The translations under genes were made by a program, and so were the position numbers. Shown here piece by piece: positions 1-64,000 of a stretch of DNA of 64,000 bases. The first letter of the stretch is position 1. Each line of letters opens with the position of its first letter. Origin of the DNA: an uncultured Actinomycetes bacterium (GTDB taxonomy: Bacteria; Actinomycetota; UBA4738; JBBDTT01); assembly GCA_963742735.1 (NCBI GenBank), contig CAVUMN010000004.1, positions 1,280,001 through 1,344,000 on the forward strand. The letters run 5' to 3'. The notes under the pieces were generated by a model that saw only the letters and a list, made by a program, of their open reading frames with translations, was not told where the DNA came from and ran no database searches.

Positions 1-198
1 GTGAAGGCCGTCGTCGTGCGTACCGCCAAGGAGCGCCGCCGCGTGGACGGCTCCTACATCAAGTTCGACGACAACGCGGTCGTGCTGATCAACGATCAGC
101 GCAACCCGCGCGGGACCCGGATCTTCGGGCCCGTCGCGCGTGAGCTACGGGAGAAGCGGTTCATGAAGATCATCTCGCTGGCGCCGGAGGTTCTCTGA
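1..198 (+). CDS. rplN: 50S ribosomal protein L14 (5' truncated by window edge)
   Basis: KAVVVRT..[18 protein letters not shown]..[25 protein letters not shown] is the L14 C-terminal half. Confidence 0.98.
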
Positions 199-524
199 TG
201 GCCCACACCGCGCGCACCGTCTCGGTGAAGAAGGGTGACGAGGTCATCGTCGTCGCCGGCAAGGACCGCGGCCGGACCGGCCGCGTCGTCAACGTGCTGC
301 CCCGCGACAACCGGGTCATGGTCGAGGGCATCGCCCGCGCCAAGAAGGCGACCCGCCCCTCCCGCAAGCGTCAGCAGGGCGGGATCATCGACATCGAGCA
401 GTTCATCGACCTCTCCAACGTGCAGATCGTGTGCAAGACCTGCGGGAAGCCCACCCGCGTCGGACACCGGATCGACGGCGACCAGAAGGTCCGTGTGTGC
501 CGCAAGTGCGAGGCGGACCTGTGA
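198..524 (+). CDS. rplX: 50S ribosomal protein L24
   Basis: [21 protein letters not shown] motif; spc operon position. Confidence 0.97.
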
Positions 525-1093
525 GCGCGCAGGCGGCGGCGCCGGCTCCCCGCCTGAAGGAGCGCTACGTGCAGGAGATCCGTCCGGCCCTGAAGGCCGA
601 GCGCGCCTACGACTCGCTCATGGAGGTCCCGCGGGTCGAGAAGGCCGTGGTCAACATGGGGGTGGGCGACGCACTCCAGGACGCGAAGCTCCTGGACGCG
701 GCGGTCGAGGACCTCGCCACGATCACCGGGCAGAAGCCGCTGGTGACGAAGGCCCGGAAGTCGATCGCCGGGTTCAAGCTTCGCGAGGGCCAGTCGATCG
801 GCGCCAAGGTGACCCTGCGCGGCGCCAGGATGTGGGAGTTCATCGACCGGCTGCTGTCGACGGCGCTGCCGCGGATCCGCGACTTCCGGGGCCTGCCGTT
901 GGGCGGCTTCGACGGCCACGGGAACTACACCCTCGGCGTCACCGAGCAGCTGATCTTCCCGGAGATCGACTACGACAAGGTCGTGAAGGTCCGGGGAATG
1001 GACATCACGGTCGTCACGTCGGCCCGGACCGACGAGGAGGCCCTTGCGCTGCTCCGCGCGCTGGGGTTCCCATTCCAGCACGAGGAAGGCTAG
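521..1093 (+). CDS. rplE: 50S ribosomal protein L5
   Basis: [36 protein letters not shown] motifs; GTG start overlaps rplX stop (GTGA). Confidence 0.97.
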
Positions 1094-1101
1094 GAAGGCA
1101 G

Positions 1102-1287
1102 ATGGCGAAGAAGGCACTGGTCAACAAGGCGAAGGCGCAGCCGAAGTTCCGGGTGCGCGGCTACACCCGGTGCGGTCGCTGCGGGCGGGCACGGGCGGTC
1201 TACCGCAAGTTCAACCTGTGCCGGATCTGCCTGCGCGAGATGGCGCACGCGGGCGAGGTCCCGGGCATCACGAAGGCGAGCTGGTAG
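1102..1287 (+). CDS. rpsZ: 30S ribosomal protein S14, zinc-binding type Z
   Basis: 61 aa [40 protein letters not shown] with two CxxC. Confidence 0.97.
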
Positions 1288-1289
1288 CC

Positions 1290-1685
1290 ATGACGATGAC
1301 GGATCCGATCGCGGACATGCTGGCGCGGCTGCGCAACGCGACCATGGCCGGCAAGGACGACGTCGTCATGCCCGCGTCCACGGTGAAGGAGACCATCGCG
1401 AGGATCCTCGAGCGCGAGGGCTTCGTGGAGGGCGTGGTCGTCGAGGGCGACGTCAAGAAGACCCTCACGATCCGTCTGAAGTACGGCCCCCAGCGCGAGA
1501 AGACGATCTCCGGCCTGCGCCGCATCTCCAAGCCGGGTCGGCGCGTCTACGTGCGCCACGACGCGCTCCCGCGGGTCCAGGGCGGGTTGGGGCTGGCGAT
1601 CATCTCGACGCCCCAGGGGATGCTCACGGATCGACAGGCGAAGAAGCAGGGCGTGGGCGGCGAAGTGCTGGCCTACGTCTGGTGA
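1290..1685 (+). CDS. rpsH: 30S ribosomal protein S8
   Basis: [37 protein letters not shown]. Confidence 0.97.
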
Positions 1686-1701
1686 GGATGAGGATCGAGC
1701 G

Positions 1702-2247
1702 ATGAGTCGGATCGGCAAGGCACCCATCGAGATCCCCGGCGGCGTGGACGTTCGCGTCGAGCCGGGCAACGTGACGGTGAAGGGCCCGCGCGGGGAGCTC
1801 TCCCAGCGGGTCAGCACCGACATGCGCATCCTCCTCGAGAACGGCGTGCTTCGCGTCGAGCGCCCGAGCGACGAGCGGGAGCACCGCTCGCTGCACGGCC
1901 TGACCCGCTCGCTGATCGCGAACATGATCGAGGGCGTCACGAACGGCTACGAGAAGCGCCTGGAGATCGTGGGCGTCGGCTACCGCGCGGCGATGAAGGG
2001 CCAGGACCTCGAGATCCAGGTGGGCTACTCGCACCCCGTCGAGTTCTCGGCCCCCGCGGGCATCGAGTTCGAGGTCCCCGCGCCGACCCGGATCACCGTC
2101 CGGGGCAACGACAAGCAGCAGGTCGGCGAGGTGGCCGCGAAGATCCGCAAGATCCGCAAGCCGGAGCCGTACAAGGGCAAGGGCATCCGCTACGAGGGTG
2201 AGTACGTCCGCAAGAAGGCCGGCAAGGCCGCGAAGGGAGCGGCCTGA
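1702..2247 (+). CDS. rplF: 50S ribosomal protein L6
   Basis: [28 protein letters not shown]. Confidence 0.98.
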
Positions 2248-2600
2248 TGGCGCGGCTCACCCGATCGCAGGCGAACGTCCGGCGCCGCCGGCGCGTTCGC
2301 AAGAAGGTCTCGGGCGACGCGGCTCGGCCCCGGCTGTCCGTGTTCCGCTCGAACCGCCACATCTATGCGCAGCTGGTGGACGACGCCACCGGCCGCACCG
2401 TGGCCGCGGCGTCGGACACCGAGGCGGCCGTGGACGGCAAGGGCAAGGCCGACAAGGCGAAGGCCGTGGGCGCGCTGCTCGCGAAGCGGGCCAAGGACGC
2501 CGGGATAGAGCGCGCCGTGTTCGACCGCGGCGGCCGCCTGTACCACGGCCGTGTGAAAGCGCTCGCTGAGGGCGCACGACAGGAAGGACTGCAGATTTGA
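2247..2600 (+). CDS. rplR: 50S ribosomal protein L18
   Basis: [36 protein letters not shown]. Confidence 0.97.
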
Positions 2601-3187
2601 GGCGCTACGACAACCAGGACCGCAGCCCGTTCGAGGAGCGGGTCGTCGCGATCAATCGCGTGGCCAAGGTCGTCAAGGGCGGCCGTCGTTTCTCGTTCAC
2701 GGCGCTGGTCGTGGTGGGTGACGGCGCCGGCAAGGTCGGGATCGGCTACGGCAAGGCCAAGGAGGTCCCCGCCGCGATCAACAAGGGCGTCGAGATCGCG
2801 AAGAAGTCCATGTTCTCGATCCCGATGATGGGCATGACGATCCCGCACGAGGTGATCGGCAAGGACTCCGGGGGCGTGGTGCTCCTGAAGCCGGCCGCGC
2901 CCGGTACGGGGGTCATCGCGGGCGGTCCCGTTCGCGCCGTCGTCGAGGCGGCGGGGATCCGGGACATCCTGTCCAAGTCGATGGGGTCGTCCAATCCCAT
3001 CAACATCGTCCACGCCACGGTGGCGGGGCTGCACGCGCTGCGCCGGCCGGCGGATGTCGCCGCGCTTCGGGGCAAGAACGTCAACCAGATCGCCCCCCGG
3101 CCGATGCTGGAGGCGATCGCCGAGGCCGAGGCCCGCCTGGAGGCCAAGCGACAGCAGGACGAGGCGGCGGGAGTGGGCGGTTCCTGA
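2597..3187 (+). CDS. rpsE: 30S ribosomal protein S5
   Basis: [33 protein letters not shown]; TTG start overlaps rplR stop. Confidence 0.97.
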
Positions 3188-3369
3188 TGCCCAAGCTGAA
3201 GATCACGCAGGTCCGTTCGGTCATCGACCGGCCCCGGCCGCAGAAGGACACCATCCGCCGGCTGGGGCTGAAGCGGATCCGGCACTCGGTCACGCAGGAG
3301 GACCGGCCCGAGATCCGAGGGATGATCGCGAAGGTCCGTCACCTGGTGACGGTGGAAGAGGTCGAGTAG
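3187..3369 (+). CDS. rpmD: 50S ribosomal protein L30
   Basis: [32 protein letters not shown]. Confidence 0.96.
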
Positions 3370-3804
3370 ATGAAGATCCATCACCTCAAGCCGGCCCCCG
3401 GCTCGAAGCGGCCGAAGACGCGCGTCGGCCGCGGGATCGCCGCGGGCAAGGGCAAGACGGCCGGGCGCGGGACGAAGGGCTACCTGGCCCGGAACAACTC
3501 CAAGCAGGGCTTCGAGGGCGGCCAGATGCCGCTCACGCGGCGCGTGCCCAAGTGGCGGGGGTTCAAGAACCCGAACCGGGAGGAGTGGGCCGTGGTCAAC
3601 GTGGCCCGGCTCGCCGACTTCGAGTCCGGCACACGGGTCGGCGTCGAGGAGCTCCGCGCCCGGGGGATGGTGCCCCGCCGCCTGCCCGTGAAGGTGCTCG
3701 GCCAGGGCGATCTGGACCGGTCGCTGACCGTCCAGGCGCACGCGTTTTCGGCCTCCGCCCGTCAGAAGATCGAGCAGGCCGGCGGCACCGTGGAGATCAT
3801 CTGA
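3370..3804 (+). CDS. rplO: 50S ribosomal protein L15
   Basis: [31 protein letters not shown]. Confidence 0.97.
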
Positions 3805-3854
3805 GTCCACTACACTGATCGACCCCGGGGCTCACCGGGGTGGGGAGACCGACC

Positions 3855-5126
3855 GTGCTGCGTGCGTTCATCAACGCCTTCAAGATCCCGGATCTTCGAA
3901 ACAAGATCCTGTTCACGATCCTGATCATCGCGGTCTACCGCCTGGGCTCCCACGTCCCCGTGCCGAACGTGGACATCGTGGCCCTGCGCAATCAGTTCGA
4001 GCAGCAGCAGAACCAGGGCGTGCTGCAGTTCATCAACCTGTTCTCCGGCGGAGCGCTCACCCGGTTCGCGGTGTTCGCGCTGGGGATCATGCCGTACATC
4101 ACGAGCTCGATCATCATGCAGCTCCTCGGCGTCGTGATCCCCAAGCTCGAGGCGTGGCGGCAGGAGGGGGAGACCGGCGTTCGCAAGATCACCCAGTGGA
4201 CCCGCTACATGACGGTGACGCTGGCCCTGCTGCAGTCGACCGGCCTGGTGTTCCTGTTCAACCGGGACTTCAAGATCATCCCCCAGGAGAAGTTCACGGC
4301 CCCGCGCATCGCCCTCATCGTGATCACGCTCACCGCGGGGACGGCGCTGATCATGTGGCTCGGTGAGCTGATCACCCAGCGGGGCATCGGCAACGGGATG
4401 TCCATCCTGATCTTCACCAGCGTCATCAGCACGCTGCCCGCCGAAGGCGGCGCGATCCTCGAGCAGACCAGCCCGGCCGTGTTCTGGTTCATCGTCTCGC
4501 TGGCCTTGCTGATCATCGTGGCGGTCGTCTTCATGGAACAGGGACAGCGGCGGATCCCCGTGCAGTACGCCAAGCGGGTGGTGGGCCGGAAGATGTACGG
4601 CGGCGGCTCGACCTACATCCCGCTCAAGGTGAACCAGGCCGGCGTCATCCCGATCATCTTCGCGTCGTCGGTCCTGTACTTCCCGGCGCTGCTCCAGAAC
4701 GTCATCCACTGGCAACCGTTCCAGAACTTCGTTCAGCGGTACCTGACCAACCCGGCGAGCGCGGTGTACATGACGATCTACGGCGTCCTCGTCGTGTTCT
4801 TCGCGTACTTCTACACGGCCATCTCGTTCAATCCGGTGGACACCGCGGACAACATCCGCAAGTACGGCGGGTTCATCCCGGGCATCCGGCCGGGGCGCCC
4901 GACCGCGGAGTACCTCGACCACATCCTCACCCGCATCACCCTGCCCGGCTCGCTGTTCCTGGCGGTCATCGCCCTGATCCCTTCGGTGGCGCTCGCCATC
5001 TTCGCGGCACAGCAGTTCCCGTTCGGGGGGACCTCGATCCTCATCACGGTCGGCGTGGCGCTGGAGACCATGAAGCAGCTGGAGTCGCAGCTGATGATGC
5101 GCCACTACGAAGGGTTCTTGAGGTGA
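3855..5126 (+). CDS. secY: Preprotein translocase subunit SecY
   Basis: FALGIMPYITSSIIMQLL, GIGNGMS, IPGIRPG, FGGTSILI motifs; GTG 3855 after GGGGAG. Confidence 0.97.
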   Translation: MLRAFINAFKIPDLRNKILFTILIIAVYRLGSHVPVPNVDIVALRNQFEQQQNQGVLQFINLFSGGALTRFAVFALGIMPYITSSIIMQLLGVVIPKLEAWRQEGETGVRKITQWTRYMTVTLALLQSTGLVFLFNRDFKIIPQEKFTAPRIALIVITLTAGTALIMWLGELITQRGIGNGMSILIFTSVISTLPAEGGAILEQTSPAVFWFIVSLALLIIVAVVFMEQGQRRIPVQYAKRVVGRKMYGGGSTYIPLKVNQAGVIPIIFASSVLYFPALLQNVIHWQPFQNFVQRYLTNPASAVYMTIYGVLVVFFAYFYTAISFNPVDTADNIRKYGGFIPGIRPGRPTAEYLDHILTRITLPGSLFLAVIALIPSVALAIFAAQQFPFGGTSILITVGVALETMKQLESQLMMRHYEGFLR

Positions 5127-5806
5127 GACTCGTCCTGCTCGGCCCGCCCGGGGCCGGCAAGGGCACCCAGGCCCACCGTCTGGCCGAACGCTTCGGCCTG
5201 GCGCTCATCGCCACCGGGGACATCTTCCGCGCGAACCTGCGCGACCAGACGCCGCTGGGCCTCGAGGCCCGGCGGTACATGGACGCCGGCGACCTGGTCC
5301 CCGACGACGTCGTGGTGAAGATGGTCGTCGACCGGCTGGACGAGCCCGACGCGCAGGAGGGGTTCATCCTCGACGGCTTCCCCCGGACACTCCCGCAGGC
5401 CGAGGCCCTCGAGGCCGAGCTCGCCGAGGACGGCCCCCAGCTCGACGCGGCGCTGAAGTTCGTGCTGCCCGACGAGATCGCCGTGAAGCGCATCGCCGGG
5501 CGCCGCACCTGCCCCAATTGCCAGCGGACCTACAACGTCGAGTTCTCGCCGTGCCTCGTCGAGGGGATCTGCGACTACGACGGGAGCCAGCTCGTCCAGC
5601 GGCCGGACGACGAGGAGTCCGCCGTCCGCCACCGGCTCGAGGTCTACCACCGCGACACCGAGCCCCTGGAGACGTTCTTCTTCGAGCGGGGGTTGCTCCA
5701 CACCGTCGACGCGGTCGGCAAGCTCGACGACGTGACCGAGCGGGCCGTCCAGGCGATCGAGGAGAACGGGTTCGCCCTGCGGCCGGGGGCCCCGGAGCCG
5801 GCGTGA
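5123..5806 (+). CDS. adk: Adenylate kinase (Cys-containing LID)
   Basis: GPPGAGKGTQ P-loop, GFILDGFPRT, LID CPNC..C..CDYD. Confidence 0.97.
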   Translation: MRLVLLGPPGAGKGTQAHRLAERFGLALIATGDIFRANLRDQTPLGLEARRYMDAGDLVPDDVVVKMVVDRLDEPDAQEGFILDGFPRTLPQAEALEAELAEDGPQLDAALKFVLPDEIAVKRIAGRRTCPNCQRTYNVEFSPCLVEGICDYDGSQLVQRPDDEESAVRHRLEVYHRDTEPLETFFFERGLLHTVDAVGKLDDVTERAVQAIEENGFALRPGAPEPA

Positions 5807-6558
5807 TCCTCTTCAAGTCCCCGGCCGAGATCGAGCGGATGCGCCGGGCGGGTCGCATCACCGCCGCGACCATCGAGCGGCTCCTTCCGGAGGTGAGGCC
5901 CGGGGTGACCACCGCGAAGCTCGACGCCATCGCCGAGCAGTTCATGCGCGATGAGGGAGCGACGCCCTCGTTCAAGGGCTACCGGGGGTTCCCCGCGTCG
6001 ATCTGCACCTCGATCAATCAGGAGGTCGTCCACGGCATCCCGGGGAAGCGCCGGCTCAAGGAGGGCGACCTGCTTTCGCTCGACGTCGGGGCCGTGTGGG
6101 AGGGCTACCACGGCGACTCCGCGGTCTCGGTGTTCGTGGGGGAGCCCCCCAGCGACGAGGCCGAGAAGCTGCTCCGGGTGACCGAGGAGTCCCTGGAGGC
6201 GGGGATCCGGCTCCTGAAGCCGGGGAACCGGCTGTCCGACGTCGGCAACGCCGTGCAGCAGGTGGTCGAGGGCGCCGGTTTCGCGGTCGTCCGCGAGTAC
6301 GTCGGCCACGGCGTCGGCCGGTCGCTGCACGAGGACCCCCAGATCCCGAACTACGGGGACCCGGGCCGCGGGCCGGAGATCCGCGCCGGCCTGGTGGTGG
6401 CGATCGAGCCCATGGTCATCGCCGGCGACTGGCCCACCCGCGTGCTCGCCGACGACTGGACGGTCGTGAGCGTGGACGGCTCGCTGGCCGCCCACTTCGA
6501 GCACACCATCGCCGTGACCGACGACGGCCCCGAGGTCCTCACCGCACGAGCCTCGTAG
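5803..6558 (+). CDS. map: Methionine aminopeptidase type I
   Basis: CTSINQEVVHGIP, GYHGDSA, GHGVG..LHEDP, AIEPM, AAHFEHT. Confidence 0.97.
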   Translation: MILFKSPAEIERMRRAGRITAATIERLLPEVRPGVTTAKLDAIAEQFMRDEGATPSFKGYRGFPASICTSINQEVVHGIPGKRRLKEGDLLSLDVGAVWEGYHGDSAVSVFVGEPPSDEAEKLLRVTEESLEAGIRLLKPGNRLSDVGNAVQQVVEGAGFAVVREYVGHGVGRSLHEDPQIPNYGDPGRGPEIRAGLVVAIEPMVIAGDWPTRVLADDWTVVSVDGSLAAHFEHTIAVTDDGPEVLTARAS

Positions 6559-6567
6559 GCTGGAAGC

Positions 6568-6960
6568 GTGAACCGAATCCGGCCCCGCGTGCTCGGCACG
6601 CTGGTGTTCGACGGCGACTGCCGGTTCTGCTCCACCTCAGCCCGGCTCGTGAGGAGCATCGTCGGCCCCGGGGTTCACGTGGTCCCGTTCCAACGCGCGG
6701 ACCTGACGGCGCTCGGGATCACCGCCGAGGAGGCGGCCGAGGCCGTCTGGTGGGTCGGAGCCGGCGGGCGAAGGGAGCGCGGACACCGGGCGATCGCGGC
6801 CGCGCTGCGGGCCTCACGGGGCCTGTGGAGGTCGATGGGGACCGTGCTCGGCGCCCGCGCGGTGGAGCCCGCGGCCTCACGCGCGTACGACTGGGTGGCG
6901 CGGAACCGGCACCGGCTGCCCGGGGGCTCGCCGGAGTGCCGGCTGGAGGACGGGAAATAG
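6568..6960 (+). CDS. DCC-family thiol-disulfide oxidoreductase (DUF393-like)
   Basis: LVFDGDCRFC (DxxCxxC) and AYDWVARNRHRL motif. Confidence 0.85.
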   Translation: MNRIRPRVLGTLVFDGDCRFCSTSARLVRSIVGPGVHVVPFQRADLTALGITAEEAAEAVWWVGAGGRRERGHRAIAAALRASRGLWRSMGTVLGARAVEPAASRAYDWVARNRHRLPGGSPECRLEDGK

Positions 6961-7021
6961 CCCCCTGACCTGCGGGTTCAGGTAGCTGGGGCGCCGACCC
7001 ACTACCGGGCGTGGCGGAGGG

Positions 7022-7050
7022 TGGACGCCCCGCAGGAGGGCTCGTATACT
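7022..7050 (+). promoter_or_regulatory. Putative housekeeping-sigma promoter of infA-rpmJ-alpha operon
   Basis: TGGACG-N17-TATACT in intergenic region upstream of infA. Confidence 0.6.
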
Positions 7051-7128
7051 TTCCTGTTGGCCCTGGGGCCACCGGCCTCGGGGTTTTCTGTCGGAACCCC
7101 TGAGCCGGAATGGAGTTGGTCGCCGCAC

Positions 7129-7347
7129 GTGGCGAAGAAGGATGCGATCGAGGTCGAGGGCACGGTGGTCGAGCCCCTGCCCAACGCGATGTTCCGCGTT
7201 GAGCTGGAGAACGGTCACAAGGTCCTCACCCACATCTCGGGAAAGATGCGGATGAACTACATCCGGATCCTCCCCGGGGACCGGGTGCTCGTCGAGCTTT
7301 CGCCCTACGACCTCACGCGCGGACGGATCATCTACCGGTACCGATAG
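7129..7347 (+). CDS. infA: Translation initiation factor IF-1
   Basis: [45 protein letters not shown]. Confidence 0.98.
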
Positions 7348-7357
7348 GAGTCGAGCG

Positions 7358-7471
7358 ATGAAGGTACGACCGTCGGTCAAGCCGATGTGCGAGAAGTGCA
7401 AGATCGTCCGCCGTCGCGGACGGGTGGTCGTCATCTGCTCGAACCCCCGGCACAAGCAGCGACAGGGCTAG
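7358..7471 (+). CDS. rpmJ: 50S ribosomal protein L36 (not in ORF track)
   Basis: Manual translation [37 protein letters not shown]; AGGAG RBS. Confidence 0.97.
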
Positions 7472-7481
7472 GAGAGACCGA

Positions 7482-7859
7482 GTGGCACGAATCGCCGGCG
7501 TCGACCTTCCCCGCGAAAAGCGGGTGGACATCGCCCTGCGCTACATCTACGGGATCGGGCCCACCAAGTCTCGCCAGACCGTCGAGGGCGCCAAGATCAC
7601 CGACGGGACCAAGGTCCGCGACCTCTCCGAGGAGGAGATCGTCCGGATCCGCGAGTGGATCGACCGCAACTACAAGGTCGAGGGCGACCTCCGCCGCGAC
7701 GTGGCCCAGGACATCAAGCGCAAGATCGAGATCGGCTCCTACCAGGGGATCCGGCACCGCCGGAGTCTCCCGGTCCGCGGACAGCGCACGCACACGAACG
7801 CGCGCACGCGCAAGGGCCCCAAGAAGACCGTCGGCGTGAAGCGGAAGAAGGGCAAGTAG
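7482..7859 (+). CDS. rpsM: 30S ribosomal protein S13
   Basis: [37 protein letters not shown]. Confidence 0.98.
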
Positions 7860-7862
7860 CTC

Positions 7863-8255
7863 ATGGCGAAGCCGAAGGCGAAGAAGGCCCGGAAGAAGGA
7901 GAAGAAGAACATCTCCCACGGCCAGGCTCACATCAAGTCCACGTTCAACAACACGATCGTCACGATCACCGATCAGTCGGGGAACACCCTGTCGTGGGCG
8001 AGCGCCGGCAACGTCGGCTTCAAGGGTTCCCGCAAGTCCACCCCCTTCGCCGCACAGCTCGCCGCCGAGGCCGCCGCGCGCCGGGCCCAGGAGCACGGCG
8101 TGGTCAAGGTCGACGTCTTCGTGAAGGGCCCGGGCTCGGGCCGCGAGACCGCGATCCGCTCCCTGGCCGCCGCCGGCCTCGAGGTGGTGGGCATCCAGGA
8201 CGTCACCCCGGTGCCGCACAACGGCTGCCGTCCCCGCAAGCGGAGGCGTGTCTAG
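7863..8255 (+). CDS. rpsK: 30S ribosomal protein S11
   Basis: [38 protein letters not shown]. Confidence 0.98.
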
Positions 8256-8881
8256 TGGCCCGGTACACCGGACCGGACTGCCGCCTGTGCCGGCGCGAGC
8301 GCGAGAAGCTCTACCTCAAGGGCCGGCGATGTGAGTCGCCGAAGTGCGCGATCGAGCGGCGCCCCTACCCGCCGGGCGAGCACGGCCGCGGCCGCATCAA
8401 GGAGTCGGAGTACCTGCTCCAGCTCCGCGAGAAGCAGAAGGCCCGCCGGATCTACGGCATCTTCGAGAAGCAGTTCCGCAACTACTACCAGTCCGCCGCG
8501 CGCCAGCCGGGGGTGACCGGCGAGAACCTGCTGCGGCTGCTCGAGACGCGGCTGGACAACGTGGTGTACCGCGCCGGCCTCGCGAACTCCCGCGATCAGG
8601 CCCGCCAGCTCGTCCGCCACAAGCACTTCCAGGTCAACGGCCGCACGGTGAACGTCCCGTCGTTCCGGGTCCGGCCGGGGGACAAGGTCGAGCCGCGCAC
8701 GAAGTCGCGCAACCTGATCGCGATCCACGACGCGATCGAGGCCACCGAGTCCCGCATCGTCCCCGCGTGGCTGAACGTGGACCGGAACGCGCTCACGATC
8801 GACGTGACCGAGCTTCCGGCCCGCACCGCCATCGACACCAAGCTGCAGGAGCAGCTCATCGTCGAGCTCTACTCGAAGTAG
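8255..8881 (+). CDS. rpsD: 30S ribosomal protein S4
   Basis: [48 protein letters not shown]. Confidence 0.97.
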
Positions 8882-8974
8882 CGAGCTCGAGCACATACCC
8901 GGACCGCGAACGCGGCCGGGAGGCAGCGAAGCCCCGGGTAGAAACGGTTGATCCCCGGGAGGAGGTAGATCGTT

Positions 8975-9904
8975 GTGCTGATCGTCGCCAGACCACAGAT
9001 CGAAGAGGAGTCCCTGACCCCGACGCGCTCGAAGTTCGCCGTCGAGCCGCTGGAGCCGGGATTCGGCTACACCCTCGGCAACGCGCTGCGCCGGACGCTG
9101 CTGTCCAGCATCCCCGGCGCCGCCGTGACCGCGGTCCGGATCGAGGGCGTGCTCCACGAGTTCGCCACGATCCCCAAGGTGACCGAGGACGTCACCGACA
9201 TCATCCTGAACCTCAAGGAGCTCGTGCTGCGCTCCGAGGTCGATGATCCCGCCACCGTGTACCTGCGGGCCAAGGGCCCGGCGGACGTCACGGCGGGCGA
9301 CATCGCCCCGCCGGCCGGCGTCGAGGTCCTGAACCCCGACCTGCACATCGCCACCCTCGGCAAGGGTGCGAGCCTCGAGATGGAGCTCGTCGTCGAGCGG
9401 GGCGTGGGCTACGTCGCGGCCGAGAAGAACAAGAAGTCACGCGACCCGATCGGCGTGATCCCGATCGACTCGATCTACTCGCCGGTCCGCCGCGTGACGT
9501 ACGCGGTCGAGAACACCCGCGTCGAGCAGGCCGTCGACCGCGACCGCCTGATCCTGGACGTGCAGACCGACGGCTCGATCACGCCTCGCGAGGCCGTGGC
9601 CTCCGCCGGCGCGACGCTCGGCGAGCTCGTGGCGCTGTTCGGCGACCTCACCGAGAGCCAGGGCCTGTCCCTCGGGCCGGCCGAGGAGGAGGGGCCGACG
9701 GGCGACCTCGCGCTGACGGTCGAGGAGCTCAACCTGTCGGTTCGCTCCTACAACTGCCTCAAGCGCGAGGGCGTGAACACGGTCGCCGACCTCGTGCAGA
9801 AGTCCGAGCAGGAGCTCATGGACATCCGCAACTTCGGCCAGAAGTCCATCGACGAGGTGAAGGCCAAGCTCGAGGATCTCGGCCTGTCCCTGCGGACGGA
9901 GTAA
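8975..9904 (+). CDS. rpoA: DNA-directed RNA polymerase subunit alpha
   Basis: [47 protein letters not shown]. Confidence 0.98.
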
Positions 9905-9913
9905 GGAGCGCAC

Positions 9914-10279
9914 GTGCCCACGCCGAAGAAGGGACCGCGCCTGGGGAGCGGACCGGCGCATCAGAAGCTGATGCTCGGCGGCCTCGCCGCGTCCCTGTTC
10001 ACGCACGAGCGCATCAAGACCACCGAGGCCAAGGCCAAGATGCTGCGCCCCCTCGCCGAGAAGCTGATCACGTTCGGCAAGGACGGCAGCGTGCACGCCC
10101 GCCGGCAGGTCCTGAAGGTGGTCCCCGACCGCGACGTGGTGCACAAGCTCTTCGCGGAGATCGCCCCGCGGTTCACGGAGCGTCCCGGCGGCTACACCCG
10201 CATCATGAAGCTCGGCCCCCGCCAGGGCGACGGCGCCCCGATGGCGCTGATCGAGCTCGTGGAGCGCGGCACCGAGTAG
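9914..10279 (+). CDS. rplQ: 50S ribosomal protein L17
   Basis: [36 protein letters not shown]. Confidence 0.97.
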
Positions 10280-10286
10280 CGCCACG

Positions 10287-11033
10287 ATCCTCCGGCTGAC
10301 CCTCGCGTACGACGGGACCGGCTTCCACGGCTGGGCCCGCCAGCCGGGTCGCCGCACGGTCGAGGCCGTGGTGGCCGAAGCGCTCGGCCGTGCGATGGGC
10401 GCTCCGCCCAGGCTGTCGGTCGCCGGCCGCACCGACGCCGGCGTGCACGCCGCGGGACAGGTCGTCTCGTTCGAGGCCCCCGAGGGGAGCGACCCTGCGC
10501 GCCTGCAGCGCTCCGTCAACGGCATGCTCGGCCCCGAGGTGGTGGTGGTAGCGGCGCTCCGAGCGCCCGTCGGCTTCGACGCCCGCTTTTCGGCTACCGG
10601 CCGCGAGTACCGCTACCGGATCGACACGGCGGCGCATCCCGATCCGTTCACGGCCCGGTACGTCTGGCACCGCCCGGGAGGGCTGGCCCTCGCGCCCATG
10701 CGCCGGGCCGCACGCGACCTCACCGGCGAGCACGACTTCGCGTCGTTCTGCCGGACGCGCCGCAACGAGCGTTCCACCGTTCGCACGCTCCGGCGGCTGA
10801 GCGTCGCCTCGCGCGAGGGCGTGGTGACGATCACCGCCGAGGCCGACGGGTTCCTGCACCAGATGGTCCGGAGCCTCGTGGGGACGCTCGTGGACGTGGC
10901 CGTCGGCCGCCTCGACACGTTGGCCATGGCGGCCGTGCTCGCGGCGAGGGACCGGTCCGCCGCGGGACGGCTTGCCCCGCCGCACGGGCTCACGCTCGAA
11001 CGGGTGCGATACGGGCGAGGCGGCGTCCTTTGA
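10287..11033 (+). CDS. truA: tRNA pseudouridine(38-40) synthase TruA; start codon uncertain, probably non-canonical
   Basis: LAYDGTGFHGWARQ, AGRTDAGVHA, GEHDF.SF, FLHQMVR motifs; no in-frame ATG/GTG/TTG before the N-terminal motif. Confidence 0.93.
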   Translation: MLRLTLAYDGTGFHGWARQPGRRTVEAVVAEALGRAMGAPPRLSVAGRTDAGVHAAGQVVSFEAPEGSDPARLQRSVNGMLGPEVVVVAALRAPVGFDARFSATGREYRYRIDTAAHPDPFTARYVWHRPGGLALAPMRRAARDLTGEHDFASFCRTRRNERSTVRTLRRLSVASREGVVTITAEADGFLHQMVRSLVGTLVDVAVGRLDTLAMAAVLAARDRSAAGRLAPPHGLTLERVRYGRGGVL

Positions 11034-11059
11034 CGCTCGCTTCGACCGGCTCGTATGAT
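11030..11059 (+). promoter_or_regulatory. Putative promoter of rplM-rpsI
   Basis: TTGACG-N18-TATGAT, followed by a short leader with hairpin GTCGGCT-TGCG-AGCCGGC. Confidence 0.7.
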
Positions 11060-11091
11060 CAAGGGCGTCGGCTTGCGAGCCGGCCTTTTCT

Positions 11092-11742
11092 ATGAAGACC
11101 TTCACTCCCAAGCCGGACCACATCGAGCGTCGCTGGTACGTCGTCGACGCCGACGGCGCCGTGCTCGGCCGTCTGGCCACGCACGTGGCGTCGGTCCTGA
11201 AGGGCAAGCACAAGCCCATCTACGCCCCGCACGTCGACACCGGTGACCACGTGATCGTCGTCAACGCCGCGAAGGTGCGGCTGACCGGCGCCAAGCTCGA
11301 GGACAAGATGTGGCACCGCCACTCGGGCTACCCCGGCGGTCTCACCTCGGTCCCCTACGACCGCCTCATGTCCACCCGGCCCGACCGCGCGGTCGAGAAG
11401 GCGATCAAGGGGATGCTCCCGAAGACCCGGCTCGGCCGCTCCATGGGCCGCAAGCTGATCGTGTACTCGGGCGCCGAGCACCGTCAGTCGGCGCAGCGGC
11501 CCGAGACGCTGCCCGTCGGGGAGATCCCGAAGTGGACGGGGCTGCCCGCGCCCAAGCCCACGCCGGAGCCCACGCCGAAGGCCGAGCGACCCAGGGGCCG
11601 GACCACCAAGGCCGCGCCCGCCAAACGGGCCGGGAAGGCTCCCGCGAAGCGCGCGGTGCGCAAGCCGGCCGCCAAGCGAGCGGCCGCGAAGGCCTCGCCC
11701 AAGAAGGCCGCCGCCAAGCGCGCGGCCAAGAAGGAGTCGTAA
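11092..11742 (+). CDS. rplM: 50S ribosomal protein L13 with long Lys/Ala/Pro-rich C-terminal extension
   Basis: WYVVDA..LGRLA..GKHKPIYAPHVDTGD..HSGYPGG..GMLPK; about 70 extra residues. Confidence 0.96.
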   Translation: MKTFTPKPDHIERRWYVVDADGAVLGRLATHVASVLKGKHKPIYAPHVDTGDHVIVVNAAKVRLTGAKLEDKMWHRHSGYPGGLTSVPYDRLMSTRPDRAVEKAIKGMLPKTRLGRSMGRKLIVYSGAEHRQSAQRPETLPVGEIPKWTGLPAPKPTPEPTPKAERPRGRTTKAAPAKRAGKAPAKRAVRKPAAKRAAAKASPKKAAAKRAAKKES

Positions 11743-12138
11743 GTGGCTGCCACGGACGTCAACCTCGGAACCGGCCGGCGCAAGGAGGCCGTCGCACGCG
11801 TGCGGCTGAGCCCCGGCACCGGCGTCTTCACCCTCAACGGGCGTCCGCTGGAGGAGTACTTCACCTCACGGGCCCAGCGCATGGTGGTCACCGCGCCCCT
11901 GCGCGCCATCCAGCGCGAGAAAGACTTCGACGTCGTCGCCCGGATTCACGGTGGTGGCACCACCGGACAGGCCGGTGCGCTTCGCCACGGGCTCGCCCGC
12001 GCGCTGATCGACCTCGATCCCTCGCTGCGGGCCGCGCTCAAGGCCGAGGGCTTCCTGACCCGCGACGCGCGGGAGAAGGAGCGCCGCAAGTACGGGCTGA
12101 AGAAGGCCCGCAAGGCGCCGCAGTACTCCAAGCGCTAG
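11743..12138 (+). CDS. rpsI: 30S ribosomal protein S9
   Basis: [47 protein letters not shown]. Confidence 0.98.
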
Positions 12139-12142
12139 CCGG

Positions 12143-12412
12143 TTACTCCTCCGGGAGGCTGAGCCCTCCGTCGAGGGCATCCGCGAGCACGAGCTGGGCC
12201 TGGACCTCCATCGCCCTCGGCACGTACAGATAGATCGGCGTGTACGCCATGCGGTACGGACCCTCGCTCTCGCCCTTCACGAAGACGGGGATGTCCTCCG
12301 CCTCGAGGCGCGCCCTGAGGCCGTAGGCCTCCATCGACGAGGAGGCCACGTGAACCAGGGCAAGCTCGGTGGAGCCGGAGGGGACGTGCTCGGGAGCGGA
12401 GGGTTGGGACAC
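12143..12412 (-). CDS. Small DUF2007-like (putative signal-transducing) protein
   Basis: LVHVASSSMEAYGLRARLEAEDIPVFVKGE..IYLYVP resembles DUF2007; fills the rpsI-glmM gap; start uncertain. Confidence 0.65.
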   Translation of the reverse strand: MSQPSAPEHVPSGSTELALVHVASSSMEAYGLRARLEAEDIPVFVKGESEGPYRMAYTPIYLYVPRAMEVQAQLVLADALDGGLSLPEE

Positions 12413-12439
12413 GAGGTCGTCAACTACGATACCCCGTCT

Positions 12440-13768
12440 ATGCCCCGCCTCTTCGGGACCGACGGCGTGCGAGGGGTGGCCGGCCGCGACCTCACCGACG
12501 AGCTTGCACGGAGCCTCGGCTGGGCCGCGGTGGCCGCCCTGAACGAGCACGGGACCGCGCACCCCCGCGTGTTGATCGGCCGTGACACGCGCGCGTCGGG
12601 GGAGGGGCTCGAGCGAGCCCTCGCCCAGGGGATCGGCTCGGCCGGCGGCGACGTGGTCCTGCTCGGCGTCGCGCCCACCCCCGCGGTGGCCCATCTGGTC
12701 GTGGCCGACGCCGCCGACGCGGGCGCGGTCATCTCCGCCTCGCACAACCCCGCCGAGTACAACGGCATCAAGCTCTTCTCGCGCGAGGGCTACAAGCTCC
12801 CCGACGCGATCGAGGACGAGATCGAGCGCCTGGTCCAGGCGGGACCGGCTCCGGCGCCCAACGGCGGGGAGCACGTTCAGGCCGACCCCGGCGCCGCGGA
12901 CCGGTACGTGGAGTTCGTGACCGCGTCGGCGGGCACGATCGCGGGGCTGCGGGTGGTCGTCGACGCGGCGAACGGGGCCGCGTCCACGGTCGGGCCGGAG
13001 GCCCTGCGCCGGCTGGGGGCCGAGGTCATTCCCATCCACGACCGTCCCGACGGAGCGAACATCAACGACGGATGCGGCGCGACCCATCCCGAGACGGTGG
13101 CGCGGGCGGTCGTGGAGCATCGCGCCGACGCGGGCGTCGCCTTCGACGGCGACGCGGACCGTGCCCTGTTCGCGGACGCCGACGGGAACGTGATCAACGG
13201 CGACCACGTGCTCGCCGCCGCCGCGCTCTGGCTCCGCGACGAGGGCCGGCTGAAGGGCGACACGGTCGTCACCACGGTGATGGCCAACCTGGGGTTCCGG
13301 CGGGCGATGGATGCCGCCGGGATCCGGGTGCTGGAGACGAAGGTGGGGGACCGCTACGTGCTGGAGCGGATGCTCGAGGCCGACGCGGTGCTCGGCGGCG
13401 AGCAGTCCGGACACGTGATCTTCCTGGACGACGCGACCACGGGCGACGGGGTCCTGACCGCGGCGAAGTTCCTCTCGATCGCGGTGGCTCGCGGTCAGAC
13501 CGTCGCCGGGCTCGCGAAGGCGATGCGTGCCTATCCGCAGGTCCTGGTGAACGTGGAGGTCCCGGCGCCCGGCGAGCTCGAGGGCGCCGAGGCCGTGTGG
13601 ACGGCCGTCCGCGAGGCGGAGGCCGCCCTCGGGAGCTCGGGGCGCATCCTGGTGCGCGCATCGGGCACGGAGCCCCTCGTCCGCGTGATGGTCGAGGCCG
13701 AGACCGAGGAGGCGTCGCGTACGCACGCCGAGCGCCTGGCCGCCGCCGTCCGCGAGACCCTGGCCTAG
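12440..13768 (+). CDS. glmM: Phosphoglucosamine mutase
   Basis: LFGTDGVRG, ISASHNP, DGDADR, GGEQSGH, RASGTEP. Confidence 0.96.
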   Translation: MPRLFGTDGVRGVAGRDLTDELARSLGWAAVAALNEHGTAHPRVLIGRDTRASGEGLERALAQGIGSAGGDVVLLGVAPTPAVAHLVVADAADAGAVISASHNPAEYNGIKLFSREGYKLPDAIEDEIERLVQAGPAPAPNGGEHVQADPGAADRYVEFVTASAGTIAGLRVVVDAANGAASTVGPEALRRLGAEVIPIHDRPDGANINDGCGATHPETVARAVVEHRADAGVAFDGDADRALFADADGNVINGDHVLAAAALWLRDEGRLKGDTVVTTVMANLGFRRAMDAAGIRVLETKVGDRYVLERMLEADAVLGGEQSGHVIFLDDATTGDGVLTAAKFLSIAVARGQTVAGLAKAMRAYPQVLVNVEVPAPGELEGAEAVWTAVREAEAALGSSGRILVRASGTEPLVRVMVEAETEEASRTHAERLAAAVRETLA

Positions 13769-13816
13769 CTCGCATCCGGGGTCCCTCGGGCCCCGCGCGG
13801 TAGCATTGACCTTCTC

Positions 13817-15652
<1,836 letters not shown>

Positions 15653-15656
15653 CCCC

Positions 15657-16031
15657 ATGCGGATCCTGGGGGTCGGGATCGACGTGGTGGACGTGGAACG
15701 GATGCGGCGGATCCTGGAGCGCCACCCGCGCTTCGCCGCCAGGCACTTCGCGACGCGGGAGATCGCGTACTGCGACGGCCGCGGCGACCGGGCCGCGTGC
15801 TACGCCGCCCGATGGGCGGCCAAGGAGGCGTTCGCCAAGTCCCTGGGCGGGGTGCCCCACGGACGGTGGCGCCAGGTCGCCGTGGTCCGCGCGCAGGACG
15901 GGAGTCTCAGCCTGCAGGTCGAAGGTTCGGCGAAGGAGCGGATGACGGAGGTGGGCGCCACGGAGCTGCACGTGTCGATCGCGCACGAGCGGGCCGTCGC
16001 CGTCGCGACCTGCGTGGCGGTGGGCGCGTGA
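15657..16031 (+). CDS. acpS: Holo-[acyl-carrier-protein] synthase
   Basis: GVGIDVV, AARWAAKEAFAK, HVSIAH. Confidence 0.93.
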   Translation: MRILGVGIDVVDVERMRRILERHPRFAARHFATREIAYCDGRGDRAACYAARWAAKEAFAKSLGGVPHGRWRQVAVVRAQDGSLSLQVEGSAKERMTEVGATELHVSIAHERAVAVATCVAVGA

Positions 16032-17554
16032 TCCCCGTCCTCACCTCCTCGGAGACCCGCGAGATCGACCGGCAGTCCGAGTCCCGCGGCGTGCCGGTGC
16101 TGGACCTCATGGAGCGCGCCGGATGGGCGGTGGCCCGAGCCGCCCGGTCCGTGACGAGCGGGGGGTACGGCCGCCGGGCGCTGGTGGTCGCCGGCAAGGG
16201 CAACAACGGTGGCGACGGGCTGGTGGCCGCCCGCCACCTGGCCGCGCGGGGCATGGGGGTCACGGTGCTCCTCGTCGCGGCGCCGTCGGACCTCTCGGGT
16301 CCGGCCGCGGAGAACCTTCGCCGGCTCGAGGACGTTCGCGTCGCCGAGGCCACGCCCGAGCGGTTGGCGCGCGAGGCTCGCCGGGCGGACGTGGTGGTGG
16401 ACGCGCTGTTCGGCACCGGCTTTCGAGGGGCCCCGGACGGCCTCGCCGCCGCGGCGATCGAGGCGATGAACGGATCGGGCGCGGCGGTCGTCGCGGCCGA
16501 CATCCCCTCCGGCGTGAACGCGGACACCGCCGCCGTCCCCGGCGCGGCCGTGTGGGCCGACGTGACCGTGACGTTCGGCGCCCCCAAGGTCGGCCTGGTG
16601 CTGTACCCCGGCGCCGAGCACGCCGGAATCCTGGAGGTCGCCGACATCGGTTTCCCCGCGGACCTCCTTCGATCAGACCTGGTGCTGGTTCAGGCCGGCG
16701 ATGTGCGCCGGATGCTGCCGGTGCGGAAGCCCGACACCCACAAGCGGCGCACGGGCGTCGTGGCGATCGTGGCGGGCTCGCGGGACATGCCGGGAGCGGC
16801 GTCGCTCGTGGCGTCGGGCGCGGCGGCGCTCGGCGCGGGGCTCATCCGCCTGGCGGTGGTGCCGAGCGTTCGCGGAGCCGCCGCCGCCCTGCATCCCGAG
16901 GCGACGTTCCTCCCGCTCCCGGAGTCCGCCGACGGGATCCTGGCCTCGGGCGCGTGGGACGCGCTGGGCCCGGAGCTCGACCGGGTGCAGGCCGTGGCCA
17001 TCGGACCGGGACTCACCTCGGGGGAGGAGGCCGCCGCGGAGATCCGGCGGATCGTCCTGGGCTCGCCGGTACCGGTCGTCGCCGACGCGGACGCCCTCAA
17101 CGCCTTCGCGGGCCGCGCGGCCGAGCTCGCCGAACGCGCGGGCGAGCTGGTCATCACGCCCCACGAGGGCGAGTTCGAGCGGCTGTTCGGGGCCTCCCGC
17201 GCCGCGCTCGCCGACGACCGCGTGGGCCTGGTGCGCAAGGCGGCGGAGACGGCCGGGTGCACCGTCGTGCTGAAGAGCAGTCGTTCGCTGATCGCCGATC
17301 CGGGCGGCGAGGTGCGCGTGAACCCCACCGGCACCGCCTTCCTTGCCACGGGCGGAACGGGCGACCTCCTGACCGGGGCCGTCGCCACGTTGCTGGCCCG
17401 CGGCCTCTCCGGCCTGGACGCCGCCACGGCCGCCGCCTACGTGCACGGTCTGGCAGGGCGCCGGGCCGGCGAGGACCTTGGGGAGGGCGCGACGTCCGCC
17501 GACATCGCCGCGCGCCTTGCCGAGTCGGCCGCCTCGGTCCGGGAGACCGAGTGA
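16028..17554 (+). CDS. nnr: Bifunctional NAD(P)H-hydrate epimerase/dehydratase
   Basis: LMERAG, GKGNNGGDG, DALFGTG, DIPSG, ADADALN, TPHEGE, LATGGTGD. Confidence 0.93.
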   Translation: MIPVLTSSETREIDRQSESRGVPVLDLMERAGWAVARAARSVTSGGYGRRALVVAGKGNNGGDGLVAARHLAARGMGVTVLLVAAPSDLSGPAAENLRRLEDVRVAEATPERLAREARRADVVVDALFGTGFRGAPDGLAAAAIEAMNGSGAAVVAADIPSGVNADTAAVPGAAVWADVTVTFGAPKVGLVLYPGAEHAGILEVADIGFPADLLRSDLVLVQAGDVRRMLPVRKPDTHKRRTGVVAIVAGSRDMPGAASLVASGAAALGAGLIRLAVVPSVRGAAAALHPEATFLPLPESADGILASGAWDALGPELDRVQAVAIGPGLTSGEEAAAEIRRIVLGSPVPVVADADALNAFAGRAAELAERAGELVITPHEGEFERLFGASRAALADDRVGLVRKAAETAGCTVVLKSSRSLIADPGGEVRVNPTGTAFLATGGTGDLLTGAVATLLARGLSGLDAATAAAYVHGLAGRRAGEDLGEGATSADIAARLAESAASVRETE

Positions 17555-18663
17555 GCCGCCAGTTCCGCCCGACCACGGCCGAGGTCGACCTGGACGCGAT
17601 CCGCCACAACGTCCGGGCCCTGAAGCCCACGGGGGCCGAGCTGATGGCCGTGGTGAAGGCCAACGGGTACGGGCACGGGGACGTCCCGGTCGCCCGCGCC
17701 GCCCTGGACTCGGGCGCGACCTGGCTGGGGGTGGCGCTCGTCGAGGAGGGGCTGCGCCTGCGCGAGGCCGGGATCGACGCGCCGATCCTGGTGCTCAGCG
17801 AGTTCCCGCCCGGATCGGAGAAGGACGCGCTCGCCGGGAGCCTGACCCCGTCCCTGTACACCGACGGCGGGCTCGCCGCGCTGGCCGACGCGGCCGCCAG
17901 CGCGGGCCGGCCCGTGGGGGTCCACGTCAAGGTCGACACCGGCATGCGCCGGGTGGGCCACGCCGCCGACGGTCTCGCCGGGTTCGTCCGGGCGGCGGTG
18001 GATGCGGGGCTGAGCTTCGAGGCCCTCTGGAGCCACCTGGCGGTGTCCGAGGAGCCGGCGCATCCGTCGGTGGCGGCGCAGCTCGAGCGGTTCGCCGCGG
18101 CGACCGCGGCGCTGTCCGAGGAGGGCCTCGTTCCGCGCCTCCGTCACCTCGCGAACACGGGGGCGATCCTCGGGTCGCCCTCGGCGCACCTGGACCTGGT
18201 TCGGGCGGGGATCGGGCTCTACGGCTACGCGCCCGGTCCCGCGGTCGCGGGCGGAGCGGAGCTTCGCCCGGCCCTGCGCTGGACCGCCGCGGTCTCGATG
18301 GTCAAGCGCGTGCCGGCCGGCGAGGCGGTTTCCTACGGGCACCGCTACGCGCCGGAGCGCGACACGACGATCGCCACGGTCGGCGTCGGGTACGCCGACG
18401 GGTACGCCCGCCGGCTGACGAACGTCGGGGAGGTGCTGATCCGGGGCCGGCGCCACCGGGTGGCCGGGACCGTGACCATGGACCAGATCCTGGTGGACGT
18501 CGGCGACGAACCCGTGGAGCCCGGCGACGAGGTCGTCCTGATCGGCCGCCAGGGCGACGAGGCGATGACGGCCGACGAGCTCGCCGAGACGCTGGGCACG
18601 ATCAGCTACGAGATCGTCTGCGCCGTCGGCGAGCGCGTCCCTCGCCGGTACGTGGGCGCCTGA
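17551..18663 (+). CDS. alr: Alanine racemase
   Basis: AVVKANGYGHG (PLP lysine), HVKVDTGMRR, GYADG, GTVTMDQ, GTISYE. Confidence 0.96.
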   Translation: MSRQFRPTTAEVDLDAIRHNVRALKPTGAELMAVVKANGYGHGDVPVARAALDSGATWLGVALVEEGLRLREAGIDAPILVLSEFPPGSEKDALAGSLTPSLYTDGGLAALADAAASAGRPVGVHVKVDTGMRRVGHAADGLAGFVRAAVDAGLSFEALWSHLAVSEEPAHPSVAAQLERFAAATAALSEEGLVPRLRHLANTGAILGSPSAHLDLVRAGIGLYGYAPGPAVAGGAELRPALRWTAAVSMVKRVPAGEAVSYGHRYAPERDTTIATVGVGYADGYARRLTNVGEVLIRGRRHRVAGTVTMDQILVDVGDEPVEPGDEVVLIGRQGDEAMTADELAETLGTISYEIVCAVGERVPRRYVGA

Positions 18664-19760
18664 TGGCCGAGCCCGAGGCTGCCTCCACGACCACCAGCCG
18701 CCGCAAGGGCGTGCTGTGGGCCGCGGGGATCATCGCGGGCGTCGGCGCGGGCATCGTCGCCGAGCGCGTCCTGATGCGCCGCGAGCTCGGCCGGCCCGAT
18801 CCCGAGCGGGACGAGGCGTTCGGGACGCTCCCGGGCGAGCGCGTGCCGGTGACGGCGTTCGACGGCACCGAGCTCCACTGCCGCGTGGTCGGGCCCGAGG
18901 GAGCGCCCACGATCGTGTTCGCCCACGGGGTCACCCTGAACATGACGCTCTGGTACTACCAGTGGCGCGCGTTCAGCGATCGCTACCGGTGTGTCCTGTA
19001 CGACCAGCGCGGGCACGGAGGGAGCGGCAAGGCCCCGAAGGGCGACTACTCGGTGGAGGCCCTCGCCCATGACCTCCGCTCGGTGCTCGACACGACCACG
19101 CCGAAGGGGCCGGCGGTGCTCGTCGGGCACAGCATGGGCGGCATGTCGATGATCTCCCTGGCCGATCGCCATCCCGAGGAGTACGGCGGACGGGTGGTGG
19201 GCGCGGTCCTCGTCGACACGACCGCGTCCGACCTCGTGCGGGAGGCCGCCGGGTCGATCGGCGCCCGGGTCGAACGGGTCCTGCGGCCGGCCCATCGGTG
19301 GTTCATCTCCGACCTCGATCGGGTCGAGCGGGTGCGCCGCCGGGTCGAGGCCACCGGCACCGACTTCGCCTATCTCGCGACGCGCGTGACCAACTTCGGC
19401 CCGAACGCCTCCCCCGCGCAGGTCGAGCACGTGACCCGGGTCGCCATGGCCGTCCCTCCGGAGATCTGGGCGCACTCGATCCGCAGCCTCATGGAGATGG
19501 ACCTGCGCCACGCGGTCGAGCGCGTCTCGGTGCCGGCTCTCGTGATCGTGGGGGATCGCGACCGGCTGACCCCCAAGACCAGCGCGGAGGCCCTGCTGAA
19601 GGCGTTGCCGAATGCCCGCGGGATCCTGCTCACCGGCGCGGGGCACATCGCGATGATGGAGCGGCACGCGGCGTTCAACCGCGCCGTGGAGGGGTTCCTG
19701 GCCGAGGTCCTTCCTCTCAAGGCGCCCCGGCGCGCGCGGCGAAAGGCCGCGGCCGGATGA
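18663..19760 (+). CDS. Alpha/beta hydrolase with N-terminal membrane anchor
   Basis: FAHG, YDQRGHG, VGHSMGG nucleophile elbow, GDRD, AGH; usual position after alr in actinobacteria. Confidence 0.88.
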   Translation: MAEPEAASTTTSRRKGVLWAAGIIAGVGAGIVAERVLMRRELGRPDPERDEAFGTLPGERVPVTAFDGTELHCRVVGPEGAPTIVFAHGVTLNMTLWYYQWRAFSDRYRCVLYDQRGHGGSGKAPKGDYSVEALAHDLRSVLDTTTPKGPAVLVGHSMGGMSMISLADRHPEEYGGRVVGAVLVDTTASDLVREAAGSIGARVERVLRPAHRWFISDLDRVERVRRRVEATGTDFAYLATRVTNFGPNASPAQVEHVTRVAMAVPPEIWAHSIRSLMEMDLRHAVERVSVPALVIVGDRDRLTPKTSAEALLKALPNARGILLTGAGHIAMMERHAAFNRAVEGFLAEVLPLKAPRRARRKAAAG

Positions 19761-20713
19761 TCACCCACGTCGAGGGGATCCGGGTCGGCCACGCCACGGA
19801 CCTGCAGGCGGTAACCGGGTGCACCGTGGTCCTCCCGCCGCCGGGAACGATGGGCTCGGGGTCGGTCCGCGGCGGCGCTCCCGGGACCCGGGAGACCGAC
19901 CTCCTGCGCCCGGGGACCCTCGTCCAGGAGGTGCACGCGGTCGTGCTGGCCGGGGGGAGCGTGTTCGGGCTGTCGGCGGCCGACGGCGTCGTCCGGTGGC
20001 TGGAGGAACGAGGGATCGGCTTCGACGCGGGCGTCGCCCGGGTTCCGATCGTGCCGGCCGCGATCCTGTTCGACCTCACCGTCGGCGACCCGGCGGGACG
20101 CCCCGGTCCGGACGACGGCTACGCCGCGTGCGAGGCCGCCGGCGGGGACGTGGAGGAGGGCAGCGTCGGGGCCGGGACCGGCGCGACGGTGGCCAAGGGT
20201 GCCGGCGCCGAACGGGCGCGCAAGGGTGGCGTCGGGACGGCCTCCATGGTGGAGGACGGCGTGACCGTCGGCGCGCTGGCGGTGGTGAACGCGCTGGGCG
20301 AGATCGTGGAGGACGACGGGACCGTGATCGCGGCGCCGCGGGCAGCGCCGGGGGAGGGGATCCAGGGCAGCCTGCCCATCTCGGCGCCCGTGGACCCGCC
20401 CGGAGGCAGGCCCCCGGACCCCGGGATGAACACCACGCTGGTCGTCGTGGCCACCGACGCCGTCCTGAGCAAGGAGCGCGCGTACCTGGTGTCGCTGGCC
20501 GGTCACGAGGGGCTGACCCGCGCGATCCGCCCCGCCCACACCCTGTGGGACGGCGACACCGTGTTCTCACTGGCCACCGGCACCGTCGAGGCTCCCCAGC
20601 CCCTGGTCGAGCGGCTGGCGTCCGACGCGGTCGCGGAGGCCATCCGCCGGGCCGTCCGTCTCGCCACCCCGCTCGGCGGCGTACCCTCTCTGTCCGGGGA
20701 GGGATCGGGCTGA
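19757..20713 (+). CDS. P1 (DmpA-like, S58) family peptidase
   Basis: GIRVGH, RGGAPGTRETDLL, LAGGS.FGL, NTTLVVVATDA, HTLWDGDTVF. Confidence 0.88.
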   Translation: MITHVEGIRVGHATDLQAVTGCTVVLPPPGTMGSGSVRGGAPGTRETDLLRPGTLVQEVHAVVLAGGSVFGLSAADGVVRWLEERGIGFDAGVARVPIVPAAILFDLTVGDPAGRPGPDDGYAACEAAGGDVEEGSVGAGTGATVAKGAGAERARKGGVGTASMVEDGVTVGALAVVNALGEIVEDDGTVIAAPRAAPGEGIQGSLPISAPVDPPGGRPPDPGMNTTLVVVATDAVLSKERAYLVSLAGHEGLTRAIRPAHTLWDGDTVFSLATGTVEAPQPLVERLASDAVAEAIRRAVRLATPLGGVPSLSGEGSG

Positions 20714-21312
20714 CGGAGACGCTTCAGGAGCTCGAGCGGGACTGGTCGGCCTGCACGCGGTGCCGGCTGTCCGAGGGACGCACCACGGTCGTGTTCGGCA
20801 CCGGAGACCCGCACGCCGACCTGATGTTCATCGGCGAGGGGCCGGGGTTCAACGAGGACAAGCAGGGGATCCCGTTCGTGGGCCCCGCCGGCCAGCTGCT
20901 CAACACGCTGCTGTCGCAGATCGACATCGCCCGCGAGTCCGTCTACATCGCGAACGTCGTTCTGTGCCGGCCTCCCGGGAATCGGGACCCGCTGCCCGAC
21001 GAGATCGAGGCGTGCAAGCCCCGGCTGCTCGAGCAGGTGCGGTTGATCGACCCGCAGATCGTGGTGACCCTCGGGAACTTCGCGACGCGCATGATCCTCA
21101 ACCGCCAGATCGGCATCACCCGCGTGCGCGGCCAGCGCTTCATGTGGCAGGGCCGGACGGTCATCCCGACCTACCATCCGGCGGCGATCCTGCGCGGGGG
21201 CAGCGGCCGCCTGATGCAGGAGTCGCAGGAGGACTTCCGCACGATCCGCGGCCTGCTCGAGGACGCCCGCGTCACCGCCCCGGTCGTCGAGGAACAGCTG
21301 GGGCTGTTCTGA
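20710..21312 (+). CDS. Uracil-DNA glycosylase family 4 (Fe-S); probable CTG start
   Basis: [42 protein letters not shown]; CTG overlaps upstream TGA. Confidence 0.9.
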
Positions 21313-21800
21313 TGCGGTCCACGCTGAACGTCGTCGCCCCCACCGAGGACGACACCCGCGCGGTCGGCGCGGCGATCGCCGAGGCCCTCGGGCCCGGGGA
21401 CGTCGTCGCCCTGACCGGCGAGCTGGGCGCGGGGAAGACGACGTTCGTGCAGGGAGCCGCCCGGGCGCTCGGGGTGACCGATCCCGTCGCGAGCCCGACC
21501 TTCGTCCTGATGCGCCAGTACCGGGGCAACCTGCCGGTCGCCCACGTCGACGTGTACCGCCTCGACCGGATCCAGGAGGTCCTCGACCTCGGCTTCGAAG
21601 AGCTCCTGGACGAGGGCTGGGTGGTCTTCGTCGAATGGGGCGACGTGATCGACGCCCTGTTCGCGGGCGCGTACCTGGAGGTGGAGCTCACGGTTGGCCC
21701 CGGCGAAGCTCGGGGGGTTCGCGTCACCGGACACGGCCCGGTCTGGACCGGACGCTGGGAGCGCCTGGAGGGGCTCCTGGGAAAGTGGCAGGCCGCGTGA
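21312..21800 (+). CDS. tsaE: tRNA t6A biosynthesis ATPase TsaE
   Basis: GELGAGKTTF, VASPTF, HVDVYRL, VEWG. Confidence 0.95.
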   Translation: MRSTLNVVAPTEDDTRAVGAAIAEALGPGDVVALTGELGAGKTTFVQGAARALGVTDPVASPTFVLMRQYRGNLPVAHVDVYRLDRIQEVLDLGFEELLDEGWVVFVEWGDVIDALFAGAYLEVELTVGPGEARGVRVTGHGPVWTGRWERLEGLLGKWQAA

Positions 21801-22501
21801 TCGTCCTGGGGATCGAGACGTCCACCCCGCAGTCGTCCGTGGCGATCGGCAGCGAGCAGGGGATCCTGGCCGCGTCCCGGGTCGCCCGCACCCACGGGGG
21901 CGACGAGGTGGTGGCGCCCGCGATCCGTCACCTGCTCGACCTGGCCGGCGTGGAGCCCTCCCGGCTGGGCGGGGTGGCCGTCGGGCTGGGGCCCGGCCTG
22001 TTCACCGGCATGCGGGTCGGCATCGCCACCGGCCGCGGGCTGGCGCAGGTCCTGGGGATCCCCATCGTCGGCATGACCTCGCTCGACGTGCTCGCCTTCG
22101 GGGTCCGCTACACCCGCCGGCTGATCTGCGCCGTGGTGGACGCGCGCCGGGGCGAGGTGTTCTACGGGTTCTACCGGCCCATGCACGGCGGGGTGGCCCG
22201 GGAGGGGACCTATCAGGTGGGAACCGCGGAGCGTCTCCTCGGCGAGATCGAGGCGCGCCCGGAAGAGGTGCTGCTCGTTGGAAACGGCGCCCTGATGTAC
22301 CGTCGCGTGCTCGAGGAGCTGGGCAGCCAGGTCGAGTTCGTCTCGGCCGGACACGCCTTCCCCGACGCCGCGGCGCTCGTGGAGCTCGCCGTCCCGCGGT
22401 TCGTCCGGGAGGAGGCCGACCGGCCCGCGGACATCGTGCCCTACTACGTGAGGAAGTCGGATGCGGAGATCGCCTGGGACCGACGCGCCCGGTCCGCCTG
22501 A
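21797..22501 (+). CDS. tsaB: tRNA t6A biosynthesis protein TsaB
   Basis: LGIETST, GPGLFTGMRVG, DARRGEV, PYYVR. Confidence 0.94.
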   Translation: MIVLGIETSTPQSSVAIGSEQGILAASRVARTHGGDEVVAPAIRHLLDLAGVEPSRLGGVAVGLGPGLFTGMRVGIATGRGLAQVLGIPIVGMTSLDVLAFGVRYTRRLICAVVDARRGEVFYGFYRPMHGGVAREGTYQVGTAERLLGEIEARPEEVLLVGNGALMYRRVLEELGSQVEFVSAGHAFPDAAALVELAVPRFVREEADRPADIVPYYVRKSDAEIAWDRRARSA

Positions 22502-22517
22502 GCTCGAGATCGGCTTC

Positions 22518-23012
22518 ATGCGCCGGCGCCACCTCAAGGGCGTCCTGGCGATCGAGCGCCAGGTCTATCCGCGGCCGTGGAGCCCCACGCTGTTCATCTC
22601 CGAGATGAGCGAGCCCCGCAACCGCGTCTACCTGGTCGCCCGCCTCGGCCGCGACGTCGCGGGCTACGCCGGGCTCATGTCCTACGGGGACGAGGCGCAC
22701 GTGACGACGATCGCCGTCGATCCCGTGCACCACCGGCGCAAGATCGCCACGCGGTTGATGCTCGACCTGATCAAGCGGGCCCGGGAGATGGGCGCCAAGG
22801 CGATCTCCCTGGAGGTCCGGGTCTCCAACTGGGGCGCGCAGCGGCTGTACGGCCGGTTCGGGTTCCGGCCGGTCGGCGTCCGCAAGGGCTACTACCAGGA
22901 GACGAACGAGGACGCCCTCGTCATGTGGGCGGACGAGATCGACCAGCCCGAGTACGGGCGGCTCCTCGAGCGGATCGCGGCGGCCGCCACCCCCGAGGTC
23001 TCGGCCCCGTGA
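22518..23012 (+). CDS. rimI: Ribosomal-protein-alanine N-acetyltransferase RimI
   Basis: AIERQVYPRPWS, HVTTIAV, LEVRVSN..AQRLY..FGF..RKGYY; start could lie slightly upstream. Confidence 0.9.
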   Translation: MRRRHLKGVLAIERQVYPRPWSPTLFISEMSEPRNRVYLVARLGRDVAGYAGLMSYGDEAHVTTIAVDPVHHRRKIATRLMLDLIKRAREMGAKAISLEVRVSNWGAQRLYGRFGFRPVGVRKGYYQETNEDALVMWADEIDQPEYGRLLERIAAAATPEVSAP

Positions 23013-24013
23013 GGGTCCTGGGCTTCGAGACGTCCTGCGACGAGACGGCCGTGGCGGTGGTCGAGGACGGCCTGGCCGTCCGGTCGAACCTGATCAGCAG
23101 CCAGACCGACCTGCACCAGCGCTACGGCGGGGTCGTCCCCGAGATCGCCTCGCGCGCCCACGTCGAGCGGATCAACCCCCTGCTCGACGAGGCCCTCGCC
23201 CGCGGGGAGACCTCGTGGGGCCAGGTCGACGCGGTCGCCGTCGCGGTCGGGCCGGGGTTGGTCGGCGCGCTCCTGGTGGGGATCGCCACGGCGAAGGCGG
23301 TCGCGCTGGCGCTGGACCTTCCCCTGATCGGCGTGAACCACCTCGAGGGACACCTGTACGCGAACGCCCTCGACCACGGCCCGATGGAGTTCCCGTTCGT
23401 GGCGTTCATCGTCTCCGGCGGCCACACGATGCTCGTCCACGTGCCCGAGGAGCACCACTACGAGCTGCTCGGCCAGACCCTCGACGACGCCGCCGGCGAG
23501 GCCTTCGACAAGATCGCGCGGTACCTGGGGCTGCCGTACCCCGGCGGCCCCGAGATCGACCGGCTGTCGCAGACCGGTGATCCGGCGGCCGTCGACTTCC
23601 CGCGCGCCCTCGCCCGTTCGGGGGACTTCGACTTCTCGCTCTCCGGCCTGAAGACGGCGGTGATCCGCCACGTCCGCGCCGAGGTCGAGGCCGGGCGGCA
23701 GCCGGACCTCGCCGACCTGGCGGCGTCGTTTCAGGAGGCCATCGTGGACGTGCAGGTGGACAAGACGCTCGCCGCCGCCGAGGCCCGCGGCGCCAAGCGG
23801 ATCCTGCTCGGGGGGGGCGTCGTCGCGAACACCCGCCTCCGCGACCGGATGCAACATGCCGCCGACGAGCGCGGCCTCGACCTCCGCTCGCCCTCGATCG
23901 AGCTGTGCACCGACAACGCCGCCATGATCGCCGCCGCCGGCCACAGCAGGCTGATCAAGGGCGAACGCACCAGCCTCGACGTCAGCGCCAACCCCTCCCT
24001 GCCCCTCGCGTAG
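23009..24013 (+). CDS. tsaD: tRNA N6-adenosine threonylcarbamoyltransferase TsaD
   Basis: GFETSCDET, GGVVPEIASRAH, VNHLEGH, SGGHT, DDAAGEAFDK, CTDNAAMIA. Confidence 0.97.
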   Translation: MRVLGFETSCDETAVAVVEDGLAVRSNLISSQTDLHQRYGGVVPEIASRAHVERINPLLDEALARGETSWGQVDAVAVAVGPGLVGALLVGIATAKAVALALDLPLIGVNHLEGHLYANALDHGPMEFPFVAFIVSGGHTMLVHVPEEHHYELLGQTLDDAAGEAFDKIARYLGLPYPGGPEIDRLSQTGDPAAVDFPRALARSGDFDFSLSGLKTAVIRHVRAEVEAGRQPDLADLAASFQEAIVDVQVDKTLAAAEARGAKRILLGGGVVANTRLRDRMQHAADERGLDLRSPSIELCTDNAAMIAAAGHSRLIKGERTSLDVSANPSLPLA

Positions 24014-24034
24014 ACCGACCGCTAGAGTTCGCGC

Positions 24035-24982
24035 GTGGCGGAGACGGTGTTGGTGACGGGGGCGGCGGGGTTCATCGGGTCGCATCTCGTGGACCGGCTG
24101 CTGGCCGAGGGCAAGCGCGTGGTGGGGGTCGACGACCTGTCCACCGGGCGCATCGCGAACCTGTCCGAGTCGCGGCAGTACGGGCAGGCGTTCACGTTCT
24201 ACAACCTCGACATCCGCTCGGATGGGCTGGCGATGCTGTTCGAACGCCACGGCCCCAACGTGGTGATGCACCTTGCGGCGCAGCCCGGCGTGCGGCCCTC
24301 GCTGCTCGATCCGAAGGCCGACGCGAGCATCAACGTCATGGGCCTGCTCAATGTCCTGGAGAGCTCGGCCCGCGCCGGCGTCCGCAAGGTCGTGTTCGCC
24401 TCGTCGGGCGGCACCATCTACGGCGACCCTCGGAAGTTCCCGGTGAAGGAGACGTCGGCGGGCGGCTCGATCCCGCACTCGCCGTACGGCGTCTCGAAGA
24501 AGGCGGCCCTGGACTACCTCCGCTACTACCACCGCTATCGCAAGCTCGACTTCACCGCCCTCGCCCTCGGCAACGTCTACGGCCCGCGCCAGGACCCGAA
24601 CGGCGAGGCCGGCGTCATCGCGATCTTCATCGGCAAGATGCTTGCCGGCGAGGCGCCGGCGGTCTTCGGCGACGGCAACCAGACCCGCGACTACGTCTTC
24701 GTCGACGACACCGTCCACGCGTTCGCGCTCGCCGGCGGCACCGCGGGCTCCGGGAAGCTGCTGAACATCGGGACCGCCCTGGAGACCTCGGTGAACGGGT
24801 TGTTCCGGATGCTGGCGGAGATCACCGGCTTCCGCGGGGAGCCCGGCGGCGGTTCGCTGCCGCCCGGGGAGATCCGCCGCATCGCCCTCGACTTCTCGTC
24901 GGCGACGAGCGAGCTCGGCTGGAAGCCGTGGACCCACCTGGAGGACGGCCTGAAGGAGACGGTGGCCTACTGGCGGGGCTGA
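24035..24982 (+). CDS. NAD-dependent epimerase/dehydratase (UDP-glucose 4-epimerase-like)
   Basis: TGAAGFIGSH, HLAAQ, YGVSK (YxxxK), NVYGPRQ, GDGNQTRDYVFV. Confidence 0.9.
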   Translation: MAETVLVTGAAGFIGSHLVDRLLAEGKRVVGVDDLSTGRIANLSESRQYGQAFTFYNLDIRSDGLAMLFERHGPNVVMHLAAQPGVRPSLLDPKADASINVMGLLNVLESSARAGVRKVVFASSGGTIYGDPRKFPVKETSAGGSIPHSPYGVSKKAALDYLRYYHRYRKLDFTALALGNVYGPRQDPNGEAGVIAIFIGKMLAGEAPAVFGDGNQTRDYVFVDDTVHAFALAGGTAGSGKLLNIGTALETSVNGLFRMLAEITGFRGEPGGGSLPPGEIRRIALDFSSATSELGWKPWTHLEDGLKETVAYWRG

Positions 24983-25048
24983 GCCCCTGCACCGTTTCTC
25001 CACACGGGCCGGACCAAACCGCGACACCCGCCTGCCTAGACTGACCCC

Positions 25049-25729
25049 ATGGGTCGTCCGCTGATCGCCGTGGTCGAGGACGAGGCGACGATCGCGTCCG
25101 CGATCGCGGCCCGGCTCCGCCGCGAGGGCTTCGACGTCGAGACGGCGGCCGACGGTCCCGGCGCGGTCGAGCTCGTCGAGCGCGTCCGGCCCGACGTCGT
25201 GGTCCTGGATGTGATGCTTCCCGGCTTCGACGGCCTCGAGGTGTGCCGCCGCATCCAGCGAGAGCGTCCGGTGCCCGTCCTGATGCTCACCGCCCGCGAT
25301 GCGGAGGAGGACGTCCTGGTCGGTCTGGGGATCGGCGCGGACGACTACATGACCAAGCCGTTCAGCCCACGGGAGCTCGTGGCCAGGGTCAAGGCCCTGC
25401 TCCGGCGGGTCCAGCGCGCCCCCGAGCCGGAGCGCGGAGTGATCGAACAGGACGGCCTGGCCGTCGACCCCACCAAACGCGAGATCCGAGTCGGCGGCGA
25501 CGCCGTGCACCTGACCCCGATCGAGTTCGACCTGCTGTACGCGCTCGCGTCGCGGCCCGGCGTGGTCCACTCGCGCGAGCGGCTGCTGTCCGAGGTGTGG
25601 GGCTATCGCGACGGCCTCGGCGCGCGCACGGTCGACTCCCACGTGCGCTCGCTCCGCCGCAAGCTCGGCGCCGAGCTCATCCGGACCGTCCACGGGGTCG
25701 GGTACGCCTTCCGCGAGGACGTCTCCTGA
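25049..25729 (+). CDS. OmpR/PhoB-family response regulator
   Basis: VVEDE, LDVMLPG, LTAR, GADDYMTKPF, winged helix RTVDSHV..IRTVHGVGY. Confidence 0.95.
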   Translation: MGRPLIAVVEDEATIASAIAARLRREGFDVETAADGPGAVELVERVRPDVVVLDVMLPGFDGLEVCRRIQRERPVPVLMLTARDAEEDVLVGLGIGADDYMTKPFSPRELVARVKALLRRVQRAPEPERGVIEQDGLAVDPTKREIRVGGDAVHLTPIEFDLLYALASRPGVVHSRERLLSEVWGYRDGLGARTVDSHVRSLRRKLGAELIRTVHGVGYAFREDVS

Positions 25730-26754
25730 TGGGACGGCTCCGCCCGCTCGACTTCCTGTCCTCGATCAAGACCAAGCTCGGGGTGATCATCGTGGCCGCC
25801 GTCGCGGTGGCGGTCGTCATCCAGTCGCTCGGCGCGGTGGCGGGCTTCCCGCTCGTGCTGGTCGGGCTGGTGGCGGGCCTCCTGGCACTGGTGATGGTTC
25901 AGCTCCTCGCCCGAGGCATGACCTCGCCGCTGCGGGAGATGGCCCGCGCCGCGACGGGGATGTCCCGGGGCGACTACTCGCAACGGGTCACGGCGACCTC
26001 GCGCGACGAGGTCGGAGAGCTCGCCCGCGCGTTCAACATCATGGCCGCGGAGCTGGCGGAGATCGACCGCCAGCGCCGGGACCTGATCGCGAACGTCTCC
26101 CACGAGCTCCGCACGCCGATCAGCGCGATGCAGGCGGTGCTCGAGAACCTGGTGGACGGCGTGGAGCCGCCCGACCCCGAGACGCTGCGGACCGTGCTGG
26201 GCCAGGTCGAGCGGCTCGGCCGCCTGGTCGCCCAGCTGCTGGATCTCTCCCGGCTGGAGTCGGGGGCGGCCCCGATGGAGCGCCGGCCCTTCGCGATCCG
26301 CCCGGTCCTCGAGCAGGCCGTGCGCGAACAGGAGGTCAACGTCGCCCAGGGCTCCGACCGGCCGGTTCGTCTGTCGCTCGAGGTCAGCCCGGCCGAGCTG
26401 GAGGCCGACGGCGACCCCGAGCGGGTCCATCAGGTCGTCGCCAACCTGGTCCACAACGCGGTCCGCCATTCTCCGGCGGGCGGGACGGTGACCGTGTCCG
26501 CCCGCGGCGAGCCGGGACGCGTGCGCATCGAGGTCGCCGACCAGGGCCCGGGCATCCCCGACGGGGAGGCCTCGCGGGTGTTCGAGCGGTTCTACCGCTC
26601 CGACGCGGCCCGGTCGTCCAGGGACGGCGGGACCGGCCTCGGCCTGGCCATCGCCCGGTGGGTCGTCGACCTGCACGGGGGAGACATCCGGGCGGAGCCG
26701 AACCTCCCCACGGGCTGCCGGATGGTCGTCGAGCTCCCGGCGGGCGCCCGATGA
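25729..26754 (+). CDS. HAMP-domain sensor histidine kinase with very short (intramembrane-type) input region
   Basis: Two adjacent N-terminal TM segments, HAMP, SHELRTP H-box, NLVHNA, DQGPG, FERFY, GTGLGL. Confidence 0.94.
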   Translation: MGRLRPLDFLSSIKTKLGVIIVAAVAVAVVIQSLGAVAGFPLVLVGLVAGLLALVMVQLLARGMTSPLREMARAATGMSRGDYSQRVTATSRDEVGELARAFNIMAAELAEIDRQRRDLIANVSHELRTPISAMQAVLENLVDGVEPPDPETLRTVLGQVERLGRLVAQLLDLSRLESGAAPMERRPFAIRPVLEQAVREQEVNVAQGSDRPVRLSLEVSPAELEADGDPERVHQVVANLVHNAVRHSPAGGTVTVSARGEPGRVRIEVADQGPGIPDGEASRVFERFYRSDAARSSRDGGTGLGLAIARWVVDLHGGDIRAEPNLPTGCRMVVELPAGAR

Positions 26755-28229
26755 CCGAGCTCCAGACCGCCACCGTGTTGCCCCCGGCGCCCGCCCGCCG
26801 TTCGTTCGCGCTGGCCGCGATGGGCGCCGCGCTCGTCGCCGCATGGCTGATCCCCGAGAGCCGCCCCGGGGTGAACATCCCCATCCTGGCGCTCTTCGCG
26901 GCGGCCGCGGTGCACGCCGCGAAGCCGAGGCCCATCTCGGGAACCTCGTGGGCCTACGCCGCCCTGGGGGGCGCGTTGGCGCTGACGCCGGTCCTGCGCG
27001 CCGCCGAGTGGGTGCTGGCGGTGAACGTCCTGGCCGCGCTGGCGCTGGCGGGCCTGGCCGCCACCGGGGCGACGACGTGGCGAGAGATGCTCTGGACCCC
27101 CCTGGCCGTGCTCGGCCGGGCGCCGCAGGCGCCGGGCTACGTCCTCTCCGGTCTCCGCCGCCCCGCCACGACGCCGTCCGGCCGGCTGGCTCCAGTCCTT
27201 CGGGGTGTGGCGATCGCGGCGGGCCTGCTGGTGGTCTTCGGCGTGCTGTTCGCCTCGGCGGATCGCGCGTTCGCCTCGCTCGCCGAGCGGCTCCTCATCC
27301 CCGACTGGGACCTGGACCTTCTGCCGGTCCGGTTGCTGGTGTTCGCGTTCGCGCTGCTGGCGGTGGCGACGCTGGGGCTGACCCGGGTGCGATCCGGCGC
27401 CGGCTGGACACCGACCCTGCGCGGCCTCTTCGGGACCGGAGGCCCGCCGTGGCGGCTGGGTCGCACGGAGTGGACCATCGCCCTCGGCTCGCTCAACGTG
27501 CTGTTCGCGCTCTTCGTCGGGATCCAGATCGCGGTCCTGTTCGCCGGACACGATCACGTCCTGCGGACGGAGGGCCTGACCTACGCGGAGTACGCGCGCC
27601 AGGGGTTCTTCCAGCTCCTCGTGGTCGGCTTCCTGACCCTGGGGGTCCTCGCCGTCGTCGGATCCCGCGGCGAACGGGGGGGCGAACGCGATGATCGCAG
27701 GCTGCAGCTCCTCGGCGGAACGCTGTGCGTGCTCTCCCTGGTGGTGCTGGCCTCGGCCCTGCACCGGCTCGGCCTGTACGAGGATGCCTTCGGTTTCACG
27801 CACGCGCGTCTGACCGTTCACGCGGTGCTGTGGTGGCTCGGGGGCGTGTTCGTGCTGGTCGTCGCGGCCGGGGCCACGCGTCGTGCGGCCTGGCTCCCGA
27901 GGGCCTCCGTCGCGCTCACGGTGGCCGGCCTGCTCGCGTTCACGCTCGCGAACCCCGACGCCCTGGTGGCCTCGCGGAACGTGGATCGATTCGAACGGAC
28001 GGGATCGCTCGACCTCGACTACCTCGGCGCGAGCCTGAGCGGGGACGCGGTACCCGCCCTCCAGCGGCTGGCCGAGCCCTACCGCAGCTGCGTGCTGGCG
28101 CCCATCGCCGCCCGTCTGGGAGAGCCGGAGTCGTGGATGGAGTTCAATCTCGGGCGTTCCTGGGCACGAATGCTGCTTGGCGCGGGGCTCGCCCTGCCGG
28201 AGACCTGCCCGACGGAAGAGGGGATATGA
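26751..28229 (+). CDS. DUF4153/DUF4173-family multi-pass membrane protein
   Basis: FASADRAF, YAEYARQGFFQL, RLGLYEDAFGFT, NPDALVASRN, LSGDAVP. Confidence 0.8.
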   Translation: MTELQTATVLPPAPARRSFALAAMGAALVAAWLIPESRPGVNIPILALFAAAAVHAAKPRPISGTSWAYAALGGALALTPVLRAAEWVLAVNVLAALALAGLAATGATTWREMLWTPLAVLGRAPQAPGYVLSGLRRPATTPSGRLAPVLRGVAIAAGLLVVFGVLFASADRAFASLAERLLIPDWDLDLLPVRLLVFAFALLAVATLGLTRVRSGAGWTPTLRGLFGTGGPPWRLGRTEWTIALGSLNVLFALFVGIQIAVLFAGHDHVLRTEGLTYAEYARQGFFQLLVVGFLTLGVLAVVGSRGERGGERDDRRLQLLGGTLCVLSLVVLASALHRLGLYEDAFGFTHARLTVHAVLWWLGGVFVLVVAAGATRRAAWLPRASVALTVAGLLAFTLANPDALVASRNVDRFERTGSLDLDYLGASLSGDAVPALQRLAEPYRSCVLAPIAARLGEPESWMEFNLGRSWARMLLGAGLALPETCPTEEGI

Positions 28230-28669
28230 CGACATCGACGACGACGATCGAGGTTCGGGTCGAGCGGCGGTTCGGGTTCACGGACCTCACCGACGACCTG
28301 CGCCGGGCCGTGAAGGACTCCGGGGTCACCGACGGTCTGGCGGTCGCCTTCTGCGCCCACACGACCTGCGCGCTCCTGGTGAACGAGTGGGAGGACGGTG
28401 CGCTCGCGGACTTCGCGGAGCGCCTCGAGGCCCTGATCCCGGGCGAGATCTACTATGCCCACGACGACCTGGCCCGGCGCCCCGACGTCGAGGAGCACGA
28501 ACGCCCGAACGGCCGCTCGCACGTCATGCAGATGGTGATCGGCGGCACCAGCCACGCGATCCCGGTGAGCGCCGGTGAGCCGATGCTCGGACGGTGGCAG
28601 CGACTGGTCCTGGTCGACCTCGACGAGCCCAAGCCCCGCACGGTCGTGTTCCACGTCTCCGGCGACTAG
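28226..28669 (+). CDS. YjbQ (UPF0047) family protein
   Basis: DLTDDL..SGVTDG..HTTCALLVNE..YAHD..NGRSH..LGRWQ. Confidence 0.88.
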   Translation: MTTSTTTIEVRVERRFGFTDLTDDLRRAVKDSGVTDGLAVAFCAHTTCALLVNEWEDGALADFAERLEALIPGEIYYAHDDLARRPDVEEHERPNGRSHVMQMVIGGTSHAIPVSAGEPMLGRWQRLVLVDLDEPKPRTVVFHVSGD

Positions 28670-28684
28670 CCCGTCCGGGCCCGG

Positions 28685-28714
28685 TTGCCGCTTTCCCCCG
28701 TCGCTCGCTAGACT
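28685..28714 (+). promoter_or_regulatory. Promoter of groES-groEL
   Basis: TTGCCG-N18-TAGACT immediately upstream of the CIRCE box. Confidence 0.65.
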
Positions 28715-28715
28715 G

Positions 28716-28742
28716 TTAGCACTCGAAGCACGCGAGTGCTAA
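28716..28742. promoter_or_regulatory. CIRCE element (HrcA operator)
   Basis: Perfect TTAGCACTC-N9-GAGTGCTAA upstream of groES. Confidence 0.96.
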
Positions 28743-28767
28743 TTGCGCGCACGTATAGGAGGCACGA

Positions 28768-29076
28768 ATGGCCAAGGGTGGATTCAATCTTCAGCCCCTC
28801 GAGGACCGCATCGTCGTGAGGCCGGGTGAGGAGGAGGAGACCACCGTCTCCGGCATCGTCATCCCCGACACGGCGAAGGAGAAGCCCCAGGAGGGCGAGG
28901 TCGTCGCGGTGGGCGCCGGCCGGTTCAACGAGGACGGCGACGAGCGCGTCCCGATGGACGTCAAGGTCGGCGACAAGGTCATCTACTCGAAGTACGGCGG
29001 CACCGAGGTCAAGGTCGGCGGCGAGGAGTACCTGATCCTGTCCGCCCGCGACGTCCTCGCGATCGTCGTCAAGTAA
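28768..29076 (+). CDS. groES: Co-chaperonin GroES
   Basis: [39 protein letters not shown]. Confidence 0.98.
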
Positions 29077-30744
<1,668 letters not shown>

Positions 30745-30761
30745 CGGTCCGGGGACACCAC

Positions 30762-30793
30762 GAACGGGGCCGCCTTCGGGCGGCCCTGTTTCG
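30762..30793. terminator. Intrinsic terminator after groEL, probably bidirectional
   Basis: GGGCCGCC-TTCG-GGCGGCCC hairpin followed by TGTTTCGT, between convergent genes. Confidence 0.8.
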
Positions 30794-30795
30794 TT

Positions 30796-31218
30796 CTAGA
30801 CGGGGGTCGCCTCGTTGCCGGCCCGCGCCAGCGCGAGGGCGAAGGCCGCGCTCAGCACGCCGGTGACACCGGCCATCAGCCACCACAGCAGCAGGCTCGG
30901 ACAGATCGCGACGCCGTCGACGGTCGCGCAGTCGGGACCGATCGAGGCGTTGACGCCGAACACCACGAACGCCAGCGCGGTCGGGATCGCGAACGCCCAC
31001 CCCCAGAACCACAGGTCCTCCACGCGCTGGGCCACGAGCACCGCGAACATGGCCGCCGCGAGCAGCTGGATCCCGACGATCCGCACCCACGCGTACTCCT
31101 CGTAGGGGATCTGGTGGAACACGGTGACGAGCGTGAACCGGGGGAGCGCCGCCAGCGCCACCCCGAGCACGAACGATACGAGCGCCTCGAGATAGAGGAC
31201 GCGTCGGAGCAGGCGCAT
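30796..31218 (-). CDS. Hypothetical 4-TM membrane protein
   Basis: 140 aa with four hydrophobic segments; TATCCT -10 lies 8 nt before the ATG. Confidence 0.75.
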   Translation of the reverse strand: MRLLRRVLYLEALVSFVLGVALAALPRFTLVTVFHQIPYEEYAWVRIVGIQLLAAAMFAVLVAQRVEDLWFWGWAFAIPTALAFVVFGVNASIGPDCATVDGVAICPSLLLWWLMAGVTGVLSAAFALALARAGNEATPV

Positions 31219-31311
31219 GGCCTGCTAGGATAGCCCGCGCCGCCCGAGAGCCCGTGAAGGGAGCCTCAGGCGCGCCTCCCGAGATCCTTCGACAAGGGAC
31301 CCTGGACGACC

Positions 31312-32697
31312 GTGACCACCGACGTTCGCGTGGCCGTCATCGGCCTCGACTGCGGGACACCTCAGCTGCTGTTCGACTCTCTCAAGGACGAGGTTCCCAA
31401 CATCAACAAGCTCATCGAGCGCTCCATGTGGGGCGAGCTGCAGTCGATCACGCCCCCGATCACGGTCCCGGCCTGGGCGTGCGCCATGAGCGGCAAGACC
31501 CCGGGCCAGCTGGGGATCTACGGGTTCCGCAACCGCAAGGACTCGACCTACGACGGCCTGTCGATCGCCACGAGCGACGCCGTCAAGGAGTCCCAGGTGT
31601 GGGACCTCCTCGGCGCCCAGGGGAAGAAGTCCCTGCTCATCGGGGTGCCGCCCGGCTACCCGCCGAAGCCCGTGGAGGGCTGGCGAGTCTCGTGCTTCCT
31701 GACCCCGCCCTCGGCCAAGTCCTACACGTGGCCCCCCGAGCTCGCGGCGGAGGTCGAGGAGGAAGTGGGCGAGTACATCTTCGATATCCCCAACTTCCGC
31801 GAGCAGGGGTTCGAGCACGTCCACCAGCAGGTCTACGCGATGACGGAGCGGCGCTTCAAGCTCGCCCGCCGGCTCATCAAGAACAAGCCGTGGGACTACT
31901 TCATGCTCGTCGAGATGGGACCGGACCGGCTCCACCACGTGTTCTGGCACTTCTGTGACCCGGCCCATCCGAAGTACGTCCCGGGGAACCCGTTCGAGTC
32001 CGCGTTCCGCGACTACTACCGCTACCTCGACAAGGAGGTCGGCTCGCTGCTCGAGCTGATCCCGCAGGACGCGGTGACGATCCTCATGTCCGATCACGGC
32101 GCCCGGCCGATGGTGGGCGGGGTGTGCTTCAACGACTGGCTCCAGCGCGAGGGCTACCTGGCGCTTTCGAGCTCGCTCGACGGGCCGACCCCCATCGCCA
32201 AGGCCCCGATCGACTGGTCGAAGACCATGGCCTGGGGCGACGGCGGCTACTACGGCCGCCTGTTCCTCAACGTGAAGGGCCGCGAGCCGCAGGGCGTCAT
32301 CGAGCCGGCCGACTACGAGCGCGTCCGCGACGAGATGATCGCGAAGCTGGAGGCGATGCCGGACCACCAGGGCCGGCCGATGGGAACGATCGTCTACAAG
32401 CCGGAGGACGTCTACGCCGAGGTCAATGGCGTCGCCCCCGACCTGATCGTCTACTTCGGCGACCTCGAGTGGCGATCGGTCGGGACGATCGGCACCGGCG
32501 ACGTGTATACGTTCGAGAACGACACCGGCCCCGACGGCGCGAACCACGCGCAGTCCGGGGTGTTCGCGATGGCCGGCGCGCCGGGGCAGCCGAGCGGCCG
32601 GCAGGAGGGTTTGCGTCTGGTGGACGTGGGCCCCACGATCATGAAGCTCTACGGGCTCGACGTGCCCGGAGACGCAACCGGAAGGAGCATGCTGTGA
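31312..32697 (+). CDS. Alkaline-phosphatase-superfamily protein (type I phosphodiesterase/nucleotide pyrophosphatase)
   Basis: [43 protein letters not shown]. Confidence 0.87.
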
Positions 32698-33275
32698 CGG
32701 AGACGCAGGCGGCCACGAGGGAGCGGCCGATGAGGAACGGAGACGACCCGCGCGGGTTCTGTCTGTGGCTCACCGGGCTCTCGGGGGCGGGCAAGTCCAC
32801 CCTCGCGGAGCTGCTGGTGGGCGAGCTCGCGCACCGCGAGGTGAGGACCGAGCTGCTGGACGGCGACATCGTCCGCACCAACCTCTCCAAGGGCCTCGGG
32901 TTCTCCAAGGAGGACCGCGACACGAACATCCTGAGGATCGGCTTCGTCGCCCACCTGCTGCAGCGCAACGGGGTGGGCGTGGTCGTCTCCGCGATCTCGC
33001 CCTACAAGGACGTGCGCAACCAGTGCCGCGCGATGATGGGCGAGGACTTCATCGAGATCTACGTGAACGCGCCCCTGGACGTCTGCGAGTCACGCGACGT
33101 GAAGGGCCTCTACGCGAAGGCGCGGGCCGGTGAGCTCAAGGGCTTCACCGGGATCGACGACCCGTACGAGCCCCCGGACCACCCGGAGCTGGAGCTCCGG
33201 ACGGACGCCTTGTCGCCCACGGAGTGCCTGGCCAAGGTGCTGGGGCTCCTCGAGGAGAGGGGATACCTGCGATGA
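32694..33275 (+). CDS. cysC: Adenylyl-sulfate (APS) kinase
   Basis: [46 protein letters not shown]. Confidence 0.95.
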
Positions 33276-33934
33276 ACGGAAAGTCCGGACGCGGCGCTGG
33301 AATCGGCATGGTCCTGGGGGCGGTGGCGGTGATCGCCTCCGCCTTCCTGATGTGGTTCACCCTGACGATCGCCGGGGTCGGCGAGCAGGAGGTCAAGGGC
33401 GTCGGAGGCGAGGGCGGCTCGCTGGTCATGGCCCTCGGCGCGATCAGCCTCGCGGCCATCGTCCTGATCCTCGGTCTGATCCTGGCCGCGTTGGGACGGG
33501 GCCGCGGCCTCGCGATCGCCGGGCTGATCGTCTCGCTGTTCCTGGTCTTCGTGGGCGCGTACGCGTCCTTCGCACCCGAGGGCTCGATCGTGGCGTTCGA
33601 GGCCCGGGAGTTCGGCGAGGAGCTGGGGATCTCCGAGTCGGAGGCCAAGGAGGTGCTCCAGGACGCGTTCGACAACGGGGAGCTCTCGGCGACCGCCGGC
33701 ATCGGGGCCTACGTCGCCCTCGCCGGCGCGGCGATCGCCCTGATCTCCTCCATCGCGGGCATCGCCACGGCCGGACGGAAGCCCGCCGCGGCTGCGCCCG
33801 AGTATCCGCAGGCTCCGATGGCCGCGGCTCCACCGCCTCCGGCGGCCCCACCCGCGGCCCCACCCGCAGGCCCCCCGGCGCCTCCGCCGCCGCCGGGACC
33901 ACCGCCGGCTCCGCCGCAGGCACCGCCGCAGTAG
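33272..33934 (+). CDS. Hypothetical 4-TM membrane protein with Pro-rich C-terminus
   Basis: Four hydrophobic segments and a [12 protein letters not shown] tail; ATGA overlap with cysC. Confidence 0.75.
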
Positions 33935-33961
33935 ACCGCGAGCCTCTCGAGGCAGGCGAGG

Positions 33962-33981
33962 GCCCGTTCTCACGAACGGGC
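33962..33981. terminator. Possible terminator hairpin
   Basis: GCCCGTTC-TCAC-GAACGGGC perfect stem after the stop codon; no clear U tract. Confidence 0.45.
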
Positions 33982-34117
33982 TGATGTGGGCTGGAAACTC
34001 CTCGACGCGGGGCGGATCGGCTGGTAACGTTCCGACATGGAGCATCCGGACGCCTGCCCTGACCCGGGCGGGCGTTTCGTGCATTCTGGGCCCACGCGAG
34101 CGCGGTAGGAGGCGACG

Positions 34118-35275
34118 TTGGAGATCGAGATCGGCAAGGGGAAGACCGCCCGGCGGGCGTACGGCTTCGACGACGTGGCGATCGTCCCGAGCCGGCGAAC
34201 GCGGGATCCCGACGACGTCGACATCAGCTGGGAGATCGACGCGTACCGCTTCGAGCTTCCCCTGATGGCCTCGGCCATGGACGGCGTGGTCAGCGTGGAG
34301 ACCGCCGTCCGCATCGGGCAGATGGGCGGCCTGGCCGTCCTGAACCTGGAGGGCCTTCAGACCCGGTACGAGGAGCCCGACCCCATCCTGGAGGAGATCG
34401 CCGCGCTGTCGCCCGAGAAGGCCACCCGCCGCATGCAGGAGCTCTACCAGGAGCCGATCAAGGACGAGCTCGTGGTTCGCCGGATCAAGGAGGTGAAGGA
34501 GGCGGGCGTCCTCGCCGCGGCCTCGCTCACCCCCCAGCGGACCACCCAGTTCGCGGGCCTGATCCTGGAGGCTGGCCTCGACGTCTTCGTGATCCAGGGC
34601 ACGGTCGTCTCGGCCGAGCACGTCTCGTCCAAGACGGAGCCGCTCAACCTGAAGGAGTTCATCGCCCGGTTCGAGATCCCCGTGATCGTGGGCGGGTGCG
34701 CGTCGTTCTCGACCGCGCTCCACCTCATGCGCACGGGCGCGGCCGGCATCCTGGTCGGGGTCGGCCCCGGGGCCGCGTGCACCACCCGTGGCGTCATCGG
34801 CGTGGGCGTACCCCAGGCCACGGCGATCGCCGACGCGGCCGCCGCGCGCATGGAGCACCTGCGCGAGACCGGCCGGTACTGCCATGTGATCGCCGACGGA
34901 GGCATGCGGACCGGCGGCGACATCGCGAAGGCGATCGCCATGGGAGCCGACGCCGTGATGCTCGGCTCGCCCCTCGCCCGGGCCTACGAGGCGCCCGGCC
35001 GCGGCTACCACTGGGGGATGGCGACGTTCCACCCGAGCCTGCCTCGGGGGACCCGCGTGGCCACCAAGCAGATCGGGACCCTCGAGGAGATCCTGCTCGG
35101 CCCGGCGCACGAGAACGACGGCACGCTGAATCTGTTCGGGGCCCTGCGCATGTCGATGGCCACGACGGGTTACGCCAACGTGAAGGAGTTCCAGAAGGCC
35201 GAGGTGATCGTGGCGCCCGCCATCAAGACCGAGGGGAAGGACCTCCAGCGGGCCCAGCACGTCGGCATGGGGTGA
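34118..35275 (+). CDS. guaB3: GuaB3-family IMP dehydrogenase-related protein
   Basis: [55 protein letters not shown]. Confidence 0.93.
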
Positions 35276-35279
35276 GCCG

Positions 35280-36818
35280 GTGACCGACGAGCCGAGGCCC
35301 GTCCTGGTCGTCGACTTCGGCGCGCAGTACGCGCAGCTGATCGCGCGCCGCGTCCGCGAGTGCAACGTCTACTCCGAGATCGTCCCGCACGACATCCCCG
35401 TGGCGGAGCTCCGCCGCCGCCGCCCGGCCGGTCTGATCCTGTCGGGGGGCCCGATGAGCGTGTACGAGGAGGGCGCCCCGCAGCTCAACCCGGAGTTCCT
35501 AGAGACCGGCGTCCCCGTCCTGGGCATCTGTTACGGCCAGCAGGCCATGACCCGGGCGCTGGGAGGCGAGGTGGCCCACAGCGGGATCCGGGAGTACGGC
35601 AAGACCGAACTGACCGTGACGACGCCGGGCGTCCTGCTCCGAGACCTCCCCACCGAGCAGATCGTCTGGATGAGCCACGGCGACGCCGTGACCCGGCCTC
35701 CCGAAGGGTTCCGCCCCACCGCCAGCACCGACGCCTCGCCGGTGGCGGCCATGGAGGACCCCGAGCGCGGACTGTTCGGCGTGCAGTTCCACCCCGAGGT
35801 GGCGCACACCCCGCGCGGGCTCGACGTCATGAAGCGGTTCCTGCACGACGCCTGCGGGCTCCTGCCGGACTGGACGCCGATCACCGTGGTCGAGCGCGCC
35901 GTCGAGCAGGTCCGGGCGCAGGTGGGGGACCAGGAGGTCCTGTGCGCGCTCTCGGGCGGCGTGGACTCGGCGGTGGCGGCACTGCTGGTCCACCGAGCGG
36001 TGGGGGAGCGCCTGACGTGCGTGTTCGTCGACACCGGCCTGCTGCGTCTGGGCGAGCCCGAGCAGGTCGAGGAGACCTTCCGCGGCCACTTCGGCATCGA
36101 CCTGGTGCACGTGAAGGCCGAGGACCGGTTCCTGGGACGACTCGCGGGCGTGACCGACCCGGAGGACAAGCGCAAGGCGATCGGCGAGGAGTTCATCCGG
36201 GTCTTCGAGGAGGTGGCCCGCGATCACACCGGCGCCCGCTTCCTGGTCCAGGGAACCCTGTATCCCGACGTCATCGAGTCCGGGACCCGCGACGCCGCGA
36301 AGATCAAGAGCCACCACAACGTGGGCGGGCTCCCTGAGGACATGGACTTCGACCTGGTCGAGCCCCTGCGCGACCTGTTCAAGGACGAGGTCCGAAAGGT
36401 GGGACAGGAGCTCGGTCTGCCCGAGGAGATCGTGTGGCGCCAGCCGTTCCCCGGTCCGGGCCTGGCGGTGCGCATCATCGGCGAGGTCACCAAGGAGCGC
36501 CTGGAGATCCTCCGCGGGGCCGACGCGGTGGTCCAGGAGGAGATCCGCCGCGCCGGCCTGACCCGGGAGCTGTGGCAGGCGTTCGCGGTGCTCCCGGCGA
36601 TCCGCAGCGTCGGGGTCATGGGCGACGGCCGCACGTACGCCTACCCCATCGCGGTACGCGCGGTCACGAGCGAGGACGCGATGACCGCCGACTGGGCCCG
36701 GCTGCCCTACGAGGTCCTGGAGCGCATCTCCAGCCGGCTGGTGGCCGAGGTGGCCGGGGTCAACCGGGTGGTCTACGACATCTCGTCGAAGCCGCCGTCC
36801 ACCATCGAGTGGGAATGA
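35280..36818 (+). CDS. guaA: GMP synthase (glutamine-hydrolyzing)
   Basis: [52 protein letters not shown]. Confidence 0.98.
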
Positions 36819-37090
36819 CCGCCTCGCCGCTGCGGATCCCCGACGACGTGGTGTTCGAGGTGCTCGGGGAGGACACGGTGCTCCTGCAGCTCGAGAGCGG
36901 CGACTACTTCACGCTGAACGGCTCCGCCACGCGGGCGTGGCAGCTCATCGAGGAGCACGGCGACCTGGATCGCGTCCGCCAGGCGATGCTCGCCGAGTAC
37001 GAGGTGCCCCACGACCAGCTGAACGCCGACCTCGACCGGCTTGTGGGAGACCTCGTTGAGCGCGGCCTCCTCGACCGGTCCTCCGGCTGA
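36815..37090 (+). CDS. PqqD-family RiPP recognition element (lasso B1/E protein)
   Basis: 91 aa; [44 protein letters not shown] is the PqqD/RRE pattern; ATG overlaps guaA TGA. Confidence 0.92.
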
Positions 37091-37556
37091 GCCCCGGCCC
37101 CGGCGCGGCGCGGCCGGGGCGCTGGGCGCCTTCCTCCGACGGACCCCCGGCGAGCGGGCCGCGGTCGTGCGCGCCCTCCCGGCGCTCGCCCGGGTGGAGC
37201 TCGGCCTCCGCGGGCACGCCCCGCTGCCCGAGCTCGCCGCGCGGCTGGGGATCCGACTGGGCACGGATCCCACCGAGCGCCCGCGGCGGGGCGCCCCGCT
37301 CTCGGAGCGCGAGCGGCTGGACGTCGACGCGGCGCGGCGGATGGTGCGGCGGGTCCCCGCCGAGGCCCGGTGCCTCCGCCGCGCGCTCCTGGTCGGCCAC
37401 GCCCTGCGGGCGCGCGACCCGGTGCTCCGGATCGGGGCGGCCAAGCACGACGGCCACATCCACGCCCACGCGTGGATCGAGGTCGGCGGCCAGGTCCCCG
37501 AGGACACCGAGCACGGCGTGACGTTCCTGCCACTCCGACGGGCCCGGGGCTCGTGA
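37056..37556 (+). CDS. Lasso peptide leader peptidase (B2, transglutaminase-like)
   Basis: RCLRRAL (catalytic Cys), LRIGA, HAHAWIE (catalytic His); start TTG 37056 or 37041. Confidence 0.92.
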   Translation: MSAASSTGPPAEPRPRRGAAGALGAFLRRTPGERAAVVRALPALARVELGLRGHAPLPELAARLGIRLGTDPTERPRRGAPLSERERLDVDAARRMVRRVPAEARCLRRALLVGHALRARDPVLRIGAAKHDGHIHAHAWIEVGGQVPEDTEHGVTFLPLRRARGS

Positions 37557-38476
37557 GCGAGGTCTACCTGGTCCACGGGTTCCGGATGGAATCCGACGTG
37601 GAGCTGCCCGCGCCGCGGACGGACGGTCGGGTGGACCTGTCGGTCACGGTGGAGGATCCCCGTCCGGTCGCGGACGCGCCGCCGCCCGGGAGGGTGCTCG
37701 CGTCCGTCGAGGAGGACGGGTTCACCTACACGGTGACCGACGACGGGGGCACCCTGCGGGTGCGGGTGCCTCGCTTCGCCGAATTCGAGGTGGACCCGGA
37801 GCGGCGGCGGGCGCGGATGCATCGCGACCCGTCGGCCGACGCGGGGATCGAGTCGATCCTCATCTGTGGATCCCTCCCGGCGGCCCTGCTCGCCGAGGCG
37901 GGGGCCTGCGTCCTTCACGGGAGCGCGGTCCAAGCCGGCGGCCGCGCGGTCGCCTTCGTCGGTGGTTCCGGCGGGGGCAAGTCCACGCTCGCGGCGGTGC
38001 TGTGCGCCGCGGGCGCCAGGCTGATCACGGACGACCTGCTTCGACTGATCGTGGACGGCGACGAGGTCCGCGCGGCCGCCGGGCCCCCCGAGATCCGGCT
38101 GCGGCCGGCGGCGGCTCAGCTGGCGGCGGGCCTGGCGGGTGAGGCGTCGCAGACCGCGGACGGCCGTACGGCGGTCCGCGTGGAGGAGGGCGCCGAGTCG
38201 CCGCTCGCGACGATCATCATCCCGTCGCCCGATCGTGAGATCGCGGAGGTGCACGCCGAGCGTCTGAGCGGGGCGGAGGCGCTGGTGGAGCTTGGGCGCT
38301 ACCCGCGGGCGGCGGGGTGGCGACCCCCGGAGGTTCGGGCCGCGCGGTTCAGGGCGCTGGCCCAGGTCTCGCGGGCCGTCCCCGTGTTCCGGGCGCGGAT
38401 CCCCTGGGGCCCCCCGTTCGCCGAGGACCTGGCGGAGGCGCTGCTCGGGCTGGCCGGACTCGGGGTGCCACGTTGA
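37553..38476 (+). CDS. HPr-kinase-like lasso peptide kinase
   Basis: LHGSAV, GGSGGGKST P-loop, ITDDLL; located inside the lasso cluster. Confidence 0.85.
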   Translation: MSEVYLVHGFRMESDVELPAPRTDGRVDLSVTVEDPRPVADAPPPGRVLASVEEDGFTYTVTDDGGTLRVRVPRFAEFEVDPERRRARMHRDPSADAGIESILICGSLPAALLAEAGACVLHGSAVQAGGRAVAFVGGSGGGKSTLAAVLCAAGARLITDDLLRLIVDGDEVRAAAGPPEIRLRPAAAQLAAGLAGEASQTADGRTAVRVEEGAESPLATIIIPSPDREIAEVHAERLSGAEALVELGRYPRAAGWRPPEVRAARFRALAQVSRAVPVFRARIPWGPPFAEDLAEALLGLAGLGVPR

Positions 38477-40230
38477 GCCTGCGGCCCCTCAGCGACCTGC
38501 TCGCGGTCCGCTCGCCCGATCCCGGCCGGCTGGAGGCGCTCGAGGGCGAGCTCCGGTCGAGCGGCCGGTTCGCGCAGGTGTGGCGCCCGGCACCCGGCTG
38601 GGTGGTGGCCGCCGCGCCGCTGCCGGACTCGGACGCGGACGGTGAGGCGGTCCGGGGGGCCGGGCTGGCTTTCGTCGAGGGGCGCGAGGTCGTGGGTGCC
38701 GACGATCCCGGCCGGGCGATCGAGATCGCCCACCGCGCGGCGCACGCGCCGGCGACACTCGACGGCCTTCCCGGAGACTTCACGTTCCTGGCGTTCGGCA
38801 CCGATGGCTCGCTGACCGTGGTCCGGGCGGCGGCGGGTCTCGCCCCCCTCTACGTCACGGGGGAGGGGGCGGTGGCCAGCCGGATGGACCTCCTCCTCCG
38901 GTTCGGCCTCGCCGAGCCGGACCTGGACCCGCTGCCGAACGCGATGTGGCTCACGGGTTTCGCGCTGTTCCCCGACGGCCGAAGCCTGATCGCGGGGGTC
39001 CATGTGGTCGAGCGGGGGTCCTACTGGCGCATCGGCCCGGGCGGCGAGCGAAGCTCCGGCGTCTACTGGAATCCGCGCGCGCAGGAGCTGGCCCCGCCAA
39101 CGCCGGCCGTCCTCGAGGAACGGTCGGCGCGCCTCCGGGAGATCCTGGTCGAGCGCCTGACCGCCGACCTCGATCCACGGGAGGGGAACCTGCTGTCGCT
39201 CTCCGGCGGGATGGACTCCTCGTCGCTGCTGGCGCTGGCCGCCGGGACCCTCGGGCTGCCGGTGGCCGCCCTGTCGTTGCTGCCGGAACGGGGTCCCGCG
39301 GTGGACCGTGAGCTCGGCTACATCCGGGCGGCGTCCGAGCGCGGTCCGCTGGCCGAGCACTTCCAGTACCCCATGAGCGTCGAGTTCCGGCGCCGCCTTC
39401 GCCGGTCGGCCCCCGCGGTGGCGGTCCAGTGCCTGCACCCGATCCTGATGGTCCTGCCGGAGGTGCTCGAGCGGTGGCCGGTCCGGGTGCTGTTCGGTGG
39501 CGAGTCGGGGGACGACATCGCCGGCTCGCACTACACGATGGAGGACTGGGTCCACCACACCTCCCTCTCACGCCTGCTGGGCTCCGTCGGGCGGTTCCCG
39601 CACGGGCCCCAGGACGTGGCGCGTTGGCTGAAGTGGCGGTCGGAACGCCTCCGGGGGAGGCCGCGGCTCCCGTTCCCGGATCGCCTGGCGCCGTGGACGC
39701 ACCCGGACGTCCAGACGGAGTACCGGGCGTGGGTCGCCGACCGGCGCCGGGAGCTCCTGGACGACGAGCTGCCCCGGCCGAACTTCGCGATGCGGGACCG
39801 GATGGACGGTTGGCTGGCGATGAACTGGGAGGTGACCGCGACACTCGGCGTGCGGCGGTCGATCCCGTTCTACAACCGGGCGAGCGTCGAGCTGGCCTTC
39901 GGCACCCATCCCCGGACCCTGGTGGGACCGGGTATGAAGCGCCTGCTCAGGCGGGGGCTGGCCGCCGACGTCCCGCGGGTCGTCCTGGAGCGCCCGGACA
40001 AGGGGGGGTGGGGCTCCGCCGTCGAGCCCGAGCCGGCGTCCGTCCCGGAGGAACCGATGGACCTCTCCCTTGGGTCCATCCTGCATCCGAACCGCCTGGC
40101 GTCTCCCTCGCCGCCGGTCGATTCGGCCGAGGCGAGCCGCCTGTCGGTGCTCGTCCGATTCCTGGAGGGGGCGCGGGCGGCCCGTGCGGGTGATCCGACG
40201 GCTTCGCCGCGTGGCGGCGGATCTTCTTGA
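38473..40230 (+). CDS. Lasso peptide cyclase (asparagine-synthetase-like isopeptide synthetase)
   Basis: SLSGGMDSS PP-loop, GGESGD, RSIPFY, KRLLR..VP..ERPDK; no N-terminal catalytic Cys of a true AsnB. Confidence 0.9.
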   Translation: MSLRPLSDLLAVRSPDPGRLEALEGELRSSGRFAQVWRPAPGWVVAAAPLPDSDADGEAVRGAGLAFVEGREVVGADDPGRAIEIAHRAAHAPATLDGLPGDFTFLAFGTDGSLTVVRAAAGLAPLYVTGEGAVASRMDLLLRFGLAEPDLDPLPNAMWLTGFALFPDGRSLIAGVHVVERGSYWRIGPGGERSSGVYWNPRAQELAPPTPAVLEERSARLREILVERLTADLDPREGNLLSLSGGMDSSSLLALAAGTLGLPVAALSLLPERGPAVDRELGYIRAASERGPLAEHFQYPMSVEFRRRLRRSAPAVAVQCLHPILMVLPEVLERWPVRVLFGGESGDDIAGSHYTMEDWVHHTSLSRLLGSVGRFPHGPQDVARWLKWRSERLRGRPRLPFPDRLAPWTHPDVQTEYRAWVADRRRELLDDELPRPNFAMRDRMDGWLAMNWEVTATLGVRRSIPFYNRASVELAFGTHPRTLVGPGMKRLLRRGLAADVPRVVLERPDKGGWGSAVEPEPASVPEEPMDLSLGSILHPNRLASPSPPVDSAEASRLSVLVRFLEGARAARAGDPTASPRGGGSS

Positions 40231-40255
40231 CACTGTTCAGCACAGCCCCTACTGT
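40227..40255 (+). promoter_or_regulatory. Near-consensus promoter dedicated to the lasso precursor gene
   Basis: TTGACA-N17-TACTGT; GAGGAG RBS at 40276-40281. Confidence 0.75.
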
Positions 40256-40289
40256 CCTCGGGACTTCCGGCCCACGAGGAGTTCGCCCC

Positions 40290-40427
40290 ATGGAAAGCCA
40301 GACCGAGCAGGAAGAGGCGCGCAAGCCGTACGAACCCCCGGCCGTGCGTGAGCTCGGCAAGGTCGCGGAGATCACCCACGGGATCAACGCCCTTCCGGGC
40401 AGCGACAACACGGTCGCCAGCGTCTAG
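40290..40427 (+). CDS. Lasso peptide precursor (45 aa; predicted core GINALPGSDNTVASV)
   Basis: Leader YEPPAVRELGKVAEIT-H fits YxxPxL/VxxxGxxxxxT(-2); core starts Gly1 with Asp at position 9. Confidence 0.92.
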   Translation: MESQTEQEEARKPYEPPAVRELGKVAEITHGINALPGSDNTVASV

Positions 40428-40433
40428 AGCTCC

Positions 40434-41495
40434 TCAGCCCGACGCGTCACGGCGCCACACGGCCCGTCCGATCCACGCTCGAAACGCCCTCCAGTCCATG
40501 CGGCCGTTCGCGTCCCTGAACCGGCGCGGATCGAGCCGGCCGATCGCGTAGACCAGGCCCTCACGGGGCCCCAGCTCCCGGATCCTGGCGATCTGCAGCC
40601 GCACGCCTCTGGCGTCGGTCTGGCGGGCTTCCGCGAGCCGCCCCCGTGGCGCCGGCGTGGGCCGGGCCCCCCACCTGGGCTCGCCCAGGGCACGCTCGGC
40701 GGCGGCCAGGGCGTCCTCCAGGGCCCATCCGACCCCGTGGCGCCCCGCGAGCTCCCGCGCGGTCTCGACGTCGCCTGGCAGGCCGAGCTCCACGAAGTCC
40801 ATCACCCACTGGTACCGGAACGTCTCGGGCGGGTGATGGGCCAGGTGGACGGCCAGGGCCATCAGCTGCGCGGGCGCCGAGAGCCTCAGCAGGCCGTCGT
40901 CCCCCGGGTCGGCGTGCGCCGCGAGCGCCGCGTGGTCCAGTCCCCGGGCGCGACGCTCGGCGAACAGCCGCCAGTGCATCTCGACGGCGATCGGCGCGCC
41001 GGGGCCCGGTCGCGTGAAGACCAGGTGGTGGTGATAGCGCAGGGCCGACCGCGTCTCCCACGCGGTCGGCCCCGTGTAGCCGATCCCTTCCAGCGCCGTT
41101 CTCCACGCGGGAAGGTCGTCCACGGGAACCAGGAGGTCGACGTCGACGAACGTCCGGATCGCGGGATCGGCGTAGCGGGAGGCCACCGCGGGCCCCTTCA
41201 GCAGGATGGCCGTCGCGGCCTCGGGCGGAGCGGCCCCCGCCACGCGCCGCGCCTCCAGCCCGAGCACCGTGGCCAGTGCCCGGGCGGAGCCCCAGTCGTC
41301 GCGGAGCCCGGCCAGGACGGGCTCCGGCAGGCGCAGCCCCTCGGCCCTCGAGACCACCAGCCCGGAGAGGCCGTGGCGCGCCGCGCGTCCCCGGAGTGCC
41401 TCCGACGCCCCGGCGCCGAGGGCCCCGGGGTTCCGGCCCCCCACCAGGGCCTCGAGGTACCGGTCCGCCTCGTCCTCGGCCTCGACGGTTCCCAT
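40434..41495 (-). CDS. Uncharacterised nucleotidyltransferase-family protein (NTP_transf_5-like), lasso-associated
   Basis: ILLKG..RY..R.FVDVDLLV..VEMHWRL..LAVHLAHH..WVMD. Confidence 0.85.
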   Translation of the reverse strand: MGTVEAEDEADRYLEALVGGRNPGALGAGASEALRGRAARHGLSGLVVSRAEGLRLPEPVLAGLRDDWGSARALATVLGLEARRVAGAAPPEAATAILLKGPAVASRYADPAIRTFVDVDLLVPVDDLPAWRTALEGIGYTGPTAWETRSALRYHHHLVFTRPGPGAPIAVEMHWRLFAERRARGLDHAALAAHADPGDDGLLRLSAPAQLMALAVHLAHHPPETFRYQWVMDFVELGLPGDVETARELAGRHGVGWALEDALAAAERALGEPRWGARPTPAPRGRLAEARQTDARGVRLQIARIRELGPREGLVYAIGRLDPRRFRDANGRMDWRAFRAWIGRAVWRRDASG

Positions 41496-41501
41496 CCGAT
41501 C

Positions 41502-42296
41502 TCAGTAGTCCGCGATCGCGCCGGTGCGCATCGCCCGGCGGATCGACCAGGCGAGTGCCCCCACGCCCATCCCGGCGAAGGCGACGGCCAGCCCGGCGAG
41601 CGCCGCGACGTCGCCGAGGGACGCGCCCCAGCCGTCGCCCCGGAGGAGGCCGGCCCGCACCAGCCGCAGCGAGTGGGTGAACGGCGAGAGCTCCGAGAGC
41701 GACTCCGCCCAGTTCGGGAGCAGGCTCGCAGGGAACAGGGAGCCGGCGGTGACGGTGAGCAGGCTGACCAGGAACGCGGCGGCGGCCTGCGCCTGCCGGA
41801 ACAGGATCACCAGCGCAGCGGCGACCAGCCCCAGTCCCGCGAACGCGATCGCTCCGGCGACGACCCCGTAGAGGGCGAGGCTCCAGTTGCCCCCGGGCGC
41901 TCGCGCGCCCAGCAGCGCCGCCACGCCGACGTAGAGCGCGGAGCGGCCGGCGGCGTACGCCATCGGGTACGCCGCCATCCCCGCGGCGACGGCTCGGGCC
42001 GGGAGGCCCACCGACAGCGTGGCCTCCAGGGTTCCCTGGACCTGCTCCTGCCGGAAGTTCGCGGACAGGATCGAGACGCCCGCCGCCAGGAAGGACGTGA
42101 GGGCGATGCCCGCCGCGGCGAAGGAGAAATAGCCTCCCGGAACCCGCCCCGGGTCAACCAGGCGCCCGACGAAGACGAACGTGATCAGCAGGAACGCGGC
42201 CGACAGCACCTCGCCGGCGATCAGCGGCAGGGGGTAGGACCACGCCACCCGGGCGTCGCGCCTGACGAAGGCGCCCACCGCGGACCGCGGGCTCAT
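41502..42296 (-). CDS. ABC-2 type exporter permease
   Basis: Six TM segments; RQEQVQGTLE, GSLFP..LP.W..LSPFTH. Confidence 0.88.
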   Translation of the reverse strand: MSPRSAVGAFVRRDARVAWSYPLPLIAGEVLSAAFLLITFVFVGRLVDPGRVPGGYFSFAAAGIALTSFLAAGVSILSANFRQEQVQGTLEATLSVGLPARAVAAGMAAYPMAYAAGRSALYVGVAALLGARAPGGNWSLALYGVVAGAIAFAGLGLVAAALVILFRQAQAAAAFLVSLLTVTAGSLFPASLLPNWAESLSELSPFTHSLRLVRAGLLRGDGWGASLGDVAALAGLAVAFAGMGVGALAWSIRRAMRTGAIADY

Positions 42297-42931
42297 GCCG
42301 GCTCCACGGCGGGCTGCAGCTCCAGCCGGACGTCCGGCTCGGGACCCTCCGCCTCGAGCGGCGCCGCGTACAGCACCACGCCTCCGCCGGACGTCCACGC
42401 CCGGCAGGCCGCCTCGACCGCCGCGCAGCCCGGCCGGTCGAGGTCCGCGTACGGCTCGTCGATCAGGACGACCGGGGGCCGGCCGACGAGGGCCCGGGCG
42501 ATGGCCACCCGTCGCCGCTGGCCCGTCGAGCAGACGCCCATGCGTCGTTCGAGCAGCGGTTCGGCGTCCAGGGCCTTGGCGGCCCAGGCCACGTCCGTGC
42601 CGCCCGCGCCCGAGATCCCGGCGAAGAACTCCAGGTTCGCCCGCCCCGTGAGCCGCCAGTACAGGCCTCGGTCGCCCGCCGGGACGAAGCCGCTCCGCCC
42701 CCGCCCGGGCGGGGCGCCGGCCACCTCGACCCGGCCCGCGTCGGGCAGCAGGACCCCCGCGAGCACCCGTAGCAGCGTGGTCTTGCCCGATCCGTTGGGG
42801 CCCACGAGGGCCGCCAGCGTGCCCGCCTCGAGCCTCACGGAGACGTCGTCCAGGACTCGCCGGGCGCCGAAGCTCCGGGTGACGCCCTCGGCCTCGAGGG
42901 AGCCGGGCGAGGCGGGGCCGGGCCGGTCCAT
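42293..42931 (-). CDS. ABC exporter ATP-binding protein (degenerate Q- and H-loops)
   Basis: GPNGSGKTT Walker A, CSTGQRRR signature, VLIDEP Walker B; LYWRLTGRANLEFF. Confidence 0.88.
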   Translation of the reverse strand: MDRPGPASPGSLEAEGVTRSFGARRVLDDVSVRLEAGTLAALVGPNGSGKTTLLRVLAGVLLPDAGRVEVAGAPPGRGRSGFVPAGDRGLYWRLTGRANLEFFAGISGAGGTDVAWAAKALDAEPLLERRMGVCSTGQRRRVAIARALVGRPPVVLIDEPYADLDRPGCAAVEAACRAWTSGGGVVLYAAPLEAEGPEPDVRLELQPAVEPA

Positions 42932-42938
42932 GCGCCGG

Positions 42939-42948
42939 ATTCTAGAAT
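42939..42948. promoter_or_regulatory. Palindromic bidirectional -10 element (TAGAAT on both strands)
   Basis: ATTCTAGAAT in the 27-nt gap between the divergent ABC ATPase and pcrA starts. Confidence 0.7.
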
Positions 42949-42958
42949 CGCCGTACCC

Positions 42959-45133
42959 GTGACTCCCGAATCCCCCCTCCTGTCGACCCTCAACCCGGTG
43001 CAGCGCGAGGCCGTGCTGCACGCGGACGGCCCCGTGCTGATCGTGGCCGGGGCGGGCAGCGGCAAGACCCGGATCCTCACCCACCGGATGGCCTACCTGA
43101 TCCGAGAGATGGGCGTGTCCCCGTACGCCATCCTGGCGATCACGTTCACCAACCGGGCCGCCAACGAGATGGCCGAGCGGGTCGAGGCCCTCCTGGGGGA
43201 GCGCGTCGCCAAGGGCATGTGGGTGCTGACGTTCCACTCGTCGTGTGTGCGGATCCTCCGCCGCGAGCACAAGCGCCTCGGTCTGCCGGCGTCCTTCTCG
43301 ATCTACGATGAATCCGACACGCAGCGGGTCGTCTCGATGTGCCTCAAGGAGGCGAACCTGGACGTCAAGAAGTTCCCGCCCCGGGGCGTCGCCGCGGTGA
43401 TCGGCAAAGCCAAGGACCACCTGATCAGCCCCGAGGAGTTCGCCGACCAGGCCTCCAACTGGTACGAGCGCTCGGTGGCCGACGTCTACCGCGCCTACCA
43501 GCGGCGGCTCCAGGCGGCCGGCGCGCTGGACTTCGACGACATCATCGTGCGCACCGTGAACCTGTTCCGCTCCCAGCCCGAGGTCCTGGAGCACTACCAG
43601 GAGCGGTTCACCCACATCCTGATCGACGAGTACCAGGACACGAACCGCGCGCAGTATCACCTGGTGAACCTGCTGGCCTCCAAGCACCGCAACCTGTGCG
43701 TGGTCGGCGACGCCGACCAGGGCGTGTACTCCTGGCGCGGGGCGACGATCCAGAACCTCCTCGAGTTCGAGAAGGACTACCCGGACGCGGCCGTGTTCGT
43801 CCTGGAGCAGAACTACCGCTCGACGCAGAACATCCTCTCGGTCGCGAACGCGCTCATCGAGCACAACCTGGAGCGCAAGCCGAAGTCGCTGTGGACCGAG
43901 GCTCCGGGTGGGGAGATGGTCGTGCGGGTTCGCGCCAACGACGAGCACGACGAGGCCTGGTTCGTGGCCGAGGAGATCACGCGACTGACCGACGAGGGGC
44001 CGTACCGGTACGGGGACGTGGCGGTGTTCTACCGGACCAACGCCCAGTCGCGGGTCCTGGAGGACGTCCTGTCGCGGGCGGGCCTGCCGTACCGGGTGGT
44101 CGGGGGCGTGCGCTTCTACGAGCGCCGGGAGGTCAAGGACCTCATCGCGTACCTCCGCCTGCTGGTGAACCCGGCGGACGTGGTCTCGGCCCGGCGCGTG
44201 GTGGGCGTGCCGAAACGGGGGATCGGCGAGGCGACCGTGGCGGCGCTGGAGGGCTTCGCCCGCGACGAGGAGATCACGTTCCTGGAGGCGGCCCGCCGCG
44301 TGGAGGAGATCGACGTCCTCGGGTCGAGGGCCAGAGGCGCCGTCGCCGGCTTCGTTCGCCTCATCGACAGCCTGCGGGCCATGGCCGAGGACGGGACCTC
44401 GGTCTCCGGCCTGGTCGAGGCGGCGTTCACCGAGTCTGGGTACATGGCCGAGCTCGAGGCGGAGCGGACCGTGGAGGCCGAGGGACGCGTGGAGAACCTG
44501 AAGGAGCTCGTCGGCGTCGCCGCGGAGTTCGAGGCCCGGTCCGAGGAGGCCGGGCTCGCCGACTTCCTGGAGCAGATCGCGCTGGTGACCGACCAGGACG
44601 AGTACGAGGACGCCGAGTCGACGGTGACGCTGATGACGCTGCATACCGCCAAGGGCCTGGAGTTCCCGGCGGTGTTCGTCGTGGGCATGGAGGACGGGGT
44701 GTTCCCGCACTACCGCTCGATGGGCGACCCGTCCCAGCTCGAGGAGGAGCGGCGGCTGGCGTACGTGGGCATCACCCGCGCCCGGGAGCGCCTGTACCTG
44801 ACGCACGCGTGGAGCCGGAACCTGTGGGGCGGCTCGTCGTTCAACCCGCCCTCGCGCTTCCTGGGCGAGATTCCCGAGGCGTTCGTGAAGCTCCACCAGG
44901 TCGAGGGGACCTCGGAGGGCGCCGGGGCGGGCAACGGCGCCGGCCGTTCGGGCATCCAGCAGCGCGCGGTGCCCACCCTGGTCGCCGGCGACACCGTCAT
45001 CCACGACCGCTGGGGGCCGGGGGTGGTGGTCGAGGTGTTCGGGGCGGGACAGCGCGCCGAGGCGAAGATCGCGTTCGAGGACCAGGGCGAGAAGCGGCTG
45101 CTCCTCGCCTATGCGCCCATCCGGAAGGCATAG
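42959..45133 (+). CDS. pcrA: ATP-dependent DNA helicase PcrA/UvrD
   Basis: AGAGSGKT, ITFTN.AA.EM, IDEYQDTN, VGDADQ..Y.WRGA, NYRST, HTAKGLEF, EEERRLAYVG.TRA. Confidence 0.97.
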   Translation: MTPESPLLSTLNPVQREAVLHADGPVLIVAGAGSGKTRILTHRMAYLIREMGVSPYAILAITFTNRAANEMAERVEALLGERVAKGMWVLTFHSSCVRILRREHKRLGLPASFSIYDESDTQRVVSMCLKEANLDVKKFPPRGVAAVIGKAKDHLISPEEFADQASNWYERSVADVYRAYQRRLQAAGALDFDDIIVRTVNLFRSQPEVLEHYQERFTHILIDEYQDTNRAQYHLVNLLASKHRNLCVVGDADQGVYSWRGATIQNLLEFEKDYPDAAVFVLEQNYRSTQNILSVANALIEHNLERKPKSLWTEAPGGEMVVRVRANDEHDEAWFVAEEITRLTDEGPYRYGDVAVFYRTNAQSRVLEDVLSRAGLPYRVVGGVRFYERREVKDLIAYLRLLVNPADVVSARRVVGVPKRGIGEATVAALEGFARDEEITFLEAARRVEEIDVLGSRARGAVAGFVRLIDSLRAMAEDGTSVSGLVEAAFTESGYMAELEAERTVEAEGRVENLKELVGVAAEFEARSEEAGLADFLEQIALVTDQDEYEDAESTVTLMTLHTAKGLEFPAVFVVGMEDGVFPHYRSMGDPSQLEEERRLAYVGITRARERLYLTHAWSRNLWGGSSFNPPSRFLGEIPEAFVKLHQVEGTSEGAGAGNGAGRSGIQQRAVPTLVAGDTVIHDRWGPGVVVEVFGAGQRAEAKIAFEDQGEKRLLLAYAPIRKA

Positions 45134-45140
45134 TGGCGCC

Positions 45141-47108
45141 GTGAGCGTCAACGCCCGCCCACGCGCCCGTACCGGTGGCGCGCTGGACCGCGACCGGCGA
45201 CGGGCCCGGCGCACCGTGCACCCCGGAGCCTTCCGGCGGCGCCGGTGGCCGTGGGTCGTCGGCGGCGGGCTCGCCCTCCTGTTCGGCCTGGTCACGTTCC
45301 AGGCGTACCGGATCGCGCTGTACACGGCGGAGGACCTCCGTTCGGCGGCCCTGGTCCTGAAGGTGGGCCCGGGCTTCCTGGTGGGCGGCACCCCCTTCTC
45401 CGACGACGCGTTCACCCGCGTGGAGACCTCGATCGACAAGGCCATCGAACGCGTGGAGAACGCGAACTGGTCGTTCGACGTGGTCGGGGCGGTGCCGCTG
45501 CTGGGGCGTCCCGTTCACGCCGCCGAGCACCTGGTCCGGGCGGCGGCCATCGAGCTCGACTCGATCAAGCTCGCCCGGAGGACGCTCGCCGACATCACGG
45601 GCGAGGACGGGTCGAGCCCGCTGCTGCGCAACGGCCAGGTGGACCTGGACACCCTCCGCGCCGCCGCGGCCACCCTGGAGAAGATCATGTCCGACCTCGC
45701 GCTGGTGGAGGCCGAGGTCCGGGCCGTGAAGCCGATCCCGTTCGTGGCCGAGACGGCGCGGCTCAAGGCCGAGGCTCTCGCGGAGCTCGCCCGGGTCCGG
45801 GAGAGCGCCGAAGTGATCCGCCGGGCGCTCGCCATCATCCCGAACTTCCTCGGCGACGAGGAGCCGCGGATCTACCTGCTCGCGGTCCTCAACAACGCCG
45901 AGCTGCACGGGGTGGGTGGGGCGTTCCTGTCCTTCGGCGTGGTGAAGGCGCGGTTCGGGCGCCTGGGCCTGGTGGGGGATCCGGGCGACCCCCTCATGCT
46001 CGATCCACGGACCGATCCGGAGCCGGTCCCGGCGCCCGCGGACAACTACTACCTGAACGAGATCTACCCCGTGCACCTGGTGAACGCGCTCAACGGGCCC
46101 GACTTCGCGCAGGGGGCCCGGCTGGCCTCGGATATCGCGGAGGCCAAGTTCGGCCGTCCGCTCGACGGGGTGATCGCCGTGGATGCGGTCGGTCTGTCCT
46201 ACATCCTGCCCGCGGTCGGCCCGATCAAGTTCCCCAAGCCCAAGGTCGTGCTCACGCCGCAGAACTTCGTGAAGTTCTCGACCAACGCGCAGTACCTGCT
46301 GTATCCCTACGACGTCCGCCAGCGGATCCAGAAGGCAACGATCGAGCACGTGTGGGGCCGGATCGGCAGCGCGGCGAATCCCCTCGCGCTGCTCCGGGGC
46401 CTGTCCCGGGGCCTCGAGGAGCGCCGGGTGCTGCTCTGGTCCCGCTTCCCGGAGGAGCAGCGCCTGTTCCGGTCCAAGGACTGGGCGGGGGCGCTGTTCA
46501 AGCCCCACGGCGACTACTTCCTGCTGAACCACCAGAACCTGGGGGTCGACAAGCTCGACTACTACCTGCGGGAGCACGTGCGCTACAGGGTCCGCATCGA
46601 GGAAGACGGCGACCTGGACGTCGAGGCCCAGATCGTGATGCGCAACACCGCGCCGCCGGACCTGCCCAGGCCGGTCGGCAACAACGACGGCTCGAAGATG
46701 CGAACGCTGCTGGGGGCATTCGTCCACGGCCGGGCGGAGTTCGAGGGCCTCGCCGTCCAGGACGACAGCGCCACGGTGCCCGACGGGCCTCGAGCCGAAC
46801 GGGCGACCGTCGGCTACGGCAAGAACCTGTACCTGACGATCGTCAAGATCGACGGGAAGTCGAAGGCGGTGGTCAAGATCCGGTACCGGGTCCCGAACGC
46901 GGTCGTGAACACCGACGCCGGCCGGTTCTACCGCCTGCTGATACAGCACCAGCCGCTGGTGCATCCGGCGACGGTGCGCGTCGAGCTGATCCCGGGTGAG
47001 GGGGTCTCCTTCGGGCAGCTCTCGGCGTTGTGGACGCTCGTCGAGGGCAAGGCCGTGTACGAGGGACCGCTGGAACGGGACCTGGTCCTGGACGTGCCCC
47101 TGCGCTGA
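45141..47108 (+). CDS. DUF4012-domain membrane-anchored protein (paralog 1)
   Basis: N-terminal TM; FLG...R.YLL...NNAEL.G.GG, PDF, DGVIAVD, KLDYY, IQHQP; start uncertain. Confidence 0.8.
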   Translation: MSVNARPRARTGGALDRDRRRARRTVHPGAFRRRRWPWVVGGGLALLFGLVTFQAYRIALYTAEDLRSAALVLKVGPGFLVGGTPFSDDAFTRVETSIDKAIERVENANWSFDVVGAVPLLGRPVHAAEHLVRAAAIELDSIKLARRTLADITGEDGSSPLLRNGQVDLDTLRAAAATLEKIMSDLALVEAEVRAVKPIPFVAETARLKAEALAELARVRESAEVIRRALAIIPNFLGDEEPRIYLLAVLNNAELHGVGGAFLSFGVVKARFGRLGLVGDPGDPLMLDPRTDPEPVPAPADNYYLNEIYPVHLVNALNGPDFAQGARLASDIAEAKFGRPLDGVIAVDAVGLSYILPAVGPIKFPKPKVVLTPQNFVKFSTNAQYLLYPYDVRQRIQKATIEHVWGRIGSAANPLALLRGLSRGLEERRVLLWSRFPEEQRLFRSKDWAGALFKPHGDYFLLNHQNLGVDKLDYYLREHVRYRVRIEEDGDLDVEAQIVMRNTAPPDLPRPVGNNDGSKMRTLLGAFVHGRAEFEGLAVQDDSATVPDGPRAERATVGYGKNLYLTIVKIDGKSKAVVKIRYRVPNAVVNTDAGRFYRLLIQHQPLVHPATVRVELIPGEGVSFGQLSALWTLVEGKAVYEGPLERDLVLDVPLR

Positions 47109-47169
47109 GCGTGAGCCCGGGAACAGGGCGAAACCTCCAAAGCCACAACCGTTCGATAGACTCGCCCGA

Positions 47170-49644
47170 ATGTCGCGCGACTTCCTCCCCGCGCCGGTCG
47201 AGTTCCCGGGGGGTCGCCGCCGCCGAACCAAGCGGCGCCGTCACCGAAGCCACGGAAGCCAGGGCTCCTCCTCCCAGGGCCGTCGTTCCGCGCGCCCCGG
47301 CGGGAGCGGGCCCGCGCGTGCCGACGGGAGCGTGCTCACCGACGAGCTCGACGGCCTCGCCCCCCTCGAGCCCCAGTCGCCCTATCGCCGCCGGCGCAGC
47401 CGGCGCAGCAAGCGAGGCCTCGGCCACCGCTACCGCAAGTGGCGCAGCCGGCGCGAGCGCCGGAAGTACAAGTCGTTCATGGGGGGCCACGCCGAGAGCT
47501 CCCGCGACGTCGCCCGTCGCTACGAGCGGTCGCGATCCCGCCGCAAGCGCCTGGTCATCGGCGGCGTGGCGGCGGTCGTCCTGGGGGCGTTCGGGGTCGC
47601 GGCCGGCGACGCCTACCTCCAGGCCTCGAGCGTCCTGGACAAGGTCCGCGACTCCGGGGAGAGCCTCAAGCAGGTCCGGTCGAACCTGATCCGGGGCAAG
47701 CTCCCGCCGGAGGAGGCGTTCGCGGCCGCCGCCAAGGCGATCGGTGAGGCCCAGGAACAGGTCAACGGGGTGCGGGCCACGTGGCCGGTGGTGCGCGCCG
47801 TGCCGTTCATCGGGCTGCCCGTGTCGGCCACGGAGCGCCTGCTCGAGGCGAGCCGGCACGAGCTGAGCGCCGCCATCGCGGCCAAGGAGCTGCTCGAGGA
47901 CATCCTGGGCCAGACGATCGAGGAGGCCCGGGCCGAGGCCGAGGAGGCGGCGGCCCGGCGCGAGGAGGCCGACGCCGACGGCAGCGGGACCCTGACGCCC
48001 GAGGAGCGCCGCGAGCTGAAGGCGGCCGGCCAGGGCCCGAAGGGCGGCGGCGGGAAGGAGGCGCCCGCCCAGGACGACCCGAACGCGCTGCTGTCCAACG
48101 GCAAGGTGAACCTGGCCCGGATGCGCGAGCTGATCCCCAAGGTCCAGACGCTGGAGACCGAGCTCGCCGCGGCCGAGGCGGCCGTCGAAGCGATCGGGCC
48201 CGTCCCGTTCGTGTCCAAGGTCGAGGAGCTCCGCCAGGACCTGATCGGGGAGATCCAGGAGTCACGTCGCCTGGCCCAGCGAGCCCTCACGGGGCTGAAC
48301 TTCATCCCCGCGTTCCTCGGGTCCGGCGAGCAGAAGAACTACCTGCTGCTGTTCTCGGACAGCGGCTTCCTGCGGGGCACGGGCGGGGCGTACTTCGCGT
48401 ACGCGGAGATCTCCGTGAAGTCCGGGAAGCTCTCACTGGTGAACCAGGGCCCGATCATCGACCTCGACAAGTACGTCAACGAGCCGGTCGACCACGTCGT
48501 CCCGAAGGAGAACTGGTACCTGGAGACCTTCGGGCTCTCCAAGCGGATGAACAACCTCAACTGGGACCCGCACTTCCCGAACACCGCCCCGGTCGCGGCC
48601 GAGATCTACAAGCTCCGCACGGCGGGCAAGGACATCAACGGCGTCGTGAAGCCCGAGGGCCGCCAGGTCGACGGCGTGTTCCAGATCGACATCACCGGCG
48701 TCTCGTATCTGGTCGACGCCATCGGCCCGATCGCGGTGGACTCGTGGCCGGACCCGATCGGCGGCGGCAACCTCGAGCGCGTCGCGCTCATCGACTCCTA
48801 CGTGGAGCTCTCCTCGGGCGCCGCGGCGGACGACGCGTCGGACTCCGGGGCCGCGCGCAAGGCGTTCAACGAGGACCTGGTCGACGCCACGTGGAAGAGC
48901 CTCCAGGAACCCGACGACCTGGTCCGCACCGTGTTCCAGCTCTCCCGCGCCCTGGCCGAGCGCCACATGCAGGTGTGGGTCCGGGCCCCGAAGCAGCAGG
49001 CCTTCTTCGAGGACCTGGGGATGGCCGGGGCGATCAAGGACGAGCCCGGCGACTACGTGTACGCGGTCGACCAGAACCTGGGCGACGACACCCTCGACGT
49101 CTTCACCTCGGAGCGGGTCGACTACGACGTGGTCGTGGACGAGGACGGCAACCTCGACGTGACGACGACCGTGAAGGCCACGAACTTCGTGGACGAGACG
49201 ATGCCGTACCCGATCCTCGACAACAGCGGCCCGCCGGACAAGAAGACCTACGTGAACCTCTACGTCCCGGCCAACGCCGAGCTGAAGTCGGTGAAGTACG
49301 TGAACCGGTTCAAGGAGAGCACGCCGCAGCAGATCGAGCCGCACCTCGAGGCCGGGCGGAAGGTGTTCAGCGCCCAGATGTCGATCAAGCCCCAGGAGAC
49401 CGCCTCCCTGGTGTTCAAGTACCGGGTTCCGGGCGGGCTCCTCGACGAGGATGGGCGGCTGTACCGCCTGCTCGTACAGCGCCAGCCCCGCTACGTGGAC
49501 CAGTCCCTGCGGGTGACGGTGCACTTCCCCGAGGACTGGGGCGCCGAGGGCTACGACGACGAGGTCTGGACGGTCGACGGGAACACGGCCACGGCGTTCG
49601 TCGAGGCCCTCGAGGAGGACGCGGTCTTCGAGCTGCGGTTCTGA
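47170..49644 (+). CDS. DUF4012-domain membrane-anchored protein (paralog 2) with Arg-rich N-terminus
   Basis: FLG....NYLLLF....LRGTGG, NWDPHFP, VDGVFQID, VQRQP; TAGACT lies 7 nt before the ATG. Confidence 0.8.
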   Translation: MSRDFLPAPVEFPGGRRRRTKRRRHRSHGSQGSSSQGRRSARPGGSGPARADGSVLTDELDGLAPLEPQSPYRRRRSRRSKRGLGHRYRKWRSRRERRKYKSFMGGHAESSRDVARRYERSRSRRKRLVIGGVAAVVLGAFGVAAGDAYLQASSVLDKVRDSGESLKQVRSNLIRGKLPPEEAFAAAAKAIGEAQEQVNGVRATWPVVRAVPFIGLPVSATERLLEASRHELSAAIAAKELLEDILGQTIEEARAEAEEAAARREEADADGSGTLTPEERRELKAAGQGPKGGGGKEAPAQDDPNALLSNGKVNLARMRELIPKVQTLETELAAAEAAVEAIGPVPFVSKVEELRQDLIGEIQESRRLAQRALTGLNFIPAFLGSGEQKNYLLLFSDSGFLRGTGGAYFAYAEISVKSGKLSLVNQGPIIDLDKYVNEPVDHVVPKENWYLETFGLSKRMNNLNWDPHFPNTAPVAAEIYKLRTAGKDINGVVKPEGRQVDGVFQIDITGVSYLVDAIGPIAVDSWPDPIGGGNLERVALIDSYVELSSGAAADDASDSGAARKAFNEDLVDATWKSLQEPDDLVRTVFQLSRALAERHMQVWVRAPKQQAFFEDLGMAGAIKDEPGDYVYAVDQNLGDDTLDVFTSERVDYDVVVDEDGNLDVTTTVKATNFVDETMPYPILDNSGPPDKKTYVNLYVPANAELKSVKYVNRFKESTPQQIEPHLEAGRKVFSAQMSIKPQETASLVFKYRVPGGLLDEDGRLYRLLVQRQPRYVDQSLRVTVHFPEDWGAEGYDDEVWTVDGNTATAFVEALEEDAVFELRF

Positions 49645-49656
49645 GCCGCCGGGCGA

Positions 49657-51819
49657 CTAGTCCGACACGGCGCGGTTGACGGCGTCGCGGAACAGCTCCT
49701 GAAGTTGCAGCGCGTACGTGACCGACACGTGGCTGTCGTCGCGGTAGGCGATGGTGTTGCCGATGACCGTGGGGCACTGGTGCTGGTAGCAGAACCAACC
49801 CAGGGTGTTGAGGAACGTACCCCCGGCGGCCTCCGTGGCCCGGCCCACGTTTCGGTAGGTCCAGATCTGGTCCGCCGTTCGCGTCAGCGTGCACCCGGCG
49901 AGCGCGGCCTCCCGGTACAGGCAGTCGACCGGCTGCTGGCGATGGGCGGGGGGGTCCCCGATCACGACGACGTTCGGCGCCAGGGGCGCCATCGCCGCGA
50001 CCAGGTCGCGCGTCCCCGTGACGTTGGCGCGCACCTGCTCGGGGTTCGACAGCAGGAACTGGCCGCCGATCAGGACGACGTCGGGCTCCAGGTCGCGGAC
50101 CTGCTGCACGGACCAGTCGACGAACGAGCGGCACTCCACCGCGTAGTGCGACGGCCCGCACCCCAGCTCCACGAGCGGCAGCACCCGCCATCCGTCCCGC
50201 GCGGCCATCCGCAGGATCGGCGGCATCCAGTGCCGGGCGTGCGAGTCGCCGAACACGACCATCGTCCGGGTGGCCGTCTTCGGACCCAGGCGGCAGATCC
50301 GCGGGCTGCTGGGCTCGCCGTTCTCTGCGAAGCAGTCCTCGCTCGGGAAGTGGTAGTTGTCGCCCAGGAGCCGGTTGAGCGGCGGCGCGAGCGATTCGGG
50401 GATGGCGTCGCCCCGGCGGGCGGCCTCCACCGCCGCGACGACCTCGGGGAGGACCCGGGCCACCGCGGGGTCACCGGGCGTCGGCGAATACGGGGTGACC
50501 GTGGGGAGCGGGCCCGTCGTCCCGCCCAGGGCCCCGATCGAAACGAGGCCGAGCGCCGCCACGATCAGGACGAGCCCCACCGAGGCCCCCCACAGCAACG
50601 CGCTCGTTCGGATCGGGCGGGCCAGCTTCGTCCGGCGGATGGGGTTCTCGATCCAGCCGTAGCTGGCGATCGACACCGCGAACGCTCCCGCGAGCAAGAG
50701 CAGGTTGGTGCCGAGCGGCAGGTCGCGGCCGACGGCGAAGGCGGCGATGGTCAGCGCCGGCCAGTGCCACAGATAGAAGGCGTACGAGCGGTCGCCGACG
50801 TAGCGAAGCGGGGCGCGCCCGAGCCATCCACCGACGCCCCCCCGGGACCTCTCGTTGCCGATGCCCGCGGCGATGACCATGGCGGTGCCAACCGTGGGCA
50901 GCAGCGCCGCGTACCCGGGGAACAACGTCGTCGAGGAGAACAGGACCGCCGCGCCGACGATGGCGAGGGCTCCGGCCCACCCCATCAGCGCCCGGGTCCG
51001 GTCGGACAGATGCAGGAAGCGCGCCGCGCCGATGGCCAGCCCGGCGCCGAGGGCGAGCTCCCAGACCCTGGCCATCGTCGAGAAGTAGGCGGCCGCCGGC
51101 GTCCGCGGCGTGGAGTAGAGGGACCACGCCAGCGACGCGATGCCGGCGACGGAGATGACCGCCGCCAGCCGCCGGACGTTCAGGCTCCCGCCAGGGTCCA
51201 CCTCGCCGTCGCGGCGTCCGCGGCGGAGAGCGATCCCGACGAGGACCAGTGAGAGCACGACCGGCCACGCCAGGTAGAACTGCTCCTCGACGGCGAGCGA
51301 CCAGTAGTGCTGGACGGGCGACGCGGGATCTCCCTGGGCGAAGTAGTCGACGCCCTGGCGCGCGAACTGCAGGTTCGCTGCGAAGAAGGCGGCCCACACG
51401 CCGTCGACGATCGCCTGCTCGGCCCGTACGACGTTCATCAGGAAGCGGGCGGCGATCGCGGTGACGATCAACGTGAGCGCGGCGGCGGGGAGGATCCGCT
51501 TGGCCCGTCGCGCGTAGAACCGGCTCAGCGAGACCCGCGAGGTCCTCCCCGCCTCCTCGAGCATGAGCCGGGTGATCAGGAACCCGGAGAGCACGAAGAA
51601 GACGTCGACGCCGATGAAACCGCCCTGCAGGAACGACACCCCGGCGTGCCCCAGCACGACCAGCAGCACGGCGACGGCGCGCAGGCCCTGGATGTCGAGG
51701 CGGTGCCCGAGGACTCCCGCGGTCGGGCCTCCGTCCGCCGGGATACGGTCGCTCGCCGGCCGAACCGCATCGGTGAGTGGAGGACGCGGCGGGGGGACGG
51801 GGGCCGACGTCGATCGCAC
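49657..51819 (-). CDS. Acyltransferase-3 plus SGNH-domain O-acyltransferase (OafA/OatA-like)
   Basis: RLDIQGLRAVAV, GVDVFFVLSGFLIT, HYWSLAVEEQFY, SYAFYLWHWP; SGNH GDSHA..DDSH. Confidence 0.92.
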   Translation of the reverse strand: MRSTSAPVPPPRPPLTDAVRPASDRIPADGGPTAGVLGHRLDIQGLRAVAVLLVVLGHAGVSFLQGGFIGVDVFFVLSGFLITRLMLEEAGRTSRVSLSRFYARRAKRILPAAALTLIVTAIAARFLMNVVRAEQAIVDGVWAAFFAANLQFARQGVDYFAQGDPASPVQHYWSLAVEEQFYLAWPVVLSLVLVGIALRRGRRDGEVDPGGSLNVRRLAAVISVAGIASLAWSLYSTPRTPAAAYFSTMARVWELALGAGLAIGAARFLHLSDRTRALMGWAGALAIVGAAVLFSSTTLFPGYAALLPTVGTAMVIAAGIGNERSRGGVGGWLGRAPLRYVGDRSYAFYLWHWPALTIAAFAVGRDLPLGTNLLLLAGAFAVSIASYGWIENPIRRTKLARPIRTSALLWGASVGLVLIVAALGLVSIGALGGTTGPLPTVTPYSPTPGDPAVARVLPEVVAAVEAARRGDAIPESLAPPLNRLLGDNYHFPSEDCFAENGEPSSPRICRLGPKTATRTMVVFGDSHARHWMPPILRMAARDGWRVLPLVELGCGPSHYAVECRSFVDWSVQQVRDLEPDVVLIGGQFLLSNPEQVRANVTGTRDLVAAMAPLAPNVVVIGDPPAHRQQPVDCLYREAALAGCTLTRTADQIWTYRNVGRATEAAGGTFLNTLGWFCYQHQCPTVIGNTIAYRDDSHVSVTYALQLQELFRDAVNRAVSD

Positions 51820-51858
51820 GGCGTCCAGGGTAGCGCGTGGACGCGGCGCTCCGGCGCC

Positions 51859-52713
51859 CTAGGCGGGCTTCTCGCTGGCCGGAGCCCGCCGGCGGCGCGT
51901 GCGCGCCGTCTCGATGTGCCGCACGTTCCCGGGCTCCCGGCGGGCGAGCCGGACGACGACCTCGTGGATCAGCTCGGGCGAGACCAGGAGCGACATGTGG
52001 CCCAGGTCGCGGATCTCGACGTTCTCGGTGTCGAGGCCGGGCACCTCCAGGCGGCCGGAGCTGGCCGGGATGGTGAACGCGTCCAGGTTCGAGGAGAACG
52101 AGACCCACCGCACCCCGGCGCCGCGGCCCGGGCGGTTCAGCTGGCGCAGCAGGCGCGAGCCGGGCCGGAGCTGGCGCGCCACCCGGCTCGGGAAGGCGTA
52201 CGCGGCGTACGTGCCCCGGTGGGGGGTGCCGAGGGTCATCACCGTGTCCACGCGGTCGGCGCCGCCGAGCACCTGCACGTAGTACCGGGCGACGATGCCT
52301 CCCAGGCTGTGGCCGACCAGGTGCACCCGGTCCGCGCCGGTCGCCGCGAGCACCTCGTCCACGCGCTCGGCCAGCCGGGCGGCCATCGAGGGGACGTCCC
52401 GGCTGATCGCGGACAGGTTCACGTCGTAGAGGTGGGCGAACCCCACCCGGCGCAGCGCCCGGCGCATCACGAAGAAGCCGCTGCGGTTGTGGAGGTACCC
52501 GTGAACCATGAGGATCGGGGTCCCCCGGACCTCGCAATCCATGTCGATGGGGAGGGGGCGGTGGTGCCGGAGCCACCGCTCGGTCATGCGCTCGGAGGCC
52601 GACCCGGCCAGGAACCCCACTGGGTACAGGGCCACGTCCATCCCGAACCAGCACACCTCGCGGACCGCGCCGAGCACGGTGGCCGTCCGCCGGAGCACGG
52701 TTTTGTCACTCAT
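51859..52713 (-). CDS. Lipase/esterase (alpha/beta hydrolase)
   Basis: PILMVHG, LVGHSLGG, TLGTPHRG, D...P, GH; start taken at ATG (MSDKT). Confidence 0.85.
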   Translation of the reverse strand: MSDKTVLRRTATVLGAVREVCWFGMDVALYPVGFLAGSASERMTERWLRHHRPLPIDMDCEVRGTPILMVHGYLHNRSGFFVMRRALRRVGFAHLYDVNLSAISRDVPSMAARLAERVDEVLAATGADRVHLVGHSLGGIVARYYVQVLGGADRVDTVMTLGTPHRGTYAAYAFPSRVARQLRPGSRLLRQLNRPGRGAGVRWVSFSSNLDAFTIPASSGRLEVPGLDTENVEIRDLGHMSLLVSPELIHEVVVRLARREPGNVRHIETARTRRRRAPASEKPA

Positions 52714-52755
52714 GCCGGGGGGCGTGTACCCAAATGGAAACCAACGCAACCAGGG

Positions 52756-52777
52756 TGAATTACAAGATTGTAATTCA
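52756..52777. promoter_or_regulatory. AT-rich perfect inverted repeat, candidate transcription-factor operator
   Basis: TGAATTACAA-GA-TTGTAATTCA upstream of the lipase gene. Confidence 0.7.
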
Positions 52778-52809
52778 GGACTCGGCCGGACACCAGCCCG
52801 ATCGGGGTG

Positions 52810-52986
52810 TCAGAAGAGGCCGGTTCGGCTGAGGGCGAGGATGCCCGCGACGAGCAGGATCGCCCCGACCACGACCGAGGCGATCACCCAGTGGATTCCG
52901 AGGCGGCCGCGGAACGGCCCGAGGGGCCCGATCCGCGAGCCCTCACGCACCCACGGACCCCGCACACGCACGCGCTTGCCGGCCAT
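52810..52986 (-). CDS. Small (58 aa) single-TM protein
   Basis: MAGKRVRVRG..HWVIASVVVGAILLVAGILAL; TAGACT lies 8 nt before the ATG. Confidence 0.6.
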   Translation of the reverse strand: MAGKRVRVRGPWVREGSRIGPLGPFRGRLGIHWVIASVVVGAILLVAGILALSRTGLF

Positions 52987-53046
52987 CGGGGCCGAGTCTA
53001 GCGGCGCGACCTGCGCCGGGAGGCTTCGGATAGAGTCCGGACCCTG

Positions 53047-53457
53047 ATGCCGGACACCCCGCGGATCATCGTCGCCAAGCCCGGCCTGGACGGCCACGAC
53101 CGGGGCGCCAAGGTCGTCGCCCGGGCCCTTCGCGACGCCGGAATGGAGGTCATCTACACCGGCCTGCACCAGACCCCCGAGCAGATCGTGGAGACCGCGA
53201 TCCAGGAGGACGCCGACGCCGTGGGGCTCTCGATCCATTCCGGCGCCCACATGACGCTGTTCCCGAAGGTCGTGGCGCTTCTGCGCGAGCGCGGCGCCGG
53301 GGACGTGCTCGTGTTCGGGGGCGGCATCATCCCCAAGGAGGACATCGCCCCCCTCCGCGAGGCCGGGATCGAGCAGATCTTCACGCCGGGGGCGCCCACC
53401 ACCGAGATCGTCGGATGGCTGCGCGAGCGCCTCGCCAAGCGGGCCCCGGCGGGCTGA
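53047..53457 (+). CDS. Stand-alone cobalamin-binding subunit of an acyl-CoA mutase (methylmalonyl-/isobutyryl-CoA mutase small subunit)
   Basis: [13 protein letters not shown] (DxHxxG), [16 protein letters not shown]. Confidence 0.92.
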
Positions 53458-53479
53458 CCCGAGACAGAAAGCGAGCGAG

Positions 53480-54628
53480 ATGGACCTGTACGAACACCAG
53501 GGGAAGGAGCTGTTCGCGGCGTTCGGCATCCCCGTCCCACAGGGTCGGGTGGCCACGACCGCGGCGGAGGCCAGGGCCCTGGCCGAGAGCTTCGGGGGCA
53601 CGGCGGCGGTCAAGGTCCAGGTGCAGTCGGGCAAGCGCGGCAAGGGGGGCGGGATCGTGCTCGCCAAGAGCCCCGAGGAGGCCGAGGAGGCCGCCGCCCG
53701 GCTGTTCGCGGAGGGCTTCCAGGGGACCCCGGTGGACCGGGTGCTCGTTGAGCCGCTGGCCGACCTGAAGCAGGAGTTCTACGCGGCGATCACGCTCGAC
53801 CGGGCGTCGCGCAAGTACGTGGCGATGGCCTCCTCGGTCGGAGGGATGGACATCGAGGAGATCGCGGTCTCTCAGCCCGAGGCGCTGCGCCGGGCGGGCG
53901 TCGACCCGATCCTGGGCCTGACGTCCTTCCAGGCGCGATGGCTGGTCGGGCACTTCCCCGAGGAAGCTCGCAAGGGCACCGCCGAGATCCTCGCGAAGAT
54001 GTGGGACGTCCTGGTCGGGGCCGACGCCACGCTCGTCGAGCTGAATCCTCTGGTCCTGCTCGCGGACGGCACCGTCATGGCCCTCGACGCGAAGGTCACC
54101 CTCGACGACAACGCGCTCTTCCGCCACCCGGACCTCGCCGCCTACGGGGAGGCCTTCCCGGTCGACCCGACCCAGGCGAAGGCGAACGAGAAGGGCCTGC
54201 AGTACGTGAAGCTCGACGGCGAGGTCGGGATCATCGGCAACGGCGCCGGGCTGGTCATGGCCACCCTGGACGTGGTCCAGCAGGCAGGGGGCAAGGCGGC
54301 GAACTTCCTGGACGTCGGCGGCGGCGCGAGCGCGGACGTCATGGCCACCTCGCTCGAGGTCGTGCTGGGCGATCCCGCCGTGCGCTCGGTGTTCGTGAAC
54401 ATCTTCGGAGGCATCACCCGGTGCGACGAGGTGGCCAGGGGCATCCTGGAGGCGCTCGGGCGGATGGAGGCCCGGGTCCCGATCGTGGTGCGGCTGGACG
54501 GGACGAACGCCGAGGAGGGCCGGGCGATCCTGGCCGAGGCCGCCCACGAGCGCATCGTTCCCGCCGCGACCATGCTCGAGGCCGCCCAGAAGGCCGTGGA
54601 GCTTGCCCGCGAGGGGGCGAGCGCCTGA
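53480..54628 (+). CDS. sucC: Succinyl-CoA synthetase beta subunit
   Basis: [53 protein letters not shown]. Confidence 0.96.
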
Positions 54629-55497
54629 TGGCCGCCCTCGTCGACCGGGACACCCGGGTCGTCGTCCAGGGGATCACCGGCGGCCAGGGCTCGTTCCACG
54701 CGCTGCGCAACAAGGCCTACGGGACCCAGGTCGTCGCCGGCGTGACCCCGGGCAAGGCCGGGGAGTCCGTGGACGGCATCCCGGTCTTCGACACCGTTCG
54801 CGACGCGGTGGCCGAGACCGCCGCGAACACCTCGCTGATCTTCGTGCCGGCGAGGTTCGCGGCGGACGCGGTGTTCGAGGCCGCGGACGCCGGCGTCCCC
54901 CTCATCGTGTGCATCACCGAGGGCATCCCCGTGATGGACATGGCCCGGGTCTACAACTACCTCCGGGGCAAGGGGCACATCCTGGTCGGCCCGAACTGTC
55001 CCGGGGTGATCTCCCCGGGCAAGGCCAACGTCGGGATCATCCCCTGGGAGATCTGCTCCGAGGGCAACGTCGGGCTCGTCTCGCGGTCGGGGACGCTCAC
55101 CTACCAGGTGGTCAACGAGCTGACCCGCAAGGGCATCGGGCAGTCCACGTGCATCGGCATCGGGGGCGACCCGATCATCGGCACGGGGTTCGTAGACGCG
55201 CTGAAGGCCTTCGAGGAGGACCCGGAGACGACGGCCATCGCCCTGATCGGGGAGATCGGCGGCTCGGACGAGGAGACGGCGGCGGAGTACATCCGCGACC
55301 ACGTGACGAAGCCGGTCGTCGCCTACGTGGCCGGACGGACGGCGCCCCCGGGCAAGCGGATGGGCCACGCCGGCGCGATCATCACCGGCTCGTCGGGCAC
55401 CGCGCAGGCGAAGGCCGAGGCGTTCAACGCCGTCGGCGTCCAGGTCGGGATCAACCCGAGCGAGGTCGCCGACCTGATCGAGGGGACGTTGCGATGA
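54628..55497 (+). CDS. sucD: Succinyl-CoA synthetase alpha subunit
   Basis: [39 protein letters not shown]. Confidence 0.97.
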
Positions 55498-57155
55498 GGT
55501 GTCCGAACTGCGGCCAGGACAACGCCGAAGGGGTCCGCTTCTGCGGCAACTGCGGCACGGCGCTCGTGGCGGGGGCGGAGGACACAGCCGTCCTTCCCCC
55601 GGCGGCCACCGAACCTCCGGCCTCTCCACCGGTGTCGGGACCCCCGCCTCCAACGCCGCCGGCACCACCGTTGTACGGCGCCACGGTGCGCCCCGAGGAC
55701 GCCCCGGCCCCGCCGCCGCCGCCGCCCAGCAAGGTCGCCGAGGCCCTCACCACCGGCTGGGGCCGCGCCGTGGGCTCCGCGGCGCTGACCTTCCTGATCA
55801 TGGTCCTCATGGGCCAGGGACTGGCGGCGCTCGTCTACGTCTCCGGCAGCGATGGGCTGGGGATCGGCGACGTGATGAAGGGCGGCGGCCTGCTGACGTT
55901 CTCCTTCCACCGCGTGGGGATGCACGCCGAGTTCCCGCCGTTCAGCCCTCCGGGACTGACGGACTCGGGCCTCGACGGGTTGCCCCAGGTCGGCGGAGGG
56001 CTCTCGCTGGCGTTCACGGTCGCCTTCGCGCTGCTGCTGGGCACCATCGTGCTCGTGTGGCTGCTGCATCGGGCCGGGCGGGCCCTGGGGGACCAGGTCC
56101 TCGGCGGGTCGGCGTGGGCGCGGGGGCTTGCGGGGGCGAAGGTCGCGCTGCCGTACGCCGCGATCGCCGGGGTCGCCGCGCTGGTCCTTGCGGCCTTCCC
56201 GATGTCGCTCCCCGTCCCGGTGATCCCGGGCTTGACCGCCGGCGGCAACGTCGAGCTGGCGCCCTCGGTGGTCGCCGCGTTCGTGTGGCCGCTCGTGCTG
56301 GGGCTCCTCGCGGGGTTCGCCGGGGGCGTGTCCAGCGCGTCGAGGGCGGGCTGGGAGGCGCCGTCCACGGACCGGTTCGTGGTCGGCGCGCTCCGCGGAG
56401 GCGTCGTCGGCGTCGGGTTCGCGGTGCTCCTGGCCTTCGTGGGGGTTCAGGTCGTGGCCTTCCTCCATCCCGACGTCGCCTTCCCCTTCAGCCCGCAGTT
56501 CTTCACCGACGCGTTCGCGCAGGACCGGGGCGTCGCGGGGGTCTCCACGGTGGTGTTCGCCCTGTTCCTCGCGCCGAACATGGGCGGGCTGGTCCTGGCG
56601 CCATCGATGCTCTCCTCGCTCGGGTTCCACGTCGAGGGCACGTCGATCACGCTGCTCTCGCTGTTCGAGTTCCCCGTCGGGTTGAACCCCGAGGCGCTCG
56701 CCGGGCTGTCGGGAATCGGGGTTCCGGGGATCGGGGGCGGAGAGATCGTGGAAACGCAGGTCGCGCCGTGGCCGTACTGGTTGTTCCTGCTGGTCCCCCT
56801 GGTGGCGACGTGGCTCGGTGGGCGGGCCGCGGCGCGCCGGGCGCAGGCCGGGACGGCCGGGGAGGGAGCCGCGGCCGGCGCCCTGGCGGGGCTGGTGTTC
56901 GCCGGCCTGGCCTTCCTGGTCGTCGTGCTCTCCGGGGTCGGGATGCGCTTCGAGATCGGGGGGATTTCCCAGGCCGGGGTGGGGCACTTCGGCGGCGACT
57001 ACCTGACGACCGGTCTCCTTGCGGTGCTGTGGGGCCTGGTGGGGGGGACGCTCGGCGGGCTGGTGGGCGTCAACGAGCGCCCGGCGGTGGCCGCGCCCGA
57101 GGGCGCGACCTACGGCTTCGGGGGCCGGCCGGAGCCCCCTCCGCCCCCCGTCTAG
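55494..57155 (+). CDS. Zinc-ribbon, Pro-rich linker, multi-pass membrane protein (streptophobe-like)
   Basis: MRCPNCG..FCGNCG, Pro-rich stretch, about 10 hydrophobic segments. Confidence 0.78.
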
Positions 57156-57165
57156 CGGCGCCGCA

Positions 57166-57208
57166 ACGAGAACGGGCCCGGGGGATCGCCCCCCCGGGCC
57201 CGTTTCGT
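57166..57208. terminator. Bidirectional intrinsic terminator
   Basis: 14-bp perfect stem AACGGGCCCGGGGG/CCCCCGGGCCCGTT then TCGT, between convergent genes. Confidence 0.8.
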
Positions 57209-57220
57209 GTGGTGCCGGTC

Positions 57221-57742
57221 CTAGCCGGTGAACCCGCCGCTCGGCGGAGGCGGGGGAGGCGCGGCTCCGGGCGGCGGCGCCGGCGGCGCGGCCGCGGAGG
57301 GTCCGGCCTTCATCTCCTGGAAGGCCATGTACCCGCCGTACGCGACGGCGAGGGACAGCACGAGCCCGATCCAGGCCATGATCCCCACGCTCACGCCCGG
57401 GATCGGCTTGATCAGGACGCGCAGCAGCGTGAAGGCCACCAGGCCCAGTGACGCCCCGAGCACGATCGTGCCCGTGGGCAGGGTCGGCGGCATCTGGACG
57501 CCGAGGATCCGCATCACGGTCATCGCCAGGATCACGAGCGCAAGGAGGCCGGCGAGGACGCCGATCCCACTCCAGAGCGTGAACGCGCATCCGCCTCCGA
57601 CTGACCCCACGCCCGGGATGTCGACCCCGGGGACGCAGTTCCAGGCGAAGAAGGAGACGATCAGGTACAGCAGGGTGGCGCCACCGATGACCTTGGTCGC
57701 GGTGGAGAGCTTCGACACATCGAACCCTGAGCTCTGGGCCAT
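57221..57742 (-). CDS. Hypothetical 4-TM membrane protein with Pro-rich C-terminus
   Basis: AAGGAG RBS; four TM segments; PPAPPPGAAPPPPPP tail. Confidence 0.8.
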   Translation of the reverse strand: MAQSSGFDVSKLSTATKVIGGATLLYLIVSFFAWNCVPGVDIPGVGSVGGGCAFTLWSGIGVLAGLLALVILAMTVMRILGVQMPPTLPTGTIVLGASLGLVAFTLLRVLIKPIPGVSVGIMAWIGLVLSLAVAYGGYMAFQEMKAGPSAAAPPAPPPGAAPPPPPPSGGFTG

Positions 57743-57819
57743 GGTCCGCTTGCTCCTTTCGATTCCCCGGCGGCCGTCGTCGGCTGCCCGGGCGATTCAA
57801 TCCCGCGCCCTGTGGCGAG

Positions 57820-58428
57820 TCAAGCGAGAGCGGGGTTCGTCCGATCTGACCGAAGCCGGGCCACGAGGGGGCCGGAGAGCGCCGCGACGAGTCCCGCGGC
57901 GATCGCGAGGAAGGGCACGACGCTCGGCCGGGTGAACGCGGGCGGGCGGGTGAGGGCCAGCAGCGACAGCGTGGTGACCAGCAGACCACCCGCGATCGCG
58001 ATGGCCGATCGGAGGCGCCGGCCCGCCTCGGCGGCCGGACGCGAGGTGAACCGCAGGGCGAGGAACGCGAGGATCGCGATCGGGCCGACCAGCGTCGAGT
58101 GACGGTACGGCGAGATCCCCCAGGCGCCGAACCACGAGGAGCTCACGCCGAAACGGGTCCACGGCAGCGCCGAGGCGATGACCACGAGCCCCAGGCACGC
58201 CAGGGCCACCCGGTCCTGGAGCGAGCGGCGGAGCGGTTCGGGGGCGGGGTCGGCCAGGGCCGGGGGGTCGGGAAGCACCGACGCGAGGCATTCGGATCCC
58301 ACCACCTGACCCCGGACGGGGATCGCGCACTCCAGACACAACCCCCGCCCGCACCCGTCGCACGGCGCGATGGTGGGGGAGCCGGGGTGGAGCTGGCAGC
58401 GCGAACGGATCGGCGCGGCCGTGTCCAT
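57820..58428 (-). CDS. B-box-like zinc finger plus 4-TM membrane protein
   Basis: CQLHP..CDGCGRGLCLEC..C N-terminus; TAGACT lies 8 nt before ATG 58428. Confidence 0.72.
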   Translation of the reverse strand: MDTAAPIRSRCQLHPGSPTIAPCDGCGRGLCLECAIPVRGQVVGSECLASVLPDPPALADPAPEPLRRSLQDRVALACLGLVVIASALPWTRFGVSSSWFGAWGISPYRHSTLVGPIAILAFLALRFTSRPAAEAGRRLRSAIAIAGGLLVTTLSLLALTRPPAFTRPSVVPFLAIAAGLVAALSGPLVARLRSDRTNPALA

Positions 58429-58486
58429 CGCGGGCCAGTCTACGGCGGGTCCGGGCGGGGACCCGGAGCCCGGTATGGGTGCCGCC

Positions 58487-58888
58487 CTAGCGCTTGAACC
58501 AGGCGGCGGTGGTGACGAGCGCGTAGATGATGAAGCCGTAGAGGACAAGGTTGAGGATCGCCACCGGAGTTTGGGTAACCGCGAGGAGCGAAAGCAACGC
58601 ACCGATCCCGGCGACTACGAGTCCGAGCATCCGGCCCTGTTCTCTGCCGCCCATGACCTGGACGCCCGCGTAGATGGCGGCACCACCCAAGCCGATGTAA
58701 AGGATGCCGATGATGGTGAACATGGAGGAGACGCCGCTCAAGGTCAGCAGCAGCAGGGCCCCGAGGAGCGTCAGGCCGCCAACGACGTAGAGCGAAACGG
58801 CCGCTGCGGTGACCAGCGGCGGGCGGGCGCCGGCGGGGGCGGGTGGGCCTGCTTCGGGGGGCGGAGGTGGGACCTGGCTCATCGACAT
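58487..58888 (-). CDS. Hypothetical 4-TM membrane protein with Pro-rich N-terminus
   Basis: PPPPPEAGPPAP then RP..VTAAAV and four TM segments; AAAGGGG RBS. Confidence 0.75.
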   Translation of the reverse strand: MSMSQVPPPPPEAGPPAPAGARPPLVTAAAVSLYVVGGLTLLGALLLLTLSGVSSMFTIIGILYIGLGGAAIYAGVQVMGGREQGRMLGLVVAGIGALLSLLAVTQTPVAILNLVLYGFIIYALVTTAAWFKR

Positions 58889-58942
58889 TCCCCTTTCGGG
58901 CGCTCGGTCACGAGGATCGGCCGAGTCTATCCCGTCCGTTGC

Positions 58943-59563
58943 TCAGTCGAAGGGAATACCGGGATTGGAGGGAAAGTCAGGGTTCGAGGCGACGATCGCG
59001 GCGACGATGATCGTGATGACCAGCACCCCCACGCCGATCCAGCCGAGCACGATCCCCGCGATGGCCATGCCCCGGCCGTCCTCCCTGCCTCCCGAGCGGT
59101 CGATCTGGCCGAGGGCCAGGTAGCCGAACACCAGGGCGAGGACCGACCCGATCCAGTAGATCCACACGATCCCCAGGACCATCGAGGCGATGGCCATCCC
59201 GTTCGTCCGCTGCGCCACGTACATTCCCGGCGGCACCGCGCCGGGCTGGGTGGGGACCGCGACCGCCCGCGTCTCGACCACCCGGTACTGACCCCACGCC
59301 CGCTCCCACCCCGCCGGCGTGCGCTCGAACCGCCAGGTCGGCTGGTCGGGCTTGGCCCGGTCCCAGATCCCGTAGTGATCCGCGCCGTAGCCGAGCACGT
59401 AGCGCTGCCCCGTGTGGGTGAACACCGGCGCGGCCTCGGGCGCCGGCGCCGGTCCCTGGGCGGCGGCCCCCCGCCCGGCGCCGGCCGTCAGATCGCTGCC
59501 GCAGTACCGGCACTTGATGGCCTCGTCCTGGATCTCCTCGGCGCAGTACGGGCACCGTTTCAT
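58943..59563 (-). CDS. Zinc-ribbon plus DUF4190-like membrane protein
   Basis: [22 protein letters not shown]; [25 protein letters not shown]; GAGGAGG RBS. Confidence 0.85.
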
Positions 59564-59573
59564 CGCGACCTCC

Positions 59574-60068
59574 TCATCCGAACGCGGGTCCCGGAGGAGG
59601 CGGGGGCCGGCTGCCCTCGCGGACGAGCCATCCGGCGCCGATGCCGCCCACGACGGCTCCGGCCGCCGCGATCAGCAGCCCGGCCCCGATCCGGACGTCG
59701 AGGGGTCCCGCCCCGACGATCGATCGTGGCGCGGCCACGGCGACCAGGAGCACGCCGAGCGCCGCGATCGCCGCGGCGCCCCCCAGTCGGCCGATCCCCC
59801 GGCGATCGATCGTCGGCGAGGCCAGGATCACGACCCCCGCGGCCCCCATCGCCAGCGCGAGTGCCAGCACGACCCATCCCGGCCACTCGGACAGGCCTCG
59901 GACCGGCGTGGTGAGGTCGAAGCCGATCCTGGTCGCGCTGGGAAGCCCCACGCGCCACCAGGGCAGGAGGGACGCCACGGCGAGGGTTCCGGCGCCGGCG
60001 ATCAGGAGGATCCCCCCCGTGGAGCCGTGGGCGGGGGGCGAGGATGGGGGGCCGGGCAGAGACGCCAT
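59574..60068 (-). CDS. Hypothetical 4-TM membrane protein
   Basis: ASLLPWW motif, four TM segments, Pro-rich ends; TACACT lies 8 nt before the ATG. Confidence 0.7.
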
Positions 60069-60126
60069 GGCTCGGCAGTGTAGGGAGCGCCCGGCGACGC
60101 GGGCAAGGTCGTCACACGGCGGGGAA

Positions 60127-60156
60127 TTGACAGCGCCCGCCGCGCGTCCGTAGCGT
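60127..60156 (+). promoter_or_regulatory. Promoter of purN-purH-folD-metF (leaderless)
   Basis: TTGACA-N18-TAGCGT, 8 nt before the GTG start. Confidence 0.7.
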
Positions 60157-60164
60157 CGCCCACC

Positions 60165-60791
60165 GTGAGCGCTCGGGCCGCCGTGCTGGCGTCGGGAACG
60201 GGTTCCAACCTGCAGGCGCTGCTGGACGATCCCATCGTCGGTCCCCGGATCGCGGTCGTGGTCTCGGACGAGGCCGGCGCGGGCGCGTTCGACCGGGCGC
60301 GCCTGGCCGATGTCCCGACGGAGCTCGTCGACCGGACCGCGTTCGCGTCGCGCCCCGAGTTCGACGAGGCCCTCCTCCAGCGGCTGCGGGAGACGGGCGT
60401 GGACACCCTGCTGCTGGCCGGGTTCATGCGGATCCTCGACGCCGCGGTGGTTCGAGCGTTCCCCGACCGAATCCTCAACGTCCACCCCTCCCTCCTGCCC
60501 GCGTTCCCGGGCGCGCACGCGGTGCGTGAGGCCCTGGCGTGGGGAGCGAAGGTCACGGGCTGCACGCTCCACCTGGTGGACGAGCAGGTCGATCACGGCC
60601 CCATCGTCCTGCAGGAGGCCGTGCCGATCCTCGAGGACGACGATGAGGCGTCGCTCCACGAGCGGATCAAGGAGGTCGAGCACCGGCTGTTCCCTCAGGC
60701 CGCGGCGCTGCTGCTCGAGGAGCGGCTGGTCCTCGAGGGGCGGTCGGTGCGGGTGTTGCCGGCCACCGTCGGCCACGAGGTGGCGCGATGA
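60165..60791 (+). CDS. purN: Phosphoribosylglycinamide formyltransferase
   Basis: VLASGTGSNLQA, LAGFMRIL, NVHPSLLP.FPG, GCTLHLV...VD.GPI. Confidence 0.96.
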   Translation: MSARAAVLASGTGSNLQALLDDPIVGPRIAVVVSDEAGAGAFDRARLADVPTELVDRTAFASRPEFDEALLQRLRETGVDTLLLAGFMRILDAAVVRAFPDRILNVHPSLLPAFPGAHAVREALAWGAKVTGCTLHLVDEQVDHGPIVLQEAVPILEDDDEASLHERIKEVEHRLFPQAAALLLEERLVLEGRSVRVLPATVGHEVAR

Positions 60792-62327
60792 ACGAGGTCC
60801 TCCCCGTCCGCCGGGCGATCGTCTCGGTCGCGGACAAGGCCGGGCTGATGGCGTTCGGACAGGCCCTGGCCAGCCTGGGGGTGGAGATCGTCTCGACGGG
60901 CTCGACGGCGGCGCTGCTGTCCGAGACCGGCGTGCCGGTCACGGCCGTGGCGGACGTCACGGGGTTCCCCGAGATGCTCGACGGCCGGGTGAAGACCCTG
61001 CACCCGGCGATCCACGCGGGCGTCCTGGCGGACAAGCGCAACCCCGAGCACCTCGAGCAGCTCGAGACGCAGCGGATCCAGGCGGTCGACCTGGTCGTCG
61101 TGAGCCTGTATCCGTTCCGGGAGACGGTCGCCTCGGGTGCCGACTTCGAGGAGGTCATCGAACAGATCGACATCGGCGGGCCCACGCTGGTGCGGGCCGC
61201 CGCGAAGAACTTCGAGTCGGTCGGCGTGGTGGTCCGGCCGGAACGGTACGAGTCGGTCGTCTCCGAGATCCGGCGGGAGGGAGGACTGAGCCGCGACCTG
61301 CGACTGGCCCTCGCACGGGAGGCGTTCGCGGAGATCGCCGCCTACGACGCCGCCATCTCCTCCTGGTTCGGCGCGGCCGGGGACGGTGCGCTCCCCGAGG
61401 TGGTCTCCCTGGCGTACGAGAAGGTGAGCGATCTCCGCTACGGGGAGAACCCACACCAGCGCGGGGCGCTGTACCGCGGCGGGCTCTCGGCGGGGCTGGT
61501 CTCCGGGGCTCGCGTCCTGCAGGGCAAGGAGATGTCGTTCAACAACTGGCTGGACGCCGAGGCGGCGTGGACGCTGTCCGGTGACCTGACCGGACCGGCG
61601 GTGGCGATCATCAAGCACCACAACCCCTGTGGCGCGGCGGAGGCGGACGACCTGCCCGCCGCCTACCGCGCGGCCCTGGCCTCCGACCCGGTCTCGGCGT
61701 ACGGGGGCGTGGTCGGGCTGTCCGAACGCGGTGGACGGGCCGACGGCGGAGGCGGTGGCCGAGGTGTTCACGGAGGTCGTCGTGGCGCCGGGGTTCTCGC
61801 CCGAGGCGATGGAGGTCTTCGCCGGCAAGCAGAATCTGCGGCTGATCGAGGCCGCGCCTCCGGCGGCCGGGGACCTCGAGGTTCGCCCCGTCTCCGGCGG
61901 CGCCCTGGTGCAGGACCGGGACGACGTCGCCGAGGACCCGTCGGAGTTCAAGGTCGTGACGAGCCGGCAGCCGACCGAGGCCGAGTGGGCCGACCTGCGG
62001 TTCGCGTGGAAGGTGTGCGCGCGGACGATCTCCAATGCGATCGTGCTGGCGTCGGGGCGGGCGACGCTCGGCGTGGGAGCCGGCCAGATGAGCCGGGTCG
62101 ACTCGGTGGACATCGCCGCCCGGAAGGCGGGAGACCGCGCCCGCGGCTCCGCGCTGGCCAGCGACGCGTTCTTCCCGTTCCGCGACGGTATCGACCGGGC
62201 GGCCCAGGCCGGCGTGGCCGCGGTGATCCAACCCGGGGGCTCCGTGCGCGACGAGGAGGTCGTCGCGGCCTGCGACGAGAACGGGATCGCGATGGTGTTC
62301 ACCGGGACCCGGCACTTCCGTCACTGA
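60788..62327 (+). CDS. purH: Bifunctional AICAR transformylase/IMP cyclohydrolase, interrupted by a frameshift near 61721-61728
   Basis: Frame 1: [30 protein letters not shown]; second frame: [42 protein letters not shown]. Confidence 0.92.
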
Positions 62328-62337
62328 GAGGGGCAGG

Positions 62338-63207
62338 GTGGCCGCGACGATCATCGACGGGAAGGCCCTCGCGGCGCAGATCCGCGGCGAGGTGGCCGAG
62401 CGCGTGCGAGCCCTGGCCGAGCGGGGATCCGTGCCGGGCCTGGCCGCCGTACTCGTCGGCGACGACCCGGCGTCGCACATCTACGTGGGGATGAAGGAGA
62501 AGGCCGCCGCGGAGGTGGGGATGCTGTCGCGGAGGATCGACGTCCCGGCGGACGCCACCCAGGACCGCGTGGTCGGCATCGTCCGGGACCTCAACGCCGA
62601 CCCGGAGATCTCCGGCTACATCGTCCAGCTCCCGCTCCCCCCGCAGGTGTCCGAGCTCGCCGTCCAGCTCGAGATCGACCCCGAGAAGGACGTGGACGCC
62701 CTCGCACCGACGACGGTCGGGCTCCTGGTTCGCGGCGAGGCCCCGTACGCCCCGGCGACGCCGGCGGGGATCGTCGAGATGCTGGTGCGCACCGGCGTGG
62801 AGATCTCCGGCTCGCACGTGGTGATCGTCGGGAGGGGCGCGCTCGTCGGGATGCCGCTCGCGGTCATGCTCGCCCAGAAGTCGCCCCGGGCGAACGCCAC
62901 CGTCACGCTCTGTCACACGGGGACGCGCGACCTGGCCGAGCACACCCGCCGAGCCGACATCCTGGTCGTCGCGACCGGGCGGCCGAAGACGGTGACCGGC
63001 GAGATGGTCAAGGCGGGGGCGACCGTGATCGACGTCGGCATCAACCGGACCGACGACGGGCTCGTCGGCGACGTGGACTTCGACAGCGCGGCCGAGGTCG
63101 CCGGGGCGATCACGCCGGTGCCCGGCGGCGTCGGGCCCCTCACGGTGGCGATGCTGCTGCACAACACGGCGACCGCCGCCGAGCGGGCGGCGGCTCGCGG
63201 CGCGTGA
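62338..63207 (+). CDS. folD: Methylenetetrahydrofolate dehydrogenase/cyclohydrolase
   Basis: IIDGK, VGDDPAS..YV..K, VQLPLP, KDVD, IDVG, TPVPGGVGP. Confidence 0.96.
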   Translation: MAATIIDGKALAAQIRGEVAERVRALAERGSVPGLAAVLVGDDPASHIYVGMKEKAAAEVGMLSRRIDVPADATQDRVVGIVRDLNADPEISGYIVQLPLPPQVSELAVQLEIDPEKDVDALAPTTVGLLVRGEAPYAPATPAGIVEMLVRTGVEISGSHVVIVGRGALVGMPLAVMLAQKSPRANATVTLCHTGTRDLAEHTRRADILVVATGRPKTVTGEMVKAGATVIDVGINRTDDGLVGDVDFDSAAEVAGAITPVPGGVGPLTVAMLLHNTATAAERAAARGA

Positions 63208-64000
63208 CGCTCCGCTCGGAGAGCCGGCTCGAGCGCCTGCTGCACGACGGAACCTTCTGCGTGACGGCGGAGGTGGTCCCGCCTCGCTCGGCCGATCCCG
63301 CGCCGGTGACCGCCCAGGCCGCGCAGCTGTCCGGCTACGCCGACGCCGTGAACGTCACCGACAACCCGACGGCCGCCGTCCACATGTCGCCGGTGGCCGG
63401 CGCCGGACTCGTGTCGGCCGTGGGCCTCGAGCCGATCCTGCAGCTGACCTGCCGCGACCGGAACCGCCTGGGGCTCACCAGCGATCTCCTCGGCGCGTGG
63501 GCGCTCGGCGCGCGCAACGTCCTGTGTATGACCGGCGACCCGTCCGGTCTCGGCGATCACCCGGAGGCGACGCCGGTCTTCGACCTCGACGTGTTCGGCT
63601 TGATCGAGCTCGCGGTGCGGCTGCGCGACGAGCGGCGGCTGCTCTCGGGACAGATGCTCGATCCGGCACCTCGGTACTTCGTCGGCGCCGTGGAGGTGCC
63701 CCTGGTCTCCGGCTACGACCCGTCGCGGCTGGAGCGCAAGGCCGACGCGGGCGCCGACTTCGTCCAGACCCAGATCGTCTACGACGCCGACGCGATGGGG
63801 GAGTGGGCCGAGGCCGTGCGGACGCGCGGCCTGCTCGAGCGGATGTTCGTACTGGTCGGTGTCGCTCCGCCGCGAACCGCCGCAACCCTGCGGTTCATGC
63901 GCGAGCACCTGCCCGGTGTCGTCGTCCCCGACGCGCTGGTCTCGCGGATGGAAGCGGCGGGTCCGGACGCGCAGGCGGAGGGGGTGCGCCTCACGGTGGA
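63204..64000 (+). CDS. metF: Methylenetetrahydrofolate reductase (3' truncated; absent from ORF track because it has no stop in the window)
   Basis: Manual translation from GTG 63204: TAEVVPP, DAVNVTDN, LQLTCRDRNR, LCMTGD, KADAGADFVQTQ. Confidence 0.9.
   Translation, partial: MTLRSESRLERLLHDGTFCVTAEVVPPRSADPAPVTAQAAQLSGYADAVNVTDNPTAAVHMSPVAGAGLVSAVGLEPILQLTCRDRNRLGLTSDLLGAWALGARNVLCMTGDPSGLGDHPEATPVFDLDVFGLIELAVRLRDERRLLSGQMLDPAPRYFVGAVEVPLVSGYDPSRLERKADAGADFVQTQIVYDADAMGEWAEAVRTRGLLERMFVLVGVAPPRTAATLRFMREHLPGVVVPDALVSRMEAAGPDAQAEGVRLTV

Follow-up and report, generated by a model that had tools for sequence, protein, structure and literature searches.

Two strategies are established for locking lasso peptides, one relying on bulky side chains and the other on disulfides. 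In class II lasso peptides it is as a rule bulky residues, aromatic for the most part, that keep the thread in place, and their removal gives products prone to unthreading (2026 review, PMC13352647). A possible departure from this scheme was described for pseudomycoidin, made by the psm cluster of Bacillus pseudomycoides, which has an Ala1-Asp9 ring. There, PsmK places a phosphate on the C-terminal Ser, and the addition of one or two hexoses to this phosphate requires PsmN; without K and N the peptide is branched-cyclic, and the L21F variant is threaded (PMC6993621). Zyubko et al. suggested in 2019 that the bulky C-terminal modification could itself be the lock, as a 'third strategy' (PMC6993621).

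The lasso kinases characterised so far are reported to act on the linear precursor and not on the threaded lasso (PMC8498205), and those of the paeninodin type to recognise specifically a C-terminal Ser (PMC8498205, PMC9266682). For two other kinases the site is Ser3: the Bsf kinase (PMC10368454) and LppK, which belongs to the linear polyphosphorylated peptides, or LPP (PMC13381572). The LppN homologue is described as inactive in a heterologous host (PMC13381572). We describe here a locus in which both types of tailoring enzyme accompany a very short precursor with Ser at the penultimate position of its core.

Organization of the cluster

The window, i.e. the whole 64,000-nt stretch of GC-rich DNA analysed here, contains a group of eight genes lying between guaA and pcrA (Table 1). 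On the + strand the order is B1, B2, HprK-like kinase (K), cyclase (C) and precursor, while the genes of an ABC ATPase, an ABC-2 permease and a PsmN-like nucleotidyltransferase (N) are carried by the - strand and converge on the precursor. The precursor and five maturation genes were identified through curated models, the model matches of the kinase being weak and under cut-off. A leader-binding B1 element, a B2 protease and an asparagine-synthetase-like cyclase, the three components by which a lasso cluster is recognised, are all present. The top NCBIfam match of B1 is lasso_PqqD_Strm, under its cut-off; B2 also matches Pfam Transglut_core3 (52.3 bits), and the lasso-specific NCBIfam cyclase models score under their cut-offs on C.

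Table 1. Position of the features of the lasso cluster within the window
Feature	Position	Strand	Support and remarks
B1, PqqD-type RiPP recognition element (leader-binding chaperone)	36815..37090	+	Pfam PqqD, 62.6 bits (cut-off 23.4)
B2, transglutaminase-like leader peptidase	37041..37556	+	NF033537 lasso_biosyn_B2, 59.7 bits (cut-off 33); start codon uncertain
K, HprK-like peptide kinase	37553..38476	+	Hpr_kinase_C, weak match, E 2e-4, under cut-off
C, asparagine-synthetase-like lasso macrolactam synthetase	38473..40230	+	Pfam Asn_synthase, 33.7 bits (cut-off 21)
Possible own promoter of the precursor (weak)	40227..40255	+	TTGACA, 17 nt, TACTGT; read from the sequence, overlaps the cyclase stop
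Leader of precursor A	40290..40379	+	30 residues ending with Thr at -2 and His at -1
Core GINALPGSDNTVASV	40380..40424	+	Gly1 40380-40382, Asp9 40404-40406, Ser14 40419-40421
N, PsmN-like nucleotidyltransferase (PF14907)	40434..41495	-	Pfam NTP_transf_5, 106.9 bits (cut-off 31.2)
ABC-2 type exporter permease	41502..42296	-	Pfam ABC2_membrane, 49.7 bits
ABC exporter ATPase	42293..42931	-	Pfam ABC_tran, 85.4 bits

Several junctions are overlaps: ATGA between the guaA stop and the B1 start (36815-36818), GTGA for B2/K, TTGA for K/C, and again ATGA for ATPase/permease; 6 nt separate the stop side of the permease gene from N. Because the start of B1 overlaps the stop of guaA, the lasso operon appears to be translationally coupled to this housekeeping purine gene. 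The GC content of the cluster is 75-77%, versus 68-72% for its flanks, which are housekeeping in nature (a guaB-like gene and guaA upstream, pcrA downstream). No gene for a lyase, an extra peptidase or a signal peptidase was found in the guaA-pcrA interval.

Two other regions of the window may be mentioned. About 3.5 kb upstream of the cluster (31312-33275), a gene of the PF01663 family (type I phosphodiesterase/nucleotide pyrophosphatase) is followed by a PF01583 adenylylsulfate kinase gene; both were excluded as tailoring genes, the guaB-like gene, guaA and a membrane protein gene lying in between. Two large paralogous proteins are encoded side by side at 45111-47108 and 46996-49644, and the first of them matches DUF4012.

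The precursor and its core

The open reading frame at 40290-40427 (+) runs from an ATG at 40290 to a TAG stop at 40425-40427. Its translation is a 45-residue precursor, made of the 30-residue leader MESQTEQEEARKPYEPPAVRELGKVAEITH and the 15-residue core GINALPGSDNTVASV. Residues 14-31 are matched by the NCBIfam model NF033521 (lasso_leader_L3) with 24.6 bits (cut-off 19). This is the one match in the whole genome (3.08 Mb in 5 contigs, 88.9% complete), and the model gave none across 14 control genomes. The spacing of the leader residues, Y14-x2-P17-x-V19-x3-G23-x5-T29-x-G31, agrees with the YxxPxL...T(-2) rule, so that precursor residue Gly31 is the first of the core. Two alternatives, a TTG start further upstream (40227) and a cut with Ile at -2, were discarded, since motif spacing and Gly1 agree with the Thr(-2) cut. 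Translation and model match thus bear out the boundary given in a preliminary description of this DNA, with Thr at -2 and a core extending from G1 to V15.

The precursor starts 59 nt past the cyclase stop, with GAGGAG 8 nt 5' of its ATG, and is no chance ORF. It carries the YxxPxL leader motif, Thr at -2 and an acidic residue within positions 7-9 of the core, as class II lasso precursors do. We conclude that the ORF is a true lasso precursor and that it belongs to the kind tailored by a kinase and a nucleotidyltransferase.

Asp9 being the sole Asp or Glu of the core, the ring must be Gly1-Asp9, which leaves a tail of six residues. That tail, NTVASV, is free of aromatic and basic residues and of Met, Leu, Ile, Gln, Glu and Cys; it offers no bulky steric lock, and its biggest side chains are those of Val, Thr and Asn. 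The preliminary description had read ring and tail in the same way, and had remarked on the lack of an aromatic or Arg plug and of Cys, as the composition confirms; its hand-calculated mass for the cyclised core (about 1395.70 Da, plus 79.97 when phosphorylated) agrees with the computed monoisotopic residue sums of 1395.6994 Da and, with HPO3, 1475.6657 Da. The values calculated for a product bearing HPO3 plus a hexose, and for one bearing AMP, are 1637.719 and 1724.752 Da.

As to close homologues of the precursor, a word-indexed search of 5.8 billion proteins returned the query alone and, when the precursor was used as a protein query against the 294 genomes of the order, 4 gave matches (its own genome included), confined to the leader region.

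As to expression, a promoter scanner called no promoter upstream of the precursor, and the -10 hexamer of the candidate listed in Table 1 matches at 3 positions out of 6. A terminator-like hairpin (8 pairs, then TCTTCTT) is located in the final codons of the cyclase gene, with the candidate promoter directly 3' of it, the two together covering 40203-40255; it is possible, from the sequence, that the two form an attenuation device plus a dedicated promoter for the precursor.

The kinase and the nucleotidyltransferase

Matches of the kinase to the Pfam and NCBIfam HprK models are weak and under cut-off; a PDB profile match was obtained with HPr kinase 1ko7 (E 4e-4). Residues H122, G137, G140, G142, K143, S144, D160 and D161 are invariant when the protein is aligned with three relatives (alignment A1). 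They make up a complete H...GxxGxGKS...DD motif, and all eight correspond, with an offset of 26, to BsfK residues H148, G163, G166, G168, K169, S170, D186 and D187, which mutagenesis showed to be important (Duan et al. 2023, PMC10368454).

The nucleotidyltransferase belongs to PF14907, the family that characterises pseudomycoidin-type clusters. Its G101, D118 and D120 (G...DxD) are invariant in 26 of 26 aligned relatives. The closest folds to its AlphaFold (AF2) model (pLDDT 81.4, pTM 0.77) are those of MenT1 (E 1.2e-4, target TM 0.64), ANT(2'')-Ia and LnuA, all Pol-beta-type enzymes that place a nucleotide on a hydroxyl. The modelled fold is compatible with a true nucleotidyl (or related) transfer. 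To judge from these residues, both kinase and nucleotidyltransferase are likely to be active.

The preliminary description had proposed a phosphate, or a phospho-adduct, as a plug installed on the tail. In principle such a modification is supported, since the two enzymes are there with intact catalytic motifs; the idea itself is not original, modification as a plug being already published, as a hypothesis, for the homologous PsmK/PsmN pair of pseudomycoidin.

A clade of cyclases associated with short cores and a penultimate Ser

The cyclase of the window shares 37-46% identity with others, each of which is immediately followed by a mini-precursor. A scan of metagenome contigs with the cyclase alone yielded 8 loci (37-45% identity): the precursor comes directly after the cyclase in 7, and the contig of the eighth stops inside C. 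K is directly upstream of the cyclase in 4 out of the 4 loci that are long enough, and N lies just past the precursor in 6. When the cyclase alignment was compared with species genomes, 11 further loci emerged, 8 with a precursor and 3 on contigs too short to tell. A FastTree tree of 51 cyclases, approximate and unrooted, placed the window cyclase in a set of 22 rows with a support of 99; several deep joins were flagged as long-branch, and only this set was relied on. Cores of 16 residues or fewer are found in 14 of the 22 rows and cores of 18-19 residues in 4, the remaining 4 having no precursor within the contig. The clade spans Actinomycetota, Chloroflexota, Planctomycetota, Gemmatimonadota, Methylomirabilota, Verrucomicrobiota, Myxococcota and Proteobacteria.

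The 21 distinct cores counted below are those of the window, of the cyclase-scan loci, and of loci L026, L050, L054, L056 and L062 from the kinase scan (see below), included on the ground that their cyclases fall in the 99-supported set; L025 duplicates L086. Among these related, and hence not independent, sequences the core is 13-16 residues long in 17 and the penultimate residue (-2 from the C-terminus) is Ser in 15. Ser occupies position -1 in 2 cores and -3 in 3, is absent from -4, and accounts for 10.6% of all 321 core residues. The 6 cores without Ser at -2 have it at -1, -3 or -5, or have Thr at -2. Thirteen tails are devoid of F, W, Y, R, H, K and M, and 4 of them, that of the window among them, additionally lack L, I, Q and E. 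The other 8 tails contain an aromatic, basic or Met residue, so that the modification is not always the sole possible lock.

Thr11 has no conserved counterpart in the 21 cores, and a Ser beside the ring-closing Asp occurs in 2, the window (Ser8) and L078, which is the closest core of 9+6 type. The frequency of the penultimate Ser (15 of 21) favours Ser14 over Thr11 and Ser8 as the tailoring site, and comparison of the sequences indicates that Ser14 is probably the residue that is phosphorylated. Between the two sites put forward in the preliminary description, Ser14 or Thr11, the comparison favours the first and lends no support to the second. A 15-residue core, a tail without a lock and a penultimate Ser are the norm of this cyclase clade, not an accident of one genome. 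In the literature searched, a corpus that stopped short of the primary paeninodin paper and its supplements, no paper used the expression 'penultimate Ser' in connection with lasso peptides or HPr kinases; as far as that corpus reaches, neither this clade of mini-lassos with a penultimate Ser nor the assignment to Ser14 has been described before.

Two features of individual loci are worth recording. In the Brocadiaceae locus L086 (3980-9777, on the same contig as L025), two lasso-type cyclases from different clades are found around one 15-residue precursor. In L022, L075, L077 and L080, 13-residue cores (8-residue ring and 5-residue tail) adjoin kinases; if threaded, they would equal in length the smallest known lasso peptide, with a larger ring.

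Position of the Ser residue among kinase-associated precursors

Scanning 185,579 species genomes with the kinase alignment identified 53 loci, 43 of which gave a total of 52 matches in a leader-motif scan. Seven matches (in L033, L042, L057, L061 (two), L065 and L068) were dropped as spurious: they were on the wrong strand, far from the cluster, or in Arg/Pro-rich read-through frames. C and N homologues in the kinase loci were sought by iterated HMMs, single-query tblastn being too insensitive. In the 45 curated precursors (42 loci), Ser is terminal in 34 and penultimate in 6, which end SF, SL, SV, SL, SF and SA; 5 have other ends. The window precursor ends with Ser14-Val15 and thus lacks the terminal Ser of the paeninodin/pseudomycoidin type.

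Mapped on a quick kinase tree, the penultimate-Ser type requires at least 4 changes. A pair of sister kinases, L041 and L036 (SH-aLRT 97), is associated with homologous tails ending ...LGS and ...IGSV, respectively, so that the final Val is an addition after the conserved Ser. A penultimate site has no experimental precedent among the characterised kinases, whose sites are the C-terminal Ser or Ser3; on the strength of the sequence comparison, the site rules of lasso kinases would extend to the penultimate Ser.

Related loci in the same order and genus

An L3-type lasso leader was detected in 9 of the 294 genomes of the order, including that of the window; 2 of the 9 (G026 and G209) are unpublished genomes. 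Of the same-order loci, the three that were retrieved, in G120, G226 and G026 (the latter unpublished), all have kinase and nucleotidyltransferase homologues. Those of G120 (L010) and G226 (L011) are lasso clusters embedded amid glycosyltransferase, carbamoyltransferase, dTDP-sugar and Wzz-type genes; the L010 nucleotidyltransferase carries a fused methyltransferase domain.

In a genome of the same genus (G264, 61% complete), B1, B2, K and part of C follow guaA; the contig ends inside C, before the precursor would be reached. Nucleotide identity with the window is 66% for the lasso genes versus 86% for guaA. The rest of this 61% complete genome yielded no member of the leader family and no N protein. 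Of the three extra genes that its locus has between guaA and B1 (L085, contig C190, 2501-4300), one codes for a signal peptidase I of archaeal type (75 bits with TIGR02228, cut-off 51.85), one for a protein with a DNRLRE domain and one for a secreted protein with weak resemblance to TasA. Signal peptidases of this sort have recently been connected with LPP clusters found together with paeninodin-like lasso clusters (PMC13381572).

A possible pathway and its alternatives

The reading that we favour, and hold to be somewhat more probable than its negation, is that the ORF codes for the precursor of a class II-type lasso peptide, made by a cluster of the paeninodin/pseudomycoidin kind, with a phosphate or phospho-adduct on Ser14 as candidate lower lock. 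B1 would bind the leader motif YEPPAV, and the HprK-like kinase would phosphorylate Ser14 on the linear, B1-bound precursor. B2 would then cleave after His(-1), and the cyclase would close the Gly1-Asp9 isopeptide ring around the six-residue, already modified tail. The PF14907 nucleotidyltransferase would extend the Ser14 phosphate with a nucleotidyl and/or hexose group, and the ABC-2 transporter would export the product. This order of steps is borrowed from PadeK and ThcoK, which act on linear precursors. No side chain of the tail exceeds Val, Thr or Asn in size, which makes the phosphate or adduct on Ser14 the only candidate lower lock; that it does act as a lock, and that the product is threaded at all, we infer. 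One phosphate may lack the bulk needed to lock a ring of 9 residues, and six tail residues may not suffice for any threading.

Extended to the whole clade, the proposal would be that lasso peptides of 13-16 residues, in several phyla, are secured by a phospho(-nucleotidyl/-glycosyl) group installed on the penultimate Ser prior to cyclisation, instead of by a side chain or a disulfide. We offer this generalisation as a conjecture that is rather unlikely to hold as it stands. If true, it would define a further class of lasso peptides, natural rotaxanes that a phosphatase could unthread. Retention of the thread is central to the stability and engineering of lasso peptides, and a post-translational lock has stood as a hypothesis since 2019. 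With its 9-residue ring and six-residue tail, the window precursor is an extreme natural case, which makes the modification-lock hypothesis directly testable.

The main rival is that the mature product is a branched-cyclic lariat, the phosphate or adduct serving for solubility, export recognition, target binding or self-protection and not for threading. We regard it as a serious contender, although an unlikely one. The pseudomycoidin pathway is conserved even though the peptide purified unmodified is branched-cyclic, and threading may simply be out of reach for tails of 5-7 small residues; moreover, LPPs use the same K and N enzymes without any ring (PMC13381572), from which it follows that the modification has a role independent of threading. 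However, the cyclase is a normal lasso-type enzyme, for which pre-folding is part of the mechanism, and the threaded L21F variant of pseudomycoidin shows that the homologous cyclase yields threaded products (PMC6993621). The tail Ser is also consistently located at the tip and not just anywhere in the peptide, in keeping with a positional role.

Much less probable is that the kinase targets another residue, Ser8 in the ring or Thr11, Ser14 being conserved for some other reason. The site can move, since BsfK and LppK modify Ser3, and Ser8 is common to the window and to L078; against this, the 2 of 21 cores with a Ser next to the ring-closing Asp and the variability at position 11 leave -2 as the sole position with a family-wide hydroxyl residue.

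Kinase-then-elimination chemistry occurs in other RiPPs, and phospho-Ser14 might be an intermediate that is eliminated to dehydroalanine; alternatively the final Val might be trimmed off, and in neither case would the mature peptide carry a bulky adduct. Work on a dehydroalanine-containing lasso peptide is cited in PMC13352647. We consider such an outcome very improbable: the guaA-pcrA interval has no lyase or extra peptidase gene, and conservation of the nucleotidyltransferase next to the precursor points to extension of the phosphate rather than to its removal. Least probable of all is a decaying or silent remnant without product, as could be imagined for a patchily distributed cluster (9 of 294 genomes of the order for the L3-type leader) known from the sequence of a MAG; all eight genes are open, the catalytic motifs intact and the gene junctions overlapping, and the G264 cluster occupies the same place.

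Comparison with known systems

The smallest characterised lasso peptides have smaller rings, depend on aromatic residues of the tail and are not known to come with a kinase; the window peptide differs from them by its 9-residue ring and by a tail without lock residue. In total length, 13-15 residues, they are alike. One such peptide is huascopeptin (Gly1-Asp7 ring; PMC9784485).

LPP clusters use a signal-peptidase-type leader protease and are described as having no cyclase or B2 (PMC13381572), whereas the window has both. The Bsf system of Bradymonas sediminis shares with the window an HprK-like kinase with identical motif spacing, and a site that is not C-terminal, as proposed here; its B1 stimulates phosphorylation (PMC10368454). 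However, the Bsf site is Ser3, in the ring, with Ile at -2 of the leader (PMC10368454), whereas the window has Asn3 and Thr at -2 and thus departs from the Bsf-type combination of Ser/Thr at core position 3 with Ile/Val at -2. The paeninodin and ThcoA/SyanA systems (Zhu et al. 2016), with PadeK, ThcoK and SyanK, resemble the window in their H/K/D/D-type motif, split B1/B2 and ABC exporter, but these kinases are described as recognising a C-terminal Ser (PMC9266682, PMC8498205), whereas the window precursor ends with Ser-Val.

Pseudomycoidin is like the window in having a 9-residue ring closed by Asp9, an HprK-like kinase together with a PF14907-type nucleotidyltransferase, and a tail without effective lock (PMC6993621). 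It differs in that its modified Ser is the last residue and not the penultimate one, and its tail is much longer, with residues to at least 23 (PMC6993621), compared with a core of 15 residues in the window. The hosts differ as well: pseudomycoidin comes from a Firmicute, the window from an Acidimicrobiales MAG.

Follow-up and report, generated by a model that had tools for sequence, protein, structure and literature searches.

Organization of the cluster

The window, a stretch of 64,000 nucleotides from an uncultured Actinomycetes bacterium, carries a compact cluster flanked by guaA (35280-36818) and the gene of a UvrD/PcrA-type helicase (42959-45133). The source genome is a 3.08-Mb assembly in 5 contigs with a completeness of 89%, and the nearest named relatives of its cluster-encoded kinase are found in Acidimicrobiales MAGs. 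The cluster contains the following features:

36815-37090, + strand: B1, PqqD-like leader-binding protein (RRE); PF05402 PqqD, 59.7 bits (cut-off 23.4)
37041-37556, + strand: B2, transglutaminase-like leader peptidase; PF13471, 52.3 bits (cut-off 26)
37553-38476, + strand: K, putative HPr-kinase-like peptide kinase with a GTG start; motif and matches to HPr kinase structures
38473-40230, + strand: C, Asn-synthetase-like lasso cyclase; PF00733, 33.7 bits (cut-off 21), SGGMDS motif
40203-40221, + strand: terminator-like hairpin at the 3' end of C (hairpin scan)
40227-40232 (TTGACA) and 40250-40255 (TACTGT), 17 nt apart, + strand: candidate promoter, read by eye
40290-40427, + strand: A, precursor gene; 45 aa, MESQTEQEEARKPYEPPAVRELGKVAEITHGINALPGSDNTVASV, followed by a TAG stop
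40290-40379, + strand: leader of A, 30 codons, YEPPAV...G...T-H (translation and NF033521 match)
40380-40427, + strand: core of A, 15 codons and TAG; Asp9 codon at 40404-40406, Ser14 codon at 40419-40421
40434-41495, - strand: N, PF14907 nucleotidyltransferase, 106.9 bits (cut-off 31.2), convergent with A
41502-42296, - strand: ABC-2 permease; PF01061, 49.7 bits; its ATG at 42296 overlaps the stop of the ATPase gene
42293-42931, - strand: ABC ATPase, 212 aa; PF00005, 85.4 bits

B1 (PF05402), B2 (PF13471) and C (PF00733) all scored above the Pfam gathering thresholds, which completes the lasso gene set. Against models built for lasso clusters, B2 reached 59.7 bits with NF033537 lasso_biosyn_B2 (cut-off 33). 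B1 matched the lasso PqqD chaperone models at E 2.8e-11, under the NCBIfam cut-off, and C matched the NCBIfam lasso cyclase model, yet also under its cut-off.

The genes upstream of A are tightly packed. Overlaps of four bases between start and stop codons join guaA to B1 (ATGA), B2 to K (GTGA) and K to C (TTGA), while the B2 reading frame, the start of which is uncertain, overlaps the 3' end of B1 by about 50 nt. B1, B2, K and C are predicted to be translationally coupled. The cluster itself opens with the ATGA at 36815-36818, in which the start of B1 overlaps the stop of guaA, a housekeeping gene; translation of B1 thus seems to be coupled to that of GMP synthase. The order B1-B2-K-C is kept in the closest metagenome relative, L018.

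Between C and A, the TTGACA/TACTGT pair could be a separate promoter of the precursor gene, although it is a weak candidate (the -10 element agrees at 3/6 positions); a sigma-70 scan of 36600-43200 called no promoter. The ABC ATPase, the ABC-2 permease and N form a trio on the - strand that reads towards A, and 6 nt lie between the stop codons of A and N. At the other end of this trio, the ABC ATPase gene on the - strand and the helicase reading frame on the + strand have their starts only 27 nt apart (42932-42958). This gap leaves scant room for two divergent promoters, and one of the two starts may therefore be misplaced.

Several genes outside the cluster were also annotated. At 31312-33275 lies a gene for a type I phosphodiesterase/nucleotide pyrophosphatase (PF01663, 164.5 bits). 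The reading frame 3' of it contains an adenylylsulfate-kinase-like P-loop region, the source of a false match in the genome scan (L014); this candidate was rejected as a kinase relative, being an adenylylsulfate-kinase-like P-loop protein. Two large tandem DUF4012 proteins (87.8 and 75 bits) are encoded at 45111-49644, followed on the - strand at 49657-51819 by a fusion of an acyltransferase-3 and an SGNH domain.

The precursor and its predicted core

A starts 59 nt downstream of the lasso cyclase gene and is preceded by a Shine-Dalgarno sequence (GAGGAG, 40276-40281) that ends 8 nt 5' of the ATG. Its leader follows the pattern YxxPxLx3Gx5Tx with Tyr14, Pro17, Val19 in place of Leu, Gly23 and Thr29, the latter at position -2. 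The NCBIfam model NF033521 lasso_leader_L3 matched the precursor with 24.6 bits (curated cut-off 19), aligning residues 14-31 with profile positions 1-18. This match together with the location in a complete lasso cluster argues against a chance reading frame and, judged by its sequence, 40290-40427 is a genuine lasso precursor gene.

The predicted core of 15 residues begins with Gly1 and contains Asp9 as its sole Asp/Glu, thereby combining a small residue at core position 1 with an acidic residue in the range of positions 7-9, as in lasso peptides. F, W, Y, R, K, H, M and C are all absent. The tail consists of Asn, Thr, Val, Ala, Ser and Val, and thus offers neither a bulky plug nor, with 0 Cys, a disulfide. 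These features bear out the original prediction, which had placed Thr at -2 with a cleavage that would release a core of 15 residues, had derived a Gly1-Asp9 ring from the only acidic residue, leaving a six-residue tail, and had described this tail as free of plug residues and Cys. Its monoisotopic mass of about 1395.70 Da for the cyclised core (+79.97 if phosphorylated) was reproduced by recalculation, which gave 1395.6994 Da, and 1475.6657 Da with HPO3.

When 5.8 billion clustered proteins were searched for shared words, the A precursor matched only itself. When the same-genus genome G001 was searched with the A peptide, all matches were at chance level (E 0.14 or worse); in this genome, the cluster is on a contig of 3.2 kb that breaks off within the cyclase. 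Relatives of the leader were found at two metagenome loci. The precursor of L019 has a leader identical to that of A at 22/30 positions (hand count) and a very different core, and the same count applies to the leader of L018, the gene of which is cut at the contig end. A variable core behind a conserved leader is the usual pattern of RiPPs, and this conservation supports the assigned boundary between leader and core.

Kinase and nucleotidyltransferase

The original prediction had also counted on a kinase and a nucleotidyltransferase in the vicinity, and genes for both are indeed situated beside A. K contains an intact His-Lys-Asp-Asp motif (H121, K142, D159-D160). All of the 10 relatives compared have His121, Lys142 and Asp160, and either Asp or Glu at position 159. 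This motif has been described as essential in lasso kinases (PMC9266682). In a profile comparison of K with solved structures, HPr kinase/phosphatases were the best matches (1ko7, E 7.6e-7). The score against the Pfam family Hpr_kinase_C was 21.3 bits, under the gathering score of 33.3, and the NCBIfam score was likewise under its cut-off. N shares conserved KGP and DVD motifs with three relatives, the latter representing a DxD metal-binding Asp motif. Within the class to which the window belongs, a kinase match at E <=1e-20 was present in 2/294 genomes, namely the source genome and its congener.

Kinase-linked precursors fall into two core types

As the A peptide has no word-sharing relative among the 5.8 billion proteins, the kinase was used as the query for related loci. 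A search of genome contigs yielded 3 real relatives, and a kinase match was obtained in 12/41 related genomes. For the metagenome scan, an alignment of 10 kinase sequences proved too diverse; a 5-sequence alignment was used instead and recovered 80 loci. A loose precursor motif matched in 45/90 loci, with some obviously false matches in spurious frames. A stricter version gave 53 matches with 47 distinct cores, and a spurious 11-aa match in L090 was removed ahead of the counts. Since the motif requires Y/F, Pro, Gly and Thr(-2), odd precursors are missed, and many contigs are cut.

The lengths of the cores form two groups that do not overlap, one long (19-31 aa) and one short (13-17 aa). Among the 25 distinct long cores, 21 end in Ser. 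The short group comprises 21 distinct cores from 13 loci including the window, each with only one Asp/Glu, located at position 8 or 9, and not one with a C-terminal Ser/Thr (0/21); nine of the 21 come from one locus, L064, and many of the loci are related. Bulky residues (F/W/Y/R/K/H) make up 3.1% of the residues in short cores versus 21.4% in long ones. The closest relatives of the window are L018 and L019, with 69-70% identity in the kinase and 72-73% in the cyclase. L019 encodes a core of 17 aa with an Asp8 ring and Ser13-Ser14, together with a convergent nucleotidyltransferase as in the window. By its predicted core, A is a member of a subgroup that is seen repeatedly and whose very small, plug-poor cores have no C-terminal acceptor.

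The distribution of the two core types matches the kinase tree. On a tree of 60 rows (12 short, 20 long, 28 unlabelled; quick IQ-TREE search, leaving out HSPs shorter than 240 aa and also L075, in which the match contains a stop), the short/long label required 2 changes, compared with a mean of about 10 in shuffled labels, and 0/500 shuffles were as low. The window kinase groups with L018, L019 and G001 at 98% SH-aLRT. The remaining enzymes show a corresponding division: with the window cyclase as tblastn query, matches were found in 11/17 short-core loci versus 0/26 long-core loci. A nucleotidyltransferase was detected in 14/17 short-core versus 5/26 long-core loci using an HMM of four PF14907 proteins, a contrast that may be inflated because all four came from short-core loci and the HMM may under-detect in long-core loci. 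The three short-core loci without a match are L064 and, with contigs ending just past the precursor, L088 and L093. Of the four long cores that lack a terminal Ser, 3 sit among the five long-core loci with a nucleotidyltransferase. By tblastn, the window nucleotidyltransferase had matched only 3 loci besides the window; this search is insensitive, as Pfam and the HMM find many more, and the idea that the enzyme is peculiar to the lineage of the window was dropped.

Some of these loci carry several precursors. On the 7.9-kb metagenome contig L064, nine different short precursors with cores of 15-17 aa are encoded in two groups (38-2732 and 7061-7884) that flank kinase, ABC exporter and cyclase; a nucleotidyltransferase was not found on this contig. 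The long-core precursors at L023:1516-1644, L023:2068-2208 and L034:658-780 all end in Phe-Asn-Phe-Ser; two of them lie in one locus and one has a His-rich ring region.

Position of the conserved Ser/Thr

Counted from the ring acid, a Ser/Thr is found at +5 in 16/21 short cores (Ser in 14), which corresponds to Ser14 in the window; the remaining 5/21 have none there. Shuffling of the tails gave a mean of 6.9 at this offset, and 16 was reached in 1/20000 shuffles, or in 3/20000 when the best of offsets 1-7 was taken. Counted per locus, the value was 8/12 versus 3.55 expected, reached in 150/20000 shuffles. Other offsets from the ring acid had 4-7 Ser/Thr among the 21 cores, and positions counted from the C-terminus at most 10/21. 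It has to be considered that the +5 regularity is post hoc, as the loci that revealed it also served to test it.

Two observations bear on what the Ser/Thr is measured from. Core position 13 is Ser/Thr in 14/21 short cores, near the 16/21 at +5, so that a ruler starting at the leader end is hard to set aside. In contrast, the residue shifts with the size of the ring: among the nine-residue rings (n=6), four cores have the Ser/Thr at position 14 and two at position 13, and among the eight-residue rings (n=15) it is at position 13 in 12. Although the numbers are small, this shift indicates that the place of the Ser/Thr follows the ring acid and not the N-terminus.

The regularity was less evident in an independent sample. 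We searched 401 genomes of the phylum (including G000), of which 20 had a kinase match with E <=1e-15, and examined 15 of these regions, leaving out two unpublished genomes. They contributed three new short cores, with Ser at +5 in 1/3 and a nucleotidyltransferase in 1/3 loci. The core of L121, from the genome with the best kinase match (G345), has 16 aa with Asp7, ends in Ser-Ala-Val with Ser at +7, and has a tail without a bulky residue. L122 (G512) has a core of 18 aa with Ser at +5, and L134 (G508) one of 14 aa with a C-terminal Thr at +6 and an Arg adjoining the last residue. Thus, the short, plug-poor design recurs in the independent sample, whereas the +5 spacing is weakened.

Other arrangements were noted in further kinase-linked loci. 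Two Actinomycetota genomes encode kinase-linked 42-aa cores that have a Cys-containing, Pro/Gly-rich stretch in common (L126:8956-9135, L132:8721-8900), and in both the reading frame of a nucleotidyltransferase overlaps the 3' end of the kinase frame. At L129:1500-2049, three tandem precursors with near-identical cores of 26-27 aa, none Ser-terminated, adjoin a kinase homologue; a nucleotidyltransferase was not found within 9.3 kb.

For the window, the comparison of short cores makes Ser14 quite probably the acceptor of the kinase. Of the three hydroxyls in this core, only the one of Ser14 is conserved in the subgroup. The original prediction had named Ser14 or Thr11, of which the first is strengthened by the count at +5 and the second loses ground, Thr11 corresponding to +2, where Ser/Thr occurs in 7/21 short cores. 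We consider it improbable that the kinase acts on Thr11 or on the ring residue Ser8, with Ser14 conserved for another reason. Both residues are present in the window core, and a precedent exists in BsfK of Bradymonas sediminis, reported to be regioselective for the non-terminal ring residue Ser3 with acceleration by B1 (Duan et al., 2023; PMC10368454), so lasso kinases evidently differ in the Ser they modify. However, the residue preceding the ring acid is Ser/Thr in 8/21 short cores, and the ring of the L019 core has no Ser/Thr at all. BsfA, as described there, further combines Ile at -2 and the acceptor Ser3 with a 21-aa core ending in Asp, and the corresponding signature, Ile/Val at -2 with Ser/Thr at core position 3, is absent from the window precursor, which has Thr at -2 and Asn3.

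Proposed biosynthesis and nature of the product

Taken together, we favour the reading that A is the precursor of a tailored lasso peptide of class II type, to which we assign a probability of roughly 0.55; the modified Ser14 as a lock is its least certain step. By analogy with paeninodin, pseudomycoidin and BsfA, K, aided by B1, would phosphorylate the linear precursor while it still bears the leader. N would then extend the phosphate, the added group being a hexose in the case of pseudomycoidin. B1/B2 would cut after His(-1), C would join Gly1 to Asp9 and the ABC pump would export the product. The modified Ser14, installed before ring closure, would be the only bulky group of the tail and would keep a four-residue loop threaded through the nine-residue ring.

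A plug that is already in place at ring closure would be topologically unproblematic, since the lasso fold is adopted earlier and lasso kinases take linear precursors as substrates. A single phosphate may not be bulky enough to keep the tail from slipping through a nine-residue ring. The loop of four residues is short, though lasso peptides of 15 residues do exist (PMC7314030). That the modified Ser14 is the lock is speculative, and we regard it as doubtful. Rather unlikely, too, is its generalization: a natural class of mini lassos of 13-17 residues, among the smallest known, with a lock enzymatically installed on a Ser about 5 residues past the ring, this lock being a phosphate with or without a nucleotidyltransferase-dependent adduct that is in place before the cyclase closes the ring. 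If so, removal of the adduct would unthread the peptide, making it a chemically switchable lasso, and the class would embody the third mode of lasso stabilization put forward by Zyubko et al. (2019).

The main alternative, which is possible and retains real weight, assumes the same biosynthesis with a branched cycle or a transiently threaded pseudo-rotaxane as the product. The adduct would then serve solubility, export, target or receptor recognition, signalling or self-protection, and the fixed distance to the ring would stem from substrate measurement by the kinase and not from mechanics. The window tail, without a residue able to hold a nine-residue ring, is in agreement with this, as are the failure of the +5 spacing in the independent sample and the ruler from the leader end discussed above. 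Pseudomycoidin points the same way: the purified, unmodified peptide is described as behaving as a branched cycle, and no antibacterial activity was seen there for either pseudomycoidin or paeninodin (PMC6993621). Stability, signalling and immunity are given as open roles in a rumen survey (PMC7533575). Against a branched cycle stands, besides the shift of the Ser/Thr with the ring acid in nine-residue rings, the combination of depleted bulky residues and a near-constant partnership of kinase and nucleotidyltransferase, which is expected if the modification replaces the plug. The intact lasso-type cyclase and B1/B2 would matter less for a simple branched cycle, though they are compatible with it.

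A silent or decaying cluster, in which the short core is the truncated remnant of a longer Ser-terminated one, is highly improbable: most kinase-linked cores are indeed longer and Ser-terminated, and a word search of sequencing runs matched one soil-metagenome DNA run with a small word share and listed no RNA run, but none of the eight genes is interrupted, their motifs are intact and their starts coupled, a further 20 distinct short cores at 12 loci outside the window share the design, and read-through of the TAG (by eye) enters the convergent N without a Ser-terminated extension.

Our preferred reading, a tailored lasso peptide, has consequences whichever way the lock is decided. A post-translational group as steric lock has been a standing suggestion since 2019, blurred in pseudomycoidin by the long tail. 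The window peptide, with a nine-residue ring and a six-residue tail of small residues alone, is a cleaner natural test, and the subgroup (21 distinct metagenome cores and 3 genome cores) shows a recurring design and supplies many test substrates. If the lock is true, very small lasso scaffolds become available, with threading switchable by a phosphatase. If it is false, lasso machinery produces kinase-tailored branched cycles, and the reading of such clusters in genome mining changes. Genome mining at present presupposes plug residues as well as a Ser at the C-terminus.

Comparison with known systems

The closest known counterpart is the psm cluster of Bacillus pseudomycoides, described as containing C, A, an HprK-like K, B1, B2, the nucleotidyltransferase N and an ABC exporter (PMC6993621). 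According to this report, PsmK adds one to three phosphates to the C-terminal Ser, PsmN is required for the attachment of one or two hexose units to this phosphate, the full-length precursor was found phosphorylated, and an L21F variant was threaded. Zyubko et al. (2019) suggested that bulky C-terminal groups may lock the lasso as 'an additional, third strategy' (PMC6993621); the installed plug put forward in the original prediction is therefore a hypothesis already in print. The window resembles pseudomycoidin, as described, in its gene set, in the nine-residue ring on an acidic position 9 and in a tail unable to hold the thread unaided. It differs in the length of the core, which has 15 aa, whereas that of pseudomycoidin is far longer (about 2616 Da, numbered to at least 23), and in the end of the core, which is Ser-Val instead of the C-terminal acceptor Ser. 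Furthermore, pseudomycoidin stems from Bacillota, unlike the Acidimicrobiales relatives of the window, and the psm N is located between B2 and D, whereas the window N is placed with the exporter in what would be a common transcript, convergent on A.

PadeK, ThcoK, SyanK and PsmK have all been reported to phosphorylate linear precursors (PMC9266682, PMC8498205, PMC6993621). With the paeninodin, ThcoK and SyanK systems, the window shares an HPr-kinase-like His-Lys-Asp-Asp enzyme that would likewise act ahead of B2 and C. The C-terminal Ser is described as extremely conserved among kinase-linked precursors and defines these systems (PMC9266682, PMC8498205). It is absent from the window core, and the Ser-Val end breaks the published C-terminal-Ser rule; moreover, the pade cluster is presented in these papers without a nucleotidyltransferase.

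In the rumen survey, in-silico precursors of Butyrivibrio from clusters with kinase and nucleotidyltransferase have a conserved Ser near, not at, the C-terminus (PMC7533575). The cores reported there have 21-42 aa (29-31 in Butyrivibrio) and tails with aromatic and charged residues, in contrast to the 15 aa and small residues of the window.

In length, the window core equals sungsanpin and chaxapeptin. Both of these have a ring of eight residues, compared with nine in the window, and a very short loop. They are described as having 15 residues, with hindered residues in the tail (PMC7314030). These class II peptides are held by aromatic residues near the C-terminus and are not known to have a kinase.

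Our literature search, which left Zhu 2016, Tietz 2017 and supplements outside, found no report on lasso peptides with PF14907 or on this short-core subgroup. The gene set and the idea of the lock are already published; no description was found in this search of the division into long Ser-terminated and short internal-Ser cores, of the position of the Ser relative to the ring or of the link between the short type and PF14907.
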